From Bacillales bacterium UBA743 (GTDB lineage Bacteria > Bacillota_I > Bacilli_A > RFN20 > CAG-826): a stretch of DNA of 64,000 bases. Shown here piece after piece: positions 1 through 64,000 of the stretch. Both the position numbers and the translations under genes were made by a program. Below the pieces are notes generated by a model. That model was not told the origin of the DNA and ran no database searches. It worked only from the letters and a program-made list of their open reading frames with translations. The stretch is taken from the NCBI GenBank assembly GCA_002297365.1, contig DBKT01000011.1:210650-274649 (forward strand). Reading direction: 5' to 3'. The first letter of the stretch is position 1. Each line of letters starts with the position of its first letter.

Positions 1-681
1 GACGACCGTTTCCTTTCCACTCCAGAATTAGCCTTAACGCAGGCCATTTCTTATTATCATATAATGGCTAAGCTATCTTTAGATGATTTGAATTTGGCTT
101 TAAACGCTTTTCTTGAAAGGGATGTGAGCAAGAAAGAGGAAATCGACGCTTTAGAGAATAAGGTTTTGCACATGTCAAAAGAATTGAGCGGATTTTTGGT
201 TCAAATTGCAGCCAAAGACGTAAGCGAGGATTCGCAAAAACGCATCTCGAGAATGCAGCTTGATATAGCGGATATCATCCGCTTTACGGAGGTTGCGGAC
301 AATATCACGGGCTACACCCGTCATGAAGTCGAGGATGAGCTTACTTTCTCTCCCATCGTTTTAATGGATGTCAAGGAGATGCAAATTCTCCTGAATAAAA
401 TGTTCGAAGAAGTAAATAAAATCGTGGATAAGCCATCTTTAGAGCAATTAGAAGTGGTAAGAATGATGGAAGATGGGATCGATAGCAAAAGAACATCCAT
501 GGTACACGGTCATTTAAAACGCTTGGAAAATGGGGAATGCAAACCGCAGAATTCCAACGTCTTCATCAATTTAGTCGGAAACCTGGAGCGTTGCGGCGAC
601 CATTTGAATTTCATTGCCGAACGCTCATCTTCCGATATCCTTCCTAAAGGAGAGGAAGATGCCATAAGCCTGCATCCGTAG
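1..681 (+). CDS. PhoU-domain protein with two PhoU-like repeats. The reading frame is open to the window start, so this is either a stand-alone PhoU-like regulator starting at the ATG at 64, or the C-terminal part of a Na/Pi-cotransporter-type protein.
   Basis: Long ORF in this frame with no stop back to position 1. Two PhoU-type helical repeats, the second with the E..D...(N/D) signature (NLERCGDHLNFIAE). No SD before the ATG at 64. Confidence 0.5.
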   Translation, partial: DDRFLSTPELALTQAISYYHIMAKLSLDDLNLALNAFLERDVSKKEEIDALENKVLHMSKELSGFLVQIAAKDVSEDSQKRISRMQLDIADIIRFTEVADNITGYTRHEVEDELTFSPIVLMDVKEMQILLNKMFEEVNKIVDKPSLEQLEVVRMMEDGIDSKRTSMVHGHLKRLENGECKPQNSNVFINLVGNLERCGDHLNFIAERSSSDILPKGEEDAISLHP

Positions 682-769
682 TTCTGTAAACGTTTTCAAA
701 TAAGAGAAGAATCGCTTCCTTTTTAAATCAGGGCTTTTCAAGATAAAATACAACCGCGGAGGGAAAAGC

Positions 770-1501
770 ATGTTTCTTTATTACGTTCGACACGGAGAGC
801 CAAATTATGAATTGGATTGCTTGACCGAAAAAGGAAAAAAACAAGCTCAGGCAATAGCTGCATTTTTTAAGAAAGTCGGCATCCAGAAAATATACGCATC
901 CACAATGGGGAGAGCTCAAGAGACCGCCAGCCCTACCGCAGACGAATTTCATCTCCCCATCTTGCCCTGCTCTTGGGCTAGAGAGGATGTTGCTTGGAAG
1001 AATTTCTCCGCCCCGATTGACGAACATCATAGAACATGGTTATTTTGGCACCCAAAATGGGCTGAGGAGTTCCAAAAGAAGGAAACGAGGGAAGCGGGGT
1101 ACGCATTCTACGACCTTCCCGTTTATAAGGATTGCAACATCAAGAAGGGAATCGAATCAACCGATAAGGCCGTGGACCGATTTATGGAAGAGCTCGGCTT
1201 CCGGCACGAGAGAGAAAAGGCCTGTTACAAACAAATAAAGAAAAATGACGACAATGTCGTTTTATTCGCCCACCACGGTTTTGGCTTGGCTTTTCTTTCT
1301 TCTTTGCTAGACATCCCTTATTCCTTCTTTTCGCTAAGGTTTGATATGGGGCACACCTCCTATTCCCTCATCCAATTTGAAGCGGATGAAAAGGGGAGAG
1401 TCATACCGAAAATAATTCACTTATCGGATGATGCCCATCTTCATGTGGGCGGATTATTCCAAAAAGAAAACCCTTCCCAAATATACATAGAAGAAAAATA
1501 G
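770..1501 (+). CDS. Histidine phosphatase superfamily protein (phosphoglycerate-mutase-like)
   Basis: N-terminal RHGE catalytic motif (YVRHGEPNYE). A conserved His lies in the C-terminal HHGF region. SD GGAGGG upstream of the ATG. Confidence 0.7.
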   Translation: MFLYYVRHGEPNYELDCLTEKGKKQAQAIAAFFKKVGIQKIYASTMGRAQETASPTADEFHLPILPCSWAREDVAWKNFSAPIDEHHRTWLFWHPKWAEEFQKKETREAGYAFYDLPVYKDCNIKKGIESTDKAVDRFMEELGFRHEREKACYKQIKKNDDNVVLFAHHGFGLAFLSSLLDIPYSFFSLRFDMGHTSYSLIQFEADEKGRVIPKIIHLSDDAHLHVGGLFQKENPSQIYIEEK

Positions 1502-1512
1502 AGGACGCATAT

Positions 1513-2622
1513 ATGGAAGAACAAACAAACAGAGAACAAACAAAATCCAAATCCAAACTCTTTTGGAAAAACCTTAAAGAGAAAGCCATGACCACCACAA
1601 ACGGCATGGCCATCGGTTTATTCGGGACTTTAATCATAGGGACAATATTGGATTTATTCGCTCAGATCCCCTTCCTTTCCTCCTTATCAGAATGGACGGC
1701 GGTAATCAAAGGGCTTATGGGAGCTGGAATCGGTTTAGGCGTGGCTCTTTCTTTAAAAAAGAGCGGGGTTGTCCTCGTCGCATCCATGGCCGCCGGCCTT
1801 ATTGGGAATTACGCATTTGATTTCACTAATGGAAAAGTAACTTCCATAGGGGATCCTCTATCTTGCTACATCAGCTCCGTTCTTTGCCTTTTAGCCATCC
1901 GATACATCATGAGAAAAAAGACCCCCGTCGACATTATTTTATTGCCGCTTGTCGGCCTTCTTTTCTCTTTGCTTTATTCTTTCCTTCTTGCTCAATATGT
2001 GCACTATATCACGGTAGGAATTGGCTGGGTTATCGAGAAATCGTTCACGGTTGTTCCTTTCCTTATGTGCATCATCATTTCCGTGCTCGTTGGCATGGCT
2101 TTGACGGCCCCGATTTCTTCGGTTGCAATATGCGTTGCCATTTCCATCGGAAACGTGCCTTTAGCCGCGTGCGCCGCTTTAATCGGAACATCCGTCCAAA
2201 TGGTCGGATTTGCCTTAGAAACGGCCTATGACAATAAATGGGGTTCGGTTATAGCCGTTGGGATAGGGACATCCATGCTGCAATTTAAAAACATCGTCCG
2301 CAAACCCTTAATTTGGTTGCCAACGATCATTGTTTCGGCGATCTTAGGGCCTTTTGCAATGCTAATGCCTATCCAAAATGCGGAATACTATGCTCAAAAG
2401 GGCATGACCTCATCTTTGTCTGTCGCAGGCGGCATGGGGACGAGCGGCTTGGTAGGGCCCTTGAATATGCTTGCAGCCAATAACTATGATTGGATACTCA
2501 TTATTGAGGTGATTGTATTCTGCGTGCTTCTTCCTCTTCTCCTCGTTTTTGGCGTTGATTTCCTTTTCCGCAAATTAGGTTGGATCAAAAAAGGTGATTT
2601 CGCTTTGGAAAACGACCTTTGA
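1513..2622 (+). CDS. Polytopic integral membrane permease (PTS EIIC-like/uncharacterised transporter superfamily)
   Basis: 369-aa ORF with about 10 hydrophobic helices rich in Gly/Ala. SD AGAGGA upstream. Confidence 0.4.
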   Translation: MEEQTNREQTKSKSKLFWKNLKEKAMTTTNGMAIGLFGTLIIGTILDLFAQIPFLSSLSEWTAVIKGLMGAGIGLGVALSLKKSGVVLVASMAAGLIGNYAFDFTNGKVTSIGDPLSCYISSVLCLLAIRYIMRKKTPVDIILLPLVGLLFSLLYSFLLAQYVHYITVGIGWVIEKSFTVVPFLMCIIISVLVGMALTAPISSVAICVAISIGNVPLAACAALIGTSVQMVGFALETAYDNKWGSVIAVGIGTSMLQFKNIVRKPLIWLPTIIVSAILGPFAMLMPIQNAEYYAQKGMTSSLSVAGGMGTSGLVGPLNMLAANNYDWILIIEVIVFCVLLPLLLVFGVDFLFRKLGWIKKGDFALENDL

Positions 2623-2934
2623 TTAGCATCCTTTCCCATTAAGAGAACAGGACTTATGCTCATTTATGAATGGGGTAAGCCCTTTTTCTTTTAAATAGGC
2701 CTGCCAATCGGTGAAAACCTCTCCATCTTCTTTGATGATGGCAGGAAGGCCGATATCGTGAATGGCTTTCAAGTGGTCGAATACGGAAGAGGTGTCGCGA
2801 TAAAAGAGGAATTCCTTTAAGTTCTTAAGGTTTTTCATCACGTCGATGAATTCATAGGAAATCCCATAATGATCGAAATTCTTTTTGCAGGCGATGCAAT
2901 CAGGGCAAAGCTCGTTTCCGTATATTTTTAACAT
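2623..2934 (-). CDS. Glutaredoxin-like protein (thioredoxin fold, CPDC active site)
   Basis: 103 aa. CPDC redox motif near the N-terminus, typical of small glutaredoxin/NrdH-like proteins. Strong SD AAGGAGGAGGGG upstream. Its start overlaps the stop of the preceding gene by 7 bp. Confidence 0.6.
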   Translation of the reverse strand: MLKIYGNELCPDCIACKKNFDHYGISYEFIDVMKNLKNLKEFLFYRDTSSVFDHLKAIHDIGLPAIIKEDGEVFTDWQAYLKEKGLTPFINEHKSCSLNGKGC

Positions 2935-3452
2935 GTTGTCCCCTCCTCCTTATTTCCATTTAGTTTCACGATAATCGGTTCATGATGAACCATAGGCAGG
3001 AATTTATGAAACAAATCGGCGCGTTCAATTTTGATAGTCATGGTGTTCATGCAGGGATGGAATCCTAGGTATTTCTCTTTCAAGAGGTCTTCATCAATTA
3101 ATAGCTGAACTTTGTTTTCTTCATCAAAGAACAGACCAAGAACGCTCGTAGATCCCTTAAAGCAGTGCAAATCCTCCGCAAGAGTCTCATCGCTTGCAAA
3201 GGAAAGGCGGGCGGAATGGATCTGTTTCGAAAGCTCTTTGGTTTTAAAGCGTTTTTCTCCAGGCATTACCAGCAAATAGAACCTGTTATGCTGCTGGTTA
3301 TTCAAAAAGAGATTCTTCGGAATCAGAACGTCCATCTCTTTTTCGATTTCCGCATAATTGTCCATCGAAAATAATGGTTCGTGTTCCTTATATTGAAAAG
3401 AAATGCCCCAGGAGTTTAATGCATCAAGTATTTCTTTCTCGTTCTTTTCCAT
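2928..3452 (-). CDS. YbaK/ProX-family aminoacyl-tRNA deacylase (Cys-tRNA(Pro)/Ala-tRNA(Pro) editing protein)
   Basis: 174 aa. Conserved ProX-type motifs (GSTSVLGLFF, HPCMNTMTI). Confidence 0.65.
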   Translation of the reverse strand: MEKNEKEILDALNSWGISFQYKEHEPLFSMDNYAEIEKEMDVLIPKNLFLNNQQHNRFYLLVMPGEKRFKTKELSKQIHSARLSFASDETLAEDLHCFKGSTSVLGLFFDEENKVQLLIDEDLLKEKYLGFHPCMNTMTIKIERADLFHKFLPMVHHEPIIVKLNGNKEEGTTC

Positions 3453-3498
3453 CTATTTTCCTTTTGCGTGGTTTTTTTAAAAAGAGCGGACCCATTAG

Positions 3499-4743
3499 CT
3501 ATTTCTCTGCCGCGGTGCCAGATAATAGATCCGTTATGGCAGGATCAAAATTAATCACAAGATGAACCTCTTTCCCATATCGATTGCGGATAAAGGAATA
3601 TAGCTCATCCTTTATTTTTCTATGTTCCTTCTCGTTATCCATCTCATTCGGAACAATCATGTCAAAAATAACGTTAACGTGCTCTCTTCCAGAGAGAATG
3701 CGAAAATCATGGATATGGATGTTTTTCTTTGTTTGGGAAATGTACTCTTCCACAAGCACTTTGTATTTTTCCGTATCGGGATCGTCCACAAGAATGGGAT
3801 CCATATGAACGGTTAGATGGATCCGAAGTTTGTTTAACGCGTCTTTTTCTAATTCGTCGCATAGCTCATGCGACACCATAACATCCACTTTAGAATCCAC
3901 CTCGACATGGATAACCCCGAAAAGAAGATGACCGTAGGAATGTATTTCCAAATCGTGAATCCCCAAGACCCCTTTATGGGAAAGCAAAAGAGAAACCAGG
4001 GATTTAATTAGTTCCTCGCTTGGATGCTCTCCAACAAGGGAATTGGCCGCTTCCTTGATAATTCCGCTACCAGAGACAACAACAAGGATAGCAACAGCCA
4101 AAGTAAAGAAGCAATCGATGTTATATCCCGTAAAGAAAGTGATTAGCAATCCGATGATGACCATAAATGTTGAAATGCAGTCATTCAAAGCGTCTTTGCC
4201 TAAGGCTTTTAATTGCTGGTTGGAGATTTTCTTCCCATAGGAAAAATAGATAGAGGATTGAACGACTTTTATGAAAATGGCCAAGATAAGCAAAATCAAA
4301 GAAACCAAGAACATGGTATCGGATATTTTGCTAGTAACTGGTTTGCCCGTTTCAATCATCGTCTGGATGAAGACGACCAAATCCATCACGCCCTGATAAG
4401 CCATAATGGCCCCTAAAGCGATGATGACGCAGCCGATGATTAACGAAATGACGTATTCCGTTCTTTGATGACCATAAGGATGTTCCTTATCGGCTGGTTT
4501 GTAAGTGACTTTCACCCCGAAAACGCTAAGAGCGTTGTTCCCAAAATCGCTTAAGTTGTTAACGGAATCGGAAATCAAAGAAAACAAGCCAAGCATAAAG
4601 CCGATGGCGATCTTCGCTCCAAAAAGAAGGAAATTCGTCACCAAGCCAAAAAAGGAGGCAACCAAACCGTATTTCTTTTGGACGTCAGGGTCTTTCGTAT
4701 TCTTATAATTTTTAACAAAAATCTTTAATAGCAGTGTTCCCAT
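3499..4743 (-). CDS. Cation diffusion facilitator (CDF) family divalent-metal efflux transporter
   Basis: 6-TM N-terminal domain with SDSxxxxxD and HxxxD metal-site motifs (ISDSVNNLSD, HELCDELE) plus a C-terminal cytoplasmic domain, typical of CzcD/FieF-type transporters. Confidence 0.8.
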   Translation of the reverse strand: MGTLLLKIFVKNYKNTKDPDVQKKYGLVASFFGLVTNFLLFGAKIAIGFMLGLFSLISDSVNNLSDFGNNALSVFGVKVTYKPADKEHPYGHQRTEYVISLIIGCVIIALGAIMAYQGVMDLVVFIQTMIETGKPVTSKISDTMFLVSLILLILAIFIKVVQSSIYFSYGKKISNQQLKALGKDALNDCISTFMVIIGLLITFFTGYNIDCFFTLAVAILVVVSGSGIIKEAANSLVGEHPSEELIKSLVSLLLSHKGVLGIHDLEIHSYGHLLFGVIHVEVDSKVDVMVSHELCDELEKDALNKLRIHLTVHMDPILVDDPDTEKYKVLVEEYISQTKKNIHIHDFRILSGREHVNVIFDMIVPNEMDNEKEHRKIKDELYSFIRNRYGKEVHLVINFDPAITDLLSGTAAEK

Positions 4744-4790
4744 ACATTTCCATTCTATTTCTTTTGCTGCAGTATGTGAAAATTAACTCA

Positions 4791-7334
4791 TCACTCAATG
4801 TCTCTAGATGGATGGCAGGTAAAATAAACGATTTGCTCATTTTGAGATAGGTTTTCCACGAATTTCCTCGCCATATCCATATGGGTCTCATCTAAATCGG
4901 CAAAGATATCGTCCAAAATCAGGAATGGTTTTTCTTTCCCTTCAAAAATATTGTCTGTGATGGCAAGACGATAAGAGAGAGCGCATAACGTCATTTCTCC
5001 AGAAGAGAGATATTCCGCCCCACTTCTTTTCCCATCGCGAAGGAAGCTCACGTTAAAGTTCGGATCCATTTCGATTTCTTCGCCTAAAACGTTTTCCAGA
5101 TTCTGGGAGTATTTCTTAAATTGGTTTTCAACAGGGGAAATATATCTTCTTTTTAATGACTCTTCCGCATCCGTAAGAGCGGCAAGGGTTTTTGATACGA
5201 TTTCATAGTCTTTTTTTAGTTTTGCTAGGTTTTCTTTTTCCTCTGGCAAGGAAGAAACATCGTCTTCCAAAGAAGAAATGTTTCTTTCATCTTCATCGAT
5301 TTGCGAAGAAAGGGTCTGGCGTTCGTTAATTTCCTTTTCTAATTCTTGAGAAAGGGCATTTAGATCGATTTCTTCAAGAGTAGACGGCCTTTCGGCTAAG
5401 TGTTCCTTTTCTTTGAATGAGGCAAGATCGTCTTTTTGCTTTGCAAGTTCTTTTTCCTTGTTTTGGAGAGTGTTTCGATCAATTGGAAGCTGGCTTAAAT
5501 AGGCATTTGGCTCACCCATGTTGTATTTTTGGACAAGCTCTTTGATCTTTTGCCCTTCTTCCTGAATCTTTCGATCTAGCTCTTTTCTTTGCTCTTCAAG
5601 CTGTTCTTCCTTTCGAAGATAGAAAGAGTATTTCTTTGCGTCAGAAGAAAGATTCATCAAAAGATTGGCATAGTCATTTCCTTTATAGTGATAGCGAGAG
5701 AAATTCTCTTGAAGGATTTTCTCTTTTGCTAAGCAGGAAAGTCTATTTTGCTCGTTGATTTGATTCAGCTCTTTTTCGCGTTGGAGTGTTTTTAAATAGG
5801 AATTGTATTTCGCTTTAAAGAGAGCGAAAGAGCCTTCTAATTCGTTCTCTTCCACTGCAAATGACTTAAAAGTCGAAGAAAGCGAAATCCTTAATTCCGT
5901 AAGGTTTTCTTCCGTTTTTTTCTTTTGAGGATTGGGAATATTCTCGCTAGCAGGCATCATTGCTCTTCTCTTTTTTTCATGAAGATAATGAAGGGCAGGG
6001 ATAAGTAACAAGATAGCCCATGACGCAAACAAGGAGTAAAAGGCAGGATGAACGAAGATTCCTAAAAGGATCGCCCCTATAGAGCAAATGAGAGATAAAA
6101 AGAAATAGACAAGAAGAGAGGCCTTTAGTGAGATTTTCTTTTGCTCAACAGGAACCGAAATCTGATCTGGTTCCTTCTCGTACATCTCTTTAAGACAACG
6201 ATAATTTATCATCATTTCCTCTAAGTGTTTCAAATTTACGTTTCTGCCATCAAAAAGACGAACAAGGGAAGTTTCTTCTTGCGACAATTTTAAAGGATCT
6301 TTGCTTTTTTCGCTGTTATAGGCAAGCACCAAGCTCTGGAGATCATTTAAAGCGGAGGAGCTAGGCACACCTCCTTCAAAACGGAGCTTCAAGTTGTCGT
6401 ACTCTTCTTTTTCGGCGTTGGATAATTTCAGATTGGCATAGGAATTGCCATCTAATTTATATTGCTCAAGTAGGCTTTTTGCGGAATTTTCTTCGGCTAA
6501 GGAAATCATTCCAAGAGGATATTTATCTTTCAATTGCTGAATTTCTTTTTCCTTTTCTTCGATCTTCTCTTTTTCGCGATCATAGTTTTCCCAGCTTTTT
6601 ATCAGCGCATTATGAGAGACGGCTTCCTTGTTTTTATTCTGAATAGTAGAAATATTCTTATCTAATTCTTGAAGCCTTTCATATTTAGCGGGCATTGCGT
6701 CTTTCATATCGCTAAGATTTGTCTCTTGCATTTCGAGATCGTTGATTTTGCTCATTTCCAAAGCAATAAGGCCTTTTGTATCTGCGTTTTTCTGGGGTTT
6801 GTATTTCTTTTTTAGGTTCTCAAGAGATTCTTTTACAGCCGGGAAATCGCATCCATCGGAGGAGCCTTCCACAAAATGGGACATTTTCGCATTAAGCGTT
6901 TCGCTCGAGGAAATTTCTAAATCCTTAGGCGAAATGAAGATGGTTCGGTTGAAGGAATCTAAGTCCAAGCCGAAAATCACGTTGCCAGGAACCTCTCCGA
7001 GTTCCTTGGTTTCGATTCCGTTTTTATAGCAGACTAATGTATCGTCTTTCGGCGTTTTTCCTTTGAAAGAACGCTCTATGGCATATCGATTTTCCTTCCA
7101 TTCGAAGTCCAAAGAGCCTCCGCAAGGCGAACCGTCAAGAGGCATGGCCCTTTTGCGATCGTTGTTCGCTTTGTTTGCTTTTTCCAAGCCGTAAAACATC
7201 GCGCGGATAAAAGAAGCAAGGCTGCTTTTCCCAAAGCCGTTTTTCTCGCAAATGGAAGTTAAGGATCCCTTAAAATCGATGGTCTTGTTTTTCCAATTCC
7301 CAAAACCCAAGATATGGCATTTCAATAATTTCAT
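4791..7334 (-). CDS. SbcC/Rad50-like AAA ATPase with long coiled-coil and an internal double transmembrane segment (Bacillus YhaN-like)
   Basis: N-terminal Walker A (GFGNWKNKTIDF...EKNGFGKSS). Extensive K/E-rich coiled-coil. C-terminal signature/Walker B-D loop (LSSGEMTLCALSYRLA...FLILDDIFADLDE). Two adjacent TM helices around aa 400-450. Overlaps the upstream nuclease gene by 4 bp. Confidence 0.7.
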   Translation of the reverse strand: MKLLKCHILGFGNWKNKTIDFKGSLTSICEKNGFGKSSLASFIRAMFYGLEKANKANNDRKRAMPLDGSPCGGSLDFEWKENRYAIERSFKGKTPKDDTLVCYKNGIETKELGEVPGNVIFGLDLDSFNRTIFISPKDLEISSSETLNAKMSHFVEGSSDGCDFPAVKESLENLKKKYKPQKNADTKGLIALEMSKINDLEMQETNLSDMKDAMPAKYERLQELDKNISTIQNKNKEAVSHNALIKSWENYDREKEKIEEKEKEIQQLKDKYPLGMISLAEENSAKSLLEQYKLDGNSYANLKLSNAEKEEYDNLKLRFEGGVPSSSALNDLQSLVLAYNSEKSKDPLKLSQEETSLVRLFDGRNVNLKHLEEMMINYRCLKEMYEKEPDQISVPVEQKKISLKASLLVYFFLSLICSIGAILLGIFVHPAFYSLFASWAILLLIPALHYLHEKKRRAMMPASENIPNPQKKKTEENLTELRISLSSTFKSFAVEENELEGSFALFKAKYNSYLKTLQREKELNQINEQNRLSCLAKEKILQENFSRYHYKGNDYANLLMNLSSDAKKYSFYLRKEEQLEEQRKELDRKIQEEGQKIKELVQKYNMGEPNAYLSQLPIDRNTLQNKEKELAKQKDDLASFKEKEHLAERPSTLEEIDLNALSQELEKEINERQTLSSQIDEDERNISSLEDDVSSLPEEKENLAKLKKDYEIVSKTLAALTDAEESLKRRYISPVENQFKKYSQNLENVLGEEIEMDPNFNVSFLRDGKRSGAEYLSSGEMTLCALSYRLAITDNIFEGKEKPFLILDDIFADLDETHMDMARKFVENLSQNEQIVYFTCHPSRDIE

Positions 7335-8392
7335 AAATCAAGCTCCCTTCCTTCCAAAGCTTTTAGCCCTAAAGCGACGATTCGTTTTTTATCTTCTTCG
7401 CTTAAATCCGTATTTGCATACACGCCCCTGACGAATTCTCCTTTTAAGGAAAGATCGTTTTCATATTTTTTAGGATCGATTAGAGGCGTTGTCTTATCCT
7501 TCACGTTCACAAAATAAGCATCGTTTTTTAGATAGCTTTCGATATCTTTTGCTGAAAAGGAAGAGTCAAAAGGCACCTCCCCAATCAAATTAATGCGATA
7601 TATGTCTTTGGAATTGAACGACGCTTCTTTTTCCACCTTATCGATGATAGCTGGGATGTTGCTTAACGAAGATATATCTACGTTTATTTCGCGTATTACC
7701 CGTTCGCAGAATGGGTGGAAAGAATAGGACAGTTTATCTCCGTTCGCATCCAGAAGAACAAAACCCTTTTCACCCGTTTCATCAAAGCCTCGGCCTTCTA
7801 GGCATCCAGAATAGGCATAACGCCCTCTTTTGTCGATTTCCCCGTCTTCAAAGGAATGGATATGGCCCAAGGCTAAATAATCGATGTTCTTGTTCTTCAA
7901 ATTGGATAGTTTTATTTTTTCCAAACCAATCGAATCGCTCAACGTGCCGTGCAGCATCACAATATTGATGCGCTCAGGATTTAACGAAAGGGTGGAATAG
8001 AAGGACGTGGAATTATTTGGCCCTAATTCAAGACCGGTGACATCCACATTCCCATAGGAGTAAGTATGCCATTCCTCCCCAAATGTCTTTAAATTCGGGT
8101 ATACGTCCTCGTTCTTTTCCTCGGTATCATGATTGCCTCTAAGATATAAGAAATCAATATCCGGATATTGTTTAATAACATTATAAAAAGTATCTTTGTC
8201 TTTTTTAAAAGGCCTATCGGAATCAAAAACATCGCCACTTAGAAGAATGACGTGGATATCGTTTTCGTGAGCGTATTTTGCCAAACGTAAGAAAGAGTTG
8301 CGCACCTCCGCTTTTCTTTCCTCTGAAATATCTTTTAGCTTTGCTTCGATCTTTGATCCAAGATGCAAATCGGCAGCATGAATAATTTTCAT
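7331..8392 (-). CDS. SbcD/Mre11-family calcineurin-like metallophosphoesterase (DNA repair exonuclease, YhaO-like)
   Basis: Phosphoesterase motifs: DLHLG, GDVFD, GNHD and GHIH. Translationally coupled (ATGA overlap) to the downstream SbcC-like ATPase. Confidence 0.75.
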   Translation of the reverse strand: MKIIHAADLHLGSKIEAKLKDISEERKAEVRNSFLRLAKYAHENDIHVILLSGDVFDSDRPFKKDKDTFYNVIKQYPDIDFLYLRGNHDTEEKNEDVYPNLKTFGEEWHTYSYGNVDVTGLELGPNNSTSFYSTLSLNPERINIVMLHGTLSDSIGLEKIKLSNLKNKNIDYLALGHIHSFEDGEIDKRGRYAYSGCLEGRGFDETGEKGFVLLDANGDKLSYSFHPFCERVIREINVDISSLSNIPAIIDKVEKEASFNSKDIYRINLIGEVPFDSSFSAKDIESYLKNDAYFVNVKDKTTPLIDPKKYENDLSLKGEFVRGVYANTDLSEEDKKRIVALGLKALEGRELDL

Positions 8393-8791
8393 AAAGTTCC
8401 CTCACCTAAGCTTCTATTATTTTAACAGCAAGATGGCAAAGATAAGGAAGATTAAAAAACAAATAAAGGCGAAGGCTTCCTAAAACAAAAAAACGAAAAT
8501 CGCATCTCTAAACCAAAAAGCATCAGGGATGAAATCTCTAATCTAAATATAAATAAGAAATGAGCGCCTTTTATCCTAAAAGAGGAGGCTGCCATAGCAA
8601 GAAACACCCATAAATCCCAAATTTTGGTAATGTCGGCAAGACTTTTCCATTTTAAATCAGCGATCGATAAGCAAGAAACGCGAAAAATATCGCTTCTGCC
8701 CATCTTTTTTGATAACCATCTAGCAAAATTAATCCCATATGTACTTTTGTTAAATCGCTATTTAGAATAAAAATAAGGTAGTTGGATTCAT

Positions 8792-9499
8792 ATGTTAAAC
8801 GTTGCAATTGTTGAAGATGATGAAAAAGTAGCGGCCACAATTGAGACATTCTTACTATCCAAAAAAGAAGAATTCGAAATCACGAAATTTAAAAACGGCA
8901 AAGAATTCATTGATGACTTCCACGATGAATTCGATTTGATTTACATGGATATCGAGATGCCGGAAATCGACGGATTATCCGCTTCGGAAAAAGTTAGGGA
9001 AACCAATAAAAAAGTTCCGATTATTATCGTGTCTTATTCCCCAAAATATGCGGTGAAGGGATATAGCGTGAACGCTTTAGGGTATTTGGTGAAACCAATC
9101 AGCCAGGTAGATTTCAATAATTTACTCGAAAAAGCATTAAAGACGATCCAAGCCAATGAAGACTCTTCCATTTTCGTCTCGGTTAAAGACGGCATCCTGA
9201 AAGTTGACACCAACGATGTTCTTTATTTGGAGGTGAAGGGTCATTATTTGACATTTTATTTCGCAAACGATAAGGACCCGCTTGTCGTTAGAGGGCGAAT
9301 TGCCGATTATCAGGACATGCTTGGCAAGTACGGTTTTTCACGTTGCAATGAATGCTATTTGGTTAATCTTAAGCATGTCACGCAAGTATTGAGCGGAAAG
9401 AACCTTATTTATTTAAATGACGTAAGCTTGAATATCTCACGCTCAAAAAAGAAACGATTCTTAAGCGATTTCACGACTTTCGTTTCCGAAGGAATGTAA
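8792..9499 (+). CDS. LytTR/AgrA-family response regulator (REC + LytTR DNA-binding domain)
   Basis: REC domain with acidic pocket (VEDDE...YMDIEMPEIDG) and phospho-acceptor Asp. C-terminal LytTR-type domain (about 100 aa). Confidence 0.85.
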   Translation: MLNVAIVEDDEKVAATIETFLLSKKEEFEITKFKNGKEFIDDFHDEFDLIYMDIEMPEIDGLSASEKVRETNKKVPIIIVSYSPKYAVKGYSVNALGYLVKPISQVDFNNLLEKALKTIQANEDSSIFVSVKDGILKVDTNDVLYLEVKGHYLTFYFANDKDPLVVRGRIADYQDMLGKYGFSRCNECYLVNLKHVTQVLSGKNLIYLNDVSLNISRSKKKRFLSDFTTFVSEGM

Positions 9500-9502
9500 G
9501 TT

Positions 9503-10804
9503 ATGTATGAGGATTTTACCGGCCTTAATGCGATTGAGTATTATTTAACTCGCTTTGTCATTCCTCTTTTTATCGCGGAATCCTTATATTTATTTACTCT
9601 TCCAAAAAGGAAAAGGTGGATTCTTCTTTTTATCAGCACCGCATTCATGTTCTTAATGATTTCGATTAACATCATTTATTTCGATTTGGATTTAAAAACA
9701 GGCTGGTTCCGATTCACTTTTCTCCTTATCTTCCTTCTTTCCTTGCTTCCTATGCTTGCGACCTATTCCTTAAAAGCCAAACAAACGATTTTCTTTGCGC
9801 TTTCCGCTTATGCGATTCAAAACCTAGGCGACAACCTTGGGAATATGGCCATTTTCCTTTCCGATTTGCTCGATAAAAAATATGAAGTTTATCAGTTGCT
9901 GATCTATTCTGGCATATACGCTGTGGTCTTTGTTTGCTATTACTTCCTATTCGTGCAGAAATTTAAAGCCGACATGATTCCGGATTTTATGAACGGGAAA
10001 ATCATTTATTTCATTACGATTATAACTTTGATGGTTGTTTATATTATTTCGATGTTCGCCCAATCCGCTACTGATTTTGTTGGTTTTATCGCAAGCCGTG
10101 TATACGGGATAGTCGCTTGCTTGTTTTTGCTTTTCATTCAATTCAACGCTTTTTATAGCAAAAAGCTCGAAACCGAAAATAAGATGTTCGCTCAAATTAT
10201 CCATAACGAGAACGAGAAATACAAAACATCCAAGCGGAACGTTGACATGATCAACATGCGCATTCACGACTTAAAGCATGAAGTGGAAAACATCAAAGAA
10301 TACGCCCGATCGAAAGAAGAGCAGCTTGCCCTAGCGAATCTTCAAAATGAGTTAGAGATTTATAATAACGAGATCGAAACCGGGAACGCGACATTGAATT
10401 TCATCTTGGCGGAAAAATCCCTTTATTGCAAAAATAACGGCATCAAATTTTCCATTCTTGCTGACGCTTCCGCCTTGGATAAAATGAATAGCAATGATAT
10501 TTATTCTCTCTTTGGGAATGCCCTCGATAATGCGGTTGAGGCAGTTTCAAATGTGAAAAAAGAAAACAGGACGATTATTTTCAACGTCATTCCAAAAGGA
10601 AAATTCATAACGATCCATATCGAAAATTACACGAACGAAGATGTCGTTTTTCATGATGGATTGCCTATCACGCGTAAAGACAAGGATTATCATGGCTACG
10701 GCATAAAGTCGATTCTCCGTGTCATCAAAAAGTATGATGGCACTTATGCGATTAGCTGCAAAGACCACATTTTCATTTTAAACATCGTTTTTTCCAATCT
10801 TTAA
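9503..10804 (+). CDS. Sensor histidine kinase, HPK10 (AgrC/ComD/LytS-like) type with multi-TM sensor domain
   Basis: Six or seven TM helices N-terminal. H-box region (DLKHEVENI). GHKL ATPase N-box (GNALDNAVEA) and G-box (GYGIKSI). Starts 4 bp after the RR gene. Confidence 0.8.
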   Translation: MYEDFTGLNAIEYYLTRFVIPLFIAESLYLFTLPKRKRWILLFISTAFMFLMISINIIYFDLDLKTGWFRFTFLLIFLLSLLPMLATYSLKAKQTIFFALSAYAIQNLGDNLGNMAIFLSDLLDKKYEVYQLLIYSGIYAVVFVCYYFLFVQKFKADMIPDFMNGKIIYFITIITLMVVYIISMFAQSATDFVGFIASRVYGIVACLFLLFIQFNAFYSKKLETENKMFAQIIHNENEKYKTSKRNVDMINMRIHDLKHEVENIKEYARSKEEQLALANLQNELEIYNNEIETGNATLNFILAEKSLYCKNNGIKFSILADASALDKMNSNDIYSLFGNALDNAVEAVSNVKKENRTIIFNVIPKGKFITIHIENYTNEDVVFHDGLPITRKDKDYHGYGIKSILRVIKKYDGTYAISCKDHIFILNIVFSNL

Positions 10805-10948
10805 TTTATCTTCCGTCAATTAAGACAAATAGCTTGCAAGATAGGACTAGCCACTACCCATCTTTTTGTTTTCCTTATTATCATAAAAGCGCTTACATAA
10901 TTCATAACATCAAATTGCTCGTACCGAGAATTTGAAGAAAGGATAACT

Positions 10949-13900
10949 ATGAAGAGAAAGCGAATCATTTTAATGGTGATTTCAGGCGCAGCTGCAATTG
11001 GCATCGTCGCTGGTTTGAATGTGGGCAATAGCCTCTACAAACAATTTGAAGGGACCATCGTCGGCGTACTTTGTCCGCCGATAAAGGACGAGAAAGCTGC
11101 CGAAGCATCCACTTCCGCTGGAAACGAACTTGCGGAAAAGCTCGTCGCGGAAGGTTCGGTCTTACTCAAAAACAATGGAACTCTTCCTTTAAGCGAAAAT
11201 AACGTCACCGGCGTGAATCTCTTGGGCTTTGGCTCATATAATTGGCAATACACCGGCTCCGGAAGCGGAATCTCAGCCCCGCAACAAGGCGGTTGGGAGA
11301 CAAACACCGATCTAAGGGACGCTTTTATTGATTATGGAATAGATATCAATGAAAAACTTTATCGATATTACTCTTCTTATTCCAGCACTAGGCCGGAACT
11401 TGGAACGTTAGGCACGAATCGCGATACCAATCCTTATTTTTCTTATTTAGTAGAGCCGGACCTTGATGCAGACGAGAGTTATAAAGCTTTATTAACGCAA
11501 GCCCCCTCCTTTTCTAACACGGCGATTGTCTCCATCGGGAGAAGCGCGGGCGAAAGCGAAGACCTCCCTAAGAGCCAATACAAAACGAAACCAGGCGGCA
11601 TAGATGAGACTCGTCACACCCTTCAGCTGACCACAGAAGAAGAAAAGCTTCTTCGTTTTGCGGGAAGCGCTTTTGAAAACGTCATTGTACTGATTAATTC
11701 CACCAATACCTTCCAAACGGATTTCTTAGATACAATTCCAGGCATTGATGCGGCCCTATGCGTGGGTGTTACGGGCAACCACGGTGCTTTAGCGATCCCG
11801 AAATTGCTTTTTGGCGAAGTCAATCCTTCCGGTCATTTGGCGGATACGGTCCCTTATGATTTTTTGAAAAACGTGAATACGGAATATACTGGTTTCGAAG
11901 GCGTTTCTTTCTACAAGAATTCCGCGGACGTTACTACCCCTGAAAGCCAAAAAAGGTATGGGTACACAAACGCTGGATACAGCGACAGACCTGGTCTAGC
12001 CTATGTCGATTATATTGAGGACATTTATGTCGGATATCGTTGGTATGAGACCGCTGGCGCAGAAGGGGTGTTCGATAAAGAAACACGTCAGACGCTTGAC
12101 ATGAACGATAACCCCATTACCAAAACAAAATATGACGCCGTTGTTCAATATCCTTTTGGATATGGCCTCTCTTACACGAATTTTGATTGGAAGATCAATT
12201 CCGCGAAAGTGCTCGAAAAAGAAAAAAATGAAGATGGCACCATTTCCGAAAAAGAGGTCAATGATGATTCTATCGAAGCAAATCGCGTGTACCGTTTTGA
12301 AGTAGAAGTCACAAACGTTGGTTCGGTGGCTGGGAAAGACGTTGTTGAGCTTTATAACGCCCCTTCTTACACCGAAGGCGGTATTGAAAAAAGCGTTGTG
12401 AATCTACTGGATTTTGCAAAAACGGATATCATTCAGCCAGGCGAAAGCGAAATTGTCATCGTTGAAGCGGAAACCAGAGATTTCGCTTCATTTGATGCTT
12501 ACGACAAAAACAATAACGGCAAAAGCACATACGAGATTGATGAAGGCAACTATGCTCTCCAGCTTATGAGTGATTCCCATCACATAAAAGAAGTTGTCAA
12601 TGATGGCGGAGAGAAAGTCCCTGGTGTTAAAAATTACCAAGCGAAATCCACCCTCATTCTGGATAAAGACCCTTATACCGAACAAGAAATCTCTAATATC
12701 TTTACCGGCACAAACGCAAAAGATGGCGTCAGCATTGATGGATTAGGCGAAGCCGGTGGCAATCAAAATATCGATTATATTTCTCGTAAGGACTTCAATG
12801 GCGATTACGCTTATCCACGTGCAAAATCTTCTACCGGAGACATTACTACTGGCAGAGACATGGCTTCTAATATAGCCGACAAAATGTATTTCCAAGGATA
12901 TGACAGAAAAGATAGAAGCAAAGCAATCGCTTTTGACAAAGCTACAGTCGATGCATTCGGAAACGAAGTGGACCAAACCCCTGTAACCTATAAATCAGGC
13001 GATTTAAAAGTCACGAACTCGGTGCAAGAGTCAAAACTCGAGAATGTGACCGAACTTGGCTTTGCTCTTGGAGAAAATTATGACGATCCGCGCTGGGAAG
13101 ATGTTTTGAATCAAGTGTCAAGCGAGGAAGCAAAAAATACCCTTAGCAACGCCTTCTCAAAGCAAAGCGCAATCGCTTCCATTGGCTTACCGGAAGTTAA
13201 TACTTTAGATGGCCCTTCCCAAATTGGCGGATTTACCTCGCCAAATAAAGGCGTCGGCTTTCCGAATTCCACTCTTGTCGCTCAAACTTGGGATAAGATT
13301 CTCGCCTACGAAGAAGGCTTATCGATTGGAAATGACATGGAAGCCCTTGGTCTGTACGGAATCTGCGGAACGGGTGCGGATATTCACCGCTCTCCATTTT
13401 GCGGAAGAAACTTCGAATATTATTCAGAAGATCCTCTTTTATCTGGCATCATGGCCGGAAATTATGTGAAAGGCATCCGCCAAAACGGGAAAATCGCTTA
13501 TTTGAAGCATTTCGCTTTGGCGGAAACCGAGACTTGCCGCGATAACCTTTACACCTGGGTAAGTGAGCAAGCGCTCAGAGAAATCTACTTGGAGCCATTT
13601 AGAATTGCGGTTCAAGAATATGGCGCGAACGGATTGATGACCTCCTATAACCGCGTCGGAGCCCTTTGGGCTGGCGGAAGCGTCTCATTGATGACTGGCG
13701 TTTTACGAAACGAATGGGGATTCAAAGGAGCGGTCATTACCGATTATTCCGACCTGAATCGCTATATGGATTTAGACGAAACGTTAAGAGCCGGCGGCGA
13801 TTTAGGAATGGCCGTAGGAACAGTAAGCGACTACTCGACCCCTCGCGCACAACGCGTGCTTAGAAATGCGGTAAAACACGTTGTATACGCTTATCTCAAT

Positions 13901-14137
13901 GCGATGTATTCGCGCCGTGAATATAACAAGAACCCTTGGAAGGGGAAAACCATCACCTCCTCCAATTCAAGGCCATCTTTCAATTGGGTATCACCATTAG
14001 TCCTTGATGTGAATATCGCCCTTGGGTTCGTTGTCTTTGGCTTAGTCTTCTTCGGAGTGTTCGATTCCTTCGGATTATGTGCGTGGATTGACCAAAAAAT
14101 CGCATCCAAAAAGAAGAAAAAAGAGGAGGAGAAATAA
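10949..14137 (+). CDS. Glycoside hydrolase family 3 (beta-glucosidase/beta-xylosidase-like), domain-permuted, with N-terminal signal-anchor and C-terminal TM anchor plus poly-Lys tail
   Basis: The GH3 C-terminal-type domain and FnIII-like region occur first (LLKNNGTLPL...). The GH3 catalytic (beta/alpha)8 domain with the KHF and nucleophile motif (GFKGAVITDYSD) occurs last. Hydrophobic N-terminus (ILMVISGAAAIGIVAGL). C-terminal helix (IALGFVVFGLVFFGVF) followed by KKKKKEEEK. Confidence 0.8.
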   Translation: MKRKRIILMVISGAAAIGIVAGLNVGNSLYKQFEGTIVGVLCPPIKDEKAAEASTSAGNELAEKLVAEGSVLLKNNGTLPLSENNVTGVNLLGFGSYNWQYTGSGSGISAPQQGGWETNTDLRDAFIDYGIDINEKLYRYYSSYSSTRPELGTLGTNRDTNPYFSYLVEPDLDADESYKALLTQAPSFSNTAIVSIGRSAGESEDLPKSQYKTKPGGIDETRHTLQLTTEEEKLLRFAGSAFENVIVLINSTNTFQTDFLDTIPGIDAALCVGVTGNHGALAIPKLLFGEVNPSGHLADTVPYDFLKNVNTEYTGFEGVSFYKNSADVTTPESQKRYGYTNAGYSDRPGLAYVDYIEDIYVGYRWYETAGAEGVFDKETRQTLDMNDNPITKTKYDAVVQYPFGYGLSYTNFDWKINSAKVLEKEKNEDGTISEKEVNDDSIEANRVYRFEVEVTNVGSVAGKDVVELYNAPSYTEGGIEKSVVNLLDFAKTDIIQPGESEIVIVEAETRDFASFDAYDKNNNGKSTYEIDEGNYALQLMSDSHHIKEVVNDGGEKVPGVKNYQAKSTLILDKDPYTEQEISNIFTGTNAKDGVSIDGLGEAGGNQNIDYISRKDFNGDYAYPRAKSSTGDITTGRDMASNIADKMYFQGYDRKDRSKAIAFDKATVDAFGNEVDQTPVTYKSGDLKVTNSVQESKLENVTELGFALGENYDDPRWEDVLNQVSSEEAKNTLSNAFSKQSAIASIGLPEVNTLDGPSQIGGFTSPNKGVGFPNSTLVAQTWDKILAYEEGLSIGNDMEALGLYGICGTGADIHRSPFCGRNFEYYSEDPLLSGIMAGNYVKGIRQNGKIAYLKHFALAETETCRDNLYTWVSEQALREIYLEPFRIAVQEYGANGLMTSYNRVGALWAGGSVSLMTGVLRNEWGFKGAVITDYSDLNRYMDLDETLRAGGDLGMAVGTVSDYSTPRAQRVLRNAVKHVVYAYLNAMYSRREYNKNPWKGKTITSSNSRPSFNWVSPLVLDVNIALGFVVFGLVFFGVFDSFGLCAWIDQKIASKKKKKEEEK

Positions 14138-14138
14138 C

Positions 14139-17090
14139 ATGAAAACAAAACGTATTGCTTTGATTGTCTTAAGTTCGGCGGCTTTAATCACATGCGGAAC
14201 CGTCCCTTTAGTAGAGTATCTGAAATTCCTCAGCGACCAAGCTCTAGCCTCCCAAGACAGCATTCAAGAAGATGGAAGCTCTAGTAACGAGCAACAGCAA
14301 AAGAAACGTCTCACCGACATGAACATTTCCTTAAAAGAAGGCTTTTCCTATTACAAAAATAGAAAAGCAAGCCCAAAATTTGAGGATTTTGATGTCAATG
14401 GTGTTTATAACGACGGCAGCAATTCCCCAATGGAGAAAGAGAAAGTAAGTCTCTCCTATGGCGATGATTTCTTCTTAAATGGTGGAAAAATCGTCTTTTC
14501 CTCAGGCTCCGTCACGAAAGAAATCACGGTTGAGCTCACCGATCTAAAAAAGGTCTCGCTCACGATTAGTTCCCTTCCTTTCAAAACGGTTTATGAAAAA
14601 AATGAGACGTTCGATGAAGAAGCATTAAAGGTAGAGGTTCTCTACAATGACGGCAGCAAAGAGAGCGTTGCCAAGCAAGACGCTTCAAATCCTAACGGCT
14701 ATCAGATAATAACCTCAGAATTTTCTGAGCCTACCGACGCCCATGAAGTCAAGATTGTTTATGGGGAAGGGGATGAAAAGATCGAGACCGCCTTCTCAGT
14801 GAAGGTTGTTACGAGTTTGGCAAACGATGAGCTTAAATCCGTTTACGTCGAGCCTGTCACTTTATCGGAAGGGGATTCGTTAAGCTCCTTATCCTCTAAT
14901 TGTCGCGTTATCGGCGTCTATGAAAGCGGAAATAAGAAAGTCTTAAATGACGATGAATATTATTTCTCTTCCCTAAATGGAACTGCTGAGCTCGGGGAAA
15001 AATATGACATTTCCGTTATTTTAAATGATTCTGGTCTAAAAGCACCGGTTTCCATCACCACAAGAAAGAAGATTGAAGCGGAATCCGCAACTCTTCCTGA
15101 GAATACCTACTATCCGCATGTCGGGACGCACTTAGGAGTGACTTACGTCGGCGGCTTCAACCCGCTGAAAGGGAAAGAGGGCGAAAATTGGATGGCCTTT
15201 TCCGTATCTTCCGAAAATTATTCGGAAGGGAAGCTCACTCTTCGCCTTAGCAATGGCTTCGCCAGAAATATCCAAGGCGAAAATGCATGGACGCAATATC
15301 ACGCTGCATTGCCTTTGGATCTATCCGATGTCGCGACGATTACCTTAAATGGCAAAGAATTGGAAGGCGATTTCTGGCTCCCTGGATATGTCACAACCAA
15401 AGAGGAAGAAGTTGGCTATTACGATGAAATATTCGGTCATTACGTCAACCTCACGATTGACGATATAGCGCTTCATAGAGGTGATGACAACATCCTGAAA
15501 ATCCAATGGAAAACAAGCGAAAGCGGGAAACAAAACCTTTGGAATGAGACCCCTTCTTGCAACATCGATTATTTTGTTTATGAAGTCGAAAGCAAAGAGC
15601 TTAATGCAAGCGATGTCGTTTCGCTTGAATCTTCCTCCTTCCCAAGTAGAATTTCATCTTTGGATCTTGAGGAAAAGAATTTCATAGTTAATGCCAAAAT
15701 GAATGACGGCAGCCTTCGTGAGGTGTCTAGAGATGATATCCTCATTTCGGTGAGTAACGTCTTTGCCCCAACCGAATTCGGGGTTGGATATCATGACGTT
15801 ACCGTTTATTTGGCCAAGAATAAATCTATTTTCTTCGTTCAGAAAAATGTCCTTGTTTACGATGAAACTTCCGCGGATTACATGGATGCCAACGGCGGAG
15901 CAAAAGGGACAATCCAAGATTCTTATGGCGTTAAGCACAAGGTTTGGACCGATTTGAGCGATGGAAACACCCTCAATGTGTCTTTCGCGGTGCATCAAAA
16001 GCAATCCATTGATGTCTTCCTTGAATTGATTAATCTCTATAAGCAAAACGATATCAGCTTAGATGTTCCCCTCAATAAAGTAATGGACGTCACGCTTGAT
16101 GATAACGCTTTGGCTATAAACGACTCTGTCATTTTGAAAGGAAAAATGAGCAGCAGTCAAAAAGAACAAGGAAACATCTATCCTTCTAGCGTCAAACTGA
16201 TCACGCTCAATGATTTAGAGCGTGGGGAGCATTCCTTAAAGATCACGCTCAAGAGCGAGAACGAATACACGCCAAGTCTTGCTTTAGAGAAGGTTCGTTT
16301 CGAAAGTAGCAAATACGATGTGAAAGATGTGAAGTCTATCGCTTTCGAGAAAGAAAGCATCTCCGTTGAAGGCAATACGTATTGTTCCGAAGTTATTTTG
16401 CCTCGCGTTATCGCAACGCTAAACAACGAGGAAAAAGTTGTGCTCGATGATGCGGATTTAATCTTCTCTTATAGCGAGGATTCTATTATCTATGCTCCAT
16501 TAAGCGAAGAAAGAATAGAAGCTAAATTAGGTGAGCTTAAAGCAACGCTCACGATTCATGTCTCCGGTAAAATGGAGGCAGAAAATCGCACTGGACTTAG
16601 CTATAACGTGAACACGGAGAAGAATGAAGCTGGTGACGTTTATGTTTCTGGCTTTACCAATAAAAACACTTGGCGGTCTACTTTCGACTATAAATTCACC
16701 ATAAAAGAAGAAGGAGATTACAAGATTTCTGCAAATTTAGCGAATGGCTATATCGTTAAAAACAACGAAGGCAGCTATTATTCCAAAGAAATCGCCTTAA
16801 AAGAATTCGTTGATTTCAAAATAAACGGCGAAGCATTGACGTTGAGCGATTCTGCGAAATTTGAAAATTCAAGCAATAGCGATTTATGGGATTTATACAA
16901 GATATTTAGCCTTCTCACAATCTCTGATGGCACACACCTTAAAAAAGGCGAGAATTCAATCCACTTTGAATTTAAATCATTCCATAACGATTTGGATGAA
17001 GATTTCTATTGGGTTAATCAAAATGGCGTGGGCAAAGACCCCCAATCCCCAACCTTCAATCTTGATTACTTCCTTTTGGAGAAAATATAA
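14139..17090 (+). CDS. Large surface (lipo)protein with tandem Ig-like beta-sandwich repeats. The preferred start is the ATG at 14139; the ORF track's start at 14079 overlaps the previous gene.
   Basis: Strong SD AAGAGGAGGAG 8 nt upstream of the ATG at 14139. Signal peptide MKTKRIALIVLSSAALITCG with Cys. About 980 aa, Ser/Thr-rich, with repetitive beta-rich modules. Confidence 0.55.
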   Translation: MKTKRIALIVLSSAALITCGTVPLVEYLKFLSDQALASQDSIQEDGSSSNEQQQKKRLTDMNISLKEGFSYYKNRKASPKFEDFDVNGVYNDGSNSPMEKEKVSLSYGDDFFLNGGKIVFSSGSVTKEITVELTDLKKVSLTISSLPFKTVYEKNETFDEEALKVEVLYNDGSKESVAKQDASNPNGYQIITSEFSEPTDAHEVKIVYGEGDEKIETAFSVKVVTSLANDELKSVYVEPVTLSEGDSLSSLSSNCRVIGVYESGNKKVLNDDEYYFSSLNGTAELGEKYDISVILNDSGLKAPVSITTRKKIEAESATLPENTYYPHVGTHLGVTYVGGFNPLKGKEGENWMAFSVSSENYSEGKLTLRLSNGFARNIQGENAWTQYHAALPLDLSDVATITLNGKELEGDFWLPGYVTTKEEEVGYYDEIFGHYVNLTIDDIALHRGDDNILKIQWKTSESGKQNLWNETPSCNIDYFVYEVESKELNASDVVSLESSSFPSRISSLDLEEKNFIVNAKMNDGSLREVSRDDILISVSNVFAPTEFGVGYHDVTVYLAKNKSIFFVQKNVLVYDETSADYMDANGGAKGTIQDSYGVKHKVWTDLSDGNTLNVSFAVHQKQSIDVFLELINLYKQNDISLDVPLNKVMDVTLDDNALAINDSVILKGKMSSSQKEQGNIYPSSVKLITLNDLERGEHSLKITLKSENEYTPSLALEKVRFESSKYDVKDVKSIAFEKESISVEGNTYCSEVILPRVIATLNNEEKVVLDDADLIFSYSEDSIIYAPLSEERIEAKLGELKATLTIHVSGKMEAENRTGLSYNVNTEKNEAGDVYVSGFTNKNTWRSTFDYKFTIKEEGDYKISANLANGYIVKNNEGSYYSKEIALKEFVDFKINGEALTLSDSAKFENSSNSDLWDLYKIFSLLTISDGTHLKKGENSIHFEFKSFHNDLDEDFYWVNQNGVGKDPQSPTFNLDYFLLEKI

Positions 17091-17102
17091 GGAGAACATG
17101 CG

Positions 17103-18800
17103 ATGAAAAAGAAAAACTTTCTGACATTAGTTGCGCTTTTAAGCGGACTTTCTATGGCAAGTTGCGGAAATACCCCTGCCGACGTTTCAAGCAATAGCGA
17201 TTCGCAATCTACTACTTCCACAGGCAGTAGTGAGGCGTCCGCTTCAAGCGACTCTTCGATCACCGATCCTAACGAGGGGGCTAGCATCTCCACGCTATTT
17301 GCCTCCCTGAAAGAAGGAATCTGTTTCTATAACAACGGGAGAGCCAATCCAAGCAAAGAAGATTTTGAAGTCTATGCGATGCTTAGCAATGGCTCTAGCT
17401 TAGAGCTTGCCCCTAGCGAATTTGAGATGGAAGTGCCAGCCAATTTTAAAGCAGAAGGCGGCACGATCATCTTCAAGGCGGGGGAAAAGAGTTTCGATTT
17501 AGCCATAACTCTAGCGGATTACTCTATCCGCGATTTAAGCGCAAGTCTTAAAGAAGAAAAAACTTTCTACAAGGGGGATGTGAAGCTAACCAAAGACGAT
17601 TTAATCGTTACTGCCATCTTTGTCGATGGCGTTAAAAAGACGCTGCGAGAGACGGATTACGAGTTGTCCTTAGGAAAGGATTTCCCATATTCCGGGGGTG
17701 AGGCGATAATTCAAACCGTCGACAAGAAAGCATCGACGAAGCTTGAAATCAAGGCGGTTGATGTCATTCTTGACCGTATTGAAGTAGCGAAAATGCCGGG
17801 CAAAACGCATTATGCCGTTGGTGAGGCCTTTGATTCCTCGTTGATGGAAATACGCTCGATCCTCAATAATGGAGTATCACGTATACTGAAAGAGGGCGAA
17901 TATGAGATTGAGGCTCCGTCTTTTTCCGAAGCGGGAAATAAAAGCGTAAAGGTCTCTTACACGTATAGCTATGTGCCAAATGGCTATAGCAATGAAAGAA
18001 TCGATATAACAAAATGGACTTCTTTTGATGTAACAATCAATCAAACTTTAGATAACGGAGACCTCATTTCAATTGAATCCTTCAGCCAACCAATCATCTA
18101 TGATGGCGAGACGCTGGATAAGCTAAATGGCGGTTGCAAATTCTATGGCAAGTATGCTAACGGCAACATCCTTTCGATTAATGATAGCGCCTCGATAACT
18201 TATCCAACAGGCAATGCCGTCTTTGGCGAATACGCCTCAATCATGGTTAATTGCGGAGAAGTTAGCGAAGAGTTTCCAATCAAAATTTCAAACAAAATTG
18301 AATGCGAGACTTCCACTAATTTCAAAGGGGCAGAAATACAGCATAATGCCCTTCGCAATTTCAATTTAGTAAAGAATGTCGGCGTGGAGAATAATTTCTT
18401 TGAGCTCGAATATGACGCCCCTTCCGATATAGAAGGGAACTTGTCTCTCAATATGGCGCCGGTCACCTTGCAAATGTATGGGGATAAAACCTTCATGGCA
18501 GGAGCAAGGCTCAATACTTTCATGCGTCTATTTGTGAACGATAAAGAAATCGCTATTTCTAATGACAGCGTCATGAAGCAAGGCGAAGTAGGCGCAACTC
18601 CTAATGATTGGAATTTCGGTCCTTTTTATGAGCAATATCAGCTTGTGGACGTGAGCGATGTTTCTCTGAAGAAAGGCGCAAACAAAATTAAGGTCGAGCT
18701 TTTCCCTTGCACGAGCGGATTAAAAACTTGTTGGGACGACAATTATTGGCCATCCGCTGACTTTGACTACATGCTTATCTCCACTGCCGCAAAGAAATGA
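17103..18800 (+). CDS. Surface lipoprotein with Ser/Thr-rich linker and Ig-like repeats
   Basis: SD AAGGAG upstream. Lipoprotein-type signal (LLSGLSMASCGNT). Low-complexity S/T linker followed by beta-rich modules. Confidence 0.55.
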   Translation: MKKKNFLTLVALLSGLSMASCGNTPADVSSNSDSQSTTSTGSSEASASSDSSITDPNEGASISTLFASLKEGICFYNNGRANPSKEDFEVYAMLSNGSSLELAPSEFEMEVPANFKAEGGTIIFKAGEKSFDLAITLADYSIRDLSASLKEEKTFYKGDVKLTKDDLIVTAIFVDGVKKTLRETDYELSLGKDFPYSGGEAIIQTVDKKASTKLEIKAVDVILDRIEVAKMPGKTHYAVGEAFDSSLMEIRSILNNGVSRILKEGEYEIEAPSFSEAGNKSVKVSYTYSYVPNGYSNERIDITKWTSFDVTINQTLDNGDLISIESFSQPIIYDGETLDKLNGGCKFYGKYANGNILSINDSASITYPTGNAVFGEYASIMVNCGEVSEEFPIKISNKIECETSTNFKGAEIQHNALRNFNLVKNVGVENNFFELEYDAPSDIEGNLSLNMAPVTLQMYGDKTFMAGARLNTFMRLFVNDKEIAISNDSVMKQGEVGATPNDWNFGPFYEQYQLVDVSDVSLKKGANKIKVELFPCTSGLKTCWDDNYWPSADFDYMLISTAAKK

Positions 18801-19380
18801 GCGATAACAATATCGTCCCATTATCGACAGAAGAATAAGGAATTCGCATTTGGGCCAAAGGCTGAGTTTCTAACCTAACGGAATGCGGTGAGGATTCTCG
18901 TTTTAAATTCTGCAAGTCCATTTGGAAATTGAGAAACAACGAAACCTCTCGATCTTAGAAAATATTTTCGTTGATTTGTTTCTCGCATCATTTTCAGAAT
19001 CGGATACAGCACGCTTATTGTCATTGAATTTCCACTCTTCTAGCGCCATTCAATTCCCTTTTGCCCAAATATTCCATATCGAAAATTCCTACATCCTTGA
19101 AAAAGCAAGCAATGAATGAATCAATTGCCTTTTTAGTCTTTCATGCAATGTCGAACCGTATCCGCTTCCCTTTTTTCTATATTTTGAAATAAGAAACGAT
19201 ATGAAAGATGCGGCGATGGTATTTGAGGTAGAATCATATGTTTTTTCATTTTATCGTCCGTTTAATGGTTTATCTTCCCACTTTAAGGTAATAAAATTGA
19301 TGTAAAGAAATAACATGTGGCAAGCACATCTAGAAATCGAGTTATGCTGTCCATAACACTTACATACAAGGAGGTCACCT

Positions 19381-20676
19381 ATGAATTGTCCGAAATGCGG
19401 AAAGGAAGTAAAAGATGGCGCAACATTTTGCAAATATTGCGGCTCTCCCATCATCCCTCATAAACAAGTTTGCCCAAAATGCGGCAAAGAAAACGATGAA
19501 GACGCTCTCTTTTGCGAAGAGTGCGGCACTTCGTTAGTTCAAGAAAAGGCTCCCGCCAAAAAAGATACGCGGGGCACTAAGGAGAAGCTTTCTCCTATCT
19601 TTAGCATGATCCTGTCTATTTCGATGATCGTTTATTTTTCTTTGTCGATCATATTACTAGGAAGCAGCTATCTTTATGTGGTTGCGGCAAATGGGGTTAC
19701 TCATATCGGCCTAAAAGAAATATTTGATGTCTTCCAACAAATCAAAAACCAATATTCAGAGACAAGCCTAGGCCATCAAATCATGGATATGGCCAATGGC
19801 GGCCTTGTTTTGGCAGAGGGCGTTTTTGCCTTGCTTTTTTCGGCTGCGATTATCACCTTTGGAGCAATAGGCATCGTCAAAGAAGCAAGGTGTCTAAAAC
19901 AAAGGAAACCTTCTTCTAGCGATATGTGCCTCATTGCCGCCGTCTTATCCACCGCCGCTTTCTATGCCTTAATGTATGGCAGCTTAACCATCGGCCAAGA
20001 AACCGTAGCTGGAATGGGGTTTGGCGTTGCTTTTATTTTCGGCTTGGGTGTGTTCTTGCTCATCTTAAAGATAGTCTATCGCTTCGTGTTTTCTTTCCAA
20101 AAAGGCAAAGGCCTTTGCTTTGCATCTTATATTTGCACTGCTGTTCTTGTATTCCAAACGATTGGTTTGCTTCGTGGACTAGCTGGGAGCTATGTTCTTT
20201 TCACAGATTCTTATTCTTCTACAACAACGACTTATCAAATCGGTTTCATCTCCTTTTTCTATCGAGGAATGGCATCAATAGCTAGTCTTTTAGAAGGAGG
20301 AACTGTAACTGTCGAGGATGCAAATGTTGCAATCGCTTATCTTATTGTCCCTATGGTTTTGACGGCTCTCATTATGATTGCCATTTGCGTTCTTTCTGTT
20401 TTAACGGCCAGAAATCTCTTTATTTCCAAAAAGAGCGCGACCCTGATTGTTTTCCCGGCCATAATTCTTTTCTTATCCATTTCGTTAATAGCTTTAGTTC
20501 CAACGGAAATCATTTGCTTGAAATCCATTAACGAGAACGCTTCCAAAATTCTGGAACAAATTAATCAAGGCAACATTGGTTTTGTTTCTTTGGGCGCTTC
20601 AGGCGTTATTCTCTCAAGCGGAATCGTTTCCTACGTTCTTAAAGCGAAAGCAAAAGAGAACACATACCTCTTATAA
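19381..20676 (+). CDS. Double zinc-ribbon domain membrane protein (N-terminal CxxC...CxxC x2, then about 8 TM helices)
   Basis: CPKCG...CKYCG and CPKCG...CEECG motifs. Long hydrophobic C-terminal region. Strong SD AAGGAGG 7 nt upstream. Confidence 0.5.
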   Translation: MNCPKCGKEVKDGATFCKYCGSPIIPHKQVCPKCGKENDEDALFCEECGTSLVQEKAPAKKDTRGTKEKLSPIFSMILSISMIVYFSLSIILLGSSYLYVVAANGVTHIGLKEIFDVFQQIKNQYSETSLGHQIMDMANGGLVLAEGVFALLFSAAIITFGAIGIVKEARCLKQRKPSSSDMCLIAAVLSTAAFYALMYGSLTIGQETVAGMGFGVAFIFGLGVFLLILKIVYRFVFSFQKGKGLCFASYICTAVLVFQTIGLLRGLAGSYVLFTDSYSSTTTTYQIGFISFFYRGMASIASLLEGGTVTVEDANVAIAYLIVPMVLTALIMIAICVLSVLTARNLFISKKSATLIVFPAIILFLSISLIALVPTEIICLKSINENASKILEQINQGNIGFVSLGASGVILSSGIVSYVLKAKAKENTYLL

Positions 20677-20841
20677 ATAACTCAAAACACGAGTTTTCTC
20701 TTATTTCCATTCACGCCAACAAAAGATAATAACAAAGAAAAGCTGGCATTCCAACAAGAAAGCGCTCTATTTACTTTTTATCTAGATTTCTCTTTCTTTT
20801 TGCTCTAAGGTATCCGAAATACCTTTTTAAAAGGAGCCGAA

Positions 20842-21972
20842 ATGAAACTAGAAAATATTAGAGTGGGCCTCACTTATGACGACCTTCTCCTCATCCCCCA
20901 AGAATCCAGCGTCTTGCCAAAAGAAACGAAAGTCGACACCTGCCTCACCAAACGCATCCATCTAAACATCCCAATCCTATCCGCTGCCATGGATACGGTA
21001 AGCGAGCATGAGATGGGGATCACCCTTGCCCGTTTAGGAGGGTTGGCCATCATCCATAAAAACCTATCGATTGAAAATCAAGCAAAAGAAGTCTCGTTAG
21101 TTAAGGAAGCGGATGTTAAAGGCTACCCTAATGCCGCTTTAGATATAAATGGGCGTCTTCTTTCAGGAGCGGCTATCAGTGTCTCTGATAATATGTTAGA
21201 AAGAGTGTCCGCTCTTCTTAAAGCGGGCGTAGACGTGCTCGTTTTAGATTCTGCACACGGGCATTCCAAAAACATCATCGATGCCGTGAAAACAATAAGG
21301 AAACTATATCCAGAGATAAATCTCATCGCTGGTAACATTGTCACAAAAGAAGCTGCAGCCGCTTTAATTGATGCAGGCGTCGATGCCGTCAAAGTAGGTA
21401 TTGGCCCCGGATCTATTTGCACAACGCGTGTTGTCGCTGGCGTGGGTTGCCCTCAAGCCACGGCTGTGGATGAAGTTGCTAGCTATTGCAAAGAAAAAGG
21501 AATTGGAGTCATTGCCGATGGTGGGCTTAAATATTCAGGCGACATTGTCAAGGCACTCGCTCTTGGCGCAAACGCTGTCATGTTAGGATCCATGTTAGCC
21601 GGATGTGACGAAACACCAGGTGAAATCATCGAATCCAACGGAAAGAAATATAAATCCTATGTTGGAATGGGTTCTTTAGCGGCAATGTCCAGAGGCTCTG
21701 CGGACCGTTATTTCCAAGATAAAAACACGGAACAAAACAAACTTGTCCCAGAAGGCATTGAAGGGATTACTTCTTATAAAGGAAAAGTGTCCGATGTCAT
21801 TTATCAACTACTTGGTGGCCTTCATAGTGGTTTGGGTTATTGCGGCGCTCACAGTCTAGACGAGCTCAAAGAAAAAGCCGTTTTCATCCGAGTCACGAAT
21901 AACGGTTTAATCGAAGGGCACCCTCACGATATAAACATCGTGAAGGATGCACCGAATTATCAAAAAAGATAG
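20842..21972 (+). CDS. guaB: IMP dehydrogenase, short form lacking the CBS/Bateman subdomain
   Basis: Catalytic loop [16 protein letters not shown]-specific flap with RY dyad (GSADRYFQ). K+ site GGLxxGxxxxK-like motifs. 376 aa, with no roughly 120-aa CBS pair. SD AAAAGGAG upstream. Confidence 0.85.
21842..21972 (+). repeat. Left copy of a 131-bp direct repeat (the last 43 codons plus stop of guaB); putative attL of the integrated element
   Basis: Nearly identical (4 mismatches) to 25842..25972. Both copies end exactly at the TAG stop codon. Confidence 0.85.
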
Positions 21973-22358
21973 CCTAAGTAAAATCGAATCTTCAAGGCGC
22001 AATTTGCGATCCAATTTGTGGATTCTTGGTTCTTGATGTGGTTATGGGCGTTCCTCCAGCTTAGCACCAGCCCTTAGGCAGAAAAACATGCGCGTCGTTT
22101 CTCTCAACGATATCCCTGCCAATGAGGGTAATAATTTTAGTCCCTAAATCTAATTCCATCTTTTTCCTCCTCCGGGTATTGACGTTATGAATCTGATTTC
22201 CAAATTTTCTTTAGGCTCCCCATACACTTGTGACGATATTGCCTTTTAAAATCGTTTTAGCCTCACATTTCAAGCATTTTTCTTCAAATCCACTAAAAGT
22301 CAGAGTCTTAATCTCCGTATTGGAGAATAGGGATTCCAAATCGTATTTTGATTTAAAG

Positions 22359-23501
22359 TTAAGAGACTTTATTTTTCTTCTTGCAAGATGAGTAAGAGAA
22401 ACCGGGAAAAAGCTTCCTTTGCTTAATAAAAAGTTTTTTTCTTTGATTTAAAGTCAGCGAAGAAATAGACATCTTATCGTCAGGATACTCTTCAAACCCC
22501 GAATCCTCCCATCCGCACACAGGGCATATCTCATGGCTGAGGGCGTCCGGGAAAGTGTGCTCCCCGCAGCATGGGCATTCATGAGGCTCCTTCTCCTCTA
22601 CTTGTGTCTGTATCTCTATCCCCTTTTCGCCTGTTTCGTTTCCTGTCTTTATTCTTCTCTTTTCACCTTTCTTTGGCTCATAGATAAAACTATCATTAAC
22701 TTGATAAAAAGAGACTACATAACCGTTCCGTGTCACAATGACGAGAGTTCCATCACGGACATCATATTTGTAGGTTTTTCCTTTCCAATCCGCCAAATTC
22801 TTCAAGTGTTTATGATCCGATGAGTTCGCAAAACGAACGGCGAAGGAAGCATAATCATCAGGACTAGGAGTGGAAAAATCCGATGCGTTCGCAAAGAATT
22901 GTTCTAGAAGATATCGCTTGTTAAAAGCCTTTGCCAATTTACGAAGATTGTTTTTCGCTTTTGTTTTTCCTTCATTCTCCTTAGGAGCTCTATTTTTTCT
23001 CCCTCTCGGCCTTCCTAAAGGCGAGAAACGGAATTTAGGATTTCGTTTTCTGTGCTCAGTGAACCATGACTTTCTTTCGTTTAGGCTCATACAAAAATAT
23101 GATATTCTCTCATCTGGCTCATCCTCAAACCCCGAATCCTCCCATCCGCACACAGGGCATATCTCATGGCTGAGGGCGTCCGGGAAAGTGTGCTCCCCGC
23201 AGCATGGGCATTCATGAGGCTCTTTCTTTTGGGGTTGCTCGTTATCATATTCCCATTTGGGATTGCCGCGCTTTTTTGCTTTATACCAGGCTTTGTACTC
23301 ATTTAAGGACATCACATTGGATTGCTTCTCTAAATTAGGATTCCGAAATTGTTCAAGGTCGTAAAACCAACCGCAACAGGTGCACTGCAAATCGTTCGGT
23401 GTTTTTCCGTCTTCTATTTCTTCTTCCGAAAGTTTTGTAAAATAAAACTTATGACAGACGGGGCAAAGCATGGGCTTCACCTGTTTTATTTTTTTATCCA
23501 T
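22359..23501 (-). CDS. Cysteine-rich CPCC-type zinc-ribbon repeat protein (three CPCC modules) with a central domain homologous to the adjacent 125-aa ORF
   Basis: Three modules of C-P-x-C...C-P/T-C-C-G-W...ED followed by SLNE(R/Y)K motifs. Two are identical at the protein and DNA level (98-bp perfect repeat). The central about 70 aa (FANSSDHKHLKNLADWKGKTYKYDVRDGTLVIVTRNGYVVSFYQV) aligns with the C-terminus of ORF 23486..23863. Confidence 0.5.
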   Translation of the reverse strand: MDKKIKQVKPMLCPVCHKFYFTKLSEEEIEDGKTPNDLQCTCCGWFYDLEQFRNPNLEKQSNVMSLNEYKAWYKAKKRGNPKWEYDNEQPQKKEPHECPCCGEHTFPDALSHEICPVCGWEDSGFEDEPDERISYFCMSLNERKSWFTEHRKRNPKFRFSPLGRPRGRKNRAPKENEGKTKAKNNLRKLAKAFNKRYLLEQFFANASDFSTPSPDDYASFAVRFANSSDHKHLKNLADWKGKTYKYDVRDGTLVIVTRNGYVVSFYQVNDSFIYEPKKGEKRRIKTGNETGEKGIEIQTQVEEKEPHECPCCGEHTFPDALSHEICPVCGWEDSGFEEYPDDKMSISSLTLNQRKKLFIKQRKLFPGFSYSSCKKKNKVS

Positions 23502-23863
23502 ACTGTTTTCTTCCCCCTTCCTTTTTTAGGAACATAAGTAAAATGATCTGCTATGCGGTAATAAGAAATCACATAGCCTTTTTTATCTATCAATGCTAAA
23601 ACGTGATTTACTATATCATATTTATAGGTCGTCCCATTGCAGTCGACAACGCTCTTAAAATGTTTTCGGTCAACTGTATTGGCAAAATGCACCGCCTTTG
23701 AAACATACTCTTCTGCTGTTGTTGCGCCAAACTCTTTTCCATGATCGTGAAAGTGCCTTTCTAAACCGCCTCGATTAAATCCTTTTGCCCAAGCAAAACG
23801 GATATGCTCTGTTCTTGAACCATTCGTATTTCCGTAGCGAAAGCTAGCTCCTTTAGTTGCCAT
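23486..23863 (-). CDS. Small hypothetical protein; possible BECR-fold (RelE/colicin-like) nuclease-toxin-like domain (inference only)
   Basis: 125 aa, basic. Conserved block FANTVDRKHFKSVVDCNGTTYKYDIVNHVLALIDKKGYVISYYRI shared with the neighbouring CPCC protein. Overlaps both neighbours (translational coupling). Confidence 0.4.
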   Translation of the reverse strand: MATKGASFRYGNTNGSRTEHIRFAWAKGFNRGGLERHFHDHGKEFGATTAEEYVSKAVHFANTVDRKHFKSVVDCNGTTYKYDIVNHVLALIDKKGYVISYYRIADHFTYVPKKGRGKKTVWIKK

Positions 23864-24560
23864 AAGAGTTTACCTCCAAATTTCGTTTCCTTCTTTCTTC
23901 AATGAAGGAATCATAAATATAGAATTCCACAAATTTTTTGTAGTCGTCGATGATGTCTTGCGGAAGATGACCAATAACGATAAAACCTCTTGGTTCTAAC
24001 TTTTGAATTAAAGATAGTATCCAAACTCTCCATTCATATCTCTGTTCTTTGCGTTTAATAAAACCATGTACACCTAATGCAATATAGGTATGTTTCGGAA
24101 AGGCTTGTAGATATTCCTCATCGAGACAATCAGAGCCGCCCCTGCAATTGGGAATCAAAGGAATGCCGTTTTTCCCATAGTAGAAAGATAGTGAAAGATT
24201 GTCGTTCAACTGGGCCTTTTGTTTTACAAGGGGCATGTCAGAATGAACGGAGAAATCAAAGCCAACAATTCCTCCACAGCGTTTGAAGAAACTTAAATAT
24301 CTTTTTGGATTTCTGCGAATTCTCTCAAAAGTTTTATCAGGAGAATAAAAATAAACATAATAATCGCTTAAATCACCGCGATAAGTGATTGCCCTTGAAA
24401 AAGGCATGATTTTTCTTGGTGGAATGGAAGAAATCATCGATTCTTCAAGAATTGGGTACTCCTCGTTTTGAGTGAAATTCGCTCCATCCACCAAGAAAGC
24501 TTGGAACGAGTCTTCGACAATTCCGTCTTTGTTTTTGTACATTAGAATACCTCCTAGCAT
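23853..24560 (-). CDS. Hypothetical protein (235 aa, Cys/His-containing; function unknown), first cargo gene downstream of immA
   Basis: ORF with SD AGGAGG 7 nt upstream of the ATG. No recognisable catalytic motif by eye. Confidence 0.4.
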   Translation of the reverse strand: MLGGILMYKNKDGIVEDSFQAFLVDGANFTQNEEYPILEESMISSIPPRKIMPFSRAITYRGDLSDYYVYFYSPDKTFERIRRNPKRYLSFFKRCGGIVGFDFSVHSDMPLVKQKAQLNDNLSLSFYYGKNGIPLIPNCRGGSDCLDEEYLQAFPKHTYIALGVHGFIKRKEQRYEWRVWILSLIQKLEPRGFIVIGHLPQDIIDDYKKFVEFYIYDSFIEERRKRNLEVNSYGN

Positions 24561-24583
24561 TAAGCCGATACAAATTTGAGACG

Positions 24584-24627
24584 GATATGCTACAATTTAC
24601 TCGGTTAGGTGTGCTTTGTAGCATATC
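24584..24627. promoter_or_regulatory. Perfect 12-bp inverted repeat (GATATGCTACAA-N20-TTGTAGCATATC) between immA and the cargo genes; candidate repressor operator
   Basis: Exact reverse-complement arms read directly. Located about 35 bp upstream of the cargo-gene SD. Confidence 0.45.
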
Positions 24628-24666
24628 TCTAATGCTCTTGTTACTGCGAATAACAAGGGCTTTTTA

Positions 24667-25284
24667 TTAGCGGATTTTCTCAATACGTTTATTGAGCGAA
24701 TCCTTTAATAAACCATTTATAATCGTTTCGTAGCGGACCTCTTTTAAGCCATAGCTAGCTTGAGTTCTGCTTATATTGCGACTGACGATAATATTGGCTT
24801 CCGCCTTCGAGACTTCAAATATTTGGCTAACCATTCCTGTATTAAATAGAGTTTGATCGTTTGGCCTTGTTAAAACAAGAGAATTGGGGGCCAATAGATA
24901 TGTCGCACCAAAATTCGCTTCATATTCATTTCTCTCGTTTTGTTCCGTGTGGCCCAAAATTAAATGGCATATTTCATGAGCCAAGGAAAATCTTTGCCTC
25001 TCTTTGGAACAGCCTACATCATCCAAATAAATAACCGTTTTTTCAGTGAATGGATCAAAATAAAGATAGGACTCTTCAGAAGGGCGTTTATAGTAAACAT
25101 ATCCCTTTGTTGATTTTTTCGGATGTTTTTCGCTTTCTAGAATTAATTTTATGTTCATTTTCTCAACTAAATCAAAGACATTAATAGGGATGCAGTTCAC
25201 ATTATAATCTTCTAAAAGATATGCAATCTTAGTTCGAATTGATTCATAATCCCGACAACATAAACGCATAAAAGACCTCGCCAA
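24667..25284 (-). CDS. ImmA/IrrE-family zinc metallopeptidase (anti-repressor protease)
   Basis: HEICHLILGH (HExxH) motif in a roughly 200-aa protein immediately downstream of, and abutting, an XRE repressor gene. Confidence 0.8.
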   Translation of the reverse strand: MARSFMRLCCRDYESIRTKIAYLLEDYNVNCIPINVFDLVEKMNIKLILESEKHPKKSTKGYVYYKRPSEESYLYFDPFTEKTVIYLDDVGCSKERQRFSLAHEICHLILGHTEQNERNEYEANFGATYLLAPNSLVLTRPNDQTLFNTGMVSQIFEVSKAEANIIVSRNISRTQASYGLKEVRYETIINGLLKDSLNKRIEKIR

Positions 25285-25590
25285 CTAACTTTTTAATATA
25301 TATGCGATAAGCATTTTCTTCTCTTTTTCGCTCATATTTTCAAGGCCTCGAGCAAGAAGAACTTTTCTCTTTGCGAAACTAGGAGCATCCTCCACCTCGT
25401 TTCCGATAAGGTCATCGGTTGTAACGCCTAAAGCTTTAGAAAGATTCGCAACCACGTCAATTCTCGGGGTTCTTTCGCCATTAAGATACTTCGACATGGA
25501 AGCTTCCGTGATTCCGGTTTTCTCTGCCAATTGTTTTTGTGTCATTTTCTTTTCATTCATAAACATTTTGACCCTTTCATTGAATTTCAT
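25285..25590 (-). CDS. XRE-family helix-turn-helix transcriptional repressor (ImmR-like). The preferred start is the ATG at 25590, which has an SD; the ORF track extends to 25617.
   Basis: HTH_XRE signature (QKQLAEKTGITEASMSKYLNGERTP). SD AAAGGAGAAAG 7 nt upstream of the ATG at 25590. Confidence 0.8.
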   Translation of the reverse strand: MKFNERVKMFMNEKKMTQKQLAEKTGITEASMSKYLNGERTPRIDVVANLSKALGVTTDDLIGNEVEDAPSFAKRKVLLARGLENMSEKEKKMLIAYILKS

Positions 25591-25626
25591 GGTTCTTTCT
25601 CCTTTGGTTGTTTTCAACTTGCCATT

Positions 25627-25655
25627 ATTGTAATTTTCATTATTATTATTGTCAA
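25627..25655 (-). promoter_or_regulatory. Sigma70/SigA-type promoter for the immR operon (TTGACA-17 nt-TACAAT)
   Basis: Perfect -35 (rc of 25650-25655) and near-consensus -10 (rc of 25627-25632) with a 17-nt spacer, about 30 nt upstream of the immR SD. Confidence 0.55.
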
Positions 25656-25726
25656 TACGGCATATATTATTTAGGACTGCTAATCTTTAAGTAGACAGCA
25701 CATTACAATTTTGCACGCAAATTGCG

Positions 25727-25972
25727 ATGCTCTGTGAACAAGGGGGCCACGAAGATGAAACTCACGGAAGAAGAAAGGCTCCCAGTCGGAAGAATGCTGC
25801 ACGAAGGGATCCCTCCCAACCCCCGTGGGGGGCTTGCGCTGGCGGCACTCACAGTCTAGACGAGCTCAAAGAAAAAGCCGTTTTCATCCGAGTCACGAAT
25901 AACGGTTTAATCGAAGGGCACCCTCACGATATAAGCATCGTGAAGGATGCGCCGAATTACCAAAAAAGATAG
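25727..25972 (+). pseudogene. Non-functional duplicate of the guaB 3' end (last about 43 codons) fused to unrelated GC-rich sequence
   Basis: C-terminal 43 aa near-identical to the GuaB C-terminus. The N-terminal part is unrelated, and there is no promoter or SD. Confidence 0.5.
25842..25972 (+). repeat. Right copy of the 131-bp direct repeat (duplicated guaB 3' end); putative attR
   Basis: Sequence identity with 21842..21972 apart from 4 substitutions. Preceded by an atypically GC-rich stretch of about 100 bp (25740-25845). Confidence 0.85.
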
Positions 25973-26412
25973 GGTTTATTTACATACAAAGAATTCCCTT
26001 GTCAAAAAGGGCTGCTAATCAATCTAATTGTTTTAAACAGCCGCTTTCTTTCATGTACGAAATGTAGGCGACGGAAAGACGACTCAGGAAACAGGAGAAG
26101 GAATCATCTGTGTGTCATCCTTCAATGATTGTTTGGAAAACAGCATCTAGTCCCGAAGTAAAGAAATCCAAACAAAGCATGTCTTTCTCGTTGGTTTGTT
26201 CTCTTAAGACTTTTTCTTTTTCTTTTTTGGATGAATAAAAATAGGTGCGGAAATCACTAACTCTTAAGAGCGAAGACATCATTTGAGCATTCTTCTTCAA
26301 CCAAAAAATAAACCTTTAAGCGTGTCTTGAAAGTTCTCGCTTGCATTATTCATTCGGAACAAATGATGATCAATAATGTAACGAATAAATCGCTTTTAGA
26401 AGCGCCACGAAC

Positions 26413-27513
26413 ATGTATTCCGTTGGAACCGATGAGGCAGGCGTTTATAAGCACTGGGCTTGGTGCCAGGCTACTATTAGTCAGAAAAAAGAGGGTTTTT
26501 GGCTTTGGGAAAAAACCTATATCGATAAGGACTTTTATTCATTTGATATGGTTTCAACCGGAACTTTGACGGTGACTTTAGAAAACATACCAACAAATTG
26601 TGATTATGATTTAAGGCTCTATCGTTTGGAAGACTCACCGATAGCAAATGTCAAAACCATGAATTTTCAAAACCACATTGCAAAAAGTTCTGCTGCAGGA
26701 AATCAAAACGAAAAAATCGAAGTTTCGGCAAAGCCAGGTACATATTACGCTTGTGTTTATTCGTACGAGGATAGAACATATGACAATGATAACCCATATA
26801 AAATCACCTTTGAAGAAGCCATTGATACCGCTAGAGCGGGATCCCATTACAGCATAAGTGAAGGAAGAAACAATGGTGATTTAGGAGCAATTTGGATAAG
26901 TGACTACGCTCCTTTAGGAATCACTCCAAGCACGATTTATCGTGACTACAACAATAAAACGTGTAGACAAACTTATTCGAATTATGATGACTACCCTTAT
27001 ATAAGGCATTTAGCTGACAAATATTCCGATTGGAAAGACATGACTTATGCAATTCTATATGTATGGGATGTTGAAACAAGAGCAGCTATATATGCCACCC
27101 TTAAGTGCCTGTTAAAAACGATTGATGGATATGGTGATTGGGAAGATTCACAAGAAAGAGAAATGAGTATTTTTTTGAATGAAACTAGTCTTTGCGTTAG
27201 CGTAGCCGGCTTAGCGAGCTGCTATGAAACCAGCAATCCATTCTCAACCAGCAAGGGGCGTTTCCGCGACTATCTAATTAGTATGATTAGTGCATTCGAA
27301 ATTGGAATGGGGAGTAATGACAAAGAAGTCGTCATGATGCGTTTTAAATATCATTTCGGAAGATCAAACATGAGATATGTAGAATGGCTTCCAATGTACG
27401 ATGTTGGCGAAGGTACAAGATATAATAGCGATGCCATATCATTTCAAACGAAAGGAAGCGGAATTGACGGAAGAGTATTTGGATTCAAAAACGAGACGGA
27501 CGTCGAATTCTGA
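26413..27513 (+). CDS. Hypothetical cytoplasmic protein with a PPC (pre-peptidase C-terminal)-like beta-sandwich segment
   Basis: 366-aa ORF. The segment TLTVTLENIPTNCDYDLRLYRLED...GTYYACVYSY resembles PPC-type domains. An in-frame stop lies 8 codons upstream, so there is no signal peptide. Confidence 0.4.
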   Translation: MYSVGTDEAGVYKHWAWCQATISQKKEGFWLWEKTYIDKDFYSFDMVSTGTLTVTLENIPTNCDYDLRLYRLEDSPIANVKTMNFQNHIAKSSAAGNQNEKIEVSAKPGTYYACVYSYEDRTYDNDNPYKITFEEAIDTARAGSHYSISEGRNNGDLGAIWISDYAPLGITPSTIYRDYNNKTCRQTYSNYDDYPYIRHLADKYSDWKDMTYAILYVWDVETRAAIYATLKCLLKTIDGYGDWEDSQEREMSIFLNETSLCVSVAGLASCYETSNPFSTSKGRFRDYLISMISAFEIGMGSNDKEVVMMRFKYHFGRSNMRYVEWLPMYDVGEGTRYNSDAISFQTKGSGIDGRVFGFKNETDVEF

Positions 27514-27529
27514 CTAGGGTTGTAAAGGC

Positions 27530-27805
27530 ATGGAAGAAAAACAGACAATACGAACATCGTCAAATAGAAAAACCATTAGTAGACTAAAGTTTTTAGAAGG
27601 ATGGGTACTGTTACTACCGCTCTTGATTTTGATGTTTTTTGATATTTGGATGATTTTTAAATTGGTATTTGGGCTTCAGACATCCACCATCAGTAATCTC
27701 GAAATATATTATTTAATCATGCTGATCTTTATTTTTCTCTTCTTCTTTATGTTTGTTTTTCCCGACCTACGCAAGGAAAACTCCAAAACAGCACAATTGT
27801 GCTAG
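27530..27805 (+). CDS. Small membrane protein (2 TM), hypothetical
   Basis: 91-aa ORF with two hydrophobic helices. Confidence 0.3.
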   Translation: MEEKQTIRTSSNRKTISRLKFLEGWVLLLPLLILMFFDIWMIFKLVFGLQTSTISNLEIYYLIMLIFIFLFFFMFVFPDLRKENSKTAQLC

Positions 27806-28017
27806 ACCACAGGGTCATTGTCACAGAACGTATACTGCGTTCAAATAATTTTGTTGTGGAAAGACAACCGATTCTTTATATCAAAGAAAGTCGTCGTTGT
27901 TTCAAAATAGGACAAAGCTGGTATTCTTCCTTCATTGTTCCTAAAGAATGCCTCTCCCATGAGCAAAAGGACGCGATACGTAGATTAAAAACGAGAATCA
28001 AAAACGAAAAGAAATGA
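27799..28017 (+). CDS. Small basic hypothetical protein
   Basis: 72-aa ORF overlapping the previous one by 7 bp. No further support. Confidence 0.2.
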   Translation: MLDHRVIVTERILRSNNFVVERQPILYIKESRRCFKIGQSWYSSFIVPKECLSHEQKDAIRRLKTRIKNEKK

Positions 28018-28087
28018 TAAGATTATCATCAAAAAGATCATTCAAAAAAGGCGCACTTCTTACGTTTACAATGTGCGCCTTCTTTGT

Positions 28088-29623
28088 TTATTCCAATTCA
28101 ATCGTGCTCGGTGGTTTTGAAGTAAAGTCATAAACCACACGGTTAACTCCTTTGACTTCATTCACAATGCGGTTTGAGATATGAGTAATAACTTCAAATG
28201 GAATATTAGCTGGTTTAGCAGTCATGAAATCATCGGTCGTCACCGCGCGAAGAACGATCGCATACTCATACGTTCTTCCGTCTCCCATGACTCCCACAGA
28301 ACGCATATTGGATAAGGCTGCAAAGTATTGGTTAATCTTTTTATCTAAACCCGCTTTAGCGATTTCTTCACGGAATATGGCGTCCGCATCTTGGACGATA
28401 CGAATCTTTTCTTTATTGATTTCGCCGATGATACGAATGCCTAAGCCCGGCCCTGGGAATGGTTGGCGATAAACAAGTTCATGAGGCAATCCCAACAAGA
28501 GCCCTAATTCTCTGACTTCATCCTTAAATAAATCTTTTAACGGTTCCACAAGTCCTTCAAAACCTAGATCCTTTGGAAGTCCGCCAACGTTATGATGAGA
28601 TTTAATGGTTTGAGAAATTCCCAAGCCTGATTCAATTCTGTCTGGATAGATGGTTCCCTGAGCAAGGTATTCGCAATGAGGGATCCTTTCTTTTGTTTCT
28701 TTGAAAACATCGATGAAAGATTTGCCGATGATTTTTCTTTTTTGCTCCGGATCGGTAACGCCTGCAAGCCTTTCAAGGAAAAGGTTTGAAGCGTCCACAG
28801 GCAAGAAATGGAAGCCAAATTTCTCTTTGTTAGAGAAGGTGGTAATAACATTCTTTGCCTCATCTTTCCTAAGAAGCCCATGATCGACAAATACGCAAGT
28901 CAATTGAGAACCGACGGCTTTGCCAATCAATGCGGCAACGACCGAGGAATCCACTCCTCCCGATAAAGCGCAAATAACTTTCTTATCTCCGACTTGTTTA
29001 CGAATTTCCCTAATCTTATCGTCAATAAAGGAAGAAGGTTTCCAGCTTGGAGAGCATTTGCAGATATCCCACACGAAATTCTCAATAATCTTTTGGCCGT
29101 ATTCGCTATGCTCCACTTCTGGATGGAATTGGGTCGCGTAGAGCTTTTTTTCTTCATTAATGAAAATGGAATTATGGCAATGAGCACTGCTTCCAATACA
29201 GGAAAATCCCTCAGGGAGCGTCGTGACTTGATCGTTATGCGACATGAAAACGTTGCTCGTTTGAGGAATGCCTTTGGTTAATAGAGATGAAGAATTTAGA
29301 GTCACTTCCACATTTCCGAATTCGGAAGATTCGCAGCTTTCCACTTTGCCCCCAAGAGTATATGCCATAAGCTGAGCGCCGTAGCAGATTCCAAGAATCG
29401 GTTTCCCAAGAGAGAAGATTTTAGCGTCAATATGAGGCGATTTCTCATCGTAGACACTGTTTGGGCCACCAGTGAAGATAATGCCTTTGATATCGGGCGA
29501 AGAAAGAACATCCAAAGAGGTCGTATAAGGTAAGACTTCGCTATAAACGTGGGTTTGTCTTACTCTTCTGGCGATTAACTGGTTATATTGGCCGCCAAAA
29601 TCCAAAACAATTATTTTTTCCAT
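28088..29623 (-). CDS. guaA: GMP synthase (glutamine-hydrolysing)
   Basis: Class I glutamine amidotransferase domain (GICYGAQL, catalytic Cys/His). ATP-PPase P-loop SGGVDSSV. Conserved C-terminal dimerisation domain. 511 aa. Confidence 0.9.
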   Translation of the reverse strand: MEKIIVLDFGGQYNQLIARRVRQTHVYSEVLPYTTSLDVLSSPDIKGIIFTGGPNSVYDEKSPHIDAKIFSLGKPILGICYGAQLMAYTLGGKVESCESSEFGNVEVTLNSSSLLTKGIPQTSNVFMSHNDQVTTLPEGFSCIGSSAHCHNSIFINEEKKLYATQFHPEVEHSEYGQKIIENFVWDICKCSPSWKPSSFIDDKIREIRKQVGDKKVICALSGGVDSSVVAALIGKAVGSQLTCVFVDHGLLRKDEAKNVITTFSNKEKFGFHFLPVDASNLFLERLAGVTDPEQKRKIIGKSFIDVFKETKERIPHCEYLAQGTIYPDRIESGLGISQTIKSHHNVGGLPKDLGFEGLVEPLKDLFKDEVRELGLLLGLPHELVYRQPFPGPGLGIRIIGEINKEKIRIVQDADAIFREEIAKAGLDKKINQYFAALSNMRSVGVMGDGRTYEYAIVLRAVTTDDFMTAKPANIPFEVITHISNRIVNEVKGVNRVVYDFTSKPPSTIELE

Positions 29624-29800
29624 ACAGCTCTTTATTTAACCACTTATCTCTATTTTTGCCATCTCATTTCTTTTTCGTGCGACTTAAACCGTAAGAAATT
29701 CTTTGAGAAATATAACGACGCATTTCTTGTCTGGAGAAGCATCCAGACAAACAGTCTTTTTAATCTCCTGCCGTGTTAACTTATCATTCGTTTTGAATGA

Positions 29801-29836
29801 AATGATAAGATAAATGATAAGATAAATGATAAGATA
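29801..29836 (+). repeat. Perfect tandem repeat, 12-nt unit AATGATAAGATA x3 (plus a degenerate 4th copy)
   Basis: Read directly. Encodes (NDKI)n in the remnant ORF frame. Confidence 0.85.
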
Positions 29837-30019
29837 AACGACACCGATAAAATCATTGTCGAGGCAATAAAAAACGATAAATACGTCACTATTTCGGATT
29901 TGTCAGCAAAAGCTAAAAAGTCCTTGCCGACGATACATAGACATTTGGATAACTTATCAAAACAAGGGCTTATAGGGAGAATGGGCTCTAGAAAGGCGGG
30001 CTATTGGTACGTTAAGTAA
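29801..30019 (+). pseudogene. Gene remnant: C-terminal winged-helix DNA-binding domain (about 70 aa, Fic/RecG-like-regulator type C-terminus) with no start codon
   Basis: Open frame begins directly after a TGA and contains no ATG, GTG or TTG. C-terminal motif SKQGLIGRMGSRKAGYWYV is typical of the wHTH tail of larger regulator/Fic proteins. Confidence 0.35.
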
Positions 30020-30082
30020 GGACGAGCCCAAATAAAAAACGGATGTGTTTCGCTCACATCCGTTTTGTTTTTATCAAACTTA

Positions 30083-32461
30083 TCAAAGAGGCAAATCTTT
30101 CTTCTTGAAGTCAATTCCCCCTAGAACATAAGTCACTATGGCGATAACAAGAAGGAACATCAATTTGAACCAATATGTTCCATAATCTTGTGTCATAACC
30201 GCAAGAGCATCGAATAAGGAATCGATGGTCATGTAATTGAAGATGGACATCATGGTGATGCGGATCGTTCCGGGAATGGCTTTTGTGGCAAACAGACCAA
30301 GAATGGAGCAAATGAAGAAGAAGATCGTAATTCCTCCGCCCACGCCAATGGATTCGCTTGTCTTGTTGAAATGGCAAGAAGCAAGGAAGTTGATTCCAGA
30401 AACAGCGAGAGCAACCATGAAGTTGCCAAGGGCATATAAGCAAAGATCAACGATAGGCAAACTGGTAGATAAGTCGGTCGAGCCAGACCAAATTCCTATC
30501 TCTCTTGTAACAATGCTCGCGACAAGCAAAGCAAGGGCCATTACCACTTCAGAGAAAAGGAGATAGCAGCCTTGGGTAAAGATGAAGGAGTTTCTTGTAG
30601 TTGGCGTGGATAAGGTGAAAGCAAGGGAACCCGTTTCCACTTTTTCGGATACGAGGCTCTTTGCCAACAAGATGGTGTAAACCATCGGAATAAGCAAGGC
30701 GGCGATTCCAAAAGCAACAACGCCAACGATAATGCCATACGTGTTCATCTCCCCCATTTCTTTAAGGGATTCATCAACGCTGGTAGGAAGCTGAGCCATA
30801 ACGCCTTGGCTCCCTTTGTTCATGGCAAGAAGGTTGCTATCCATTAAGGAGTAACCATTTTCTTGAAAGTCGGAATAATAGGTTTCGTAGGAAGAGATGC
30901 CGCTAGCGGCATATCCTTTCACCAAAGTCATCATTTCTTTTCCGGACATAGAAGAATTCTCAACCGTGATTTCCTCAATGCTTGAGATTTTAGGCTCATG
31001 TTTCTCATTATAGGTGCTGATTAAAGTGAGTCTTGCCATTTCGGAGACTTCTTTCTCAGCGCGGGAAGCGATGCTTTCTTTATTCACGCCTCTTTCATCA
31101 TAATAAGCGTTCTTTCCATCTTTTCTTTCAAGATAAGATTTCATGAAGTTGCTTAGATTCAAGGAAATGGTATCGATGTTTTCTTGAGCCTCTTTCTTTG
31201 CCTCGGCAATTTCTGAAGCGGTATATTCTTCACCAGTCAACGCTTCTTTTCTCATCTTTTGAAGCATGTTGCTGGTTTTGCCCATCTTGTCTTTTTCTTT
31301 GACGAAAACGTCTGGGTTATACGTCTTTACCTCGATTTCTTCTTTGATTTCATTGCCATTTTCCGCATATTTCCCCGTTCCAACCAAGCGGATTGGCCAT
31401 CCAAGGTCGCTTGTCTTGTATTCAACGGTGAAATCCGGAAGATATTGGTAATAGGCAAAGGAGGAAAGGGTATCTATTACATATTCTTGGCAGGCACTGG
31501 AAACATATAGGCTACGAATCGTTTCGTCTTTCTGATAAGCGTCTTTGTTTTTGGCATAGACCTCTTCAAGTCCGGAACAAAGCCCACCGATAAAGGAGGA
31601 GGTGTCCCCGCTAGCGAGCGTAGGGAGAAGTTTCAAAGCCGTATCGATTTTCACTTCTTCTGTCTTCTCGGATTTGTCATAAACGCGGCTGATCGCATCG
31701 GCTAAAAGGGTATATGTCTCCGCTCTTTTTGTTTCATCGAGATGATAAACGCTGACAATGCTGTCCGTGAAAGCTTCTGGGATAGCAAGCTTTAAAATCT
31801 CCTTTGTGTCTTTGCTTGTATCGGAGGCATAAATATCGAAATAATAGGAGATGATGCTCTTCGCAACGCTCTTTTCTTCTTCGGTGTAGTCCCCGTTGGC
31901 GTCTAAGGTCTTATTTACGACTTCAAGGGTTGCGCTCTTTGCGACATTCTCCTTTGTCGCGCTATCTCCTGGGGTAATGCTGTAAGTCGTGTCATAGAGT
32001 TTTTTTGCTGCATTCACGCTGTTGTTAAGTGTCTCATCCTCAACTTTGCTTACTTCCGTCTCGATAAGATTTTGAGCTTTGTTATCTGAAGCGATGAAGG
32101 ACTCATAAGCTTCGGCGCTGTTATCGTAGGCAGAGTAAAGAGAGATGGCGCCGCTCTTGATGGTATTCTCATAGTCTGCATTATCGAAAAGATCGGCTAA
32201 AGCAGAGGCCGTGGAATTAATGTGAAGGGTAGAAAGAATCGAAATGATGATCACCATGATTAAAGCGTTGCCGATCGAAACGACGCTTAAACCGCGACGA
32301 TTGGAATGGAGGGATTCCTTAAACAAAGCGGAAGAGAACAAAGAATTCCTTTTCTTTTTTTCCTTCGTTCCGTTGGAATTAGAAAGTTCTGGTGGCAATG
32401 CCATGACGCTTTCTTGCGCATTTTCGCTAACAACTGGGGTTTCAACATTCTTTTTCTTCAT
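30083..32461 (-). CDS. ABC transporter permease with one N-terminal TM, large extracytoplasmic domain and C-terminal 5-6 TM bundle (YhgE/Pip-like/ABC-2 type)
   Basis: Topology read from hydrophobicity. Directly downstream of two ABC ATPase genes with a 1-bp gap. Confidence 0.65.
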   Translation of the reverse strand: MKKKNVETPVVSENAQESVMALPPELSNSNGTKEKKKRNSLFSSALFKESLHSNRRGLSVVSIGNALIMVIIISILSTLHINSTASALADLFDNADYENTIKSGAISLYSAYDNSAEAYESFIASDNKAQNLIETEVSKVEDETLNNSVNAAKKLYDTTYSITPGDSATKENVAKSATLEVVNKTLDANGDYTEEEKSVAKSIISYYFDIYASDTSKDTKEILKLAIPEAFTDSIVSVYHLDETKRAETYTLLADAISRVYDKSEKTEEVKIDTALKLLPTLASGDTSSFIGGLCSGLEEVYAKNKDAYQKDETIRSLYVSSACQEYVIDTLSSFAYYQYLPDFTVEYKTSDLGWPIRLVGTGKYAENGNEIKEEIEVKTYNPDVFVKEKDKMGKTSNMLQKMRKEALTGEEYTASEIAEAKKEAQENIDTISLNLSNFMKSYLERKDGKNAYYDERGVNKESIASRAEKEVSEMARLTLISTYNEKHEPKISSIEEITVENSSMSGKEMMTLVKGYAASGISSYETYYSDFQENGYSLMDSNLLAMNKGSQGVMAQLPTSVDESLKEMGEMNTYGIIVGVVAFGIAALLIPMVYTILLAKSLVSEKVETGSLAFTLSTPTTRNSFIFTQGCYLLFSEVVMALALLVASIVTREIGIWSGSTDLSTSLPIVDLCLYALGNFMVALAVSGINFLASCHFNKTSESIGVGGGITIFFFICSILGLFATKAIPGTIRITMMSIFNYMTIDSLFDALAVMTQDYGTYWFKLMFLLVIAIVTYVLGGIDFKKKDLPL

Positions 32462-32462
32462 A

Positions 32463-33389
32463 TTATTTTTCCTCCTTATTTAAGGATTTTCTTCTCTCGT
32501 TGAAGTAGGTCGTGAGATTGTATTTCACTTCCGAGATGAATTTGAGATCGTATTTCTCTAATTGATCAAATAGATGGGGTATTTCTTTTTTGTCGATTCG
32601 TATGGTGGCTTGATGGTACTGAGGTTGAAGCCTTAGTATGTCTTTTCTGTTTTTGATGAAGGATTGATAGTCTTTTGCTTCCTTGAATTCAATCTTGAAG
32701 TCTCTCACCATGCGTGATTGGATTTCATGGACATCGGCTATGTCTAATATTTTCCCTTGAGACATATAGGCAACGCGGTCGCAAACCCTCTCAAGCTCTT
32801 CAATTGTATTCGAAGACATCAGCATCGTCGCGCCTCTCTCTTTTTGTTCGAGAATGAGCTTCAGAAGCTCTTCTCTCATAAGAGGGTCAAGGCCGATAGA
32901 TGGCTCATCCATGATGATGATCGGGGCTTTTAGCATCATGGCAGCCACGATGCTTGTTTTTTGTTTCATGCCCTTGCTCATCCTCTTAGGATAGGCACGG
33001 ATGTCCAGTTGCATTCTTGAGATGATTTCATTCGCATAGGCGAAATCCTCATCCTTCATGCCAAGAGCCCTGCCATAATCATGCAAGAACTCATCCCCTG
33101 AGCGGACATCGGGAAAATTGATTTCACCTGGAATGTAACCCATATAGCGTTTCGTTGAAGCGGAATCTTTATAGGCATCATAGTTATAGATGTTGATATT
33201 CCCCGTATCCGATTTGATAAAACCCATAATCTGACGGATAAGGGTTGTTTTTCCTGCGCCGTTTTCTCCAACGATTCCAAGGGTTTCACCCTGTTTTATT
33301 CGGAAAGTGACATCAAAGTTCCCTCTCCCTTGCCCATAATCCTTGGAGACATGATTCACGGAGATGACGGTTTTCTTTTCTTCGCTCAT
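32463..33389 (-). CDS. ABC transporter ATP-binding protein
   Basis: Walker A GENGAGKTT, ABC signature and Walker B IIMDEPSIGLD. Overlaps the upstream ATPase gene by 4 bp. Confidence 0.85.
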   Translation of the reverse strand: MSEEKKTVISVNHVSKDYGQGRGNFDVTFRIKQGETLGIVGENGAGKTTLIRQIMGFIKSDTGNINIYNYDAYKDSASTKRYMGYIPGEINFPDVRSGDEFLHDYGRALGMKDEDFAYANEIISRMQLDIRAYPKRMSKGMKQKTSIVAAMMLKAPIIIMDEPSIGLDPLMREELLKLILEQKERGATMLMSSNTIEELERVCDRVAYMSQGKILDIADVHEIQSRMVRDFKIEFKEAKDYQSFIKNRKDILRLQPQYHQATIRIDKKEIPHLFDQLEKYDLKFISEVKYNLTTYFNERRKSLNKEEK

Positions 33390-34315
33390 TTCTTAATTCC
33401 TCCATAAGTCTTGTCTTCTTTATAGAAGGACATGAAATAATCCTCCAACGTTTCTTTTCTTTCCGAGAAGTCGACAAAGCCGACTCGCGGCATCTCTTTG
33501 ATAAAGCGGTTAATGTCTTTTTCATCCACATATGCAGAGAGGCGGCAAGGGTTAAGGCTGCTATCCTCTACTCTGAAATGATGGGATATCAGGCTTTTCT
33601 TTGCCTCGTTCTTTTCTTTTTGATTTCCATAGGTGACGTGATATTGTTTCGTGCTCTTGTGTTTCAAATCGTTAGCGACAAAATTCGAAACGATTTTGCC
33701 ATCCTTGATAACGGCAATGCGGTCACAGCAGGAATCGACTTCTTGGAAAATGTGGCTGGAAAGGAGAATGGTTTTTCCTCTTTTCTTTTCTAGTTCGACA
33801 AGATTGATAAATCTTTCTTGCATCTCTGGATCAAGCCCAGAGGAAGGCTCATCCATGATGATGATGTCTGGGTCCGACATGAAAGCGCAAATAATAGCGG
33901 TCTTTCTTTTCATTCCCAGCGACATTTCTTTGCAATATAAATTAGAATCGTACTCAAAGGTTTTGATAAGCCAATCCAGGAAGGTTCTGTCACTCATTCC
34001 CTTGAGTTTCATTTGCTCTTCGATGACTTCCGATCCTTTTAAGGCAAGAGGAAGAGCTACTTCCCCAGGGATATAAGAGACGCCCTGCATGATTTTCGCC
34101 CTATCTTTCAAGGAGTTCTCCCCCCGAAGCAACGTCTCCCCGGCATCGGGTACGCTAAAGCCCATCAAATGACGAATTGTGGTAGATTTGCCCGCTCCAT
34201 TAGGCCCTAGGAATCCAAAACATTCCCCCTCATGAACGGAGAAAGAAACATCAAATACGCCACGTCCTTCGCCATAGTCTTTCGTAAGGTGTTTGATTTC
34301 AATGACGTCGCCCAT
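33386..34315 (-). CDS. ABC transporter ATP-binding protein
   Basis: Walker A GPNGAGKST, signature MSLGMKRK and Walker B IIIMDEPSSGLD. Confidence 0.85.
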   Translation of the reverse strand: MGDVIEIKHLTKDYGEGRGVFDVSFSVHEGECFGFLGPNGAGKSTTIRHLMGFSVPDAGETLLRGENSLKDRAKIMQGVSYIPGEVALPLALKGSEVIEEQMKLKGMSDRTFLDWLIKTFEYDSNLYCKEMSLGMKRKTAIICAFMSDPDIIIMDEPSSGLDPEMQERFINLVELEKKRGKTILLSSHIFQEVDSCCDRIAVIKDGKIVSNFVANDLKHKSTKQYHVTYGNQKEKNEAKKSLISHHFRVEDSSLNPCRLSAYVDEKDINRFIKEMPRVGFVDFSERKETLEDYFMSFYKEDKTYGGIKK

Positions 34316-34443
34316 ATTCTTTACCTCCTTTGAAGTTATTGACCTTTAGTACAATATCTTCCGTTGAGTATGTTATTACAACACTATTCCATTTACAATA
34401 CTTTAGTGCTAAAATTTTTCACGTTCGAAAGAAGAGGCAGATT

Positions 34444-35040
34444 ATGACAGACGAAAAGAATATCAGCAACAAAGAGGATGCGCGTATCGTGCGCACGAAA
34501 AGGGATTTGGCAAACGCCTTGGAAGATCTTTTAAAAGAAAGAAACATGGAAGACATATCGATTAAAGACATCACCGACCGCGCGTTGATTTCCAAAAATA
34601 CTTTCTATAACAATTTCAATGATAAGAATGAGTTGCTCGTTTTTCTTTTTGAGCGTTATGAAAATGCTTTATTGAAAGATATAAAACCGATACTCGACAA
34701 AACGTTTTATGCGACCCGTATCTTCAATTTCCGCAAAACGGTTGATGTCATAGTTCACTTTTTCTACACCACGGATCTGCCCTTTAAGCAAATCATTCGG
34801 AACGACACATCCCGCGTCCTATTTTATAGTCTTAACGTTTTTATCCAGGATATCTTTGCGAGATTGGAGAAGAATTATGAGAAATTCTTAACCAAAAAGG
34901 TAAATAGCGAGATCACTTCCGCTTTTTATGCAGGCGCTTTCGCCAGCACCATTTATTTCGCTTACACCAAGGATTTGGATATGAAAGAAAAAGAGCTCTC
35001 TCACGATCTTGTTCGTTTGTCTTTGCCGATCGTGGAATAG
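34444..35040 (+). CDS. TetR/AcrR-family transcriptional regulator, divergent from the ABC operon. The preferred start is the ATG at 34444.
   Basis: N-terminal TetR HTH (IVRTKRDLANALEDLL...ISIKDITDRALISKNTFYNNFNDK). SD AAGAGGCAG upstream of 34444. Confidence 0.8.
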   Translation: MTDEKNISNKEDARIVRTKRDLANALEDLLKERNMEDISIKDITDRALISKNTFYNNFNDKNELLVFLFERYENALLKDIKPILDKTFYATRIFNFRKTVDVIVHFFYTTDLPFKQIIRNDTSRVLFYSLNVFIQDIFARLEKNYEKFLTKKVNSEITSAFYAGAFASTIYFAYTKDLDMKEKELSHDLVRLSLPIVE

Positions 35041-35045
35041 CTCAG

Positions 35046-36386
35046 TTAATCCTTCATCTCTTCGGGATGATGCAAAAGATGCACATCGAGGAAGGCCGAA
35101 AGAATCACCCCCGTGCAAGCAATCCCGCTCATCACAAAGAAAACCACGAAAGTGAAATCGGTGAAGTAAGGATAGCAAAGCTGCAGGAGGGAGTTGACCA
35201 ACTGAAAGATAAGCGGGGCAACAAAGACCGCTTTTCTTCTTAATTTTGGCCCTAATATATGGTTAAGCATGCCTAGATTGCTTGTAACGTATAAGCCACT
35301 TGCCATCCCCTTCAAAGAATGAATCAAAATGATGCCCGTTACCAAAAGTGTGGAAACGTGCTCCGGGCCAACAAAGAAATAAGAGAAAAGGCCGAAAGAA
35401 AAAGTTTCGATGCAAATTAGCCCTAAGGCGAGGCTTAAGGAGAAACGAATCTTTTTCCCGATTCCAAAATGAGTGTTGATGAACACAAAAAGAAATTCAA
35501 AAAGATAGCTCACGCCCAAATAAATGCCCCACGTCAGAGGATTAAAAGAATTCAATGTTTCCGTAAGGCTTTCATAAGAAGACCACAAAGAGGAAGTCAA
35601 GGAATCGCTTGCCCATATAAGAGGAATCCACAAAGAGGCCAAAAAGAGATAAAAGACATAGTTCTTATTCTGAAACAAGAGCCTCGTTGGAACATGCTCA
35701 TCGCTATCGGAATGATACAAAGAACTTGGGAATGGCTTAAAAATAAAAGTGAGGCCAAAGAGCAAAATAAGCAAAGGGGATGAAACAAGAAACAGAAACA
35801 AATAGCCTTTATATCCAATAAAGTAGGATTCTGCGATATAACCCGCTAAAGGAGAAGCAATCGCCGGCATCAAGACCCCATAAAGGCAAATATGCCCGTA
35901 TCGGCTTCCCTCTGCAACATTAATGTCCGCTGCGCAGGAAGCATGAAAAGAAAGAAAAGCCCAATGAAGTCCCATCAAGATAGAAGAGAAGGCGACAAAC
36001 AAAGCGAATAACGCATAGTATTCCCCTTTTCTAACAATCTCCCCTGTCGGATTTAAGCCGGTTGGCAGAAAAATACCGAGCAAAGAAAAGACAAGGATGG
36101 AAACAAAACTTCCGCAAATCAAGCCTCTCATGACTTTAAGATTCGTTTTTTGATGTGAGACGAAAAAAGAACAGATGAAAATGCCAATCGCTGCGCCAAA
36201 AGGAGGCAAAAACAAACTCAAGGAAGACATTTTAGAGGTCCACCCCAATTGTTTTCTGCACTCGTTTAAAAAAATAGTGAGAAACGAAATCACCATGCCT
36301 TCAAAAAAAGAAGCGGCGGCAAAAAAGATTTGGGCTTTAGCCGTCTCAGGTTTCTGTTTTCGATCCAAATAAAAGGTAAAACGCAT
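35046..36386 (-). CDS. Major facilitator superfamily-like transporter (12 predicted TM)
   Basis: 446 aa, two 6-TM halves. No ATPase partner. Confidence 0.5.
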   Translation of the reverse strand: MRFTFYLDRKQKPETAKAQIFFAAASFFEGMVISFLTIFLNECRKQLGWTSKMSSLSLFLPPFGAAIGIFICSFFVSHQKTNLKVMRGLICGSFVSILVFSLLGIFLPTGLNPTGEIVRKGEYYALFALFVAFSSILMGLHWAFLSFHASCAADINVAEGSRYGHICLYGVLMPAIASPLAGYIAESYFIGYKGYLFLFLVSSPLLILLFGLTFIFKPFPSSLYHSDSDEHVPTRLLFQNKNYVFYLFLASLWIPLIWASDSLTSSLWSSYESLTETLNSFNPLTWGIYLGVSYLFEFLFVFINTHFGIGKKIRFSLSLALGLICIETFSFGLFSYFFVGPEHVSTLLVTGIILIHSLKGMASGLYVTSNLGMLNHILGPKLRRKAVFVAPLIFQLVNSLLQLCYPYFTDFTFVVFFVMSGIACTGVILSAFLDVHLLHHPEEMKD

Positions 36387-36405
36387 GAGAATATCTTACT
36401 TATCT

Positions 36406-36891
36406 TTAAGAAACGGGCGTTTCGTTCTTCTTTAAGAAACAAAAAGTCCTCATAGTTAAGATATGCAATGTCAAATAGCCAGCCATAAGCAAAAGAATGA
36501 CAAATACATAAACGAGATTTATGATTCCCTCCCCTTCGGTTAAAGAAAGGATAGACCCCACAATAAAGTAAACACCCAGAGACAGAACAACAAGGCAGAT
36601 TAAGATTTCAAAAACAAGCACGCTTATTCTTTTGGCTTTTGTTTTTTCTTTCTTGGAAAATCCAAGTGCCAAACCAAAGGCATCCAAAAGAAGAGCAAGA
36701 CAAATCGGAATCAAAAAATACAAGGAGAGCAAAGTCATTTGCGTTGACGTGGCATCTCCTCCCCCTTGAGCAGCATCTCCTAAGCCGCCAATCAAAGCAA
36801 AAATCAAATGGATAAACAATCCTAGAAGCAGCAATAAAATATCGCTTAAGATATGAAACACCAACAGAATGGTTTTTTGTGTTCTGCTCAT
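36406..36891 (-). CDS. Small integral membrane protein (4 TM), hypothetical
   Basis: 161-aa hydrophobic ORF. Confidence 0.35.
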   Translation of the reverse strand: MSRTQKTILLVFHILSDILLLLLGLFIHLIFALIGGLGDAAQGGGDATSTQMTLLSLYFLIPICLALLLDAFGLALGFSKKEKTKAKRISVLVFEILICLVVLSLGVYFIVGSILSLTEGEGIINLVYVFVILLLMAGYLTLHILTMRTFCFLKKNETPVS

Positions 36892-36977
36892 AGATTTTCC
36901 TTTCTAAGCAAATTGTATTAAAAACGTTCTAAATTATCAAAAACAACATGTAAAACGAATGCATGTCTCCCTTCTTT

Positions 36978-37673
36978 TTATAAAACGTCTGATATTTTGC
37001 TTAAATCGGAAATCGCAAAATCAATCCTATCGGGGGGCGTATCCACTTTTTTCTTATTAAAGAAACAGGTGTGCATCCCCGCATTAAATCCGCCTTTCAT
37101 ATCAGAGGTTAAGGAATCTCCGATGATGCAGGCATCCTTAGGAAGGATGATATCCGTCCTATTTGCGTTAATCTCCCCAAAGGCTTTTAAGAAGAAAAGA
37201 GGAGACGGTTTCGAATAGCCGATTTTTTCCGAAATAAAGAAATAGGTGAAATAACGGTCCATCTTTGCGAGGGATAAACGATGGATTTGCTGCTCATAAG
37301 GGCCGTTGCTTGCAACCGCAAGAATATATTTCTTAGAAAGATAGTCAAGCATCTTGTAAGCGCCATCAACAGGAATCGCGCTTTCAAAAAGCTGAGAACG
37401 ATAATATGCTTCAAATAAAGTCGGATCAAAAGATGGTTTTATATGCAACGCCTCGAAAACTCTTTGGAAACGAACGTGCTTAAGCCCGTCGATATGGAGC
37501 GTTCCCTCTTCGATTTTCCGCCAAAGCTTATCGTTTTCTTGGTGAAATACATCTAACATATAGGGTTCGAATTCCGGCAAAGAGAAGCGCTTAAAACCCT
37601 TTTTCAAGCTTTCTTCCGTGTATTTATCAAAGTCCAACAACGTATTATCAATATCGATAAAAATCAATTTCAT
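36978..37673 (-). CDS. HAD-superfamily hydrolase, subfamily IA (YjjG-like nucleotidase type). The preferred start is the ATG at 37673; the track start at 37685 is a TTG.
   Basis: Motif I FIDIDNTL (DxD). Motif II SNG (ASNGP). Motif III/IV K...GDSLTSD. SD GGGAG upstream of the ATG. Confidence 0.75.
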   Translation of the reverse strand: MKLIFIDIDNTLLDFDKYTEESLKKGFKRFSLPEFEPYMLDVFHQENDKLWRKIEEGTLHIDGLKHVRFQRVFEALHIKPSFDPTLFEAYYRSQLFESAIPVDGAYKMLDYLSKKYILAVASNGPYEQQIHRLSLAKMDRYFTYFFISEKIGYSKPSPLFFLKAFGEINANRTDIILPKDACIIGDSLTSDMKGGFNAGMHTCFFNKKKVDTPPDRIDFAISDLSKISDVL

Positions 37674-37862
37674 AATCGCTCCCAATTCCTTTCTGTATTC
37701 TAAATGAATGCGTCCAACTATAGAAAGCTCTATTGATTATATAAATATAAAGGTAAGCATTCGAAAGAGGGAGGCAATTAAAAAACCTGGCGAATATCCA
37801 TGCTTGTTTTGAAAAAAAGGACGGACCCCTGTATGAAAAAGCCTTCCTAGGAATATTTTTCT

Positions 37863-39365
37863 TTAATTAAGAATTTCATCCAAATACGTTTTGAAAGCGG
37901 ATGGTATGGAATAAAGTCTTTCCAATTCCTCTTTTGTAGCCAATAAGAAACCACAATTCCTTGGATAATCCTTTAATTCCACACGGAAGCCGCTCATTTT
38001 CCATAACAAATGGGTAAAGACGTGCTTCCCTTTCTTGTCTTTATGGATTGCACAAACGGAAAAGTCATTCTCCTCTAAATAATTCTTTGCTTCTGATAGA
38101 TTAAAATGCTCATCCACGTTATAGAATTCGTATAAAGAGGCAAGCAATCCCCTATTCGGCCTTTTGCGAATTAGATATTTCCCTTGATAAGAAAGAAGAA
38201 AGACAGTTTTATGAATCTCCTTCTTTGGGCTTTTTTTCTTAGAACGTGGGTATTTCTCTTGGATCTTCTCTCGGTGCGATTGGCAAAACTGCTTAAGGGG
38301 GCATTCTTCGCATTTAGGCGAAGCGTTTGGCAAGCACACCAGTTCCCCCAAATCCATCAGGGCCTGGTTGAAGGAAGAGGAGTCCTTTCCGAGCAAGGAA
38401 AGGAAAGATTTGTTGCATCTCTCTTTTATTTCCTTCGATTTAGCATCATAGGGGGAGCAATGTAAACGGGCATAGATACGAATCAAATTTCCATCTACCG
38501 CAATATAAGGCTGTTTGTAAACAATAGAAAGGATTGCTTTCGCGGTATAATCGCCAATCCCAGGGACGTTTATTAATTCTTGATAGGTATTGCAAGAAAG
38601 GTTGTTCTCGAGAATATATCTTGCCCCTTTTTGAAGATTTCTTGCACGGGAATAATAACCCAACCCCTGCCAAAGCTTCATAACCGTGTCTTCTTTAGAA
38701 GAAGCGAGATCTTTCAAAGTTGGCAAGACTTTTAAGAATCTCTCATAGTATCTCTTCACTGCTTCAACACGGGTTTGTTGCAGCATGATTTCGCTTAAAT
38801 AAACATGATAAAAAGAAGAATCCTCACGCCAGGGAAGTTTTCTTCCCTTTTCTTGATACCAATTTAAAAGAAGCTCAGAAAAAGAAGCGACTTTCTCATA
38901 AGCAAGACGGGTGCTTCCGTCTTCAACAACGATTTTCCCGCAATACGCAAAGCCCTCTTCTTCAATTCGTTTTCTCATTGGGTGGTTGTCTTCATGCGTG
39001 TCGATTCTGATATGTCTGTTTTGAAGGTAGGCATAATGAAAACATGCCGTAGCATACCCCCCGCCATGTTTATTTACAGCAATTCTATGGATAGTGAAAT
39101 AAGGGGAATCGTCCATCCATTTTCCTTCTATTGTTTCGTAAGTTGGATCAGAGGTCTCTAACAAAGTGAAAACCGCTTGAATCTCACCTTCATCTATCAA
39201 GATGTGGGAGATTCCTTTTTTAACGTCATCTCCGACACGATTCTTTAACGTCTCAAGGTTCTTCCATTGGTCTGGGTTCCCTTCTTCTTTCATAAAGGAA
39301 GCGGCGTTTTCGTAAATTTTAAAAACGGCAGGAAGATCGGAAATCGTTGTTTTTCGAAAATGCAT
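37863..39365 (-). CDS. mutY: Fusion protein: N-terminal GNAT-family N-acetyltransferase (about 150 aa) plus A/G-specific adenine DNA glycosylase MutY (HhH-GPD, 4Fe-4S, NUDIX-like C-terminal domain)
   Basis: Continuous 500-aa ORF with no in-frame stop at the junction. GNAT core (IHRIAVNKHGGGYATACFHYA). MutY motifs LPWRED..YHVYLSEIMLQQTRV, the HhH (PGIGDYTAKAI), a catalytic-Asp region, and the Cys cluster CLPNASPKCEECPLKQFC. Confidence 0.75.
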   Translation of the reverse strand: MHFRKTTISDLPAVFKIYENAASFMKEEGNPDQWKNLETLKNRVGDDVKKGISHILIDEGEIQAVFTLLETSDPTYETIEGKWMDDSPYFTIHRIAVNKHGGGYATACFHYAYLQNRHIRIDTHEDNHPMRKRIEEEGFAYCGKIVVEDGSTRLAYEKVASFSELLLNWYQEKGRKLPWREDSSFYHVYLSEIMLQQTRVEAVKRYYERFLKVLPTLKDLASSKEDTVMKLWQGLGYYSRARNLQKGARYILENNLSCNTYQELINVPGIGDYTAKAILSIVYKQPYIAVDGNLIRIYARLHCSPYDAKSKEIKERCNKSFLSLLGKDSSSFNQALMDLGELVCLPNASPKCEECPLKQFCQSHREKIQEKYPRSKKKSPKKEIHKTVFLLSYQGKYLIRKRPNRGLLASLYEFYNVDEHFNLSEAKNYLEENDFSVCAIHKDKKGKHVFTHLLWKMSGFRVELKDYPRNCGFLLATKEELERLYSIPSAFKTYLDEILN

Positions 39366-39371
39366 ATTGTC

Positions 39372-39698
39372 TTACTTATCCAGTTCAGTGTATTTTTTCG
39401 CCGTGCCTTTTGCTTTAGAAACTGGGTATTTTTTCTCATTTTTCTCCATTTTGGAGTTAACGATTTCATCTTCATCGAGTCCTAATTTATCCAAAAGATC
39501 GCGAGAATAGATAATCACATCCGCTAGTTCTTCTTTAACGTGCTCTAAATCATACTCATCAGAGGACCATTGGAAACATTCCAAGAGCTCTGCTGCTTCG
39601 ATGGATATGCTCTTAGCTAAATTCTCTGGCGAGTGAAACTTAGACCAGTCTCTATCCTGAATGAATTTATGGATTCTATCGATTGTTTCTTTTTTCAT
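39372..39698 (-). CDS. MazG-like nucleotide pyrophosphohydrolase (small all-alpha NTP-PPase)
   Basis: 108 aa. Motif EAAELLE...W...EELADVIIY characteristic of MazG/YpjD-type NTP pyrophosphatases. Its stop lies 6 bp upstream of the mutY-fusion start. Confidence 0.7.
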   Translation of the reverse strand: MKKETIDRIHKFIQDRDWSKFHSPENLAKSISIEAAELLECFQWSSDEYDLEHVKEELADVIIYSRDLLDKLGLDEDEIVNSKMEKNEKKYPVSKAKGTAKKYTELDK

Positions 39699-39945
39699 AT
39701 ATTGAATTCGTTTTCTCTTTCTTTTTCTTCCTTCATTAATGATAAAAGATTTTGCTGAATTAATTTATATTTATTCTTTTTAGAGGTTATAGAGAGATGG
39801 AAGAATTTAATCATCCATTTAAGTAATGAATGGGGTGCCTAATTTAAGGCTACCGGTGCCATAAGAAAAGCAGGAGGCAATTGAACCTCCTGCTTTCTTT
39901 GAGCTGTTGCCAAGGGTTTTAGAAGGCTATTTGCCCGCCTTCTAT

Positions 39946-42345
39946 TTAATGGAAAACGCCATCTCGATTAATTTCAACGCCATCCAATCTTTGAATGAGT
40001 AGACCGCTGCCTAACGTGTATTTAGGGGTGGCGTTAGGAGAGAAATGGAAGAAAGCAATGTCATTATCGTAAATGACTCTTAGCTTTCCCGGAATCTCAT
40101 AAACGGTTTGCTTGCTCGCATCAACATAACGGATCGGATCGGTATAGCCGTTAGCTATATAATCATCATCGCGATAGCCAACATCAATAAGGCCCGATTC
40201 GACTTTCGTAAATCCTTTAGCGAGGAAGCCTTCATCCAAAACGCTTGTAGGAGTCGTGCTTCCAGAGCAATAAAGTCCAATTCCAATCAATGGATCATCA
40301 TAATCTATCTTTCCTTCCGCGTTTAGATCAGGAACGCCAGTGCCAGAAGCGTAACGTGGCTCCGCATACCATTGCCCGACGAAGCGCTTGTCATAATAAT
40401 AAGGAATCAAAGACGCGTATTCTTCTCCGATATAATTCACCAAATCCTGCCACTCATCCGGAGAATCATCTTCATAGCAAGTTAATTCCATTGGCCCAAT
40501 CTCGTTGACATTGATATCAGAAGGAAGCGAAACATCGCCGTATTCAAAAGTAAGGTACTCATATGGATAAAGGCTATAATTGACCTGATAGGTGATGCTG
40601 GTTAGCAGGCCTTGGGAATTCGTTTCCATAACAACATTCGTCGTAACGACGTTGTCTGAAATCCAAAGGGTGTTTTTCGTTTCGGTGACAAGCTCTCTGA
40701 AGGAAAGAGTTCCATCAGTATTCTTTTTGACTGTAAAAGGATCAATGAGAGCGGGGAAATGGTTGGTGATTTTATCGTTTTCCACAACATCGTCGCTTTG
40801 CACCAATTTATTGCTGTTTTTAATCCAACGGAATGGGACGATTGTTCCATCTTCTTTGGTAGTATAGCCGTTGATGCTCTTCTCCCAATCGCTATTGCCC
40901 TTATACTCTTCCTGCACCAAATATGTCGTTCCATCAAAAATGTATGTGGTTTTTCTTGTTGGATTCTCTTTGTCGTTCACTTTCGTGATGCGGAAAGAAT
41001 CTTCTCCCTTGAAAATGCTCATCGCTCTTGTTATTTCTCTTGATGGAGTGTCTTTATAAGAAGTAGGAAGAGTTATCCCATCATATTTGTGGAAGGTTGT
41101 TATCGCTGTATAGGTGGGATTTTCAATATCGCCCATTGATTTCATCTGAATGGAGGATACTTTGTTGTCCGTTAAATTCAAGACGATATCTTCAAAAGAG
41201 CAATTCTGATCGTTTATGGAAACGTGGGCAAAACTTTGATAAACCACGTTTGGATCAAGCGCGAAATATTTATAAGTTCCGTCTGACATCCGGCGGAAAT
41301 CTTTATAATCAAGCTGGCAAGGCAGTTTGTATTGCGAGTAGAAATATCTCGTTTCTGTTTGGATTTCTTTGTTTTGGCCATCTAACCCGTAAGAGATCAT
41401 TCGCTCATCGGAATCGCGTTTTTTAAGATATCCGATATATTCTTGTTTTGTTCCATCAGGGTCATCAATGGTATTCAAATAGATTGTGCTGTCGTTGCAT
41501 TTGAAATGAACGGTAGCAGCATGCTTTTTGCCAACGAGCAAAGAGGCAAGATAAATCTCCGTGGTAGAGGAATTATTCACGGCAAAAACATCTCCTGCTT
41601 GTTCTTCTGTTAAAGAAGGCATGCTATTTTCCCAAGAAAAGGAAGCACGGTAAGACTCCAACTCCTCATCTTTTGTGTTGTTGATATGATTGAATGAGCC
41701 TAGTACCAAAGAAGTGTTCGACGCATCAAAAAGCTCATAATTCAAGGTCTTGTTTCCATTATCAAACCAGAAAGAAACCTGCCCGATGTCCGAGGTGCTA
41801 TATAAGTTCATGAAAGCGGAAAGAACACCGGAATCATCCGTATAATAAGCACCATTTTTGCTTTGGAAAGAGCTCGTGCTTAAAGAGTCAGAGATTTCAG
41901 CTAAAAAATTGAAATAATCTATCGTGAGCTCATATCGGTTGCCATATTGATCCATGTAATAACCCATGGAATCCACATACGGTTTTCCTTTTTTATCGAA
42001 AGAAAGCTTGTAAGCAACGTTCTTTGATTCATCCTTGTGATAAGGAAGATTTATATAACCTACCTTATCTTTCACGCGTTTGTAATAATTCTTGGTAAAA
42101 AGGATTTCCTTTTTGTTTGTTTCCAAAGAAAAATTAATGTTCCTCTTCATCAGCAACAATGTATCGATGACCCCATCAACAGAATCTTCTGCGACATAGT
42201 CATTTTGATTTGGGTCAACAGATGAAGTTTCTTCAGAGCTCATTTGAGAGGAATTTTCGGAAGAAGAATCCGAAGAGTTCCTACAAGCCGAAAGACTTGC
42301 GATTAAGCAAGGGATCAGTAAGGACAAAATACGTGTTTTTTTCAT
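39946..42345 (-). CDS. Large surface lipoprotein (799 aa) with Ser-rich linker; function unknown
   Basis: Lipobox LSAC after the signal peptide MKKTRILSLLIPCLIAS. Poly-Ser/Glu low-complexity linker followed by a beta-rich body. Confidence 0.55.
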   Translation of the reverse strand: MKKTRILSLLIPCLIASLSACRNSSDSSSENSSQMSSEETSSVDPNQNDYVAEDSVDGVIDTLLLMKRNINFSLETNKKEILFTKNYYKRVKDKVGYINLPYHKDESKNVAYKLSFDKKGKPYVDSMGYYMDQYGNRYELTIDYFNFLAEISDSLSTSSFQSKNGAYYTDDSGVLSAFMNLYSTSDIGQVSFWFDNGNKTLNYELFDASNTSLVLGSFNHINNTKDEELESYRASFSWENSMPSLTEEQAGDVFAVNNSSTTEIYLASLLVGKKHAATVHFKCNDSTIYLNTIDDPDGTKQEYIGYLKKRDSDERMISYGLDGQNKEIQTETRYFYSQYKLPCQLDYKDFRRMSDGTYKYFALDPNVVYQSFAHVSINDQNCSFEDIVLNLTDNKVSSIQMKSMGDIENPTYTAITTFHKYDGITLPTSYKDTPSREITRAMSIFKGEDSFRITKVNDKENPTRKTTYIFDGTTYLVQEEYKGNSDWEKSINGYTTKEDGTIVPFRWIKNSNKLVQSDDVVENDKITNHFPALIDPFTVKKNTDGTLSFRELVTETKNTLWISDNVVTTNVVMETNSQGLLTSITYQVNYSLYPYEYLTFEYGDVSLPSDINVNEIGPMELTCYEDDSPDEWQDLVNYIGEEYASLIPYYYDKRFVGQWYAEPRYASGTGVPDLNAEGKIDYDDPLIGIGLYCSGSTTPTSVLDEGFLAKGFTKVESGLIDVGYRDDDYIANGYTDPIRYVDASKQTVYEIPGKLRVIYDNDIAFFHFSPNATPKYTLGSGLLIQRLDGVEINRDGVFH

Positions 42346-42602
42346 GTGATCTACCTCAGCGGGAAAGGTCTAATAGCCTTTCACTACGCTTCATACTAGT
42401 ATAAGGAAAAGAAAAAGAAACTATTTATTTATTTTTGAATGTAAAAATTGTGTTACGTTTTAGATGTATTTATTTTAGTTTTTTTACATTTGTTTTTCAT
42501 TAAAAACGCCATTTAAAAATTAATGGGTTAATTGTGATTTTTTTGATTGAAAAGCGGTGAGAAGTATGCAAGATAAGAATGATTTTCTTAGGAGGAAAAT
42601 TT

Positions 42603-44498
42603 ATGAAAAACGCAAACAAATTACTATGTTTAGTCTTGAGCGCATTCGCTTTGGCTGGATGCGCCGCAACCCAAAGCTCATCTTCTGACTCTGCGGAACC
42701 AGTCGTTGGTCCGCAAGGCCCGAAAGGAGATACCGGAGAACAGGGGCCAAAAGGAGACGCAGGGAAGGATGGAAACACTCTCTTAACTGGCACCGGTGCC
42801 CCATCGAATGAGGATGGAAAGGACGGAGACAGTTACATCGATACCACAACCTTCGACTTTTACGTCAAAGACAATGGAGTCTGGTCGAAAAAAGGAAACA
42901 TCAAAGGAGAAGACGGGCAAGATGGCTTTGATGGCAAGGACGGAAATACCGGCAAAGACGGCAAAGACGGCTCTTCCTTCCTTTCTGGAACAGTAGATCC
43001 GACCGCTGACCTCGGAAGCGATGGCGACATGTATTTAAACACCGAAACCAACGACGTTTTCAAGAAAGCCGATGGCGAATGGACCAAATTAGGAAACATC
43101 AAAGGCGACAAGGGAGACAAAGGAGAAGATGCGATACCAACATACGCAAATACCTTCTTACCTTCCCTTGGGGGATATCTCTATTCCGATAAGGGCTCTT
43201 ATGAGGCCGGAGAAAAGATTCAGCTAAAAGCAAAAGTCGAAGCAGGATACGCTTTAGAGAGCGTTGAAGTCGGATACAATGGCAACACCTATATTTATGA
43301 TAAAGCAACAGGGCTTGATGGCTTGCTAACCGACGGTCTTTCAGCAAAAGAAGGAGGCTTCGTTTTTAAACCGATCTTCACCCAAGAGAAAGCGAATGCA
43401 TATACCATTGCGGATACAGCTGCTTTAGCAACCGTCGGAGAAGAAGGGGATGGCACGTATAGCCTAACGGCCGCAACATATGGCACCCAAACAAATGGCG
43501 TGACCTTAACCTCCAAAGGCAATTTCGTAAAATTAGTTGGCAAGGTTGGAGAAGACAACACACCTGCAACCACTTTATATCTCAGCGGAAAATCATCCTT
43601 TAATGCCAATTATTTCTCCCTTGAGAACGTGAATGTCGTTCTTGCCGATGATTATGCTGATTCCACCTCTATTTTGGAATTCAACAATACCTTTGCCGAA
43701 TTCAAAAACTCCACAATCACCATTGGAAAAACAGTCAATGCGGCTTTGAATTTCAAAACAGGGAACTTCGCCATCGACGGCGTTAAGATTGAATCCGGAA
43801 AAGACACATCAGACGCGACCTTCTTAACCACCGCTGTCCTTTTTGGCGAAACCGCAGATACTGCCTTAGCTCGCATAAGCGTAACGAACTTAACCGTGAA
43901 CAACGTGAAATTCACTACTTATGGCGACTATAAAGGATCCGTATTCAAATCTTTCTATGACGCGCCATATTTTAGCTTCACGATTAAAAACTCTACCTTT
44001 GGTACAAGTGAAACCAAAATCGGTGAAGTCTGGAGCCATTTCCGTAAGCAAGATCACATCTCTAATAACGATGGACGTGGGGAGTTCACCGAAGAAAACT
44101 ACAAAAAGATGATGAAAACAGCTCTCTTAGAAATTGAAGGCACTACTTTCTATAGTGCTTTGGAGAATCATGAAGACGATACATATAACCCAGCATTGAT
44201 TTCCTTCCGCCCAATGGAAAACGATAGCGATGACGATTATGTGAGGAGGGACGTTTTTGCGGATATTCTTATCTCCGTTAAAACTTCCACATTCAATGGA
44301 ACGGCTATCACTTCTAACAATGTCCATTATGGCAAAGTCGGCGATGTACCTCTTACGACCATTTATTGGTATTCTGACGAATGGTATGGCGCGGATAAGC
44401 CCTATTACTACAATTTCGTCTATCCTTATGGGCAAGTGGATGGAACAGACGCTGATTTAACAAACGCCAGCTCCAATAGTTCATACTATCCGTTTTAA
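42603..44498 (+). CDS. Collagen-like repeat surface lipoprotein. The preferred start is the ATG at 42603 after SD AGGAGG.
   Basis: Lipobox LAGC. G-X-Y triplets (GPQGPKGDTGEQGPKGDAGKDGN; GEDGQDGFDGKDGNTGKDGKDGS). Recurring module G(K/S)DGD(S/M)Y(I/L)(D/N)T(T/E)T...W(S/T)K(K/L)GNIKG about three times. Large C-terminal beta-rich domain. Confidence 0.6.
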   Translation: MKNANKLLCLVLSAFALAGCAATQSSSSDSAEPVVGPQGPKGDTGEQGPKGDAGKDGNTLLTGTGAPSNEDGKDGDSYIDTTTFDFYVKDNGVWSKKGNIKGEDGQDGFDGKDGNTGKDGKDGSSFLSGTVDPTADLGSDGDMYLNTETNDVFKKADGEWTKLGNIKGDKGDKGEDAIPTYANTFLPSLGGYLYSDKGSYEAGEKIQLKAKVEAGYALESVEVGYNGNTYIYDKATGLDGLLTDGLSAKEGGFVFKPIFTQEKANAYTIADTAALATVGEEGDGTYSLTAATYGTQTNGVTLTSKGNFVKLVGKVGEDNTPATTLYLSGKSSFNANYFSLENVNVVLADDYADSTSILEFNNTFAEFKNSTITIGKTVNAALNFKTGNFAIDGVKIESGKDTSDATFLTTAVLFGETADTALARISVTNLTVNNVKFTTYGDYKGSVFKSFYDAPYFSFTIKNSTFGTSETKIGEVWSHFRKQDHISNNDGRGEFTEENYKKMMKTALLEIEGTTFYSALENHEDDTYNPALISFRPMENDSDDDYVRRDVFADILISVKTSTFNGTAITSNNVHYGKVGDVPLTTIYWYSDEWYGADKPYYYNFVYPYGQVDGTDADLTNASSNSSYYPF

Positions 44499-44517
44499 TT
44501 TAATTTAAATAAAACGA

Positions 44518-44548
44518 AACCCCGTCTATATTATTAGGCGGGGTTTTC
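44518..44548 (+). terminator. Rho-independent terminator (11-bp stem with one G-U pair, 6-nt loop, T-run)
   Basis: AACCCCGTCTA-TATTAT-TAGGCGGGGTT followed by TTTT. Confidence 0.55.
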
Positions 44549-44572
44549 CCTCAAAAAAGGAGTCGTAATCAT

Positions 44573-46765
44573 ATGCAAATCCAAAAACGTGTTCTCTTAT
44601 TGCTTTCTTCATTATTTGTTTTAGCTAGTTGCCGAAACACAAACCCAGCCTCTTCTGGTGATTTGCAAACATCCAGCGCGCAAAATAAGAAAATGACAGT
44701 GAAAGCAACGGTGGGTGCTTTTTACCAATATGATTTGATCGATTACTCTTCCTTTGAGGTGAAAGACCTCTCAAACAATACGGCTGTCGTTGGTTTCAAG
44801 GTGTTCTATGAAGGCGAGGAATTGGCCGATAAAAAAGACCGCATCCTTTCTTTTGGGAAGGTGAAATTGTACTTTGAAGCAGAAGGATACGGGACCATCA
44901 TTTTAGAAATTAACGTGAAGAAATCCCCACGTTTCAACGAAGAGTTAGTTATCGAGCAAGCGCCAACAAAAACGTCTTATAAAAAAGGGGAAGCATTCAG
45001 CAAGGAAGGCCTCAAAGTATACGATGAGCTCACTTATACCCGAGCGGATGGCCAACCCGTTTCCCAAAAAGAAGAATGCCTTGATTACAGTATCCAGATT
45101 GACGGAATGGACGCGGCCAATTACGTCTTCCAAGAAGAAAACCACACCATCCGATACGCTTTGATATCCGCAAAAGGATTGGACGGAAGCATTTTAACGA
45201 CGTCCGTTCCTTTAACCATTTTGTCTTCCGTTAAAAATTCAACCAATCCAAAATATGACGATAAAGAGGAACAATATAAATGGGAGACATCGGAAAAGAA
45301 GATGAAGGTTCGTTTTTCTTCTTCTAAGAAAGACGTCCAAAAAGCCTATTATTCGCCAGATGAGGTAAATCTGGATTTCAACCTCAACTCTTTTATGAAC
45401 AAGGAATGCACCACTTTTAGGCAAACCCCATCCTTGGGAGAGGTTCCTTTGCTTGTCATACCTGTTGTGTTAAATGGGTTTGAGGAACAAGCAACCGAGG
45501 AAAATCACAAGAAAATCGAATCCGCTTTCTTTGGAAAATCAAAAGAAGGAGAGATACCGTGCTCCTCTCTTGCTTCGTATTATTATTATTCCTCTTTCCA
45601 GCAATTAAAGTTTACCGGTGCCGTAACCCCTTATTTCAATCCTGTCAAGGAAGGATTCCTTGGCTATTCCAACCCTTATAATTTTTCCTTGGATACGCCT
45701 TCCTCATTAGCAAACGACGCATTGAAGTGGGCAAAAGAAAAGCTGTCGATCAATTTAGATGATTACGATAGCGATAATGATGGATATGTAGATGGGGTGT
45801 GGCTTATATATATGGAAGATCCCTCCAATTCATTTACTGGCAACGTCAGTGCTTTTTGGCCTTTCACAAGTGCCGCTAGCGTTGCAAGAGGAACCAAAGA
45901 AAACCCTGCCTTAAACACCTATTCTTGGACTGGGGCCGCTCATTTATACGGGAAATATGGCATTTCGAGTTATCTTGATACCTTAGGATACGATCCTCAT
46001 GTCCTTGAACATGAAACAGGTCATTTGCTGGGATTGAACGATTATTATTCCTATGATTCAAATACCGCTCAAGACACCTATTATTCTCCATTAGGCAAGA
46101 TGGATATGATGGACAAGGATTTTGGGGACCATAACCCTTATTCCAAAATGCTTTTAGGCTGGATAAAGCCATATGTTGTCTTGGGGGATTGCGAGATAGA
46201 AATTCCTTCAAGCCAAATTCAAAATAGCGTTTTCCTTCTTCCCTATGACGATAAAACCTATTCAACAGATGAGTTCGGAAGGATCATCCTGAATCCTTTC
46301 GATGAATATCTTTTGTTGGATTATTACTCTTACTCGAACCTCTACAAAGATACATTCGAACAGAATACTTTTTCCTATCAGTTCCCTACCGAAGAAGGAG
46401 GAAGGCTCTATCACATCGATGCAAGAGCGCTTGAATATAGCAATAATTCCTTCTTTTTGCCAGAAGACCCCGATGAAGTGATGACCTCTTCCGAAAGTTT
46501 CTTTAGAGGGATTACAAACACCCAATCAGGGGAGAGAGCCGAAAGCAATTACAACGTTCCTGGTCTAAATGATTATTTCGATGAGGTGCGCTGGATTTCA
46601 AAAGACGGAAAGAAGGTAGATGGCAATGCCGCCCCAAGCAATTCTTCCCTTTTCAAAGTAGGAGATTCTTTCTCTTTTGATAATTACAAAAACCAATTTG
46701 TGAACGACAAACTGGATAATGGAAAGAATTTCTCCACCACATTCAAAATCCTATCCATCGTTTAA
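44573..46765 (+). CDS. Lipoprotein zinc metallopeptidase, M6 (immune inhibitor A)-like HExxHxxGxxD motif
   Basis: Lipobox LASC. Motif VLEHETGHLLGLNDYY. 730 aa with N-terminal beta-rich domains. SD AAAGGAG upstream. Confidence 0.55.
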   Translation: MQIQKRVLLLLSSLFVLASCRNTNPASSGDLQTSSAQNKKMTVKATVGAFYQYDLIDYSSFEVKDLSNNTAVVGFKVFYEGEELADKKDRILSFGKVKLYFEAEGYGTIILEINVKKSPRFNEELVIEQAPTKTSYKKGEAFSKEGLKVYDELTYTRADGQPVSQKEECLDYSIQIDGMDAANYVFQEENHTIRYALISAKGLDGSILTTSVPLTILSSVKNSTNPKYDDKEEQYKWETSEKKMKVRFSSSKKDVQKAYYSPDEVNLDFNLNSFMNKECTTFRQTPSLGEVPLLVIPVVLNGFEEQATEENHKKIESAFFGKSKEGEIPCSSLASYYYYSSFQQLKFTGAVTPYFNPVKEGFLGYSNPYNFSLDTPSSLANDALKWAKEKLSINLDDYDSDNDGYVDGVWLIYMEDPSNSFTGNVSAFWPFTSAASVARGTKENPALNTYSWTGAAHLYGKYGISSYLDTLGYDPHVLEHETGHLLGLNDYYSYDSNTAQDTYYSPLGKMDMMDKDFGDHNPYSKMLLGWIKPYVVLGDCEIEIPSSQIQNSVFLLPYDDKTYSTDEFGRIILNPFDEYLLLDYYSYSNLYKDTFEQNTFSYQFPTEEGGRLYHIDARALEYSNNSFFLPEDPDEVMTSSESFFRGITNTQSGERAESNYNVPGLNDYFDEVRWISKDGKKVDGNAAPSNSSLFKVGDSFSFDNYKNQFVNDKLDNGKNFSTTFKILSIV

Positions 46766-46788
46766 ACTAAAAATAAATGAGTTTCCAA

Positions 46789-46830
46789 AAAGATTTTTAG
46801 ATGTTGAATCTAGAAATCTTTTTTCTTTTG
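46789..46830 (+). terminator. Rho-independent terminator (14-bp stem with 1 mismatch, loop GTTGA, T-rich tail)
   Basis: AAAGATTTTTAGAT-GTTGA-ATCTAGAAATCTTT followed by TTTTCTTTT. Confidence 0.45.
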
Positions 46831-46925
46831 CTCTCCTATCTAAAATTTGCTTTCTATAGACAAACTAGAGTCAAAAACACAAACTAATTGTAAGTCCCCA
46901 AAAATAGGGAAAACGATCTCCCAAT

Positions 46926-47008
46926 AGGTTGGAAAAGTTTAATAAAAGGCATTTTTTAAGGTTGGAAAAGTTTAGTTTTTTATCGTTTTTAAGGTTGGAA
47001 AAGTTTAA
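46926..47008 (+). repeat. Three direct repeats of AAGGTTGGAAAAGTTTA(A/G)T spaced about 32 bp apart, immediately upstream of and overlapping the -10 region of the ATPase gene
   Basis: Copies at 46926-46943, 46958-46975 and 46990-47008. TATAAT at 47009-47014. SD AGGAG. ATG at 47033. Confidence 0.7.
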
Positions 47009-47032
47009 TATAATAGTGTTAGGAGAATTTAT

Positions 47033-48361
47033 ATGTTAAGAAGAAGATTTGAGGAAAAACTAGAAATGTGGCTCGCTACAAACAAAGCTTTGTTAGTAGA
47101 CGGAGCTCGTCAAGTTGGAAAAACTTATCTCATCGACGTTTTTTGCAAAAAACATTTTGAAAATTACATTTATATAAACCTAGCTTTAAATCCTCAAGCA
47201 ATTCCCGCTTTTTCCCAAGCAAAAGATGTTAAAGACTTCCTTCTTGCTGTTTCCGCTTTTTCCGCCTCTCCGCTCATCCCTTCAAAAACAGTCATTTTCA
47301 TCGATGAGATTCAGTTAGCAAAAGACATCGACTTCCAGACAATGGCAAAAGGCTTTGTAATGGATGGCCGTTATCGTTTTATTTTTTCTGGCTCATTATT
47401 AGGCGTAACTACGTTTAATACCGCTTTAGAACCAACGGGATACCTTTATGAAGAAAGAATGTATCCATTAGATTTTGAAGAGTTTCTTTGGGCTAATAAC
47501 GTGCAAAACCCCGTCATTCAAAAAATAAAGGATTGCTACAGGAATAAGCAAGAAGTTCCAGCGTTTATTCACGAAAAGATGATAAATTTATTCTATCAAT
47601 ACTTAATGGTTGGAGGCATGCCTGACGCTGTGGAAACGTTTGTTAAAACGAATGATTTAGCCGCAACTCATCTTATTCACAAAGCAATTGAAACATATTA
47701 TAAAAAAGACATTACAAAATACGCCTCTGAAGAGCATCGTCCTTATATCATTAATGCGTATGATCTAATCCCAAGCGAATTAAGTAGCAAGACAAAGCGT
47801 TTTGTTCTTTCTAAAGTGGATAAAAATTATTCCGTATTACGTTGTGAAAACGATTTTCTTTGGCTTAAAGACGCAGGAATAGCAATTCCAGTTTATAACG
47901 TTGATGAGCCAAAAATCCCTTTATTGTTGAGCAAGAACAACAAATTATTAAAGCTTTTTGCAAACGATGTTGGCTTACTTTGTTACCGTTTATTATCAAC
48001 GGGCATACAAGAAAAAATATTAGCGCACGAAAAAGACATCAATTTTGGTGGAATCTTCGAGAACGTAACTGCTCAAGAACTACTTTGTCACGGATTTGAT
48101 TACAATGCCCTTTTCTATTTCTCTAGCAAAAAACAAGGCGAGGTTGATTTTTTAATTACATACCAAAACGAGGTATTGCCTATTGAGATAAAATCTGGCA
48201 AAGACTATAAAAGGCATTCCGCATTAAACAACTTGATTTCGAAGAAGGAATATGACATTCACCAAGCTCTTATTTTTGGCAATTGCAACGTAGAAATTCG
48301 TGATGAAAAAACATATCTTCCTATTTATATGATTGACTTTTTAAGACAAGAAACCATCTAA
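47033..48361 (+). CDS. AAA-superfamily ATPase of the archaeal-ATPase type with C-terminal DUF4143-type domain
   Basis: Walker A GARQVGKT, Walker B VIFIDEIQ. Architecture and length (442 aa) typical of AAA_14 + DUF4143 proteins. Confidence 0.7.
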   Translation: MLRRRFEEKLEMWLATNKALLVDGARQVGKTYLIDVFCKKHFENYIYINLALNPQAIPAFSQAKDVKDFLLAVSAFSASPLIPSKTVIFIDEIQLAKDIDFQTMAKGFVMDGRYRFIFSGSLLGVTTFNTALEPTGYLYEERMYPLDFEEFLWANNVQNPVIQKIKDCYRNKQEVPAFIHEKMINLFYQYLMVGGMPDAVETFVKTNDLAATHLIHKAIETYYKKDITKYASEEHRPYIINAYDLIPSELSSKTKRFVLSKVDKNYSVLRCENDFLWLKDAGIAIPVYNVDEPKIPLLLSKNNKLLKLFANDVGLLCYRLLSTGIQEKILAHEKDINFGGIFENVTAQELLCHGFDYNALFYFSSKKQGEVDFLITYQNEVLPIEIKSGKDYKRHSALNNLISKKEYDIHQALIFGNCNVEIRDEKTYLPIYMIDFLRQETI

Positions 48362-49200
48362 ACTAATATATGGGTCGCCTCTTTTAACAAAGCAAAAAGA
48401 AAACGGCCTCTTTTCCTTTTTCGGAATGGGGACAGATAGGCTTTACCGAACGGGCAATTAAACTGCGACACATCGGTTGTCCATTTCTTGTTCGACCCAT
48501 CGCTTTTGAAGTTCCTGTTGACGACATTCTCTGCGATACGCCCGACTTCGCCTTGATGCGAATGGTATTTCTGCTTCCTTCTCCTTCCGGATAAAGACAT
48601 CTCGTTCATTCGTTTTTGGATTTTTTTGTGGTTTACGGTCATTCCTTCGTTTCTTAAGGAAGCGTATATCCTTCGGACCCCGTATATCCCTTTGTTTTTA
48701 TGGAAGATGTCTTCAATGTGCTTCTTTAGTTCTTCGTCTTTGCCGGCCTTGCTAAATCGCTGCAGCTCAAAATAGTAGGTCGATTTGGGCAGGCCAGATA
48801 TCAGCCAGAAGAATCGTTAGGCCGCATTTATTTTCTTTTTGGGCGGTCTCGATGATCTTTCTTTTTTCGCCTTGCCTAGCTTGGCCGTTTTTGATGTGGG
48901 CATTTTTGGCGACGCCCACTACCGAGTTTCCGGCCAAAACCTTCACGACCAATTCAAATCTTTGTTTGGCAGTCCAATCCCGATTCGCTGAGCTGTGCTT
49001 CAATCCGCAGAGGCCAAGATTGTCTAACGCTTTCACCCAGGCTCTCACATGGTTTGAAAAGGGTTTTGCTTCTTGCGGCAGGAGCAAAATCTCACCTTAC
49101 TTCATTATACTTGAGAACGCAATCAAGTCTGAATTTCCAATCCTATTTCATGAAAAATACCCCTTTCCTGGTTTTGCCCAGGATTAGGGGTGCATTTCAA
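48362..49200. mobile_element. Degenerate IS3-family insertion sequence remnant (truncated orfB plus scrambled orfA-like fragments)
   Basis: Minus-strand translation of about 48400-48800 gives ...GIYGVRRIYASLRNEGMTVNHKKIQKRMNEMSLSGRRRKQKYHSHQGEVGRIAENVVNRNFKSDGSNKKWTTDVSQF, the conserved N-terminal region of IS3-family OrfB. No DDE core and no intact ORF. Confidence 0.6.
48365..48800 (-). pseudogene. Truncated IS3-family transposase OrfB (N-terminal HTH/linker region only)
   Basis: As above; frame interrupted and catalytic domain absent. Confidence 0.55.
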
Positions 49201-49328
49201 AATGCTTCTTCTTTTTGTGGGAATGAATGAACCCTGTATCAACATAACACTTGATTCAAACAAATATTTTTTACACAAATATTTTTGGGTCAAATTTTTT
49301 TGTGTTAAAATACTGAGGGGGAGAAACT

Positions 49329-50732
49329 ATGTTCGTTGGTAGAAAAGAAGAAATATCTAAATTAAAAGAATTCTTAAATGGCGACACCTTTAAGGCAGGA
49401 ATGATATATGGCAGGAGGCGCGTAGGGAAAACTGAAATCATTAAACAAGTTTTGAAAGAGGAGAAAGATTCTCTTATTTTGCATTGCGAATGTAAGAAAG
49501 TCCTTGATTCTATCAATCTGTCTCTTTTAGAAAGAGAAACCAAAACCGCCCTTCACTTGCCTGAATATGTCCATTTCTCGAATTTTGATGAATTATTTGA
49601 ATCCATATTCAATGAAGCAAAAAAACGGAAGATTATTTTCGTCATGGATGAATTTTCTTATTTACCATTAGGAGGAGAAAATGGTGTTGATGCAAGTCTG
49701 GCACGAATAATTGATTTAGAAAAATCTGACCAACTGCATCTAAAGCTTCTTATATCCGGTTCTTATTGCGATCTCATGCAAGGGCTTATTGACAACAAAT
49801 CGCCTCTTCACGGTCATTTCGATCTCATAGAAGAAATTCATGAATTTGATTATTATGATGCTGCGAAGTTTTTCCCAAACTATTCCTCAGAAGAAAAATT
49901 TAAGGCTTATGCTGTTTTTGGCGGGCTTCCATATGCTTTATCTTTATTAAACCCTGAAAAAAGTGTCGAGGAGAACATCAAAAAATTATTTGGCGTAGAC
50001 ACTTCAGAAATGATTTTGCTTTGTCAAGAAATGACGGAAAATGAAAGTTCTAAGGTCTCCTTTCTCAACAGCGTTCTTAACCTAATTGCCACAGGCAAAC
50101 ACAAATTTAGTGATATTGTTGCTTCCCTAGGCAAATCTTCAAGGCCAGAATATGCTTTAGCAAAAGGAATCGGTTTACATTTCATCAAGAAAATTTCGCC
50201 TATCAACGACGAAGAGAATAAAAAACTCACTTTTTATGATTTTGACGATAATCTAATTTATTTTTATTATCGATACGTTTTTGCGAATGGATCTGCACGT
50301 TCTTTTCTAGGCAAAGAACTCTTTTATAAAGAGGTCATAGAAGAGGATCTAAACAAATATTATTTGCCAAAAATGTTTGAGAAAGTGAGCAAAGAATTTT
50401 TAATTCGAAAAAATCGGGCCGGCTTTATCAAACCACCTTTCTTTAAAATAGGGACGTACAGCTTTAATGATGCTAAAGAAAAGAAAAACTATCAATTCGA
50501 CGTTGTTACACAAGATAAGAACGGCTTCATTTCCTATGAATGCAAATATGCAAAAAATCCTATAGATATTGAAGTTCTAAATGAGGAAATAAGGCAAACA
50601 TCTACATCCCCTCTTCCATTTTATAATTTGGGTTTTATATCCAAAAACGGCTTTTCCGCTAAAGAAAAGTACACAGGTAGAGTTACCTATACTCTAGAAG
50701 ACTTCTACGCTTCGAATTTAGAAACTATATAA
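49329..50732 (+). CDS. ATP-binding protein of the archaeal-type ATPase family (ATPase_2 + DUF234-type winged-helix C-terminal region)
   Basis: Walker A GRRRVGKTE, Walker B IIFVMDEFSY. 467 aa. SD GAGGGGGAG upstream. Confidence 0.65.
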   Translation: MFVGRKEEISKLKEFLNGDTFKAGMIYGRRRVGKTEIIKQVLKEEKDSLILHCECKKVLDSINLSLLERETKTALHLPEYVHFSNFDELFESIFNEAKKRKIIFVMDEFSYLPLGGENGVDASLARIIDLEKSDQLHLKLLISGSYCDLMQGLIDNKSPLHGHFDLIEEIHEFDYYDAAKFFPNYSSEEKFKAYAVFGGLPYALSLLNPEKSVEENIKKLFGVDTSEMILLCQEMTENESSKVSFLNSVLNLIATGKHKFSDIVASLGKSSRPEYALAKGIGLHFIKKISPINDEENKKLTFYDFDDNLIYFYYRYVFANGSARSFLGKELFYKEVIEEDLNKYYLPKMFEKVSKEFLIRKNRAGFIKPPFFKIGTYSFNDAKEKKNYQFDVVTQDKNGFISYECKYAKNPIDIEVLNEEIRQTSTSPLPFYNLGFISKNGFSAKEKYTGRVTYTLEDFYASNLETI

Positions 50733-50744
50733 CGTTATAACGAA

Positions 50745-51260
50745 TCAACATTCCTTAAATGCTTTTCCCCATGCACAAACAAGTTTCTCTAAAGAATACG
50801 ACGCATTCGCACTAGATGAACTCGGTAAAGAGATGACCGGAAGATTATCTTTCTTATTCTCCATGTAATACTTGTATGCGGATTTGCCATTACACAGAAT
50901 GACATGTATTTGAGAATTCTTTAAGATGTTAGAAAGATCGGTGGGTTTAGCATTTTGAATGCTAGAATCCGCCGCACCTTGGATTTCTAGGCTTTCAATC
51001 GCATCATAAAGAGCAATTCTATGTTTCTTTAGAAACGTCTTCTTTTCCTCGATCGTTTGGGGAATGTTTTCTTTGAAAATCCCAGCCAGGATTTTCCAGA
51101 AACGGTTTTGCTTATGACCATAATAAAACCCTTCTTGCCTGCTAACGGGGCTAGGAAAACTCCCAAGAATCAGAATCTCGCTGCTTTGATCATAAAAAGG
51201 CCCAAAAGGGTGAGAATGAAAGAAAGAGGCCTTCGTTTCGATTTGTTTTTTCATGCTCAA
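50745..51260 (-). CDS. Uracil-DNA glycosylase superfamily protein (DNA-deoxyinosine/mismatch glycosylase-like, family 4/HDG type)
   Basis: N-terminal motif ILILGSFPS...GFYYGHKQNRFW and C-terminal HP-like region typical of small UDG-superfamily enzymes. 171 aa. Confidence 0.5.
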   Translation of the reverse strand: MSMKKQIETKASFFHSHPFGPFYDQSSEILILGSFPSPVSRQEGFYYGHKQNRFWKILAGIFKENIPQTIEEKKTFLKKHRIALYDAIESLEIQGAADSSIQNAKPTDLSNILKNSQIHVILCNGKSAYKYYMENKKDNLPVISLPSSSSANASYSLEKLVCAWGKAFKEC

Positions 51261-51299
51261 ATTAAAGAAAACAGGAAATCCATTAGACCCATATGTATT

Positions 51300-54200
51300 T
51301 TAACGATTTTGAATGGCGTCGATTGGCTTTTTATTTGCCAACCTCGCAACCGGAAGGAACGAAGAAATAAAGGCGGCAAGGAAAGCAACCCCGAACATAG
51401 CCAAAACCACCACTATATTCGGATTCATAACAGAGAATGAAATAGAGAAGTTTTTTGCAAGCTCTACGTTCATCAAGAAAGAGAAAGCAAAGGTGCAGAT
51501 AACCGACAAAACGAAATTAAAGAGGGCGATAATGCAGGCTTCCGAATAAAAAATCTTAAAGACGTCCGCGCGTTTGGCACCGACTGCACGAAGAATGCCG
51601 ATTTCCCTTTTCTTATTGTTAATCGAAACAGAGATGAAGTTATAGAAAAGAAGCATGCTAAACGCCGCCAAACCAATACCGATATAAAGGAAGATGGAAG
51701 TGAACATCGTCAGCATGTCCCCAATGAATTTTACATAGGAAAGGGAATTCTCAAAGAAAGAGAGGGACCAATCCCCGTCCTTCATGGTGCTATAGTCGTT
51801 ATTCTTGGCTTTTTCCAAAAAGAAATCCATGAAAGATCCAACCGTTTTTGAATCATTCCCGAAAGCAACGTAAGAATAGGATGAGGAAGAGGATCCTCCA
51901 TTCGAAGGAGCGCTTTCCTTTATGGATGGCGCGTCATCTTTGGAGACGCTCATCATAATCGCTCCTTCCTCACAATCCAAATCTATACCCACCACCTTTA
52001 AAGGCAATGAATAGCTGTCTTCATAGCTTAAAATGGTCTCAAAAGGCTTTTGGTTTACTTTTTCTATAAGTGTTTTTATCCCTTGCGTAAGGTAAGCTTC
52101 AAGTTCTTCCCCTTCATCTATTTCGTTTTCATATCTGTTGAGAAAAATCTTAACGGCCTCTTTCTTTGATCTCTCATCGGTGATTTCCCCCATACCCGCC
52201 ACGGCATTCTGAAATGGGGCCGCGTCTTTGTATTTCTCGTAGATTTCGACATAATGGTCGTCAAGATAATCTGAAAAAAGCTGGTTCCAAAAATCTTGGT
52301 AATTATCCATGAAATCCTTTAAATCGAAAGGATAGGCCTTATCAATTGAATCCTGATACGTTTTTATAGCGGAAAGATAATAGGAATAATATTCTCCGGT
52401 TTTGTCTACAATGTCTTCACCGAACTTCCCAGTGACAAAAACGTCCACATAACGACTGAAAATCTGATATTTTTGAGAATCCGTGGCACCCGTGTAATCA
52501 AAATTAGGGTTTCCTTTATCATCATAGGTCGGTTCGATGACCCGCAAAGAATAGGAATCGTTCCCTTCGTTGATTCTTTTCACTAAGTCGATATGCTTAT
52601 CAAAGAAGTCGCTGTATTTATCACATTTGGTTTTATAGGCTGCAGCCTCTTTCGTCGCCTCTTCGCTTAAAGAGAAACGGCTGATTCCAGAAACCCGATA
52701 AAGATTATCGTCTTCTTTTTCCTCTGTTTGGTAAGCGCCAGGGAATACGAAATCATAGGTATTTTCTTGTGAGCCGTCGTCTAAATAAGTAGAAAGGGCG
52801 CCCAAAGAAAGCAAGGCCTCTCCTTTTGAAAGAGCTGCAGGATGGGATTGATCAAAGTAAACAAAATTCTTATGGTTGCGATAATAGCCGATATCGTTTA
52901 TAAAGGCCTTCCCGCCTTTTGTGGTGAATTGAAAGTTCTTTCCTGATACGACAACGGACGCATCCGTTCCTTTTCTTTCTCCAACAAAAAGAGAAGAATG
53001 CAGGCTTGGCCCATAACGTAAGGAATTCAAATCCGAGTTGATTTCAATGTTTTCACCGTTGGATGCAGTGTCTCGATATTTTAAAAATTCCTCTGGAAGT
53101 TTCGTGTCAACAATTCCTGAAATCGTCAAGGAAGGGACGTCTATGCCGGAATCGTATCTATTAGAGACGGTATCCAATTTCGATCCGATGATTTTCTCTT
53201 GCGTTACTTTCCCCGCTTCGATACTGTCAAGATCGTTCTGATTGCCAAAGCCAAAATCTTCATAGGTATAGTATTCATATAAAGTAATAAGGCATTCCGT
53301 GTCGTCTTTTGGCATTTTTCCGCTCACGAGAGTGAAATCAAAATCGTTTAAGAAAGAATCCTTTAGAGGAACGTTTGCGCTAAAACCAGTCAAATGGAAA
53401 AAATCGTTTTGGTTGCTAGGCGTATTAAAACGCGAATTGACTTCGTTCGTATACGAAAGATATATCTTGCTCCCCGTCTTATCTTCGATTTCTTTTACGC
53501 GCTCTGGCGAATATCCCTTAGCACTGCCGCGTTCGGATAAAATAAGAGTTGCATAATGCATATCCTCTTTTTTAACGACGGACATCAAAGCGTCTTTCGT
53601 ATTGAAAAGAGAAGCGGTAATGCTCATCCCGAACAGAGAAAAAGAAAAGGTCGAAAGCAAGATTGTCATTGCTAAACGGAACGGTTTCACTTTCATAGAG
53701 CGTGCGCCCATTTTTATGGCGCGTTCTAAAGAAAATTTGCTTTTAATTGCTTCAAAGGATCCATGCCTATCAACGATTTTATCCGCATCCGTATTCACGA
53801 ATTCCTCACGATTCCCATTTTTATCGATCTTCGCTTCTTGACGAATGCTTTCGTTGATGTGAGGGTCGGAAACAATAAATACATCACCTTTCCCTTTAGC
53901 GATTGTTTCGTTAATTAAGGGAAGATCATCTGCTGTTAAAGGGCGATTCCCATCAAGGAGAAGAAGGTTATCTCCAAGCACGGAGAGACCGTCTTTTGTA
54001 ACCTTAGAAGGGCATGATGTTTTGCTGACATCGGATATCACCTTCCCATCCTTTAATTCGATAATGCGGTCGCCATAACGCTCTGCAAAATCGCGATCAT
54101 GAGAAACGACAACGACCAATTTATCCTGAGAAAGTTTTTTCAAGGTATCGAAAACCTGTTTTCCCGTGTTGCTGTCCAAAGCGCCAGTCGGTTCATCGGC

Positions 54201-54689
54201 AAAGATGATTTTAGGTTCCTTTACTAAGGCTCTGGCAATGGCGACTCTTTGTTTTTGGCCACCGGACAATTCGTTTGGCTTTCTTTTGCCATAGCCGGCC
54301 AAATCCACTTTCTCAAGAATCTTTTTCACTTCTTCATCTGTTGCTTTTTTATGCTGTAATTGAAGAGCCAAGGCAATATTCTCTTTTACATTGAAGTCGG
54401 ATAATATGTTGTATTCCTGAAAAATAAAGCCGAGGTACGTGTTACGGTAAGAATCCATCTCTCCTTTAGAGAAGTCCTTGCTCGATTTCCCGTCGATGAT
54501 GATTTCGCCTTCATCGGCAACATCCAAGCCACCCATTACATTTAATAAGGTGGATTTGCCTGAGCCAGATTTGCCCAAAATGAAAACAAGGCCTTTTTCA
54601 GGAAACCTCAAAGAAATATCATTTAACGCATACACGGGTTCAGCATTTTTAACACGATAGATACGTTTTAGATGTTTTACCTCTAGCAT
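51300..54689 (-). CDS. Fused ABC transporter ATP-binding/permease protein (MacB/FtsX-like: ATPase, about 700-aa extracytoplasmic region, C-terminal FtsX 4-TM domain)
   Basis: Walker A GKSGSGKST, signature LSGGQKQRVAIARA and Walker B IIFADEPTGALD at the N-terminus. FtsX-type C-terminus (ILRAVGAKRADVFKIF...). Confidence 0.8.
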   Translation of the reverse strand: MLEVKHLKRIYRVKNAEPVYALNDISLRFPEKGLVFILGKSGSGKSTLLNVMGGLDVADEGEIIIDGKSSKDFSKGEMDSYRNTYLGFIFQEYNILSDFNVKENIALALQLQHKKATDEEVKKILEKVDLAGYGKRKPNELSGGQKQRVAIARALVKEPKIIFADEPTGALDSNTGKQVFDTLKKLSQDKLVVVVSHDRDFAERYGDRIIELKDGKVISDVSKTSCPSKVTKDGLSVLGDNLLLLDGNRPLTADDLPLINETIAKGKGDVFIVSDPHINESIRQEAKIDKNGNREEFVNTDADKIVDRHGSFEAIKSKFSLERAIKMGARSMKVKPFRLAMTILLSTFSFSLFGMSITASLFNTKDALMSVVKKEDMHYATLILSERGSAKGYSPERVKEIEDKTGSKIYLSYTNEVNSRFNTPSNQNDFFHLTGFSANVPLKDSFLNDFDFTLVSGKMPKDDTECLITLYEYYTYEDFGFGNQNDLDSIEAGKVTQEKIIGSKLDTVSNRYDSGIDVPSLTISGIVDTKLPEEFLKYRDTASNGENIEINSDLNSLRYGPSLHSSLFVGERKGTDASVVVSGKNFQFTTKGGKAFINDIGYYRNHKNFVYFDQSHPAALSKGEALLSLGALSTYLDDGSQENTYDFVFPGAYQTEEKEDDNLYRVSGISRFSLSEEATKEAAAYKTKCDKYSDFFDKHIDLVKRINEGNDSYSLRVIEPTYDDKGNPNFDYTGATDSQKYQIFSRYVDVFVTGKFGEDIVDKTGEYYSYYLSAIKTYQDSIDKAYPFDLKDFMDNYQDFWNQLFSDYLDDHYVEIYEKYKDAAPFQNAVAGMGEITDERSKKEAVKIFLNRYENEIDEGEELEAYLTQGIKTLIEKVNQKPFETILSYEDSYSLPLKVVGIDLDCEEGAIMMSVSKDDAPSIKESAPSNGGSSSSSYSYVAFGNDSKTVGSFMDFFLEKAKNNDYSTMKDGDWSLSFFENSLSYVKFIGDMLTMFTSIFLYIGIGLAAFSMLLFYNFISVSINNKKREIGILRAVGAKRADVFKIFYSEACIIALFNFVLSVICTFAFSFLMNVELAKNFSISFSVMNPNIVVVLAMFGVAFLAAFISSFLPVARLANKKPIDAIQNR

Positions 54690-54860
54690 AAATTTACCTC
54701 AGTTTGTGCATGAATACGTTACTGTTTTCTATTCATGACTTGTACATTATAAGCATTCCTTCCCAACAAAGAATGAAAAGAAAACGGCAGATATCTGAAA
54801 AAACAATTGAAATTTTCATTATTGCCTTTTAAATAATTTCATATTTCGCGAGGATAAATA

Positions 54861-56969
54861 ATGAAAAAAGGAAAAATAATGATATTGGCGTCGTTTCTCT
54901 TGTTAGGATCTTGCACCGTAAATGAAGGAAGTTCCAGTGAGGAAGCGAATTCAGAAGGAACCGCCTCATCCAGTAATGTTGCATCTTCTATTTCCAGTAA
55001 GGAGGAGAATCCGGCAAACGCCAAGTTCACCTTAAAAATGAATGGTGACTTGCATTTAAACCAAAGCCGTTCCATTTATGCCGTTCTTAAAGAAGGCGTA
55101 ACAGGAAACGTCGTCTTTGAATCTTCTAATCCAAGTGTCATCCGCACCTCCAAAATGGAAGGAATCAGCAACGAGGTTCTTTTGAGCGCCGTTAGTGAAG
55201 GAGAAGCAACAATCACCGCTTATCTAGAAGGAGAAGAAGACGTTGTCGTCTCAAAAACCATCACCATCGCTCATGGCACAGCTTTATCTCAAGAGACTTT
55301 CAACAAATTAACCGGCTCCATGAAAGTGAGCTTAACGCAAACGCTATACGATTATGATAGTCAGCTTCAGCCAACCCTCTATGAGAAATGCGATGTCACT
55401 ACCATCTATGAAGAAGTAGATGACATGGATACCTATCATAACACCGACGCGTATCAAATCACCGTTAAAGACCATGAGAGCCAAAAAGTCACTTTCGAAA
55501 GAAAATATGTTCGTAATGGCGTCCGTCTTGCTACCGAATACATCAACAAAGATAACGAAATAGGAAAAATTACCCAATTCAATGAAGAAGGCGAGGAATA
55601 TAAATGGGTGAACTCCTATTATGAAAATCTATGGAAATATGAAGAGAACACGGATTCTGAAGCTCTAGTAACCGCTAGCGATTTCGAAAGCTTTGATGGA
55701 GGAAATACCTACCATTATGTAGGGAATAGTCTTTGGGCTACCACTTATTTAGCCTGCTCCCTTCTTCTCGAGAATATCACCCCAGATGAATTTGCTATAA
55801 CCGTAAACGGCGATTCTCTAGGAATATATTTTGTCACCGATCCATACGGAAAAGATGGCGCGGAAGCAAAAGGAGGACAAGTCGTAGAAGGAAAAATCTC
55901 TGACATCGGCACGGCAAAAATCGAACATGAGAAGCCATACGAACATGAGGACTATCATGACGCTTTAGAAGTGGCGAGAGCAGAATTGGCCTCCTCTAAA
56001 AACTACACCACAACATATAGCATCGACGGAGAAGATGGCAAAACCACTTACACAATCGCTTACACCGACGACACTATCGAAGAGAAAATCGTTGATTCGG
56101 CAGGAAAGATCCTTGCTCATGATGGTGCCCACAAAACCGAGACAGGATACTTCACTTATAGTTACGACGATGAGACTTCAACCATCACGAAAACCAAAGA
56201 CTATGTTGCGGGGTGGGATTCCGTTAATCGTTATCCGACATTTGATTTTGCCGTTGAAATTCTTGGCCCGGAAACAGATGGTGTATATAAATCCCGCGGG
56301 AGCAACACCGGTTCATTCTTCTCCTATTGTTGGATTTTGCCAAAATACGCGTATTTCTACACAGTGAATGGCGAGGTTTCCATAACTTTGAAAGACGGGC
56401 ATTTCGCGAGCATGAAAGCGAAACTGACTTCTTCTACCCTAAACGATACGATCGAATTCACTGGAGAGTATTCCAAAATCGGCAACACCACCTTGGATTA
56501 CGATTGGAGCACGGTTCAAGACCAAACGGAACCAACCGAATATCCTTCCGAATTGCTCGCTTCTTTAAAAGAATGGGGCGTGGACAAAGTCGTTCCATAT
56601 CTCTACCCAACAAATACAGGATATAGAGATTCCTCTGTCGCCTGGGTTAGATGGAAAGATTCCTCTGGAACAATGGATTCCAATTATTCGAAATACGTCG
56701 CATTCAGAACGGAAGAATTCGAAACCAACGAACAAAGAGATGCCTACCTTAGCAAATACAAAGAGCTCTTAGTCTCCCTTGGTTGGAAACTCACGGATGA
56801 GGAAGATGAAAATATGGGCTATCTTTTCTATGTTGATCCAACAGGCGAATGGAAATTATCCGTAGGTGAAAATAAGAACTGGTCCGGAGGTTCTTCAACA
56901 AAGGGCGTTCTTTTCACCATTACCAATAAATCGAATAAGCTTCCAACCCCTGCCTCTTATTTCGATTAA
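54861..56969 (+). CDS. Surface lipoprotein with a Big_2-like Ig domain; function unknown
   Basis: Lipobox LGSC. S-rich linker. Ig-like segment (NPSVIRTSKMEGISNEVLLSAVSEGEATITAY). 702 aa. Confidence 0.55.
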   Translation: MKKGKIMILASFLLLGSCTVNEGSSSEEANSEGTASSSNVASSISSKEENPANAKFTLKMNGDLHLNQSRSIYAVLKEGVTGNVVFESSNPSVIRTSKMEGISNEVLLSAVSEGEATITAYLEGEEDVVVSKTITIAHGTALSQETFNKLTGSMKVSLTQTLYDYDSQLQPTLYEKCDVTTIYEEVDDMDTYHNTDAYQITVKDHESQKVTFERKYVRNGVRLATEYINKDNEIGKITQFNEEGEEYKWVNSYYENLWKYEENTDSEALVTASDFESFDGGNTYHYVGNSLWATTYLACSLLLENITPDEFAITVNGDSLGIYFVTDPYGKDGAEAKGGQVVEGKISDIGTAKIEHEKPYEHEDYHDALEVARAELASSKNYTTTYSIDGEDGKTTYTIAYTDDTIEEKIVDSAGKILAHDGAHKTETGYFTYSYDDETSTITKTKDYVAGWDSVNRYPTFDFAVEILGPETDGVYKSRGSNTGSFFSYCWILPKYAYFYTVNGEVSITLKDGHFASMKAKLTSSTLNDTIEFTGEYSKIGNTTLDYDWSTVQDQTEPTEYPSELLASLKEWGVDKVVPYLYPTNTGYRDSSVAWVRWKDSSGTMDSNYSKYVAFRTEEFETNEQRDAYLSKYKELLVSLGWKLTDEEDENMGYLFYVDPTGEWKLSVGENKNWSGGSSTKGVLFTITNKSNKLPTPASYFD

Positions 56970-57017
56970 TCAAAGTCGCAAGCCAAATTGTCTCATCTTA
57001 AAAGTTCTTTCTACCAA

Positions 57018-57056
57018 AACGCCCTTCGTTTTATTAAAAATAAAGGGCGTTTTTTC
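57018..57056 (+). terminator. Rho-independent terminator (9-bp GC-rich stem AACGCCCTT/AAGGGCGTT, T5 tail)
   Basis: Located 50 bp after the lipoprotein stop. Confidence 0.5.
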
Positions 57057-57371
57057 ATAAATATCTTATGAGGTCTATCTTTTGATAATGAATTATAAAA
57101 ATCACTAAGGATGATAACGTTTGATAATGAATGATAAAAATAAATCACAATGATAAATTAAAAGGAGGGAAGGCATAATAAATCCATATTCATTAACCTT
57201 CGGCATGGGGCCAAAGGAATAAATCAAAAAGACCCAAGGACTTTCTTAATGTTCTAAACGTTTTCTCGGATGATAACCCAGAAAATCGTTGCATCAACAG
57301 TCTTAGAATCCTTCACAAAGTCATTATAAGAAAGCAAACCTAATAACACCTAACCATTGTGATTCAAGGTT

Positions 57372-58772
57372 CTATTCTTGAAAAGAGTTCGCGCATTTAT
57401 TCGTCTTTCCCTTATAAATATGGCAGGTGAATATCAAAGCGTAAGCAGCCGCGACCGCTTCAGCAACATAGCTCCCCCACCAAATGGCGTCTATCCCAAA
57501 ACAGCGCCCGAAGAGGAAGCAAGCCGGGAAAAGGAGGACAAGCAAGCGAATCCCCGTGATGACCATCGGGTGGATGCCATTCCCAAAGGCCTGAAGGACG
57601 CCATTGGAGAGGATGCATATCGAGGCAAGGACGAAAGTCGGGGCGGTAATGCGCGTTAAGATGACACCCGTGTTGACCCATTCTTCATCAAGATTGAATA
57701 AGAGAAGCAGTTCTTTTGGAACCGCTTCAAAAATAATGGTTCCTGTTAGAGCAATGATTGCTCCATAAAGATAGCCCCACATAATCGCGTCTTTTGCTCT
57801 TTTCTTATTTTCGTTTCCATAGTTATAAGCAATGATTGGAAGCAACGCATTCACAAGCCCATAAAGAGCCATGAAAATGAAGCTCTGTAATTTGAAATAA
57901 ACGCCATATATGCCAACAAGCATGTCTTGCGTTGCCCCACTTTGGCTAAAAAGAGACATAAACACTAGTTGAAAGACAAGCGGTTGAAGACTTTGGAAAG
58001 CCTGAAGGATGATGCTAGGAAGACCAACACGAAGAATTTCCCTCATCATTGGAAAATCAAAGACTATATCTTTCTTATGAATCGTTATTTCTTTATTTAC
58101 GAACAAAACCAAGAGGAAACCGACAACCATAGACACCATCTGCCCGATGATGGTTGCAATAGCAGCTCCTTCAACGCCCATATTCCATACCAAAATGAAA
58201 ATAGGATCTAAGATGATATTTACAACAGCCCCAGATAGTTGCATCACCATGGCAAGGTTTGTTTTACCTGTCGCACATAAAGAACGCTCACTTACAAGCT
58301 GAAGGAGCTGCCCAAAAGAGAAAATAAAGCAAAGACCAAGGTATTTTGCACCCATTTCGATGACCATTTGGTCTTCGCTCATCTTTGAAAAATAGAAATT
58401 CCCGAAATAAATTGCTAAGCCAAAAGAGAGGAAAAGAACATAAAAGAAAGCCATCAAAAGATAGCCATTGATGCAAGAGCGGGCAGCTTTATCACCCTTA
58501 CCTTCTCCAAGGGCTTTCGACAAAACGGAATTGACGCCGATTCCTGTTCCAATAGCCACTGCTACCAATAACGTTTGCAAAGGATAAGCGTATCCCAATG
58601 CCGTTATGGCTTTCTCATTAAAAGGCGCTTCCATCATTCCGATGAAAATGCTATCCACAATGTTATAGAGAGCACTTACCACCATCGAAAACATCATCGG
58701 AAGAGCCATCTTTAATAATAAAGTTGGGATCTTTTCAGAGCCCATCCGGTTTGCCTTTGCTACACTCACCAT
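57372..58772 (-). CDS. MATE-family multidrug/sodium-antiporter efflux transporter
   Basis: 466 aa, 12 TM, duplicated 6-TM halves with MATE-type conserved regions (PMMFSMVVSALYNIVDSIFIG). Confidence 0.8.
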   Translation of the reverse strand: MVSVAKANRMGSEKIPTLLLKMALPMMFSMVVSALYNIVDSIFIGMMEAPFNEKAITALGYAYPLQTLLVAVAIGTGIGVNSVLSKALGEGKGDKAARSCINGYLLMAFFYVLFLSFGLAIYFGNFYFSKMSEDQMVIEMGAKYLGLCFIFSFGQLLQLVSERSLCATGKTNLAMVMQLSGAVVNIILDPIFILVWNMGVEGAAIATIIGQMVSMVVGFLLVLFVNKEITIHKKDIVFDFPMMREILRVGLPSIILQAFQSLQPLVFQLVFMSLFSQSGATQDMLVGIYGVYFKLQSFIFMALYGLVNALLPIIAYNYGNENKKRAKDAIMWGYLYGAIIALTGTIIFEAVPKELLLLFNLDEEWVNTGVILTRITAPTFVLASICILSNGVLQAFGNGIHPMVITGIRLLVLLFPACFLFGRCFGIDAIWWGSYVAEAVAAAYALIFTCHIYKGKTNKCANSFQE

Positions 58773-59145
58773 AAATAAAAAGCCTCCATGAATTCATTCA
58801 TCGGGGCGAAAAGTAAGCAAAGCTTAGGAAAAATCCTCCGTCATTTTCGCCTATAGTTTAAAGATTGTTATTTCAAAAATCAAATGCGGGAAAAGCAAAA
58901 TGACATTTCCAGCTCTCATTTAGTAAAGAACAGGATTGTTTCTTTACTGTTTGTGTTTTAAATGAACTCCCCCCGCATTTAATGCATTTCTTTTCTTTCT
59001 TAATTATTCCGTAAAAAAATGTTGTTTCTAATTCCGTCTAACGAGAGGGAAGAATCTCGCGAAGAAATCGTTGTTTAATCTTTTCTTATTACATTCATCA
59101 TGCACAATTTAAAAAAGAGTATTTTGGTCGAGTTTGCTTTCTCAA

Positions 59146-59697
59146 ATGGTTTTCATGATATTCCAAAATCTTCAATAGAAGCGTAATGATGATAAATCCT
59201 AAACTCAATACCATCTTTACGATAGCAAGGGTCGAACCCAGAATACGAATCGTCATATTCAAAATTCATCCCGAGGAAAACGTTGTTTATCCTTTCCTTG
59301 CTAGAACACATGCTCAATCCGTAGACATCAACATCTGGGTCGTTGACATAAATAGAACTGACGACAAAGGATTCGTCTTGAGGGTAAAGACGATAATTGA
59401 CACGTTTTTTTCATAATCGACGGTCCCGTCTTGGCCGATATTGTCGGAATATGCCGAATCCATGTAACAAATAAAAACTTCGCGCGGATAATACAAATTT
59501 CTTTCGTTTAAATCCTTGTGCTCAATCACGTCGCCCACCCAATAATCCAGAGCCCAATCGCTTGGCCTTACCCTGGGGTCGACGTCAACGCTCTCGGGCT
59601 TGGAAGGGTTGGAGGAAACCGTAGGATCGTGGTCATCGCAAGAAGGCAAGGTCAAAGAAAAGATCGCCAACATGCCAACAATTATTCTCTTTCTCAT
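59146..59697 (-). pseudogene. Small lipoprotein gene disrupted by a -1 frameshift at an A7 tract (T7 on the plus strand, 59405-59411); candidate phase-variable gene
   Basis: Lipobox LTLPSC. The ORF stops 30 codons after the A7 tract. A protein-like reading frame continues for 60 more codons in the +1 frame to 59146, and A8 would give a continuous 183-aa product. Confidence 0.5.
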
Positions 59698-61174
59698 TTT
59701 TGCTCACCTGCTTTCTCACATAGGGTGTTCAAGGGATAAACAGCATAGTATCCTACAAATAAATTATAATTATGCACTCCCTTGTTGTCTCTATCACACG
59801 TCCTTGGATCCATAATTATCTTTTTGCTATAGTCCTGGTTCGTAACTGCCCCTGTACCTGTTTTGTGTGACCAAGAGCCATCGGAGTTTTGGCGGTACCA
59901 ATGGTAATCATACCCATGAGCGTCATCTGCAGAATCCTGATTATCAATCACAAAAGCGACCTTGTACATTCCTGCCGGGAAAACTTCCCAGCTATTGATT
60001 TCGTTAAAGCCTCAGCATCTCCCCGAATTACCGAAAGAATATTGTTGGTATTAAGCAAATCCTCTGCCTTAATGCCTATTCCGCAAGCTTCACCAGGTTG
60101 CATCGACTCAATCGTTCCTTTCGTCGGGTTTATCTGAGCGTTTAAGGCATAAGAATAGCAATTTAGACGATACTGATAATCGTCCCAGATTTCAGGTTGG
60201 TAATCTAATTCGGATCCCGACAAAGGCATCTTATATTCCGTTGTGTAAAACGACATTCTTCCGATGCAAATTCTGCCCCTGTTATCTTCAGAAGAATAGG
60301 TTCCATCGTAACGCGAATAGAATCTAACCCTATATGCCGGCTGGGAGAATTCAAGCTTATAAATCCTTTTCTCGTTTCTATTCCTCGGTAACCCTGTTTC
60401 TTCAGATAGCAAATCTAACACCGTGACCCATCTATCGCCTATGAATTGCTGTACGACCGCTTCGCCATTGCTGTTCGAAAGCAATTCATTGGACAATTCT
60501 CGCCAATGGGACAGCTCAACATTTATTCTATTCAAAGCAACGCTAAAACGATACTCAATAAAGGCTTCATTAACACCTTTTCTTATCGGAGACATAACTA
60601 TATCTTCATTATGAATGTATCCAACCCTATATCTTCTAGTCTCAAAAGCGAAACCGCGGACTGAATGGGACTGAAAATTTGTTTTCGTCGCATCGTCGGT
60701 TGGATACGCATCCTCGAATCCATACTCGTTCGGGGCGACATATGGTTTATTCGTGTTAAAACCAGGTTTCTCAAATTCAGCCATGCACCAATAATCGTCC
60801 CAATAATGACAAGAATCCGATCCCAAAGTTATCAAAACATAGTATTTTTTCCCGGGGGTTTTGAAAAGAATCTGGTCCCATTCGGATGAAGTCAAAGCGT
60901 ATTTCCATCCAGAAAACTTTGCTTTTTGAAAAATCTTATTTTTACTTGAATCAAGTATCGAAAAGTTGAGGTAAGGGTTTGTGTTTCCCACCCAACGCTC
61001 CCTATAAAGCGATTTCCAAACGAATGTGGGTTTGAGATCAATATGTTCTCCCAATTGCATTTCAATTTCACGAGGGAAGATGAATGCTGACGCATCACAG
61101 TCGTCTCCTCCATTTGAAGAATGGTATTTTGCCCTTAGGTTTTTTCTGCATAAAAATCTAAGCCAATTGCGCAA
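59694..61174 (-). pseudogene. Downstream portion of a multi-domain secreted papain-like peptidase gene, split by frameshifts (at about 61140, an A6 tract, and about 59950-59990)
   Basis: A6 to A7 at 61136-61141 (plus-strand T6) would fuse this frame to the upstream C39-like ORF. The C-terminal region carries a Cys motif (NCYSYAL) and, after the second frameshift, a His motif (HGYDYHWYRQ), consistent with a second papain-like domain. Confidence 0.4.
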
Positions 61175-62070
61175 ACGATGTCCGTGTACCCTAAATCCTT
61201 TAACGAGGCGTGAGTAAGAGCGGTATTATTCTCTTCATTTCTCCACCCAGGATGGACATTAATAGTCCACGTAATAGAATTATAATCGTAGGCCACTACC
61301 GAGTGCGTGTTGGAAGAGTTTGGTTGTTTTACAATCAAAATCATCGGCTTTCCACGCTTAAGGTTTTCAGCGATTTTGTTTTTAATCGAAGATCCGCCAG
61401 AGTTTTCATAGAAATTTATGATGGCTTCTTTTTCAGAATAGTTCCTATATTTATGCATATAGGCATCCAGCAAATCACAAATGTTCTTGCCGCTTAGCCC
61501 AAGGTCCCCTTTAAGAACGGCATAGCTTAAAATCCCAAGGTGTTCCTCGGCCAGGTCGAACAGCTTAAACTGAAAATAGTCTTCTTTCTTTTGAATCGCA
61601 ATATTCAAATACTTATCAAAATCATCATTCGCGAACAAGCCAGATGGTTCGAAGCGAATTCCCGGAGACTCCGTGTTTGTTGGAACTAAATCAAAATCAG
61701 CCGATTGTTGTCTTTCGTATGAATAAATGGAATCAACATCATACGAGTTAGGAATAACCGAATCATTCCAATAAGAGTCGTAAAAAGTCAAAAGCATCCC
61801 AATGGAAACATAGCCGCAAGACCCATAGACATTATTACCGAAATTTTCTCTAAGATTGTCAAAATAATAGGAAGCGTACCTGCTTTGGTTATAGATTTCG
61901 CTTTGACCATTCGAAACCAACTTATTGAACAAATCATCGGTGCGTCCATCACCCAAATAAGCATTGGCAACAACGTCGTTTTCATGCATTGTTTCTTTTT
62001 GAATAGATGCATTTGAAAAAAATGAGAGTAAGAACAAAAAACCGCCTAAAATGAACATCCCCTTTTTCAT
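61135..62070 (-). CDS. Secreted peptidase C39-like (papain-fold, BtrH/C39_2-type) domain protein. The preferred start is the ATG at 62070 (MKKGMFILGG...).
   Basis: Signal peptide after the internal Met. Motifs GSCGYVSIGMLLTFY (Cys nucleophile) and HSVVAYDY (His) typical of C39-like domains. Confidence 0.55.
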   Translation of the reverse strand: MKKGMFILGGFLFLLSFFSNASIQKETMHENDVVANAYLGDGRTDDLFNKLVSNGQSEIYNQSRYASYYFDNLRENFGNNVYGSCGYVSIGMLLTFYDSYWNDSVIPNSYDVDSIYSYERQQSADFDLVPTNTESPGIRFEPSGLFANDDFDKYLNIAIQKKEDYFQFKLFDLAEEHLGILSYAVLKGDLGLSGKNICDLLDAYMHKYRNYSEKEAIINFYENSGGSSIKNKIAENLKRGKPMILIVKQPNSSNTHSVVAYDYNSITWTINVHPGWRNEENNTALTHASLKDLGYTDIVCAIGLDFYAEKT

Positions 62071-62280
62071 AGTGGTTTTCCTTTCGTTTGATTGCAAAAC
62101 GATTTTAAATAGGAGCTCTTTAAAAATCAATTTTATTCAAATGAACGGAATTCTTTGCTTCATATTCTTCGAAATGAAACGTTCTTCCTTTCGGCTTTCG
62201 CATTAAAGACCATTGGTGTTTCTTAACCAATTCGTCCCCTATTTTGATGCACGTCCCCCTTATTTTAAGCAATATAAGAG

Positions 62281-63483
62281 TTATTCAAGCGTTTTAATCC
62301 AAGCGTTCAAGCCTTCGAAACAGCTTTCATCCACCTTAAAGGAATATTTAAATCCTTCAACGGTTTTCATCTTTCTAGATAGAGCGAAGTCCGTAATATT
62401 CTTAATGGCCTCCCCACTCCAACCATAATCGCCAAAGGCAGCAAACTTTTTGCCAGTGAAGAACGGAATTGGCTTGCTGATAAGCAAATCATAGAAGATT
62501 GGCAAAGCGTCGTTTACAACGGTTGGTGTTCCAAAAAGAAGGATTCCTGATGTTTTTATTGCCTCAAGAATGTTTGCCTTCTCTTCTTGGTAATTTAAAG
62601 CGTCAACATAGAAAGAAGAAACCTGCTTACCTTCTTTAATAAGCTCATTTTCGATATGCTCCGCCATCTTTTTCGTATATCCATAGCAAGAAGCGTAAAC
62701 CAATGTCACATGATTCTTATCAAGAACGGGAAGGGCGTCTTTCGCTTCCTTTTCAAAAGCGGAAATCACTTCCTTTGCATCTTTATCGATAACAGGACCA
62801 TGCCCCGTTAAAATCATTGTTACATCCAAGGCACGCACTCTTTCTACAGCTTGAAGAGCAAACGAAGCAAAAGACGACATGATGCAATCGAAATAATAAT
62901 GGAAAGATTCATGATACTCTTCCAAGTTAGTCACTTTGGAGAAAAGGACATCATCAAAAGCATAATGCGTTCCGAAAGCGTCGCAGGTAACCAGCGCTTT
63001 TTCCTCTTCGATATAAGTGAAAAGAACATCTGGCCAATGCAAGAACAACCCCGATATAAAGCGAAGGGTGTATTCGCCAATCTTTAGTTCTTTATTTGGA
63101 GTCATAGCAAGACTCTTGAATGGGAAACGAAGGATGTTTTTTAAATTATTCAAGCCCGCCGGCGAGGCGATAACGACGATATCTGGATTCTTCTCAAGCA
63201 AAGCTTCAATTGCTCCAGAATGATCCGGTTCCGTATGAGCAACGACAAGGTATTTGATGTCTTTAAAATCAATCAAATTTGATATATGGGTCAAATATTC
63301 TTCAGAAAATCCAGCTTTGTTCCCTTCGAAAATAACCCCTCCTTCTTTCGTCTTAAGCAAATAAGAATTATAGGAGGTCCCGTATTTTAAGGGCATTACG
63401 CTATCGAATACTTTTAAATCGTGATCAATGCAACCGACATAATACAAATTTTCTTTCAATTTGAGAGTTTTCATAACATCCAC
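62281..63483 (-). CDS. FprA-family A-type flavodiiron protein (metallo-beta-lactamase-like di-iron domain + flavodoxin domain)
   Basis: MBL-fold ligands HTEPDHSGA, further His/Asp ligands and a C-terminal flavodoxin-like domain (LVYASCYGYTKKMAE). 400 aa. Confidence 0.85.
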   Translation of the reverse strand: MDVMKTLKLKENLYYVGCIDHDLKVFDSVMPLKYGTSYNSYLLKTKEGGVIFEGNKAGFSEEYLTHISNLIDFKDIKYLVVAHTEPDHSGAIEALLEKNPDIVVIASPAGLNNLKNILRFPFKSLAMTPNKELKIGEYTLRFISGLFLHWPDVLFTYIEEEKALVTCDAFGTHYAFDDVLFSKVTNLEEYHESFHYYFDCIMSSFASFALQAVERVRALDVTMILTGHGPVIDKDAKEVISAFEKEAKDALPVLDKNHVTLVYASCYGYTKKMAEHIENELIKEGKQVSSFYVDALNYQEEKANILEAIKTSGILLFGTPTVVNDALPIFYDLLISKPIPFFTGKKFAAFGDYGWSGEAIKNITDFALSRKMKTVEGFKYSFKVDESCFEGLNAWIKTLE

Positions 63484-63619
63484 CTCACAATATCATTCTA
63501 GCAAAATCTAAATGAGGTGATAGGGATAACGCTTTTAGGAAGCCCTTTGGATTCTTATAAAAGCTCATTAGGATATATAACTAACGCAACAAACGACCGC
63601 AGCAAAAGAAACGAAAATA

Positions 63620-64000
63620 TCAGCCACAATAAAAATAGGTTAAAAGCCTAAGAATCGGGATGTATCTTTTCTTCAAGAACAGGCTTGTCGCCGCAAAAGT
63701 TGTGACACCTCCGCTCAAAAGAAACGAAATCAAGCCAATTGGGTTCCCTTGTCCCCACGTTCCTGAAAAAATGCTGACGAAGAAGGCTTCGCGATTGGGG
63801 TAATCTTGACCTGCAGGTATTGGGTAAACATACCTTTTCCCCATGAGAAAGGGTATGAAAACCAGAATGCAGTAAACCACCATTATGGTTAAAACAATGG
63901 CCAAAGACGTCACATTTATCTTTTCAGAGATATCTTTTGCTTCGATGGTTTTCAAAGCGGTCTCGTCCCGTTCAATCAAATCGGAAGCAGGGATGTTGAA
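63620..64000 (-). CDS. Partial integral membrane protein (C-terminal part; ORF open to window end)
   Basis: Hydrophobic helices. The minus-strand reading frame is open beyond position 64000. Confidence 0.3.
   Translation of the reverse strand, partial: FNIPASDLIERDETALKTIEAKDISEKINVTSLAIVLTIMVVYCILVFIPFLMGKRYVYPIPAGQDYPNREAFFVSIFSGTWGQGNPIGLISFLLSGGVTTFAATSLFLKKRYIPILRLLTYFYCG

Follow-up and report, generated by a model that had tools for sequence, protein, structure and literature searches.

A small integrase-less islet with a five-gene operon between two copies of the guaB gene end

The 3.9 kb of DNA that separate two copies of the guaB end in the window (the whole stretch of 64 kb that was analysed) are an insertion at the 3' end of this gene, since close relatives have empty sites there. 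The reading we favour, to which we give roughly even chances, is that the islet (21973-25841) is an att-bounded, integrase-less, CIME-like unit, placed by a site-specific recombinase that acted in trans or has since been lost. Its cargo is a conserved five-gene operon (XRE HTH repressor, M78 protease, DUF4417 protein, 125-aa toxin and CPCC zinc-ribbon protein), probably a stress-induced toxin/immunity or defence module, and this cassette is a member of a widespread family of small units at conserved-gene ends in gut bacteria. The cassette is more than a random wreck; the manner of its arrival is what we infer. The features of the region are as follows.

20842-21972, plus strand: guaB, the target gene, an intact 376-aa IMP dehydrogenase without CBS insert
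21842-21972, plus strand: left direct repeat, attL-like, the final 43 codons and TAG of the intact guaB
21973-22358, minus strand: left inner flank of 386 bp with only short dead-looking ORFs
22359-23501, minus strand: 380-aa fusion ORF of a CPCC zinc-ribbon, a degenerate toxin domain and a second CPCC module
23486-23863, minus strand: T125, a 125-aa protein, predicted to be an RNase toxin with BECR fold, like colicin D and CdiA-CT
23853-24560, minus strand: DUF4417 protein of 235 aa, predicted TIM barrel nearest to TGT (tRNA/DNA guanine transglycosylases)
24667-25284, minus strand: M78 zinc metallopeptidase, ImmA/IrrE/CapP-like, with a HEICH motif
25285-25617, minus strand: XRE-family HTH repressor, ImmR/CapH-like, first gene of the operon
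25627-25655, minus strand: promoter-like site, TTGACA-17-TACAAT, 5' of the HTH gene
25740-25841, plus strand: GC-rich scrap (60.8% G+C) adjoining the orphan repeat
25842-25972, plus strand: right direct repeat, attR-like, an orphan guaB end followed by native guaB downstream sequence

Alignment, a repeat finder and direct comparison all gave a direct repeat of 131 nt, in which 21842-21972 and 25842-25972 agree at 127 of 131 positions; the four mismatches are 21847 G/A, 21935 A/G, 21951 A/G and 21960 T/C. The similarity has its left limit at 21841/25841 and its right limit directly past the guaB TAG, on which both copies terminate. The original prediction of a twofold gene end, 43 codons plus stop with four mismatches and both copies closing on the TAG, is thus borne out. 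The left copy is the end of the intact IMP dehydrogenase gene (Pfam IMPDH, 7.5e-155 across the full profile; NCBIfam IMP_dehydrog in two stretches) and the right copy is an orphan fragment of it. According to the repeat finder, the 64-kb window holds this single pair of copies, so the sequence is not a dispersed repeat there.

The empty sites are found in relatives whose guaB products are 96% (L005) and 93% (L006) identical at the amino-acid level. The guaB stop of L005 runs directly into sequence that matches the window 3' of the right repeat, and in L006 and L008 the stops of guaB and guaA lie about 35 bp apart. The idea that the element supplied a replacement gene end found no support: the copy attached to guaB carries the L005 base at all four mismatch sites and it is the orphan copy that deviates, and in another strain, L094, both guaB-end copies are identical over 131 bp. 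The native-like base in the guaB-attached copy also counts against our favoured reading. The copies start exactly 4000 bp apart in the window and 4091 bp apart in L094; therefore the round spacing is a coincidence.

Site-specific integration classically leaves a repeat that spans a conserved gene's 3' end. As originally stated, the insert contains neither a tyrosine nor a serine recombinase by Pfam, and a motif screen and phmmer with nine recombinase queries (six Pfam-checked) detected none in the whole 64-kb window. This absence refers to Pfam for the insert and to the motif screen plus the nine-query phmmer for the flanks, and a very divergent or novel recombinase would escape. In the data examined, neither a helper integrase nor an element with its own integrase at a guaB end turned up. 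The guaB end was struck independently in L007, in which a 99-bp repeat of that locus's own guaB end brackets unrelated cargo.

The same cassette operon occurs at 36 or more different sites (42 loci) in other metagenomes. At about eight of 36 independent sites it is bracketed by direct repeats, and about three quarters of the cassette sites have no repeats. As a background, 1.2 Mb of unrelated guaB loci contained only three loci in which direct repeats of 45 bp or more lay 2-5 kb apart. The bracketing repeats are 48-230 bp long, are built from the local gene end (tRNA-Ser, tRNA-Arg, rpsI and others) and enclose little besides the five genes, with 60-390 bp on each side; the contigs of these approximately eight sites contain no recombinase. 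Every cassette repeat spans a gene terminus, like the att sites of tyrosine integrases: the coding-type repeats of L146 and L166 end 3-4 nt beyond a stop, and the repeats of L115, L109 and L141 begin 1-18 nt before the end of tRNA-Arg, tRNA-Ser and rpsI, respectively. The signature of site-specific integration claimed for guaB is supported in that its footprint recurs around the cassette at these other gene ends. Tandem arrays are also present. In L176, three rpsI-end copies separate two units, and L141 and L112 have three repeat copies with different cargos between, as expected from accretion at one att site. Recombinase genes directly adjoin the cassette in L116/L118, L182 and L134. Pfam checks cover the genes of L116 (serine) and L134 (tyrosine); for L118 and L182 the identification comes from phmmer or ORF reading. 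Taken together, the insertion with its empty sites, the gene-terminus repeats, their frequency above the background, the documented use of such gene ends by tyrosine integrases, the tandem arrays, the second hit on guaB in L007 and the recombinase-adjoining loci argue for our favoured reading, to which we give about an even chance; the absence of end sequences or arm-type sites common to the units counts against it.

One could argue that no site-specific recombinase was needed. A non-replicating circle carrying the cassette and a captured guaB end could recombine with the chromosome via RecA, a Campbell-type insertion that duplicates the 131 bp; the circle would stem from an illegitimate join in a donor with the cassette behind guaB, or from repeat-by-repeat excision, and conserved genes would be favoured merely for their cross-strain homology. 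The failure to find a recombinase anywhere suits this explanation, as do the varying repeat lengths (48-229 bp) without common end motifs and the junction of the GC-rich scrap with guaB position -131, which resembles an illegitimate join in unrelated junk. So does the repeat identity, which is complete over 131 bp in L094 and 98-99% across 170-186 bp in L109 and L166 and extends over synonymous sites and intergenic DNA, including the non-coding DNA downstream of tRNA-Ser; such long near-perfect identity looks more like a copy of host sequence than like an imported attP. However, random breakpoints would not place an edge 0-4 nt from a stop in three out of three coding-type cases, and the edges 1-18 nt before the ends of two tRNAs and rpsI are likewise unexpected, rpsI and tRNA ends being sites that known integrases use. 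A new illegitimate circle would moreover be needed for each of at least eight sites, and the iteron-bearing repeats in the arrays of L141, L112 and L172 resemble att sites with arms. We consider a Campbell-type origin unlikely.

The flanks inside the islet bear on another explanation. The left inner flank has two minus-strand ORFs in the six-frame reading (22061-22159 and 22211-22339) and no homologue in the loci, phage records or plasmid records examined; translation of 22061-22159 past its stop codon gave a peptide with no Pfam match. On the other side, the GC-rich stretch that had been noticed beside the right repeat was confirmed (60.8% G+C at 25740-25841 versus 38.7% in the rest of the insert and 40.4% in the window). 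It includes a short ORF that begins at 25756, gave no Rfam, Pfam or plasmid match and folds unremarkably. L094 has 91 bp more at this place, the window having a deletion between two GGGATCCCT repeats, and the SNPs between the window strain and L094 cluster here. This piece is decaying foreign junk.

Such dead ORFs and decaying scrap would fit a full prophage, ICE or IME that once entered the guaB end with its own integrase and was deleted down to regulators and accessory genes, which would have been kept because a toxin/immunity pair is addictive. The gene order of ICEBs1 is immR-immA-int, and the order immR-immA-(cargo) toward the att site mirrors it. The integrase or serine recombinase genes beside the cassette in some loci point the same way, and CIMEs are defined as decay products of ICEs and IMEs (PMC5704250). 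However, remains of genes for an integrase, replication, conjugation or phage structure were not detected in the flanks of 386 bp and 224 bp, and a relative of the toxin occurs in only one of 2.9 million viral contigs. Independent decay would also not leave, time after time, the same five genes, sides of only 60-390 bp and both repeats intact at eight unrelated sites. Where the original prediction left the choice between an immobilised remnant and a satellite mobilised in trans, the remnant is therefore the weaker option, because random decay would not reproduce the same five-gene unit at independent sites; we hold it to be quite improbable.

The cassette could also mobilise itself, the DUF4417, CPCC or M78-like protein making staggered cuts at gene ends, spaced by 50-230 bp, so that the repeats would be very long target duplications from a new kind of insertion. 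The cassette is the sole constant between the repeats, which consist of local target DNA, are different from site to site and show no mismatch in the youngest cases; the 42 loci represent 36 different sites, and DUF4417 is similar to enzymes working on DNA or tRNA bases. Against this, other cargos (an AAA_14/DUF4143 ATPase, a YhcG nuclease, a surface protein and a HATPase_c_4 fragment), which come from the same arrays or from the guaB end, lie in the same type of repeat, and therefore the mechanism works in trans, independently of the cassette. None of the cassette proteins resembles any transposase or recombinase, conserved termini are absent and most sites are without repeats. We regard self-mobilisation as very improbable.

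According to our favoured reading, the islet would most likely have arrived as a circle bearing a look-alike of the guaB end. This circle would have been recombined with the chromosomal guaB end by a site-specific enzyme, probably a tyrosine recombinase, whose gene either lay elsewhere, on an integrative element in the same cell, or has since been lost. In this way guaB would remain intact and an orphan gene end would be left on the far side. To leave, the islet would need such a helper, unless its 131-bp repeats underwent homologous recombination with each other. Essentially the whole islet would be one operon, read toward guaB from the promoter at about 25627-25655, a site which matches the consensus at 11 of 12 positions (a consensus match only). 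It probably serves as a toxin module triggered by stress or phage, for abortive infection or addiction, and such a role would also hinder loss of the islet.

The gene content, an immR-immA pair followed by three more genes, is as originally described. The HTH gene matches Pfam HTH_26 and HTH_3 (~1e-14), PADLOC capH (1.7e-16) and the NCBIfam RstR-type repressor (6e-18), and the M78 gene matches Pfam Peptidase_M78 (7.3e-12), PADLOC capP (9.2e-11) and, partially, RmrA, with HEXXH seen in its translation. In one cassette lineage a Fic protein takes the place of this pair. T125, whose sequence belongs to no Pfam family, is always coupled to DUF4417. Its predicted fold is like that of the colicin D / CdiA-CT BECR-fold tRNases (PDB 8ey4, 1tfk, 5znm), which suggests RNase activity; unlike these toxins, it is free-standing, cytoplasmic and without a delivery domain. 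They have cognate immunity proteins, and the partner of T125 is a CPCC zinc-ribbon protein, probably acting as its immunity or antitoxin; in the examined text of the toxin survey PMC3482391, 'CPCC' does not occur. The fusion ORF (Pfam Cys_rich_CPCC, 4.4e-28 in three stretches) has an internal repeat (22385-22594 and 23018-23227, 77%), its middle part aligns with T125 and has Gln and Asn in place of the invariant His37 and His41, and in L086 the counterparts of its parts are four separate genes. For DUF4417 a TGT/DpdA-like barrel is predicted (PDB 1iq8, 6fv5, 7ui4), although the sequence identity is only 8-11%, the protein is about half the size of tRNA-guanine transglycosylases and the DNA 7-deazaguanine insertase DpdA, and no deazapurine synthesis genes are near it.

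An XRE HTH protein beside an M78 HEXXH peptidase is common to the islet and to ImmR/ImmA (ICEBs1), DdrO/IrrE and CapH/CapP, and capH and capP are the best PADLOC matches of the pair; by analogy, the pair would induce the operon in response to DNA damage or accumulation of ssDNA. However, CapH/CapP are reported to lie 5' of the operon under their control and to be read from the other strand (bioRxiv 10.1101/2022.04.27.489752), whereas here the pair forms the first two genes of the operon, which counts against our favoured reading.

Among mobile elements, IMEs with tyrosine integrases are known to target the 3' ends of guaA, rpsI, rplL, rpmE and tRNA genes (PMC5704250); the guaB end has no occurrence as an integration target in this review. 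The islet shares with IMEs and genomic islands a housekeeping-gene-end target and a duplication that preserves the gene, and its sister units use rpsI and tRNA ends as IMEs do (L141, L176, L109, L115). Unlike IMEs, it has no integrase, relaxase or replication gene, measures only 3-4 kb and has unusually long, nearly perfect repeats. Integrase-less att-bounded CIMEs and their tandem accretion have been described (PMC5704250), and we found no cognate ICE or IME of the islet in the data examined. Like the streptococcal CIMEs, the islet has attL/attR-type repeats at a conserved gene's 3' end, lacks integrase, excisionase and transfer genes and has related units in tandem (L176, L141). Unlike them, one and the same minimal operon is present at a large number of different att sites, a pattern that suggests a unit travelling as is.

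The 3' end of guaB occurs twice in the window, as a 131-nt direct repeat spanning the guaB stop codon: the left copy (21842-21972) is the end of an intact gene, and the right copy (25842-25972) is an orphan guaB end. The copies differ at 21847, 21935, 21951 and 21960 (G/A, A/G, A/G and T/C), and their similarity stops sharply at 21841/25841 and directly past the TAG. These data confirm the original prediction of a guaB-end duplication with four mismatches that terminates at the TAG; a general dispersed repeat would have spoken against the prediction, and the 64-kb window holds only a single pair of this sequence, identical at 127 of 131 positions. The segment in between (21973-25841) carries a five-gene operon.

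Genes of the guaB end and of the insert
20842-21972: guaB, intact 376-aa IMP dehydrogenase, its end being the left repeat copy
22359-23501, minus strand: 380-aa protein with three Cys_rich_CPCC stretches
23486-23863, minus strand: T125, 125-aa protein, no library family (Pfam, PHROGs, PADLOC, NCBIfam)
23853-24560, minus strand: DUF4417 protein (Pfam 4.1e-22)
24667-25284, minus strand: M78 peptidase with HEICH motif (Pfam Peptidase_M78 7.3e-12; PADLOC capP 9.2e-11)
25285-25617, minus strand: XRE HTH protein (Pfam HTH_3/HTH_26 about 1e-14; PADLOC capH 1.7e-16)

The guaB product is a short IMP dehydrogenase without the CBS/Bateman insert, and the NCBIfam model IMP_dehydrog matches it in two stretches, slightly under the cut-off. 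Within the repeat, 21926-21943 (CACGAT-ATAAAC-ATCGTG) consists of two perfectly inverted 6-bp arms around a 6-nt spacer, shaped like a recombinase core site and with one of the four mismatches in the spacer; by a rough estimate, about 0.1 such structures would be expected by chance in 131 bp.

The nearest guaB relatives were sought by scanning the guaB protein against one genome per species. In two of them (L006, 93% amino acid identity; L008, 74%) the ends of guaB and the convergent guaA lie about 35 bp apart. In the closest relative, L005 (96%), the guaB stop is followed by a match to the DNA right behind the right repeat of the window and then by the counterpart of window positions 27451-28023. 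Therefore, the 3.9 kb and one repeat copy are missing from L005, and the DNA behind the orphan copy is the native downstream DNA. The 3.9-kb segment is an insertion, and the guaB-guaA interval, where the original prediction had placed the test, holds an empty site in all three relatives; this was confirmed for the locus of the window only. The guaB-attached repeat copy carries the L005 base at all four mismatches. A same-species empty site was not found, as all contigs with an identical guaB or an identical downstream PPC protein either contain the element or stop within the repeat. Circular forms were not found either: no cassette contig has terminal overlaps, and no excision was seen. Excision of the islet would leave the guaB stop fused directly to GGTTTATTTACA, the empty site, and a circularised islet would show the junction ...GCTTGCGCTGGC + repeat + CCTAAGTAAAATCG.

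The spacer behind the orphan copy varies as well. In the region 25995-27450, L005 lacks both the gene for the PPC-domain protein (26413-27513) and a dead minus-strand ORF (26115-26300), and L006 and L008 are without the whole guaB-guaA spacer. Therefore, several independent insertions into this spacer have to be assumed; the second one (25995-27450) has no flanking repeats. The 91-aa and 72-aa (YcxB-like) ORFs at 27530-28017 correspond to a single 169-aa ORF in L005 (11359-11868), and this gene appears from the sequence to be frameshifted in the present genome. The records of L006, L007 and L077 are among those with implausible names (Escherichia coli, Alistipes communis, Roseburia hominis) despite a shared low-GC gene order, and these are probably mislabelled bins.

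All five cassette genes are co-directional and are preceded by a consensus-matching TTGACA-17-TACAAT site at 25655-25627. Matches to predicted models indicate a TGT-type TIM barrel for DUF4417 and a BECR fold, in which helices precede a curved beta sheet, for T125, in whose family K4, K81, H37 and H41 are invariant and K27 nearly so. The 380-aa ORF is laid out as CPCC, a degenerate T125 copy and CPCC again, the copy having exchanged the invariant His37 for Gln and His41 for Asn; its parts are four separate genes in the related locus L086. A search for functional literature on DUF4417 returned none, and the cassette has no entry in the PADLOC defence-system library. RosmerTA was considered and rejected, because the partial RmrA matches are split over two separate genes and an RmrT match is absent (PADLOC).

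The flanks inside the repeats are of a different nature. The original prediction had noted a GC-rich stretch beside the right repeat, and its composition holds (60.8% G+C at 25740-25841 vs 38.7% in the remaining insert); we read it as scrap that, judging from its sequence, is decaying. Another strain of the same species, L094, keeps 91 bp that are deleted from the window between two GGGATCCCT repeats, and over 25716-25960 the two strains show 9 differences and this 91-bp indel in 245 bp, vs about one SNP per 350 bp elsewhere. Differences in the scrap and the orphan repeat are thus about ten times denser than in the flanking genes. The orphan copy of L094 is identical to its guaB copy, pointing either to gene conversion in one of the lineages or to rapid neutral decay in the other. 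The 386 bp beside guaB and the 224 bp beside the orphan repeat have no homologue in any collection searched; the flanks contain dead ORFs and decaying scrap, with no recognisable gene relic of an integrative conjugative (ICE) or integrative mobilizable element (IME). An exact 27-mer from the GC-rich piece, used in the search for a parent element, is absent from the viral and metagenome collections. The short ORF in this piece has no family match (Pfam, tblastn against plasmids). Its longer version in L094 gave the unverified impression of an IS150-type OrfA N-terminus; an IS3-type transposase relic was rejected after Pfam and tblastn against plasmids gave nothing. An RNA element was likewise rejected (Rfam gave no match, whether with gathering or with relaxed thresholds; folding no better than that of shuffles, z of 0.25 and -0.24).

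The cassette recurs far beyond the guaB end. DUF4417 has 278 homologues at E <= 1e-5. Where the contig extends beyond it, most of the 89 fetched loci have a T125 gene and then a CPCC gene downstream. HTH and M78-like genes usually precede DUF4417; a Fic protein replaces this pair in one Oscillospiraceae lineage. The 42 loci with usable flanks represent 36 different chromosomal contexts, and comparison of upstream with downstream DNA revealed long direct repeats bracketing the cassette at several independent sites.

Direct repeats bracketing the cassette at other sites
L109: 170 bp, 99.4% identity, begins 16 nt short of the tRNA-Ser end
L115: 48 bp, about 96%, begins with the final tRNA-Arg base
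L141: 214 bp, 90.6%, begins 18 nt short of the rpsI stop
L166: 186 bp, 98.4%, ends 4 nt past a stop codon
L146: 212 bp, 95%, one edge lying 3 nt away from a stop codon
L112: 228 bp, 90%, end resembling a tRNA 3' half on visual inspection, although ARAGORN predicts no tRNA gene
L172 and L110: 109-146 bp, 76-80%, weaker and iteron-rich

The repeats of different sites are unrelated to one another. Most units consist of the cassette and 60-390 bp on either side; L112 and L172 have one extra gene each between the repeats, and L110 has a Fic/HTH gene in place of the regulator pair and a truncated DUF4417. As a control, guaB loci totalling 1.2 Mb yielded three loci with comparable repeat pairs. Repeats are missing from about three quarters of the cassette sites. 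Most of the loci come from metagenome contigs whose completeness is unknown. At sites without long repeats, short target duplications were not detected, the longest exact shared strings (10-16 nt) being at chance level, and no element termini are conserved across units.

Neighbouring units and other cargos point to the same kind of process. At the rpsI 3' end of an Oscillospiraceae species, units of Fic, DUF4417, toxin and CPCC genes are found (L176, 677-9291; L178; L174), in some strains as a tandem pair: L176 and L178 have two DUF4417 units with copies of the last ~50 bp of rpsI between them. No recombinase lies within 8 kb. Arrays of single-cargo units separated by 140-230-bp repeats occur in L172 (3368-13409), L141 (4341-9543) and L112 (752-8823). 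In L141 a third repeat copy stands behind a second unit, an AAA_14/DUF4143 ATPase; L112 likewise has three copies, the first interval holding a surface-protein gene. The array repeats contain short iterons, an example being the four copies of GGGGTGCGTAA in L172. In layout these arrays resemble an integron, and the contig has no recombinase. The tandem units that L176 and L141 carry at the rpsI end may hint at mobilisation in cis by the integrase of a related ICE or IME after accretion; no helper element was found. In the guaB relative L007 (guaB 76% identical; region 2757-3990) a 99-bp direct repeat, made of the last 68 bp of guaB and the terminator, encloses another cargo of 1.0 kb, namely a HATPase_c_4/winged-HTH gene in truncated form, which is a second, independent event at the guaB end. 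The process that makes the repeats therefore acts at gene ends, repeatedly and independently of this cargo.

The original prediction of an element without integrase was borne out. Pfam, PHROGs and NCBIfam revealed no recombinase among the five genes, and none of the tyrosine or serine type was found in the 64-kb window, where the evidence outside the insert is a motif screen together with phmmer runs for nine queries (Pfam verified six of these control recombinases). In the repeat-bracketed cassette contigs, likewise, none was found. At the edges of larger mobile elements the cassette abuts two large serine recombinases (L116, 9413-12173, and L118; viral contig L182, 5297-8162) or an arm-binding tyrosine integrase (L134, 10522-11694).

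All of the repeats reach across the end of a conserved gene. Three of their edges lie 0-4 nt from a stop codon, and another three lie 1-18 nt ahead of a tRNA or rpsI end. Such termini are sites of tyrosine-integrase IMEs and islands, and integrase-less cis-mobilizable elements (CIMEs) and tandem accretion are documented (PMC5704250). The repeats at conserved-gene termini, together with the documented integrase targets, therefore favour a site-specific event whose recombinase acted in trans or has since disappeared, a reading to which we assign an even chance. The main evidence counter to this reading is the length and near-perfection of the repeats, which would fit a copy of the host's own DNA and, with it, Campbell-type homologous insertion; we consider such an insertion unlikely. 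The original prediction also offered an immobilised remnant; the same minimal content at site after site weakens the case for simple decay from a large element and makes this origin distinctly unlikely. As to self-mobilisation, the same arrays hold other cargos and no protein has a recombinase-like fold, so that we regard it as extremely improbable. Part of the probability is given to none of these readings. An integrase-bearing genomic island, IME or prophage was rejected, as no tyrosine or serine recombinase gene of its own was found beside an att site.

Known carriers were also sought by sequence. The 3.9 kb have no DNA similarity in 50,697 phage and 72,556 plasmid records, and a prophage, plasmid or satellite origin was rejected on this ground. 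The comparison with ICE, prophage and PICI-like sequences that the original prediction had suggested gave no phage or plasmid DNA match, and a PICI or other phage satellite does not agree with five proteins that match no integrase, primase/replication initiator or packaging-interference family. The insert shows no similarity to phage records; a single viral contig has a relative, and the viral contigs have no close relatives of its DUF4417 or M78 proteins. A phage attP with the guaB end was rejected, since the phage-collection matches resembled misfiled host DNA: a full IMPDH gene is annotated in several of the records, and the two that were inspected, L183 and L184, have chromosomal-looking genes, no recombinase motif and no flanking repeat, with a full-length guaB-sized ORF in L183. 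A transposon or IS (no transposase, no shared or inverted termini, a duplication of 131 bp) and a diversity-generating retroelement (no reverse transcriptase, mismatches not confined to adenines) were rejected as well.

For the cargo, family and fold similarity suggest a chain in which the M78 protease, by analogy with the described ImmR/ImmA, DdrO/IrrE and CapH/CapP systems, would cleave the XRE repressor under DNA damage, cleavage would release the transglycosylase-like enzyme and the RNase toxin, and the CPCC proteins would restrain the toxin; each of these steps we infer from such similarity. It is a long shot that the operon is a new minimal mobile unit without a recombinase of its own, which either captures gene-end att sites of the integrative elements in its host or duplicates 50-230 bp of target upon its own insertion, and at the same time an undescribed defence or addiction system directed at nucleic acids, in which an RNase toxin and a transglycosylase-like enzyme act jointly.

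Islets bounded by att sites but without an integrase are usually taken for wreckage, and this compact operon occurs at dozens of sites. Its brackets from guaB, rpsI and tRNA ends suggest that a small cargo can travel habitually by the integration machinery of other elements or by homologous recombination. The guaB end, not named as a target in the IME review (PMC5704250), joins the list of gene-end hot spots. The uncharacterised five-gene module (an ImmR/ImmA-like switch, a putative DUF4417 transglycosylase-like enzyme, a predicted colicin D-like RNase and a CPCC protein), absent from defence-system libraries, could be tested as a toxin/immunity or anti-phage system.

Among known elements, none of IME, PICI, transposon and diversity-generating retroelement fits the islet. 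It corresponds in structure to a CIME, having att-like direct repeats at the guaB end and no integration/excision or transfer genes, its dependence on a helper being putative and its origin by decay doubtful. The adjacent XRE HTH and M78 HEXXH pair is shared with ImmR/ImmA and CapH/CapP; CapH/CapP, however, is reported upstream of and divergent from the operon it controls, while the pair of the islet is co-directional with all five genes. T125, with its predicted BECR fold, resembles the colicin D-clade toxins, and the CPCC gene downstream may encode an immunity protein for it.

Follow-up and report, generated by a model that had tools for sequence, protein, structure and literature searches.

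We found that the five genes described here form the body of a 4-kb islet integrated at the 3′ end of guaB, which we read, with a probability of about 60%, as a repressor/protease switch joined to a three-gene toxin core and as belonging to a large family, apparently not described before, of polymorphic toxin–immunity modules linked to DUF4417. The novelty is the pair of DUF4417 with a leader-tagged effector, a conserved and widespread core. The five-gene arrangement is far beyond chance, and dozens of unrelated genomes show the same gene order. Coordinates (Table 1) refer to the window, the whole 64,000-nt stretch of contig DBKT01000011.1 that was analysed.

Table 1. Features of the islet and its integration target, in window coordinates
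Feature	Position	Strand	Remarks
guaB (IMP dehydrogenase, 376 aa), integration target	20842-21972	+	PF00478
Direct repeat copy A (att-like), guaB 3′ end including stop codon	21842-21972	.	repeat search and alignment
Islet arm downstream of immunity gene	21973-22358	-	two small ORFs and an arm of inverted repeat I1
Inverted repeat I1, first arm	21998-22019		
32-aa ORF in downstream islet arm	22159-22061	-	strong RBS; called on other contigs too
42-aa ORF in downstream islet arm	22339-22211	-	
CPCC immunity gene	23501-22359	-	380 aa, three Cys_rich_CPCC zinc-ribbon units
Two 210-nt CPCC-coding repeats	22385-22594 and 23018-23227	.	633 nt apart
Degenerate toxin-domain copy within immunity gene	22653-22934	-	residues ~190-283
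Toxin	23863-23486	-	125 aa, pI 9.9
DUF4417 protein	24542-23853	-	229 aa from RBS-backed ATG; ORF reaches 24560 (235-aa form)
M78-DUF4417 spacer	24543-24666	-	124 nt, two stable hairpins
ImmA/IrrE-type M78 (COG2856) metallopeptidase	25269-24667	-	200 aa, HEICH motif
XRE-family HTH repressor	25590-25285	-	101 aa
Islet arm upstream of XRE	25618-25841	-	promoter, I1 second arm, G+C-rich hairpin adjoining repeat
Sigma-70-type promoter TTGACA-17-TACAAT	25655-25627	-	11/12 positions match; ~35 nt upstream of XRE start codon
Inverted repeat I1, second arm	25705-25726		core CGCAAATTGCG
Direct repeat copy B, orphan guaB 3′ end, followed by original downstream DNA	25842-25972	.	repeat search

The five co-directional minus-strand ORFs of the initial annotation were recovered in place in the ORF listing of the window, and their start codons were refined from RBS positions and gene calls on 23 further contigs of the same species. 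The tiny gaps or overlaps ascribed to the whole series hold for three junctions (a 15-nt gap between XRE and M78, an 11-nt overlap of DUF4417 with the toxin gene and a 16-nt overlap of the toxin and CPCC genes), while between M78 and DUF4417 lies a spacer whose RNA folds at -33.3 kcal/mol (z -2.98). The second spacer hairpin has a 12-bp stem, ATATGCTACAA...TTGTAGCATAT, and Rfam gave no match. The spacer may serve as an operator or as an RNA element, and the genes on its two sides could belong to two transcription units instead of one. The promoter proposed ahead of the operon is present; as shuffled sequence contains at least as many promoter-like sites in total, the case for it is one of position and quality and not of enrichment.

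The block is a 4,000-bp insertion between two directly repeated copies of the last 131 nt of guaB, which are 97% identical and exactly 4000 bp apart (repeat search of the window). Because the final 131 nt of guaB are the first repeat copy, the gene was left intact; an 81-aa ORF over copy B (25727-25972) gives a weak PF00478 match. The 4-kb islet contains no recombinase or integrase, and neither small ORF of its downstream arm matched Pfam. Every contig of this species has the islet, and an empty guaB site was not found. In at least 12 other genomes, comparable modules lie at different sites between local direct repeats of 25-320 bp that enclose the five genes only; the sequences of these repeats vary, with no shared core or conserved ends. 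These boundaries, like the Gly-rich leader and the DUF4417–effector core described below, are additions to the initial annotation.

The conflict module headed by a repressor and a peptidase that the initial annotation had proposed was supported. The XRE protein matched HTH_3 (1.6e-14), HTH_26 (1.3e-14) and the PADLOC capH model (1.7e-16), as well as the NCBIfam RstR-type repressor at 6e-18, which is under that model's cutoff. The peptidase matched PF06114 (7.3e-12), the phrog_87 metallo-protease and PADLOC capP (9e-11), the last over just positions 4-143 of a 242-position model. The 125-aa protein begins with the Gly-rich leader MATKGASFRYGNTNG, behind which lies a BECR RNase domain of colicin-D/CdiA-CT type with residues H37, H41, K43, E44 and T79-Y80-K81, in agreement with the RelE/colicin-like fold suggested for it. 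In the alignment its catalytic residues are conserved, and its HFxxHGKE agrees with the Tox-ColD motif [KH]K..Hxx[ED] (PMC3482391). Profile searches of the cargo, which had been recommended, were successful for DUF4417 (PF14386, 4e-22) and for the CPCC protein (PF14206, 4.4e-28 over three stretches); the Pfam Colicin_D model gave no match to the toxin. The toxin is homologous to the toxin chain of a solved CDI complex (PDB 8EY4) and has the fold and motif of a metal-independent colicin-D/CdiA-CT-type RNase, with tRNA as its most likely substrate. The CPCC protein, with CPxC at residues 13, 98/115 and 309/326, matches the CdiI chain (8ey4_I and 8ey3_A, E 1.1e-9), and its gene follows a ColD-like toxin in 44 of 46 loci. 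The zinc-ribbon protein thus stands as the immunity partner, whereas the claim that effector and immunity are novel does not, both having homologs in the two chains of 8EY4.

As had been noticed, the 125-aa and 380-aa proteins share a domain (40% identity over 94 aa, BLASTP E 2e-25). In the internal copy the catalytic motif is lost in the alignment (HFHDHGKEF to QFFANASDF). The 633-bp toxin-like insert, which lies between two CPCC repeats, is strain-variable and absent from GCA_003501705.1; the 169-aa immunity form of a sister strain (L009) differs from the window by a clean 211-aa deletion. Recombination between the 210-nt CPCC repeats gains or loses the insert. A degenerate, strain-variable copy of this kind does not fit the decoy arrangement suggested earlier; it looks like a fused orphan cassette and not a designed decoy.

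We then compared the module with its relatives. Of the genomic DUF4417 loci, 69 had upstream sequence, and 54 of these carry XRE, an HExxH peptidase, DUF4417, a small protein and a partner in this order (the ORF before the HExxH protein being 100-130 aa, with an XRE-type HTH where examined); co-occurrence with XRE/ImmA-type pairs was a question of the initial annotation. The recurring five-gene modules occupy different sites at 25-80% protein identity. In 22 complete modules DUF4417 is the most conserved gene (56% median pairwise identity) and CPCC reaches 48%; within the toxin the leader reaches 69% and the rest 45%, and XRE and M78 reach 26% and 25%. Because these pairs are very divergent and Fic replaces the HExxH protein in some other DUF4417 loci, we regard the switch as an exchangeable accessory. 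A Gly-rich leader stands at the N terminus of every small protein, in front of interchangeable toxin domains (ColD-like, DUF6883, PBECR1-like, HExxH peptidase and others), and the partner gene co-varies with the toxin domain, e.g. DUF6883 with DUF4926. Two loci (L090 and L094) have additional leader-toxin and partner pairs downstream, and two others (L107 and L108) read XRE-[M78-DUF4417 fusion]-toxin-CPCC. DUF4417 also occurs in many gut bacteria, always just before leader-sharing effectors. Phage DUF4417 genes, in many cases fused to ParB, precede genes for MGGRG-leader proteins with ART-PolyVal, ADPrib_exo_Tox, Gln_amidase (deamidase) or metallopeptidase domains; in A25, Keziacharles14 and IPP53 the pair lies directly upstream of the terminase genes.

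DUF4417 itself has family-wide invariant residues (D75, D102, S104, D108, Q114, G166 and G197 in 235-aa numbering) and a TIM-barrel-like fold resembling nucleic-acid enzymes. It is probably a TIM-barrel enzyme acting on nucleic acid. Foldseek against the PDB returned nothing significant, hhalign against the phage DpdA profile gave 0.2% probability, a Zn-site cysteine pattern is absent, and no PADLOC model matched DUF4417 or the toxin.

These data suggest how the islet may work. The XRE repressor would silence the TTGACA/TACAAT promoter until DNA damage or a signal derived from phage switches on the ImmA-type M78 peptidase, whose cleavage of XRE would de-repress the operon; we infer this step from ImmR/ImmA, DdrO/IrrE and CapH/CapP. 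DUF4417, toxin and CPCC protein could then be produced by translational coupling, consistent with the observed gene overlaps. The RNase would cut tRNA, and the CPCC protein may bind and block it in the producer as in 8EY4. DUF4417 is proposed to dock the Gly-rich leader and to act as a shared carrier or activator for any effector domain behind it, because gene linkage is strict, the leader is kept across effector swaps, and M78-DUF4417 and ParB-DUF4417 fusions exist. Overall, the small mobile element would carry an inducible toxin module that serves kin discrimination or addiction, the toxin either causing abortive infection or addiction inside the cell in which it was induced or reaching others via co-induced phage particles.

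Could the system never leave the cell? It is possible, though we favor it less than even odds, that the module is an intracellular abortive-infection or three-component toxin–antitoxin system, in which M78 responds to phage infection or DNA damage and the RNase, through over-expression of the operon or out-titration of immunity, halts translation in the infected cell, with DUF4417 sensing or modifying a nucleic-acid cue. The XRE/M78 pair resembles CapH/CapP, controllers of defence operons (bioRxiv 10.1101/2022.04.27.489752), Xre-COG2856 with RelE/PIN toxins has been predicted to form three-component systems (PMC2701414), and in the M78-DUF4417 fusion DUF4417 takes the place that the sensor domain (GAF) has at the C terminus of IrrE/CapP. 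Furthermore, the islet lacks export, secretion and delivery genes, its proteins lack signal peptides, and three related loci (L087, L092 and L021) adjoin restriction or OLD-like genes. However, the immunity gene is last and co-transcribed with the toxin, and labile-antitoxin logic is not evident; orphan toxin–immunity arrays and homology to a CDI pair are a signature of between-cell competition, DUF4417 in phages comes without XRE, M78 or an obvious immunity gene, and PADLOC has no DUF4417 model. Somewhat doubtful is a virion-hitch-hiking toxin, modelled on proposals for MuF-fused and polyvalent phage effectors: leader and DUF4417 would attach the effector to packaged DNA or bring it into capsids, and particles from resident prophages induced with the islet would carry it to cells without CPCC immunity. 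The position of the phage pairs upstream of terS or terL points this way, as do the ParB fusions, which link DUF4417 to DNA (bioRxiv 10.1101/2025.10.10.680097), and the ART-PolyVal, Gln_amidase, ADPrib_exo_Tox, PBECR1 and metallopeptidase domains, which are virion-delivered MuF/polyvalent effector types (PMC5512222). An SOS-type switch would co-induce with prophages, and polymorphism, cognate immunity and orphan cassettes are all present. Against it, the window shows no prophage linked to the islet, and a pure adaptor role leaves the strongly conserved, catalytic-looking residues of DUF4417 unexplained.

That the islet instead uses DUF4417 as its recombinase or mobilisation enzyme, with the toxin–immunity pair as addiction cargo, we consider improbable. 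DUF4417 does sit exactly at the int position of ICEBs1-type immR-immA-int operons, as the initial annotation had recognized, it is the best conserved gene with a fold like that of nucleic-acid enzymes, and direct-repeat-bounded islets occupy many sites without another candidate enzyme. Yet the heterogeneous repeats are unlike the product of a site-specific enzyme, phage DUF4417 adjoins terminase in phages with their own integrases, the universal leader linkage connects it to the effector and not to att sites, and a DNA strand-transferase with a TIM-barrel fold would be without precedent. An ordinary decayed prophage or ICE remnant, whose repressor/anti-repressor end survived beside random cargo, would account for the typical position of ImmR/ImmA-type pairs at the ends of such elements, the missing integrase and the small broken-looking ORFs in both arms. 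This reading is very improbable and already contradicted by recurrence, as the five-gene unit alone is found between repeats at different sites in dozens of genomes; moreover, all five ORFs are intact and the toxin keeps its catalytic residues.

Finally, we compared the islet, read as a DUF4417-linked toxin–immunity module, with known systems. Toxin and immunity protein are both homologous to CdiA-CT/CdiI of E. coli O32:H37 (PDB 8EY4, 8EY3), but the CdiA filament, CdiB and VENN pre-toxin are missing, the toxin is a free, leader-bearing 125-aa protein in a Gram-positive-type MAG, and the immunity proteins have two or three CPCC units whereas CdiI has one. The colicin D operon, an SOS-induced tRNase bacteriocin, shares the nuclease fold and motif, the downstream immunity gene and stress/SOS-type control; the islet lacks its receptor-binding/translocation domains and lysis gene and is controlled by XRE/M78 instead of LexA. 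As in ICEBs1/phi105 ImmR-ImmA(-Int), XRE precedes COG2856/M78 in one operon reading towards the end of the integrated element, while the third gene is DUF4417 and not an integrase, and the element is just 4 kb, without xis, conjugation or phage genes. CapH/CapP operons (CBASS, DISARM, others) likewise place a repressor and a DNA-damage-activated peptidase at the head of toxic cargo, but CapH/CapP is transcribed divergently from it and the CapP peptidase bears a GAF domain at its C terminus (bioRxiv 10.1101/2022.04.27.489752), whereas the islet has a short peptidase, genes that all read in one direction and a cargo without a PADLOC model; the analogy drawn in the initial annotation is thus loose, despite the matching PADLOC models. 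The Xre-COG2856 toxin–antitoxin systems predicted by Makarova et al. 2009 (PMC2701414) combine Xre, COG2856 and a RelE-superfamily RNase in one operon of three genes, compared with five here, among them the gene for an immunity protein that is dedicated to the toxin and does not bind DNA, and DUF4417 as an obligatory partner. Relative to the DpdA/DpdB DNA transglycosylase and tRNA-guanine transglycosylases, DUF4417 is ~100-150 aa shorter, without the Zn subdomain, sequence-profile similarity or Foldseek support, and deazaguanine synthesis genes are absent near it. Polymorphic toxins (Zhang 2012, PMC3482391; Iyer 2017, PMC5512222), notably phage MuF-toxins and polyvalent effectors, share a constant N-terminal element with swappable C-terminal toxins, downstream cognate immunity, orphan cassettes and the effector repertoire (BECR, PBECR1, ART, papain-fold deamidase, metallopeptidase). 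In place of a MuF, LXG, RHS or PAAR trafficking domain, the constant part here is a 15-25-aa Gly-rich leader together with a separate DUF4417 gene, to which the chromosomal modules add the XRE/M78 switch.

The five genes of the islet are co-directional, as the initial annotation had stated, and all lie on the minus strand; the ORF map and Pfam show an XRE-type repressor, an M78 peptidase, a DUF4417 protein, a 125-aa protein (the toxin, see below) and a 380-aa CPCC protein (see the table). Gene starts were refined from the positions of ribosome binding sites and from gene calls on 23 other contigs that carry an identical 125-aa protein. The annotated TTGACA-17-TACAAT promoter was also found in its place. 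The tiny gaps and overlaps described earlier were recovered for XRE/M78 (a 15-nt gap on the same strand, with the peptidase directly 3' of the repressor), for DUF4417/toxin (11-nt overlap) and for toxin/CPCC (16-nt overlap), but not for M78/DUF4417, which are separated by a 124-nt spacer that forms two stable hairpins (-33.3 kcal/mol, z -2.98). This spacer could be an operator or an RNA element; Rfam returned no RNA family in 19000-29000. The second hairpin has a 12-bp stem (ATATGCTACAA...TTGTAGCATAT), and TTGTA/TACAA half sites similar to those of the hairpin are present near the XRE promoter, one of them in the -10 box.

Coordinates of the islet, its genes and its surroundings (window numbering)
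Feature	Positions	Strand	Remarks
guaB (IMPDH)	20842-21972		3' end forms repeat copy A
Direct repeat, copy A	21842-21972		131 nt, includes the guaB stop codon
Inverted repeat, first arm	21998-22019		22 nt
32-aa ORF	22061-22159	minus	MELDLGTKIITLIGRDIVERNDAHVFLPKGWC; strong RBS
42-aa ORF	22211-22339	minus
Five-ORF block	22359-25617	minus	from the ORF map
Immunity (CPCC) protein	23501-22359	minus	380 aa; three Cys_rich_CPCC units, PF14206 4.4e-28
Toxin	23863-23486	minus	125 aa; from the ORF map; no Pfam match
DUF4417	24542-23853	minus	229 aa; AGGAGG RBS; Pfam 4e-22
M78-DUF4417 spacer	24543-24666	minus	two hairpins
M78 peptidase	25269-24667	minus	200 aa; HEICH motif; PF06114 7.3e-12
XRE	25590-25285	minus	101 aa; HTH_3 1.6e-14, HTH_26 1.3e-14 (Pfam)
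Promoter TTGACA-17-TACAAT	25655-25627	minus	11/12 positions match; promoter-like sites as a class not enriched over shuffled sequence
TTGTA/TACAA half site	25712-25700
Inverted repeat, second arm	25705-25726		22 nt
34-aa ORF	25756-25860	plus	MKLTEEERLPVGRMLHEGIPP...; runs into repeat copy B
Direct repeat, copy B	25842-25972		orphan guaB fragment
PPC-domain gene	26413-27513	plus	366 aa, adjoins the islet
guaA (GMP synthase)	28088-29623	minus

The domains and shared strand of XRE and M78 agree with the ImmR/ImmA-type pair that had been proposed; the gene that follows them is DUF4417 and not an integrase. ImmR/ImmA operons run into an integrase at the end of the element, whereas here the element end is present (the guaB repeat) and the integrase is not. 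The proposed CapH/CapP paradigm fared less well. PADLOC models do match the switch genes (capH with 1.7e-16 for XRE, capP with 9.2e-11 for M78, the latter aligned to the 200-aa peptidase at model positions 4-143 of 242). However, CapH/CapP regulators lie upstream of the cargo operon on the opposite strand (bioRxiv 10.1101/2022.04.27.489752) and their peptidase carries a C-terminal GAF domain, whereas all five islet genes are on the minus strand and the M78 peptidase has no GAF match in Pfam. Gene orientation and the missing GAF domain thus rule out membership in the CBASS-type CapH/CapP group. A linkage of Xre-COG2856 to RelE-type toxins was already predicted in 2009 (PMC2701414).

The 125-aa protein is a BECR/ColD-type toxin with an intact motif. 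Its AF2 model (43-sequence alignment, pLDDT 75.6) has two helices and then an antiparallel sheet of five to six strands, a predicted BECR fold that bears out the RelE/colicin-like signature seen initially; Pfam Colicin_D did not match. The family profile also picked up, by sequence, the toxin chain 8ey4_A of a solved CDI toxin-immunity complex from E. coli O32:H37 (PDB 8EY4; E 0.019), with which the family shares the motif H[FW]xxHGKEF..Y..A..F. The published Tox-ColD signature is [KH]K..Hxx[ED] plus a downstream [ST] and [TS]xxK (PMC3482391). H37-F-x-x-H41-G-K-E44 fits it, with K608 replaced by F, and T79-Y80-K81 is the downstream motif. Across the 43-sequence alignment, H37 and H41 are kept in at least 90% and T79 and K81 in 43/43.

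The CPCC protein, encoded directly after the toxin, is homologous to CdiI: it matches 8ey4_I and 8ey3_A ('Cys_rich_CPCC domain-containing protein') with E 1.1e-9, and 8ey4_I is the immunity chain of the same deposited complex whose toxin chain resembles the 125-aa protein. Since both proteins have homologues among the partners of one solved complex, the toxin/immunity assignment is solid. By the same token the two are not the novel effector and immunity components that had been suspected. Of the three cargo genes first listed as uncharacterised, toxin and CPCC turned out to be a known type of pair, and for DUF4417 the papers searched report no function. Among 46 related loci with a ColD-like toxin, CPCC is the next gene in 44.

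The 380-aa protein does contain a copy of the toxin domain, as the initial annotation had noticed (E 2e-25, with 40% identity across 94 aa). This copy has lost the catalytic histidines, reading QFFANASDF in place of the HFHDHGKEF of the toxin. Two CPCC-coding repeats of 210 nt lie 633 nt apart in the gene, which in GCA_003501705.1 encodes just 169 aa, with a clean 211-aa (633-nt) deletion between these repeats. CPCC homologues elsewhere mostly have 147-241 aa, and shorter single-unit forms have 81-97 aa. The insert is strain-variable and dispensable, and the best reading of its sequence is an orphan toxin cassette that has degenerated and lies in frame between immunity units as a fusion, not the decoy arrangement that had been envisaged.

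Is this gene combination particular to the islet? On contigs with toxin homologues the order was always DUF4417, then toxin, then CPCC, preceded by XRE and M78, by divergent versions of them or by Fic. A scan with a DUF4417 alignment, one genome per species, confirmed 465 loci in Erysipelotrichaceae, Bacilli, Oscillospiraceae, Lachnospiraceae, Christensenellaceae and Acholeplasmataceae, mostly gut or rumen MAGs, and 80 of these were retrieved for ORF maps. Several 'cleanbin' MAG records (L022, L028, L035, L055) carry a Firmicutes-type module under the labels Escherichia coli, Alistipes shahii or Bacteroides uniformis, which probably reflects binning or labelling errors and not real host range. 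An intact DUF4417 ORF was present in 75 of the mapped loci, 69 of them with upstream sequence. In 54 of the 69 a 170-250-aa HExxH protein is encoded directly upstream of DUF4417 and is itself preceded by a 100-130-aa ORF (an XRE-type HTH protein where examined); in at least five loci Fic takes the place of the HExxH protein. The ColD-like toxin HMM matched 46 of 73 proteins encoded downstream of DUF4417. One lineage has the order XRE-[M78-DUF4417]-toxin-CPCC, with a fused polypeptide of 415-423 aa, which is strong evidence that the M78 peptidase and DUF4417 are one functional unit. Over 22 complete modules the median pairwise identity was 56% for DUF4417, 69% for the Gly-rich leader of the toxin, 45% for the rest of the toxin and 48% for CPCC, and 26% and 25% for XRE and M78, respectively. 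The core of the module is the DUF4417/toxin/CPCC triad, and the XRE/M78 switch is exchangeable. In one Oscillospiraceae locus next to rpsI (L016:1155-8818) two DUF4417 cassettes stand in tandem, the first with Fic, DUF4417 (215 aa), a 146-aa PD-(D/E)xK-like protein and a 177-aa Cys-rich protein, the second, after a YhcG-like nuclease gene, with Fic, DUF4417, a ColD-like toxin and CPCC. This looks like accretion at one site.

The leader begins every protein encoded directly after DUF4417 in the genomic loci. In the close clade it reads M-[AS]-T-K-G-x-S-x-x-Y-G-N-x-x-G, with K4, G5, Y10 and G11 in 40/40 sequences. In a clade with 33-37% identical DUF4417 it is MGAGFHGGFGGTHG, MGKGGGGHFSGTRGS or MGTGRSGLYSGTQGS, and MGRGRGGY starts the PD-(D/E)xK-like protein of the tandem locus. 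One leader fronts at least eight unrelated C-terminal families in genomes, with further ones in phages, and each effector type has its own co-varying downstream partner. ColD-like toxins pair with CPCC; in the distant clade, DUF6883 (4e-32) pairs with DUF4926 (3e-14), a PBECR1-like BECR nuclease (1e-5) with a partner of 107-116 aa, a HELNH peptidase with a Zn-ribbon partner of 176-179 aa and an 'LKHIF..GH' type with a partner of 74-110 aa, and a PD-(D/E)xK-like type and others also occur. Two loci (L090:3593-5268 and L094:8666 onward) carry extra leader-tagged toxin and partner pairs after the first pair.

DUF4417 itself forms 1,462 clusters at 50% identity (E <=1e-3), mostly stand-alone proteins of 210-240 aa. 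Its AF2 model (52 sequences, pLDDT 87, pTM 0.84) has an alpha/beta barrel-like fold with invariant polar residues at the C-terminal strand ends. This predicted fold is only a lead toward function: Foldseek of the model against the PDB gave nothing significant, and the DUF4417 profile matched no PDB sequence. The residues D75, D102, S104, D108, Q114, G166 and G197 (numbering of the 235-aa ORF) are invariant across the family. TGT and DpdA use three aspartates (PMC10164549), as acid/base, in base recognition and as late nucleophile; in DUF4417, D75, D102 and D108 are invariant, but a strictly conserved late nucleophile is missing, a late acidic residue (YDS near residue 217) being common and not invariant. 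TGT and DpdA also have a Zn-binding subdomain, whereas the DUF4417 alignments hold no conserved cysteines for a CxCxxC...H site. Alignment of DUF4417 profiles by hhalign to DpdA of phage 9g reached a probability of 0.1-0.2%, both with the single DpdA sequence and with a profile of 19 sequences; the DpdA homologues retrieved all share at least 70% identity, which makes this profile shallow. A Pfam scan of 52 members with E up to 10 found neither PF01702 (TGT) nor a recurrent second family. On the other hand, DpdA needs the ParB-like partner DpdB (PMC10164549) and ParB-DUF4417 fusions are common in phages (bioRxiv 10.1101/2025.10.10.680097), which favours a nucleic-acid substrate. One representative protein (P0448) has two DUF4417 domains in tandem in a single 438-aa chain, which suggests that DUF4417 works as a dimer; another (P0472) has a C-terminal Sigma70_r2 domain. 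Neither DUF4417 nor the toxin received a functional name from PADLOC, NCBIfam or PHROGs, except for the PHROG tag 'nuclease' on ParB-DUF4417 fusions. A role as a lysin was rejected, as DUF4417 lacks a signal peptide, occurs in fusions with ParB and with a methylase and adjoins terminase.

With tblastn, DUF4417 was also found in 124 phage records (74 of Mycobacterium, 44 of Streptococcus), with identity below 30% throughout, and at least 550 loci were confirmed by scanning viral contigs. Among the 80 viral loci retrieved, L111 (52% identity) was the only one near the islet-type clade (next best 36%), and it has all five genes of the module. The ORF that follows DUF4417 starts with MGGRG[SA]SS, MGxG or (V)SKRGSGSS in 27 of the 37 viral loci examined. 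Phage DUF4417 often has an N-terminal extension, which in annotated examples (IPP53, phrog_940) is a ParB-like domain. S. pyogenes phage A25 has the order gp22 (DUF4417), gp23 (MSDKGDKYGTEY...), terS; mycobacteriophage Keziacharles14 has gp1 (DUF4417), gp2 (MGQGSGGSGPGTG..., a HELAH peptidase), gp3, HNH, terS; and pneumococcal phage IPP53 has ParB-DUF4417, a 248-aa protein with an internal GGGRG motif, terL. The domains of the phage leader proteins include ART-PolyVal, ADPrib_exo_Tox, a papain-fold glutamine deamidase (1e-15) and a lethal-factor-like metallopeptidase. Such effector types are known from phage proteins of the MuF-fused and polyvalent kinds, for which delivery by the virion is predicted (PMC5512222).

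We then asked how the islet is bounded. A 131-nt direct repeat, 97% identical, brackets the five genes with a spacing of exactly 4000 bp. The first copy is the 3' end of guaB, and the second is an orphan guaB fragment, after which the original downstream DNA resumes: the five-gene block is an inserted islet. Its G+C is 39.3% against 41-42.5% in the flanks. Neither ORFs nor Pfam revealed a recombinase between the repeats (21973-25841). The islet is present in every contig with an identical IMPDH, and no empty guaB site was found among these or, with a bridging-pattern search, in metagenome contigs, so there is no sign of recent mobility in the species. An inverted repeat of 22 nt, 82% complementary and with the core CGCAAWTTGCG, has its arms just inside the two ends; two other elements (L023 and L065) have TTGCG/CGCAA motifs of loose similarity near their own ends, with no family-wide consensus. 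The islet arms also hold small ORFs of 32, 42 and 34 aa, all three with no Pfam match, the first of them called on other contigs too. The adjoining PPC-domain gene is intact here and split into ORFs of 157 and 191-199 aa in several other strains of the species (L004, L006, L008), a strain-level pseudogenisation polymorphism. With the islet and this gene between guaB and guaA, which are ~6 kb apart, foreign DNA has accumulated in this purine-gene neighbourhood.

In at least 12 other loci the module likewise sits between clean direct repeats that duplicate local sequence, with 2.75-4.1 kb between them, that is, just the five genes. Among them are repeats of 320 bp (L070, 100% identical), about 160 bp (L056), 138 bp (L024), 117 bp (L065), 116 bp (L023, 5' end of an alpha-amylase gene), 103 bp (L057), 60 bp (L098), 52 bp (L084), 43 bp (L071), 35 bp (L083) and 25 bp (L033); those of L056 and L098 lie directly after a tRNA gene. 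No core is common to the repeats of different elements, and their arms share no k-mers, conserved ends or inverted repeats. The boundaries of L056 (2977-3137 and about 6550-6700) contain iteron-like repeats, TAATCGTTTACA[GA]AGT 4-5 times and TTGCAAC four times. Two modules adjoin serine recombinases, L111 (5297-8162) directly beside two large ones and L021 (6890-7672, 1433-3268) beside a small resolvase and also a type I HsdM gene, so the modules can also be cargo of larger mobile elements. The islets may move by Campbell-type homologous integration of a circular form carrying a piece of the target, by mobilisation in trans or by an activity of DUF4417 itself. That DUF4417 is the islet's own recombinase seems unlikely, for all that the repeats enclose no other.

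Taken together, we favour, with a probability of about 0.6, a switch-controlled toxin/immunity islet in which DUF4417 is a leader-docking carrier or activator. XRE would repress the TTGACA/TACAAT promoter and would be cleaved by M78 in response to DNA damage or a phage signal. The toxin would cut tRNA and the CPCC protein would block the toxin; DUF4417 would dock the leader and serve the effectors as a shared carrier or activator on nucleic acid. That the islet is the decayed end of a prophage can essentially be excluded, since exactly these five genes recur as a unit in other genomes. As to what such a module does for its host, our view is divided: intracellular abortive infection or addiction is a tentative possibility, and a kin-discriminating weapon delivered with phage particles or by lysis is nearly as probable. 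More speculative, and in our view improbable, is the idea that DUF4417 could be a compact TGT/DpdA-like nucleic-acid enzyme that recognises the short Gly-rich leader (MATKG..YGNTRGG, MGAGFHGGFGGTHG or MGGRGSSSG) and couples the following effector to DNA, which would lead to co-packaging and injection in phages and to hitch-hiking on co-induced phage particles for integrase-less ImmR/ImmA islets, and may add to the repeat-bounded mobility.

The toxin, the immunity protein and the repressor/peptidase switch are each of a known kind. In the literature we did not find an invariant pairing of DUF4417 with leader-tagged, swappable effectors described; among the papers searched, four mention DUF4417, none of them in this setting. 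Three features appear to be undescribed: DUF4417 is an obligate neighbour of polymorphic effectors that carry the leader, in phages as well as in chromosomal islets; it can be fused to the M78 peptidase; and the islets are bounded by repeats yet lack an integrase. The DUF4417 family is large, with members in Firmicutes of gut and rumen, in streptococcal phages and in mycobacteriophages. Should DUF4417 prove to be an effector carrier or activator, polymorphic toxins would have a new principle of delivery, and a common terminase-adjacent phage gene would gain a function; how such minimal, integrase-less elements move is a separate question. These questions are directly testable in cultured carriers, namely Anaerotignum lactatifermentans An390, Hominifimenecus microfluidus CLA-AA-H215, Ruminococcaceae bacterium P7, phage A25 and cluster-A mycobacteriophages.

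Finally, we compared the module with known systems. It shares target-duplicating flanking repeats with ICEs, IMEs, prophages and CIMEs, but the islet has no integrase of its own and no conserved att core or ends. A classical type II TA pair consists of two genes with a DNA-binding, autoregulating antitoxin; this assignment was ruled out, since the CPCC protein lacks any HTH, RHH or AbrB domain and its gene comes after that of the toxin. The module belongs to a polymorphic toxin-immunity, or three-component TA-like, class. A constant N-terminus, swappable toxins, co-varying immunity and orphan cassettes are the hallmarks of polymorphic toxin systems (PMC3482391), and the module matches them in all four, its arrays of extra toxin and partner pairs being orphan-like in the same way as the orphan cassettes of CDI and Rhs loci. 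In the five islet proteins Pfam found no trafficking domain or secretion system (T5SS, T6SS, T7SS, MuF, RHS etc.). The difference lies in the constant part, which in polymorphic toxin systems is a trafficking domain, whereas here it is only a short leader together with a separate DUF4417 gene.

Follow-up and report, generated by a model that had tools for sequence, protein, structure and literature searches.

An acetyltransferase-fold GNAT domain fused in frame to the adenine glycosylase MutY in a clade of uncultured gut Bacilli

Few DNA glycosylases are understood as well as MutY, which in bacteria is regarded as a stand-alone enzyme of two domains. In eukaryotes, BER glycosylases are themselves acetylated, for example OGG1 by p300, and acetylation can modulate glycosylase turnover. 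The motifs that define a MutY have been compiled (PMC11078426), and we used this list as our yardstick; the serine of its OG loop, H-x-F-S/T-H, is often replaced by threonine, which is an accepted variant (PMC11078426). The 2pc1-like GNAT family, by comparison, is gut-enriched and uncharacterised (PMC2880560); 2pc1 itself is a structural-genomics protein of Streptococcus agalactiae (NP_688560). In this study, we describe a gene in which a GNAT domain of this family and a MutY form one open reading frame, and relate it to its homologs and its neighbors. The window, by which we mean the whole 64,000-nucleotide stretch of DNA that was analyzed, holds the features collected in Table 1. Literature searches for GNAT-MutY or acetyltransferase-MutY fusions found nothing relevant, and the architecture is apparently undescribed.

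Table 1. Positions in the window of the fusion gene, its domains and motifs, and the adjoining features
Feature	Position	Strand	Basis
GNAT-MutY fusion gene	37863..39365	-	500 aa + stop codon, one ORF
N-terminal GNAT domain, residues 1-159, 2pc1-like family	38889..39365	-	PDB 2pc1, AF2, Foldseek
R120-I-D-T-H124, part of 2pc1-like family signature	38994..39008	-	common to stand-alone homologues
MutY catalytic HhH-GPD / 4Fe-4S domain, residues ~161-375	38241..38885	-	PF00730, PF10576, Gs MutY alignment
E192 (catalytic Glu, MutY)	38790..38792	-	Gs MutY alignment
D291 + N293 (MutY Asp-x-Asn)	38487..38495	-	Gs MutY alignment
Cys344/352/355/361 (MutY 4Fe-4S ligands)	38283..38336	-	PF10576, invariant columns
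MutY C-terminal NUDIX-like 8-oxoG-recognition domain, residues 387-500	37866..38207	-	PF14815
H448-V-F450-T451-H452 loop, MutY NUDIX-like domain	38010..38024	-	aligned to Gs MutY H-x-FSH
MazG-like (DCTPP1/RS21-C6-type) all-alpha NTP pyrophosphatase (predicted), 108 aa	39372..39698	-	PF12643, PDB matches, motif
Spacer, 6 bp, MazG-like stop codon to fusion ATG	39366..39371	-	sequence
YjjG/YfnB-like HAD-IA (noncanonical pyrimidine) nucleotidase (predicted), 235 aa	36978..37685	-	TIGR02254, HAD_2, motif
Intrinsic terminator of upstream 799-aa gene	39862..39893	-	8-9 bp GC stem + T-tract
Promoter-like -35/-10 pair upstream of HAD gene	37717..37745	-	weak consensus match, 9/12

The in-frame fusion is genuine, and evolution has maintained it across one clade of gut Bacilli that are uncultured and represented by MAGs labelled 'Mollicutes'. 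About 33 protein clusters of around 500 aa, one of which has 266 member sequences, cover 100% of the fusion query at 42-100% identity, and a genome scan that used an alignment of six sequences as query found the fusion in six species-representative genomes (MAGs). UMGS237, GCA_034180405.1 and GCA_963659405.1 are among the MAGs concerned. Across the aligned fusions the junction 'RLAYEK-xx-SFS-xx-LLxWY..LPWR' is kept without a linker, the GNAT being joined to the first MutY helix via about three residues. The original prediction of a 500-aa fusion with an unusual architecture, stand-alone MutY being the norm, is thus upheld, and the further GNAT-MutY fusions that it proposed to look for do exist. 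Its suggestion of a recent gene fusion is ruled out, since the architecture is common to proteins down to 42% identity and the fusion is old. It had also raised the concern that a missed stop or frameshift, arising in assembly or sequencing, had wrongly joined adjacent GNAT and mutY genes. One relative (L017) indeed has separate, overlapping GNAT and mutY genes, so that such an arrangement is possible; nevertheless, the identical junction recurs in an independent assembly of the window species (L022; 99.7% identity along 10.5 kb), and in four relatives at ~80% identity (L003, L011, L016 and L023) the 138 nt of the junction differ by 20-24 substitutions but contain 0 indels and 0 stops. Together with the conservation of the junction across the ~33 clusters, this effectively refutes an artefact, to which we attach next to no probability. 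Moreover, a separate MutY would have no place to start: there is no in-frame ATG, GTG or TTG between residues 131 and 193, and M194, the first start codon downstream of residue 130, already lies beyond the catalytic Glu192. An internal start yielding a separate MutY is therefore ruled out, and MutY can be made only as the fusion.

Judged by its sequence, the stretch from residue 161 to 500 is a complete MutY in which all defining motifs are present. Within residues 191-496, Pfam found HhH-GPD (8.4e-23), HHH, the EndoIII Fe-S motif and NUDIX_4 (1.7e-18), with scores of 81.2 bits for PF00730 (cutoff 26.2) and 66.9 bits for PF14815 (cutoff 35), and with PF10576 slightly below its cutoff (E=0.0016). 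The NCBIfam model TIGR01084 (mutY) reached 276.9 bits over residues 162-425, a narrow miss of its equivalog cutoff of 286.5. Aligned to Geobacillus stearothermophilus (Gs) MutY, E192 in SEIMLQQT equals the catalytic E43, and D291-G-N293 in VDGNL equals D144/N146. The DNA-wedging Gln48 and Tyr88 and the transition-state Tyr126 are represented by Q197, Y237/Y238 and Y273, which are invariant across the 24 aligned fusions, as are E192, D291, N293, C344/352/355/361, F450 and H452. The AF2 model of the fusion (pLDDT 95.7, pTM 0.89) superimposes on DNA-bound Gs MutY (6u7t_A) with E=1e-29, a TMt of 0.89 and an rmsd of 2.3 over 341 columns in Foldseek. The MutY half is predicted to remove adenine opposite 8-oxoG.

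Residues 1-159 are a GNAT domain of the 2pc1 family. None of the Pfam GNAT models matched residues 1-160 significantly, the best being Acetyltransf_3 (14.4 bits vs a cutoff of 25.4, E=0.064), and the fusion proteins are annotated merely as "NUDIX domain-containing protein", probably because this sub-threshold half is invisible to Pfam domain searches. By sequence it matches the solved GNAT 2pc1 with E=2e-16. AF2 models it with a pLDDT of 93-96 and the canonical GNAT topology b1-a1-a2-b2-b3-b4-a3-b5-a4-b6-b7 (DSSP on the AF2 models: E2-5, H8-27, H37-50, E53-58, E61-69, E90-97, H104-115, E118-123, H128-136, E140-146, E152-159), and Foldseek gives TM values to 2pc1 of 0.81-0.87 (TMq 0.87 when the GNAT alone was searched). 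This GNAT-only search returned 364 PDB matches at E<=1e-3, the best 50 of which are all GNAT-type acyltransferases. The closest are uncharacterised structural-genomics GNATs, followed by SbzI, RimI/J-like proteins, SpeG and PaiA at TM 0.6-0.7, and the acceptor substrate is not inferable from these matches; weak hints point to the 2pc1-like GNAT as a RimJ/L-like protein N-acetyltransferase. We found 31 signature positions that are at least 80% conserved both in 24 fusions and in 28 stand-alone members (QW, Y76..I79.G81.W83, Y89.T.HRIA, G103, RIDTH..N..M, CG and R.A), and the window fusion has all of them. Its motif A reads H100-G-G-G103-Y-A105, as against the canonical Q/R-x-x-G-x-G/A; G103 is invariant, A or G is common at +2, and the Q/R position varies in the fused and stand-alone family alike. 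Two stand-alone homologs (P0144 and P0124) pass PF00583 (28.5 and 27.3 bits vs 20.7), and one fusion (P0030) carries a precomputed match to the same model. Purifying selection acts on the two halves with equal strength, at a dN/dS of 0.11-0.14 for the GNAT as for the MutY half. The GNAT half would still be an acetyl-CoA-dependent acetyltransferase, presumably acting on the same acceptor as its stand-alone relatives.

The clade also contains MutYs that do without the GNAT. In a neighbor-joining tree, without bootstrap support, stand-alone MutYs nest inside the fusion clade, and in at least one such nested lineage (P0036, locus L019) the synteny is unchanged and mutY cleanly stands alone; in these the GNAT part was either lost or never gained. 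Among the fusions themselves, the GNAT signature is gone from P0031 and P0037, and P0091 has a shorter N-terminus in which the signature is missing by eye and Pfam finds no match. Given the nested stand-alone MutYs and these three degenerate fusions, MutY does not require the GNAT in some lineages. At L017, where MutY (P0040) stands alone, mutY is directly preceded on its strand by a GNAT gene whose stop overlaps the mutY start (ATGAATGA), which makes the pair translationally coupled. Separate, adjacent GNAT and mutY genes in a relative, named at the outset as an observation that could overturn the fusion, thus exist, but this GNAT comes from another subfamily: its Pfam matches are Acetyltransf_7/1, 2fia is its best match in the PDB, its motif A is the canonical QGKGVG, and an hhalign match spans only 58 columns (probability 84%). 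The fusion described here is not undone by this finding. The L017 pair is an analogy for the origin of the fusion, not its ancestor. Following this analogy, the simplest route would start from a GNAT gene upstream of mutY and translationally coupled to it, with loss of the stop and intergenic signal between the two. We infer that this fusion arose once, and that the GNAT part, absent from some nested lineages (lost or never gained), degenerated in others. As a whole, a genuine and maintained fusion of two enzymes, with the activities that we ascribe to them, a single origin and a lineage-specific locus, is in our view the probable explanation.

With regard to the contents of the locus, the original prediction had named a complete GNAT fold at the N-terminus, a canonical MutY with HhH-GPD, Fe-S cysteines and a NUDIX-like 8-oxoG domain, and MazG-like and HAD neighbors. 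The fold agrees with the 2pc1 match, AF2 topology and TM values given above, the MutY with Pfam, Gs MutY alignment and Foldseek, and the neighbors are also as named. The upstream ORF matches PF12643 (MazG-like) with 70.8 bits (cutoff 27; 1.1e-19) and, in the PDB, 4qgp (6.7e-21) and dCTP pyrophosphatase 1 (6sqw; 1.7e-17), and carries the EXXE...EXXD metal-binding motif (EAAELLE ... EELAD; E34-A-A-E37 and E67-L-A-D70). The downstream ORF starts 177 bp after the fusion stop codon; its TIGR02254 (YjjG type) score of 153.3 bits (6.6e-45) is just below the equivalog cutoff of 159.9, HAD_2 (5.9e-18) and Hydrolase are above their Pfam cutoffs, and motif I (D11-x-D13-x-T15) is present. The terminator of the 799-aa gene folds with -22.7 kcal/mol (z = -5.5; 0/200 shuffles equally stable), is missing from the output of a simple terminator scan, and marks the 5' boundary of the MazG-like/GNAT-MutY transcription unit. 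Across the 6-bp spacer, co-transcription and translational coupling of the two genes are likely. Neither an Rfam family nor a tRNA was detected when the window was scanned for them.

Whether these genes amount to a dedicated, co-regulated locus for oxidized or non-canonical nucleotides, as originally proposed, depends on how far their association extends. The predicted activities are coherent, a DCTPP1-like enzyme taking NTP to NMP and a YjjG-like enzyme taking NMP to nucleoside on either side of MutY. The narrow spacing of the MazG-like gene and the fusion also speaks for such a locus, as does the lack of a stable terminator between the fusion stop and the promoter-like site ahead of the HAD gene (RNA fold, z = 0.16). 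The MazG-like gene adjoins the fusion at a spacing of 6-8 bp in the window, L022, L003, L011, L016 and L023, and the HAD gene lies next to the fusion in the first four of these, where the gene order is kept. However, in L016 some ~4 kb separate the HAD gene from the fusion, in L023 the gene next to the fusion is a different one, the HAD gene has a promoter-like site of its own (a weak consensus match, and the promoter scan counted no more sites than expected from shuffles), its TIGR02254 score falls short, and plain synteny alone would give this degree of conservation at ~80% identity. Above all, in nine more distant fusion loci (L001, L002, L004-L006 and L012-L015; 47-58% identity) neither neighbor occurs within the flanks that were retrieved, so MazG-like, MutY and HAD genes do not occur together wherever the fusion does. 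The proposal is thus only partly borne out, for the neighbors and their families in the ~80%-identity clade and not in the nine more distant loci, and a dedicated nucleotide-handling locus seems doubtful to us. Judged from gene order, the arrangement is synteny at the level of the genus and does not consistently accompany the fusion: thematically coherent but lineage-specific. In the genus of the window, the fusion gene probably shares a transcript with the gene of a DCTPP1-like NTP pyrophosphatase, and it stands beside that of a YjjG-like nucleotidase.

A different question is what the GNAT may do for MutY, and here the wider family provides context. The 2pc1-like GNATs, for which NCBIfam has no model, are mostly stand-alone proteins of ~165 aa that form 1,786 50%-identity clusters at E<=1e-10. 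Among 41 fusion partners, 4-5 are NUDIX domains, one is Ogt and many are unrelated. Of the stand-alone homologs, those at L007 and L008 adjoin miaA, and the one at L009 sits in a LexA-NUDIX-GNAT string. Functional coupling, in which the GNAT acetylates MutY, a repair partner or a lesion-related substrate, might by analogy tune product release or turnover, or couple GO repair to acetyl-CoA status. Consistent with it, the linker-less fusion has been kept over deep divergence, the modeled pTM suggests a confidently fixed inter-domain geometry, in L017 translational coupling joins mutY to a second GNAT of another kind, and members of the 2pc1-like family also occur fused to a MutT-like NUDIX (P0194), other NUDIX domains (P0217, P0267) and Ogt (P0223), besides the one member in the string with LexA and NUDIX. 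Against this stand the great diversity of the fusion partners (EPSP synthase, IMPase, PMSR, regulators and others), the MutY lineages in which the GNAT is absent or degenerate, and the neighborhoods of stand-alone members: 38 de-replicated loci showed no enrichment of NUDIX, MutY or Ogt, with peptide deformylase the commonest neighbor in four cases, and the homologs at L007, L008, L009 and L010 do not lie beside mutY. The family-level tie to damage-handling genes is thus weak, and we regard coupling as unlikely. A bolder version is a long shot, namely that the 2pc1-like family as such handles nucleic-acid damage and that the fused GNAT acetylates MutY (for instance its DNA-contacting lysines), a partner or a lesion-related amine, and so controls the turnover of the GO-repair glycosylase. 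If true, bacteria would have an in-cis counterpart of acetylation-regulated BER, and the recurrence of GNATs with MutY (in the fusion clade and L017), MutT-like NUDIX, Ogt and the LexA-NUDIX string would be a genuine signal.

Conversely, the GNAT could be a catalytically dead appendage, serving in structure, dimerization or ligand sensing or simply not yet purged, with only MutY active. Its sub-threshold Pfam score, the replaced Q/R of motif A, the fully degenerate signature of P0031 and P0037 and the unmatched N-terminus of P0091 would fit such a role, as would the nested stand-alone MutYs that keep the synteny without a GNAT, and the pTM of the model suggests a rigid, docked arrangement. The window lineage, however, retains all 31 signature positions, including H93, G103, R120-I-D-T-H124, N127 and C142-G143, and its GNAT half is constrained as strongly as its MutY half. 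Further, a non-canonical motif A is the norm in the stand-alone family too and is therefore no sign of decay in the fusion. We consider a dead GNAT quite improbable, and favor the maintained fusion of two enzymes, which differs from it in ascribing activity to both halves.

A clade-wide, selected and linker-less acetyltransferase fusion is a "Rosetta stone" hint that acetyl-CoA chemistry may link to GO repair in some gut Firmicutes, and provides the first contextual handle on a large gut-enriched GNAT family (>1,700 clusters). Should the two halves prove independent, it would still cleanly exemplify a gene fusion after which a domain was lost or decayed, in Bacilli known from gut MAGs only. 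Compared with Gs MutY (PDB 6u7t / 1rrq), the fusion has the same HhH-GPD/4Fe-4S and NUDIX-like domains with the catalytic, wedge, cluster and OG-recognition motifs all present (34-35% identity, TM 0.89), whereas it has Thr instead of Ser in the OG loop, adds a 160-aa N-terminal GNAT and makes MutY only in fused form. With the 2pc1-like family the GNAT half has fold (TMq 0.87, E=2e-16) and signature in common, and differs from its mostly stand-alone members in its covalent link to MutY. The L017 pair likewise has a GNAT preceding MutY on the same strand, but as two polypeptides and with a GNAT of a different subfamily. Eukaryotic MUTYH resembles the fusion as a MutY-type enzyme with an N-terminal extension (TM 0.74-0.79), although this extension is not a GNAT, and in the acetylation-regulated BER of OGG1 and p300 the eukaryotic acetyltransferases act in trans. 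Finally, the clusterless MutYX (PDB 8uuc) likewise illustrates that MutY tolerates architectural variation; there the Fe-S cluster was lost, while in the fusion the MutY core is canonical and a domain has been added.

In this analysis, a single polypeptide is shown to carry a complete MutY and a selected GNAT domain of the 2pc1 type, named after a solved Streptococcus agalactiae GNAT protein. The original prediction had called for a search for other GNAT-MutY fusions, and among 5.8 billion proteins we found approximately 33 clusters of about 500 aa, some with dozens to hundreds of member sequences, which match the query over its full length (100%) with identities of 42-100%. Stand-alone MutYs of about 345 aa come next, with 45-55% identity across the C-terminal two thirds of the fusion. 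Six species-representative genomes, every one a MAG ("uncultured Mollicutes bacterium UMGS237" among them), carry the architecture too. Aligning 24 fusions showed a conserved, linker-less junction, leading from the last GNAT strand (RLAYEK) over about three residues into the first MutY helix (FSxxLLxWY..RxLPWR). Two of the six, public MAG records titled 'Bacteroides uniformis' (L014, CAVCCX010000044.1) and 'Escherichia coli' (L016, CAVGNR010000006.1) both carry a low-GC, Bacilli-type GNAT-MutY locus; their bins are evidently mislabelled or chimeric.

An assembly artefact, in the form of the missed stop or frameshift that had been named as a concern, can be rejected. A second assembly of this species, made independently (L022, 99.7% identity across 10.5 kb), has exactly this junction. 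Four relatives of about 80% identity differ from it by 20-24 substitutions over 138 nt, with no indels or stops, and the clusters found share the architecture. Past residue 130, no in-frame ATG, GTG or TTG occurs until M194, which follows the catalytic Glu192; with no earlier start codon, MutY cannot be made separately. The ORF calls exactly reproduce the predicted layout (table below).

Features of the fusion locus and residues of its MutY half (Gs, Geobacillus stearothermophilus)
Feature	Position	Strand	Basis or value
GNAT-MutY fusion ORF, 500 aa	37863..39365	(-)	ORF call
MazG-like ORF, 108 aa; end 6 bp upstream of fusion ATG	39372..39698	(-)	PF12643 (Pfam)
HAD ORF, 235 aa; start 177 bp downstream of fusion stop	36978..37685	(-)	HAD-IA hydrolase
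Terminator of upstream 799-aa gene	39862..39893		-22.7 kcal/mol, z = -5.5
MutY catalytic Glu	E192 = Gs E43		alignment to Gs MutY
MutY Gln	Q197 = Gs Q48		alignment to Gs MutY
MutY Tyr	Y237/238 = Gs Y88		alignment to Gs MutY
MutY Tyr	Y273 = Gs Y126		alignment to Gs MutY
MutY Asp/Asn	D291, N293 = Gs D144/N146		alignment to Gs MutY
MutY Fe-S ligands	C344/352/355/361		alignment to Gs MutY
MutY H-x-FSH loop	H448-V-F450-T451-H452		alignment to Gs MutY

The MutY half matches HhH-GPD, HHH, the EndoIII Fe-S motif and NUDIX_4 of Pfam on residues 191-496. Its motifs were checked against a published list (PMC11078426) and by direct alignment to Gs MutY. All were present, in line with the canonical MutY predicted, with a score for NCBIfam TIGR01084 (mutY) narrowly below the cutoff (276.9 against 286.5 bits). 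Across the 24 aligned fusions E192, Q197, Y237/238, Y273, D291, N293, the four cysteines, F450 and H452 are invariant, and Thr is a documented stand-in for Ser in the H-x-FSH loop (PMC11078426). The fusion model superposes on DNA-bound Gs MutY at TM 0.89, and this half very likely excises adenine opposite 8-oxoG.

The complete GNAT fold proposed for the N-terminus is correct, yet not visible with Pfam, whose best match (Acetyltransf_3, E=0.064) is non-significant for GNAT. PDB matches were 2pc1 (E=2e-16) and 3h4q (3e-6). AF2 models of the whole fusion (pLDDT 95.7, pTM 0.89) and of the isolated domain (pLDDT 93.4) both have the canonical topology b1-a1-a2-b2-b3-b4-a3-b5-a4-b6-b7, and Foldseek placed 2pc1 first (TMq 0.87), followed by the uncharacterised Firmicute GNATs 2fia, 2oh1 and 3h4q, and SbzI. 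Two stand-alone homologues of this half (P0144, P0124) exceed the Pfam GNAT threshold. Invisibility to Pfam is probably why a database copy of the fusion (P0007) is annotated only as "NUDIX domain-containing protein". Literature searches found no paper on the GNAT-MutY architecture; these proteins are present in databases but unrecognised as such.

Is the GNAT half retained or decaying? At 31 positions, conservation is >=80% in both the fused domains and 28 stand-alone homologues, including Q33-W34, Y76, G81, W83, Y89, H93, G103, R120-I-D-T-H124, N127, M130, C142-G143, R153 and A155. Against three of the ~80% relatives the GNAT half has a dN/dS of 0.11-0.14 and the MutY half one of 0.11-0.13. 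The motif A of this protein (H-G-G-G-Y-A) departs from the canonical form, but so does that of the whole family, fused and stand-alone. Together, these sequence comparisons argue that the GNAT half is under selection in this lineage and most probably retains the family activity; we consider it reasonably likely that this half is enzymatically active, using acetyl-CoA and the acceptor of its stand-alone relatives. Elsewhere the domain appears to be in decay within the fusion protein: P0031 and P0037 are without the family signature (RIDTH..N is RIKVNRTD or RIEIQSSD), and P0091 (488 aa) has a shorter N-terminus, by eye like a decayed GNAT, with no Pfam match. Further, nine stand-alone MutYs nest within the fusion clade in a crude NJ tree. 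One of them, P0036 at locus L019, lacks a GNAT and has a terminator and promoter of its own, in the PPDK-mutY-12TM_1-ABC synteny also seen at fusion loci L004 and L005. Signature loss and such nested MutYs indicate that the GNAT is dispensable for MutY in some lineages. In the model both domains are rigidly juxtaposed. It is unlikely that the GNAT half acts on MutY or on repair; it may merely be co-expressed or co-localised with MutY by a fusion that selection tolerated.

The 2pc1-like family has no family-specific model in Pfam or NCBIfam, and the only literature mention found describes it as gut-enriched (PMC2880560). With HMMER, an exhaustive search found 3,274 cluster representatives at E<=1e-3, of which 1,786 reach E<=1e-10; most have 160-175 aa. 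Among the top 150, 41 are multidomain, with extra GNATs (as many as 12 members also hit a second GNAT model), NUDIX (4, plus 1 NUDIX_4) and many unrelated domains once each. Individual fusions join the GNAT to a MutT-like NUDIX (P0194; TIGR00586, 84.7 bits), other NUDIX domains (P0217, P0267) or Ogt O6-methylguanine-DNA methyltransferase (P0223). Stand-alone members checked individually lie beside miaA, in a LexA-NUDIX-GNAT string, or alone; in that string (L009:3842-5501), directly downstream of lexA, the GNAT gene and the NUDIX gene before it share 4 bp. A survey of 80 metagenomic loci (42 clusters; 61 ORFs scanned, ~38 de-replicated loci) found no enrichment of NUDIX, MutY or Ogt beside stand-alone GNATs. 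Given this and the diverse partners, a damage-related theme is a weak lead, not a finding. The commonest neighbour was peptide deformylase (4/61 ORFs scanned), a weak hint at protein N-terminus acetylation. Four candidate deformylase ORFs, by size and spacing only, lie 1-20 bp downstream of a GNAT (L028:528-941, L029:628-1041, L079:5548-5940, L089:5525-5962).

The nucleotide sanitation cluster originally predicted holds in part. The MazG-like ORF has dCTP pyrophosphatase 1/RS21-C6 (E=1.7e-17) and pyrophosphatase 4qgp (6.7e-21) as homologues, and the HAD ORF is closest to YjjG/YfnB noncanonical pyrimidine nucleotidases, below the NCBIfam cutoff (153.3 against 159.9 bits). Judged from the 6-bp spacer and the strong terminator closing the 799-aa gene, which a simple terminator scan did not pick up, the MazG-like gene and the fusion are likely co-transcribed. 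Downstream of the fusion there is no stable terminator (z = 0.16), but the HAD gene has a weak promoter-like site in front of it; read-through into the HAD gene is possible. The MazG-like gene adjoins the fusion throughout the ~80% clade (L003, L011, L016, L022, L023). The HAD gene adjoins it in L003, L011 and L022; in L016 it lies about 4 kb off, and in L023 it is not directly next to the fusion. Neither gene is in the fetched flanks of nine fusion loci of 47-58% identity. Loci L001, L004 and L005, which have gene calls, place PPDK upstream and a YjjI/radical-SAM pair downstream; the neighbours in L006 differ. The three genes fit a common theme (NTP to NMP to nucleoside, plus OG:A repair), yet their arrangement holds at genus level and does not make the two neighbours conserved partners of the fusion. 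Beyond it, the 799-aa ORF (39946..42345, (-)) has a lipoprotein-type signal (..LSAC), a Ser-rich linker and no Pfam match. A lipoprotein-like ORF at 42604..44498 (+), with a signal peptide ending ..LAGC, has collagen-like Gly-X-Y repeats (GPQGPKGDTGEQGPKGDAGKDG...) and raises the GC content locally at 42.6-42.9 kb. Downstream of the HAD gene (35046..36891, (-)), 161-aa and 446-aa membrane-protein ORFs keep their synteny in L003/L011 at very unequal rates (61-63% and 93% identity to the ~80% relatives, respectively); the former has no Pfam match, the latter only a weak Bax1-I.

The fusion offers a way into an orphan GNAT family of the gut and is a curiosity for base excision repair specialists. 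As to its origin, a second, independent GNAT-mutY linkage exists as two translationally coupled genes at L017:3475-5086 (contig logan:ERR11636029_8608), where a 190-aa GNAT gene lies apart from a stand-alone mutY (P0040) but has a stop codon that overlaps the mutY start (ATGAATGA). Changing a single base in a pair of this kind would yield a GNAT-MutY fusion, and we take such a pair as a model for the origin of the fusion, not as its direct ancestor. The two MutYs are 51-52% identical. The L017 GNAT matches Pfam Acetyltransf_7/1 and, in the PDB, best 2fia of a neighbouring structural subgroup, and its hhalign alignment to the fused domain covers only the first 58 columns. Compared with the single polypeptide described here, the L017 pair comprises two genes and a GNAT of another subgroup.
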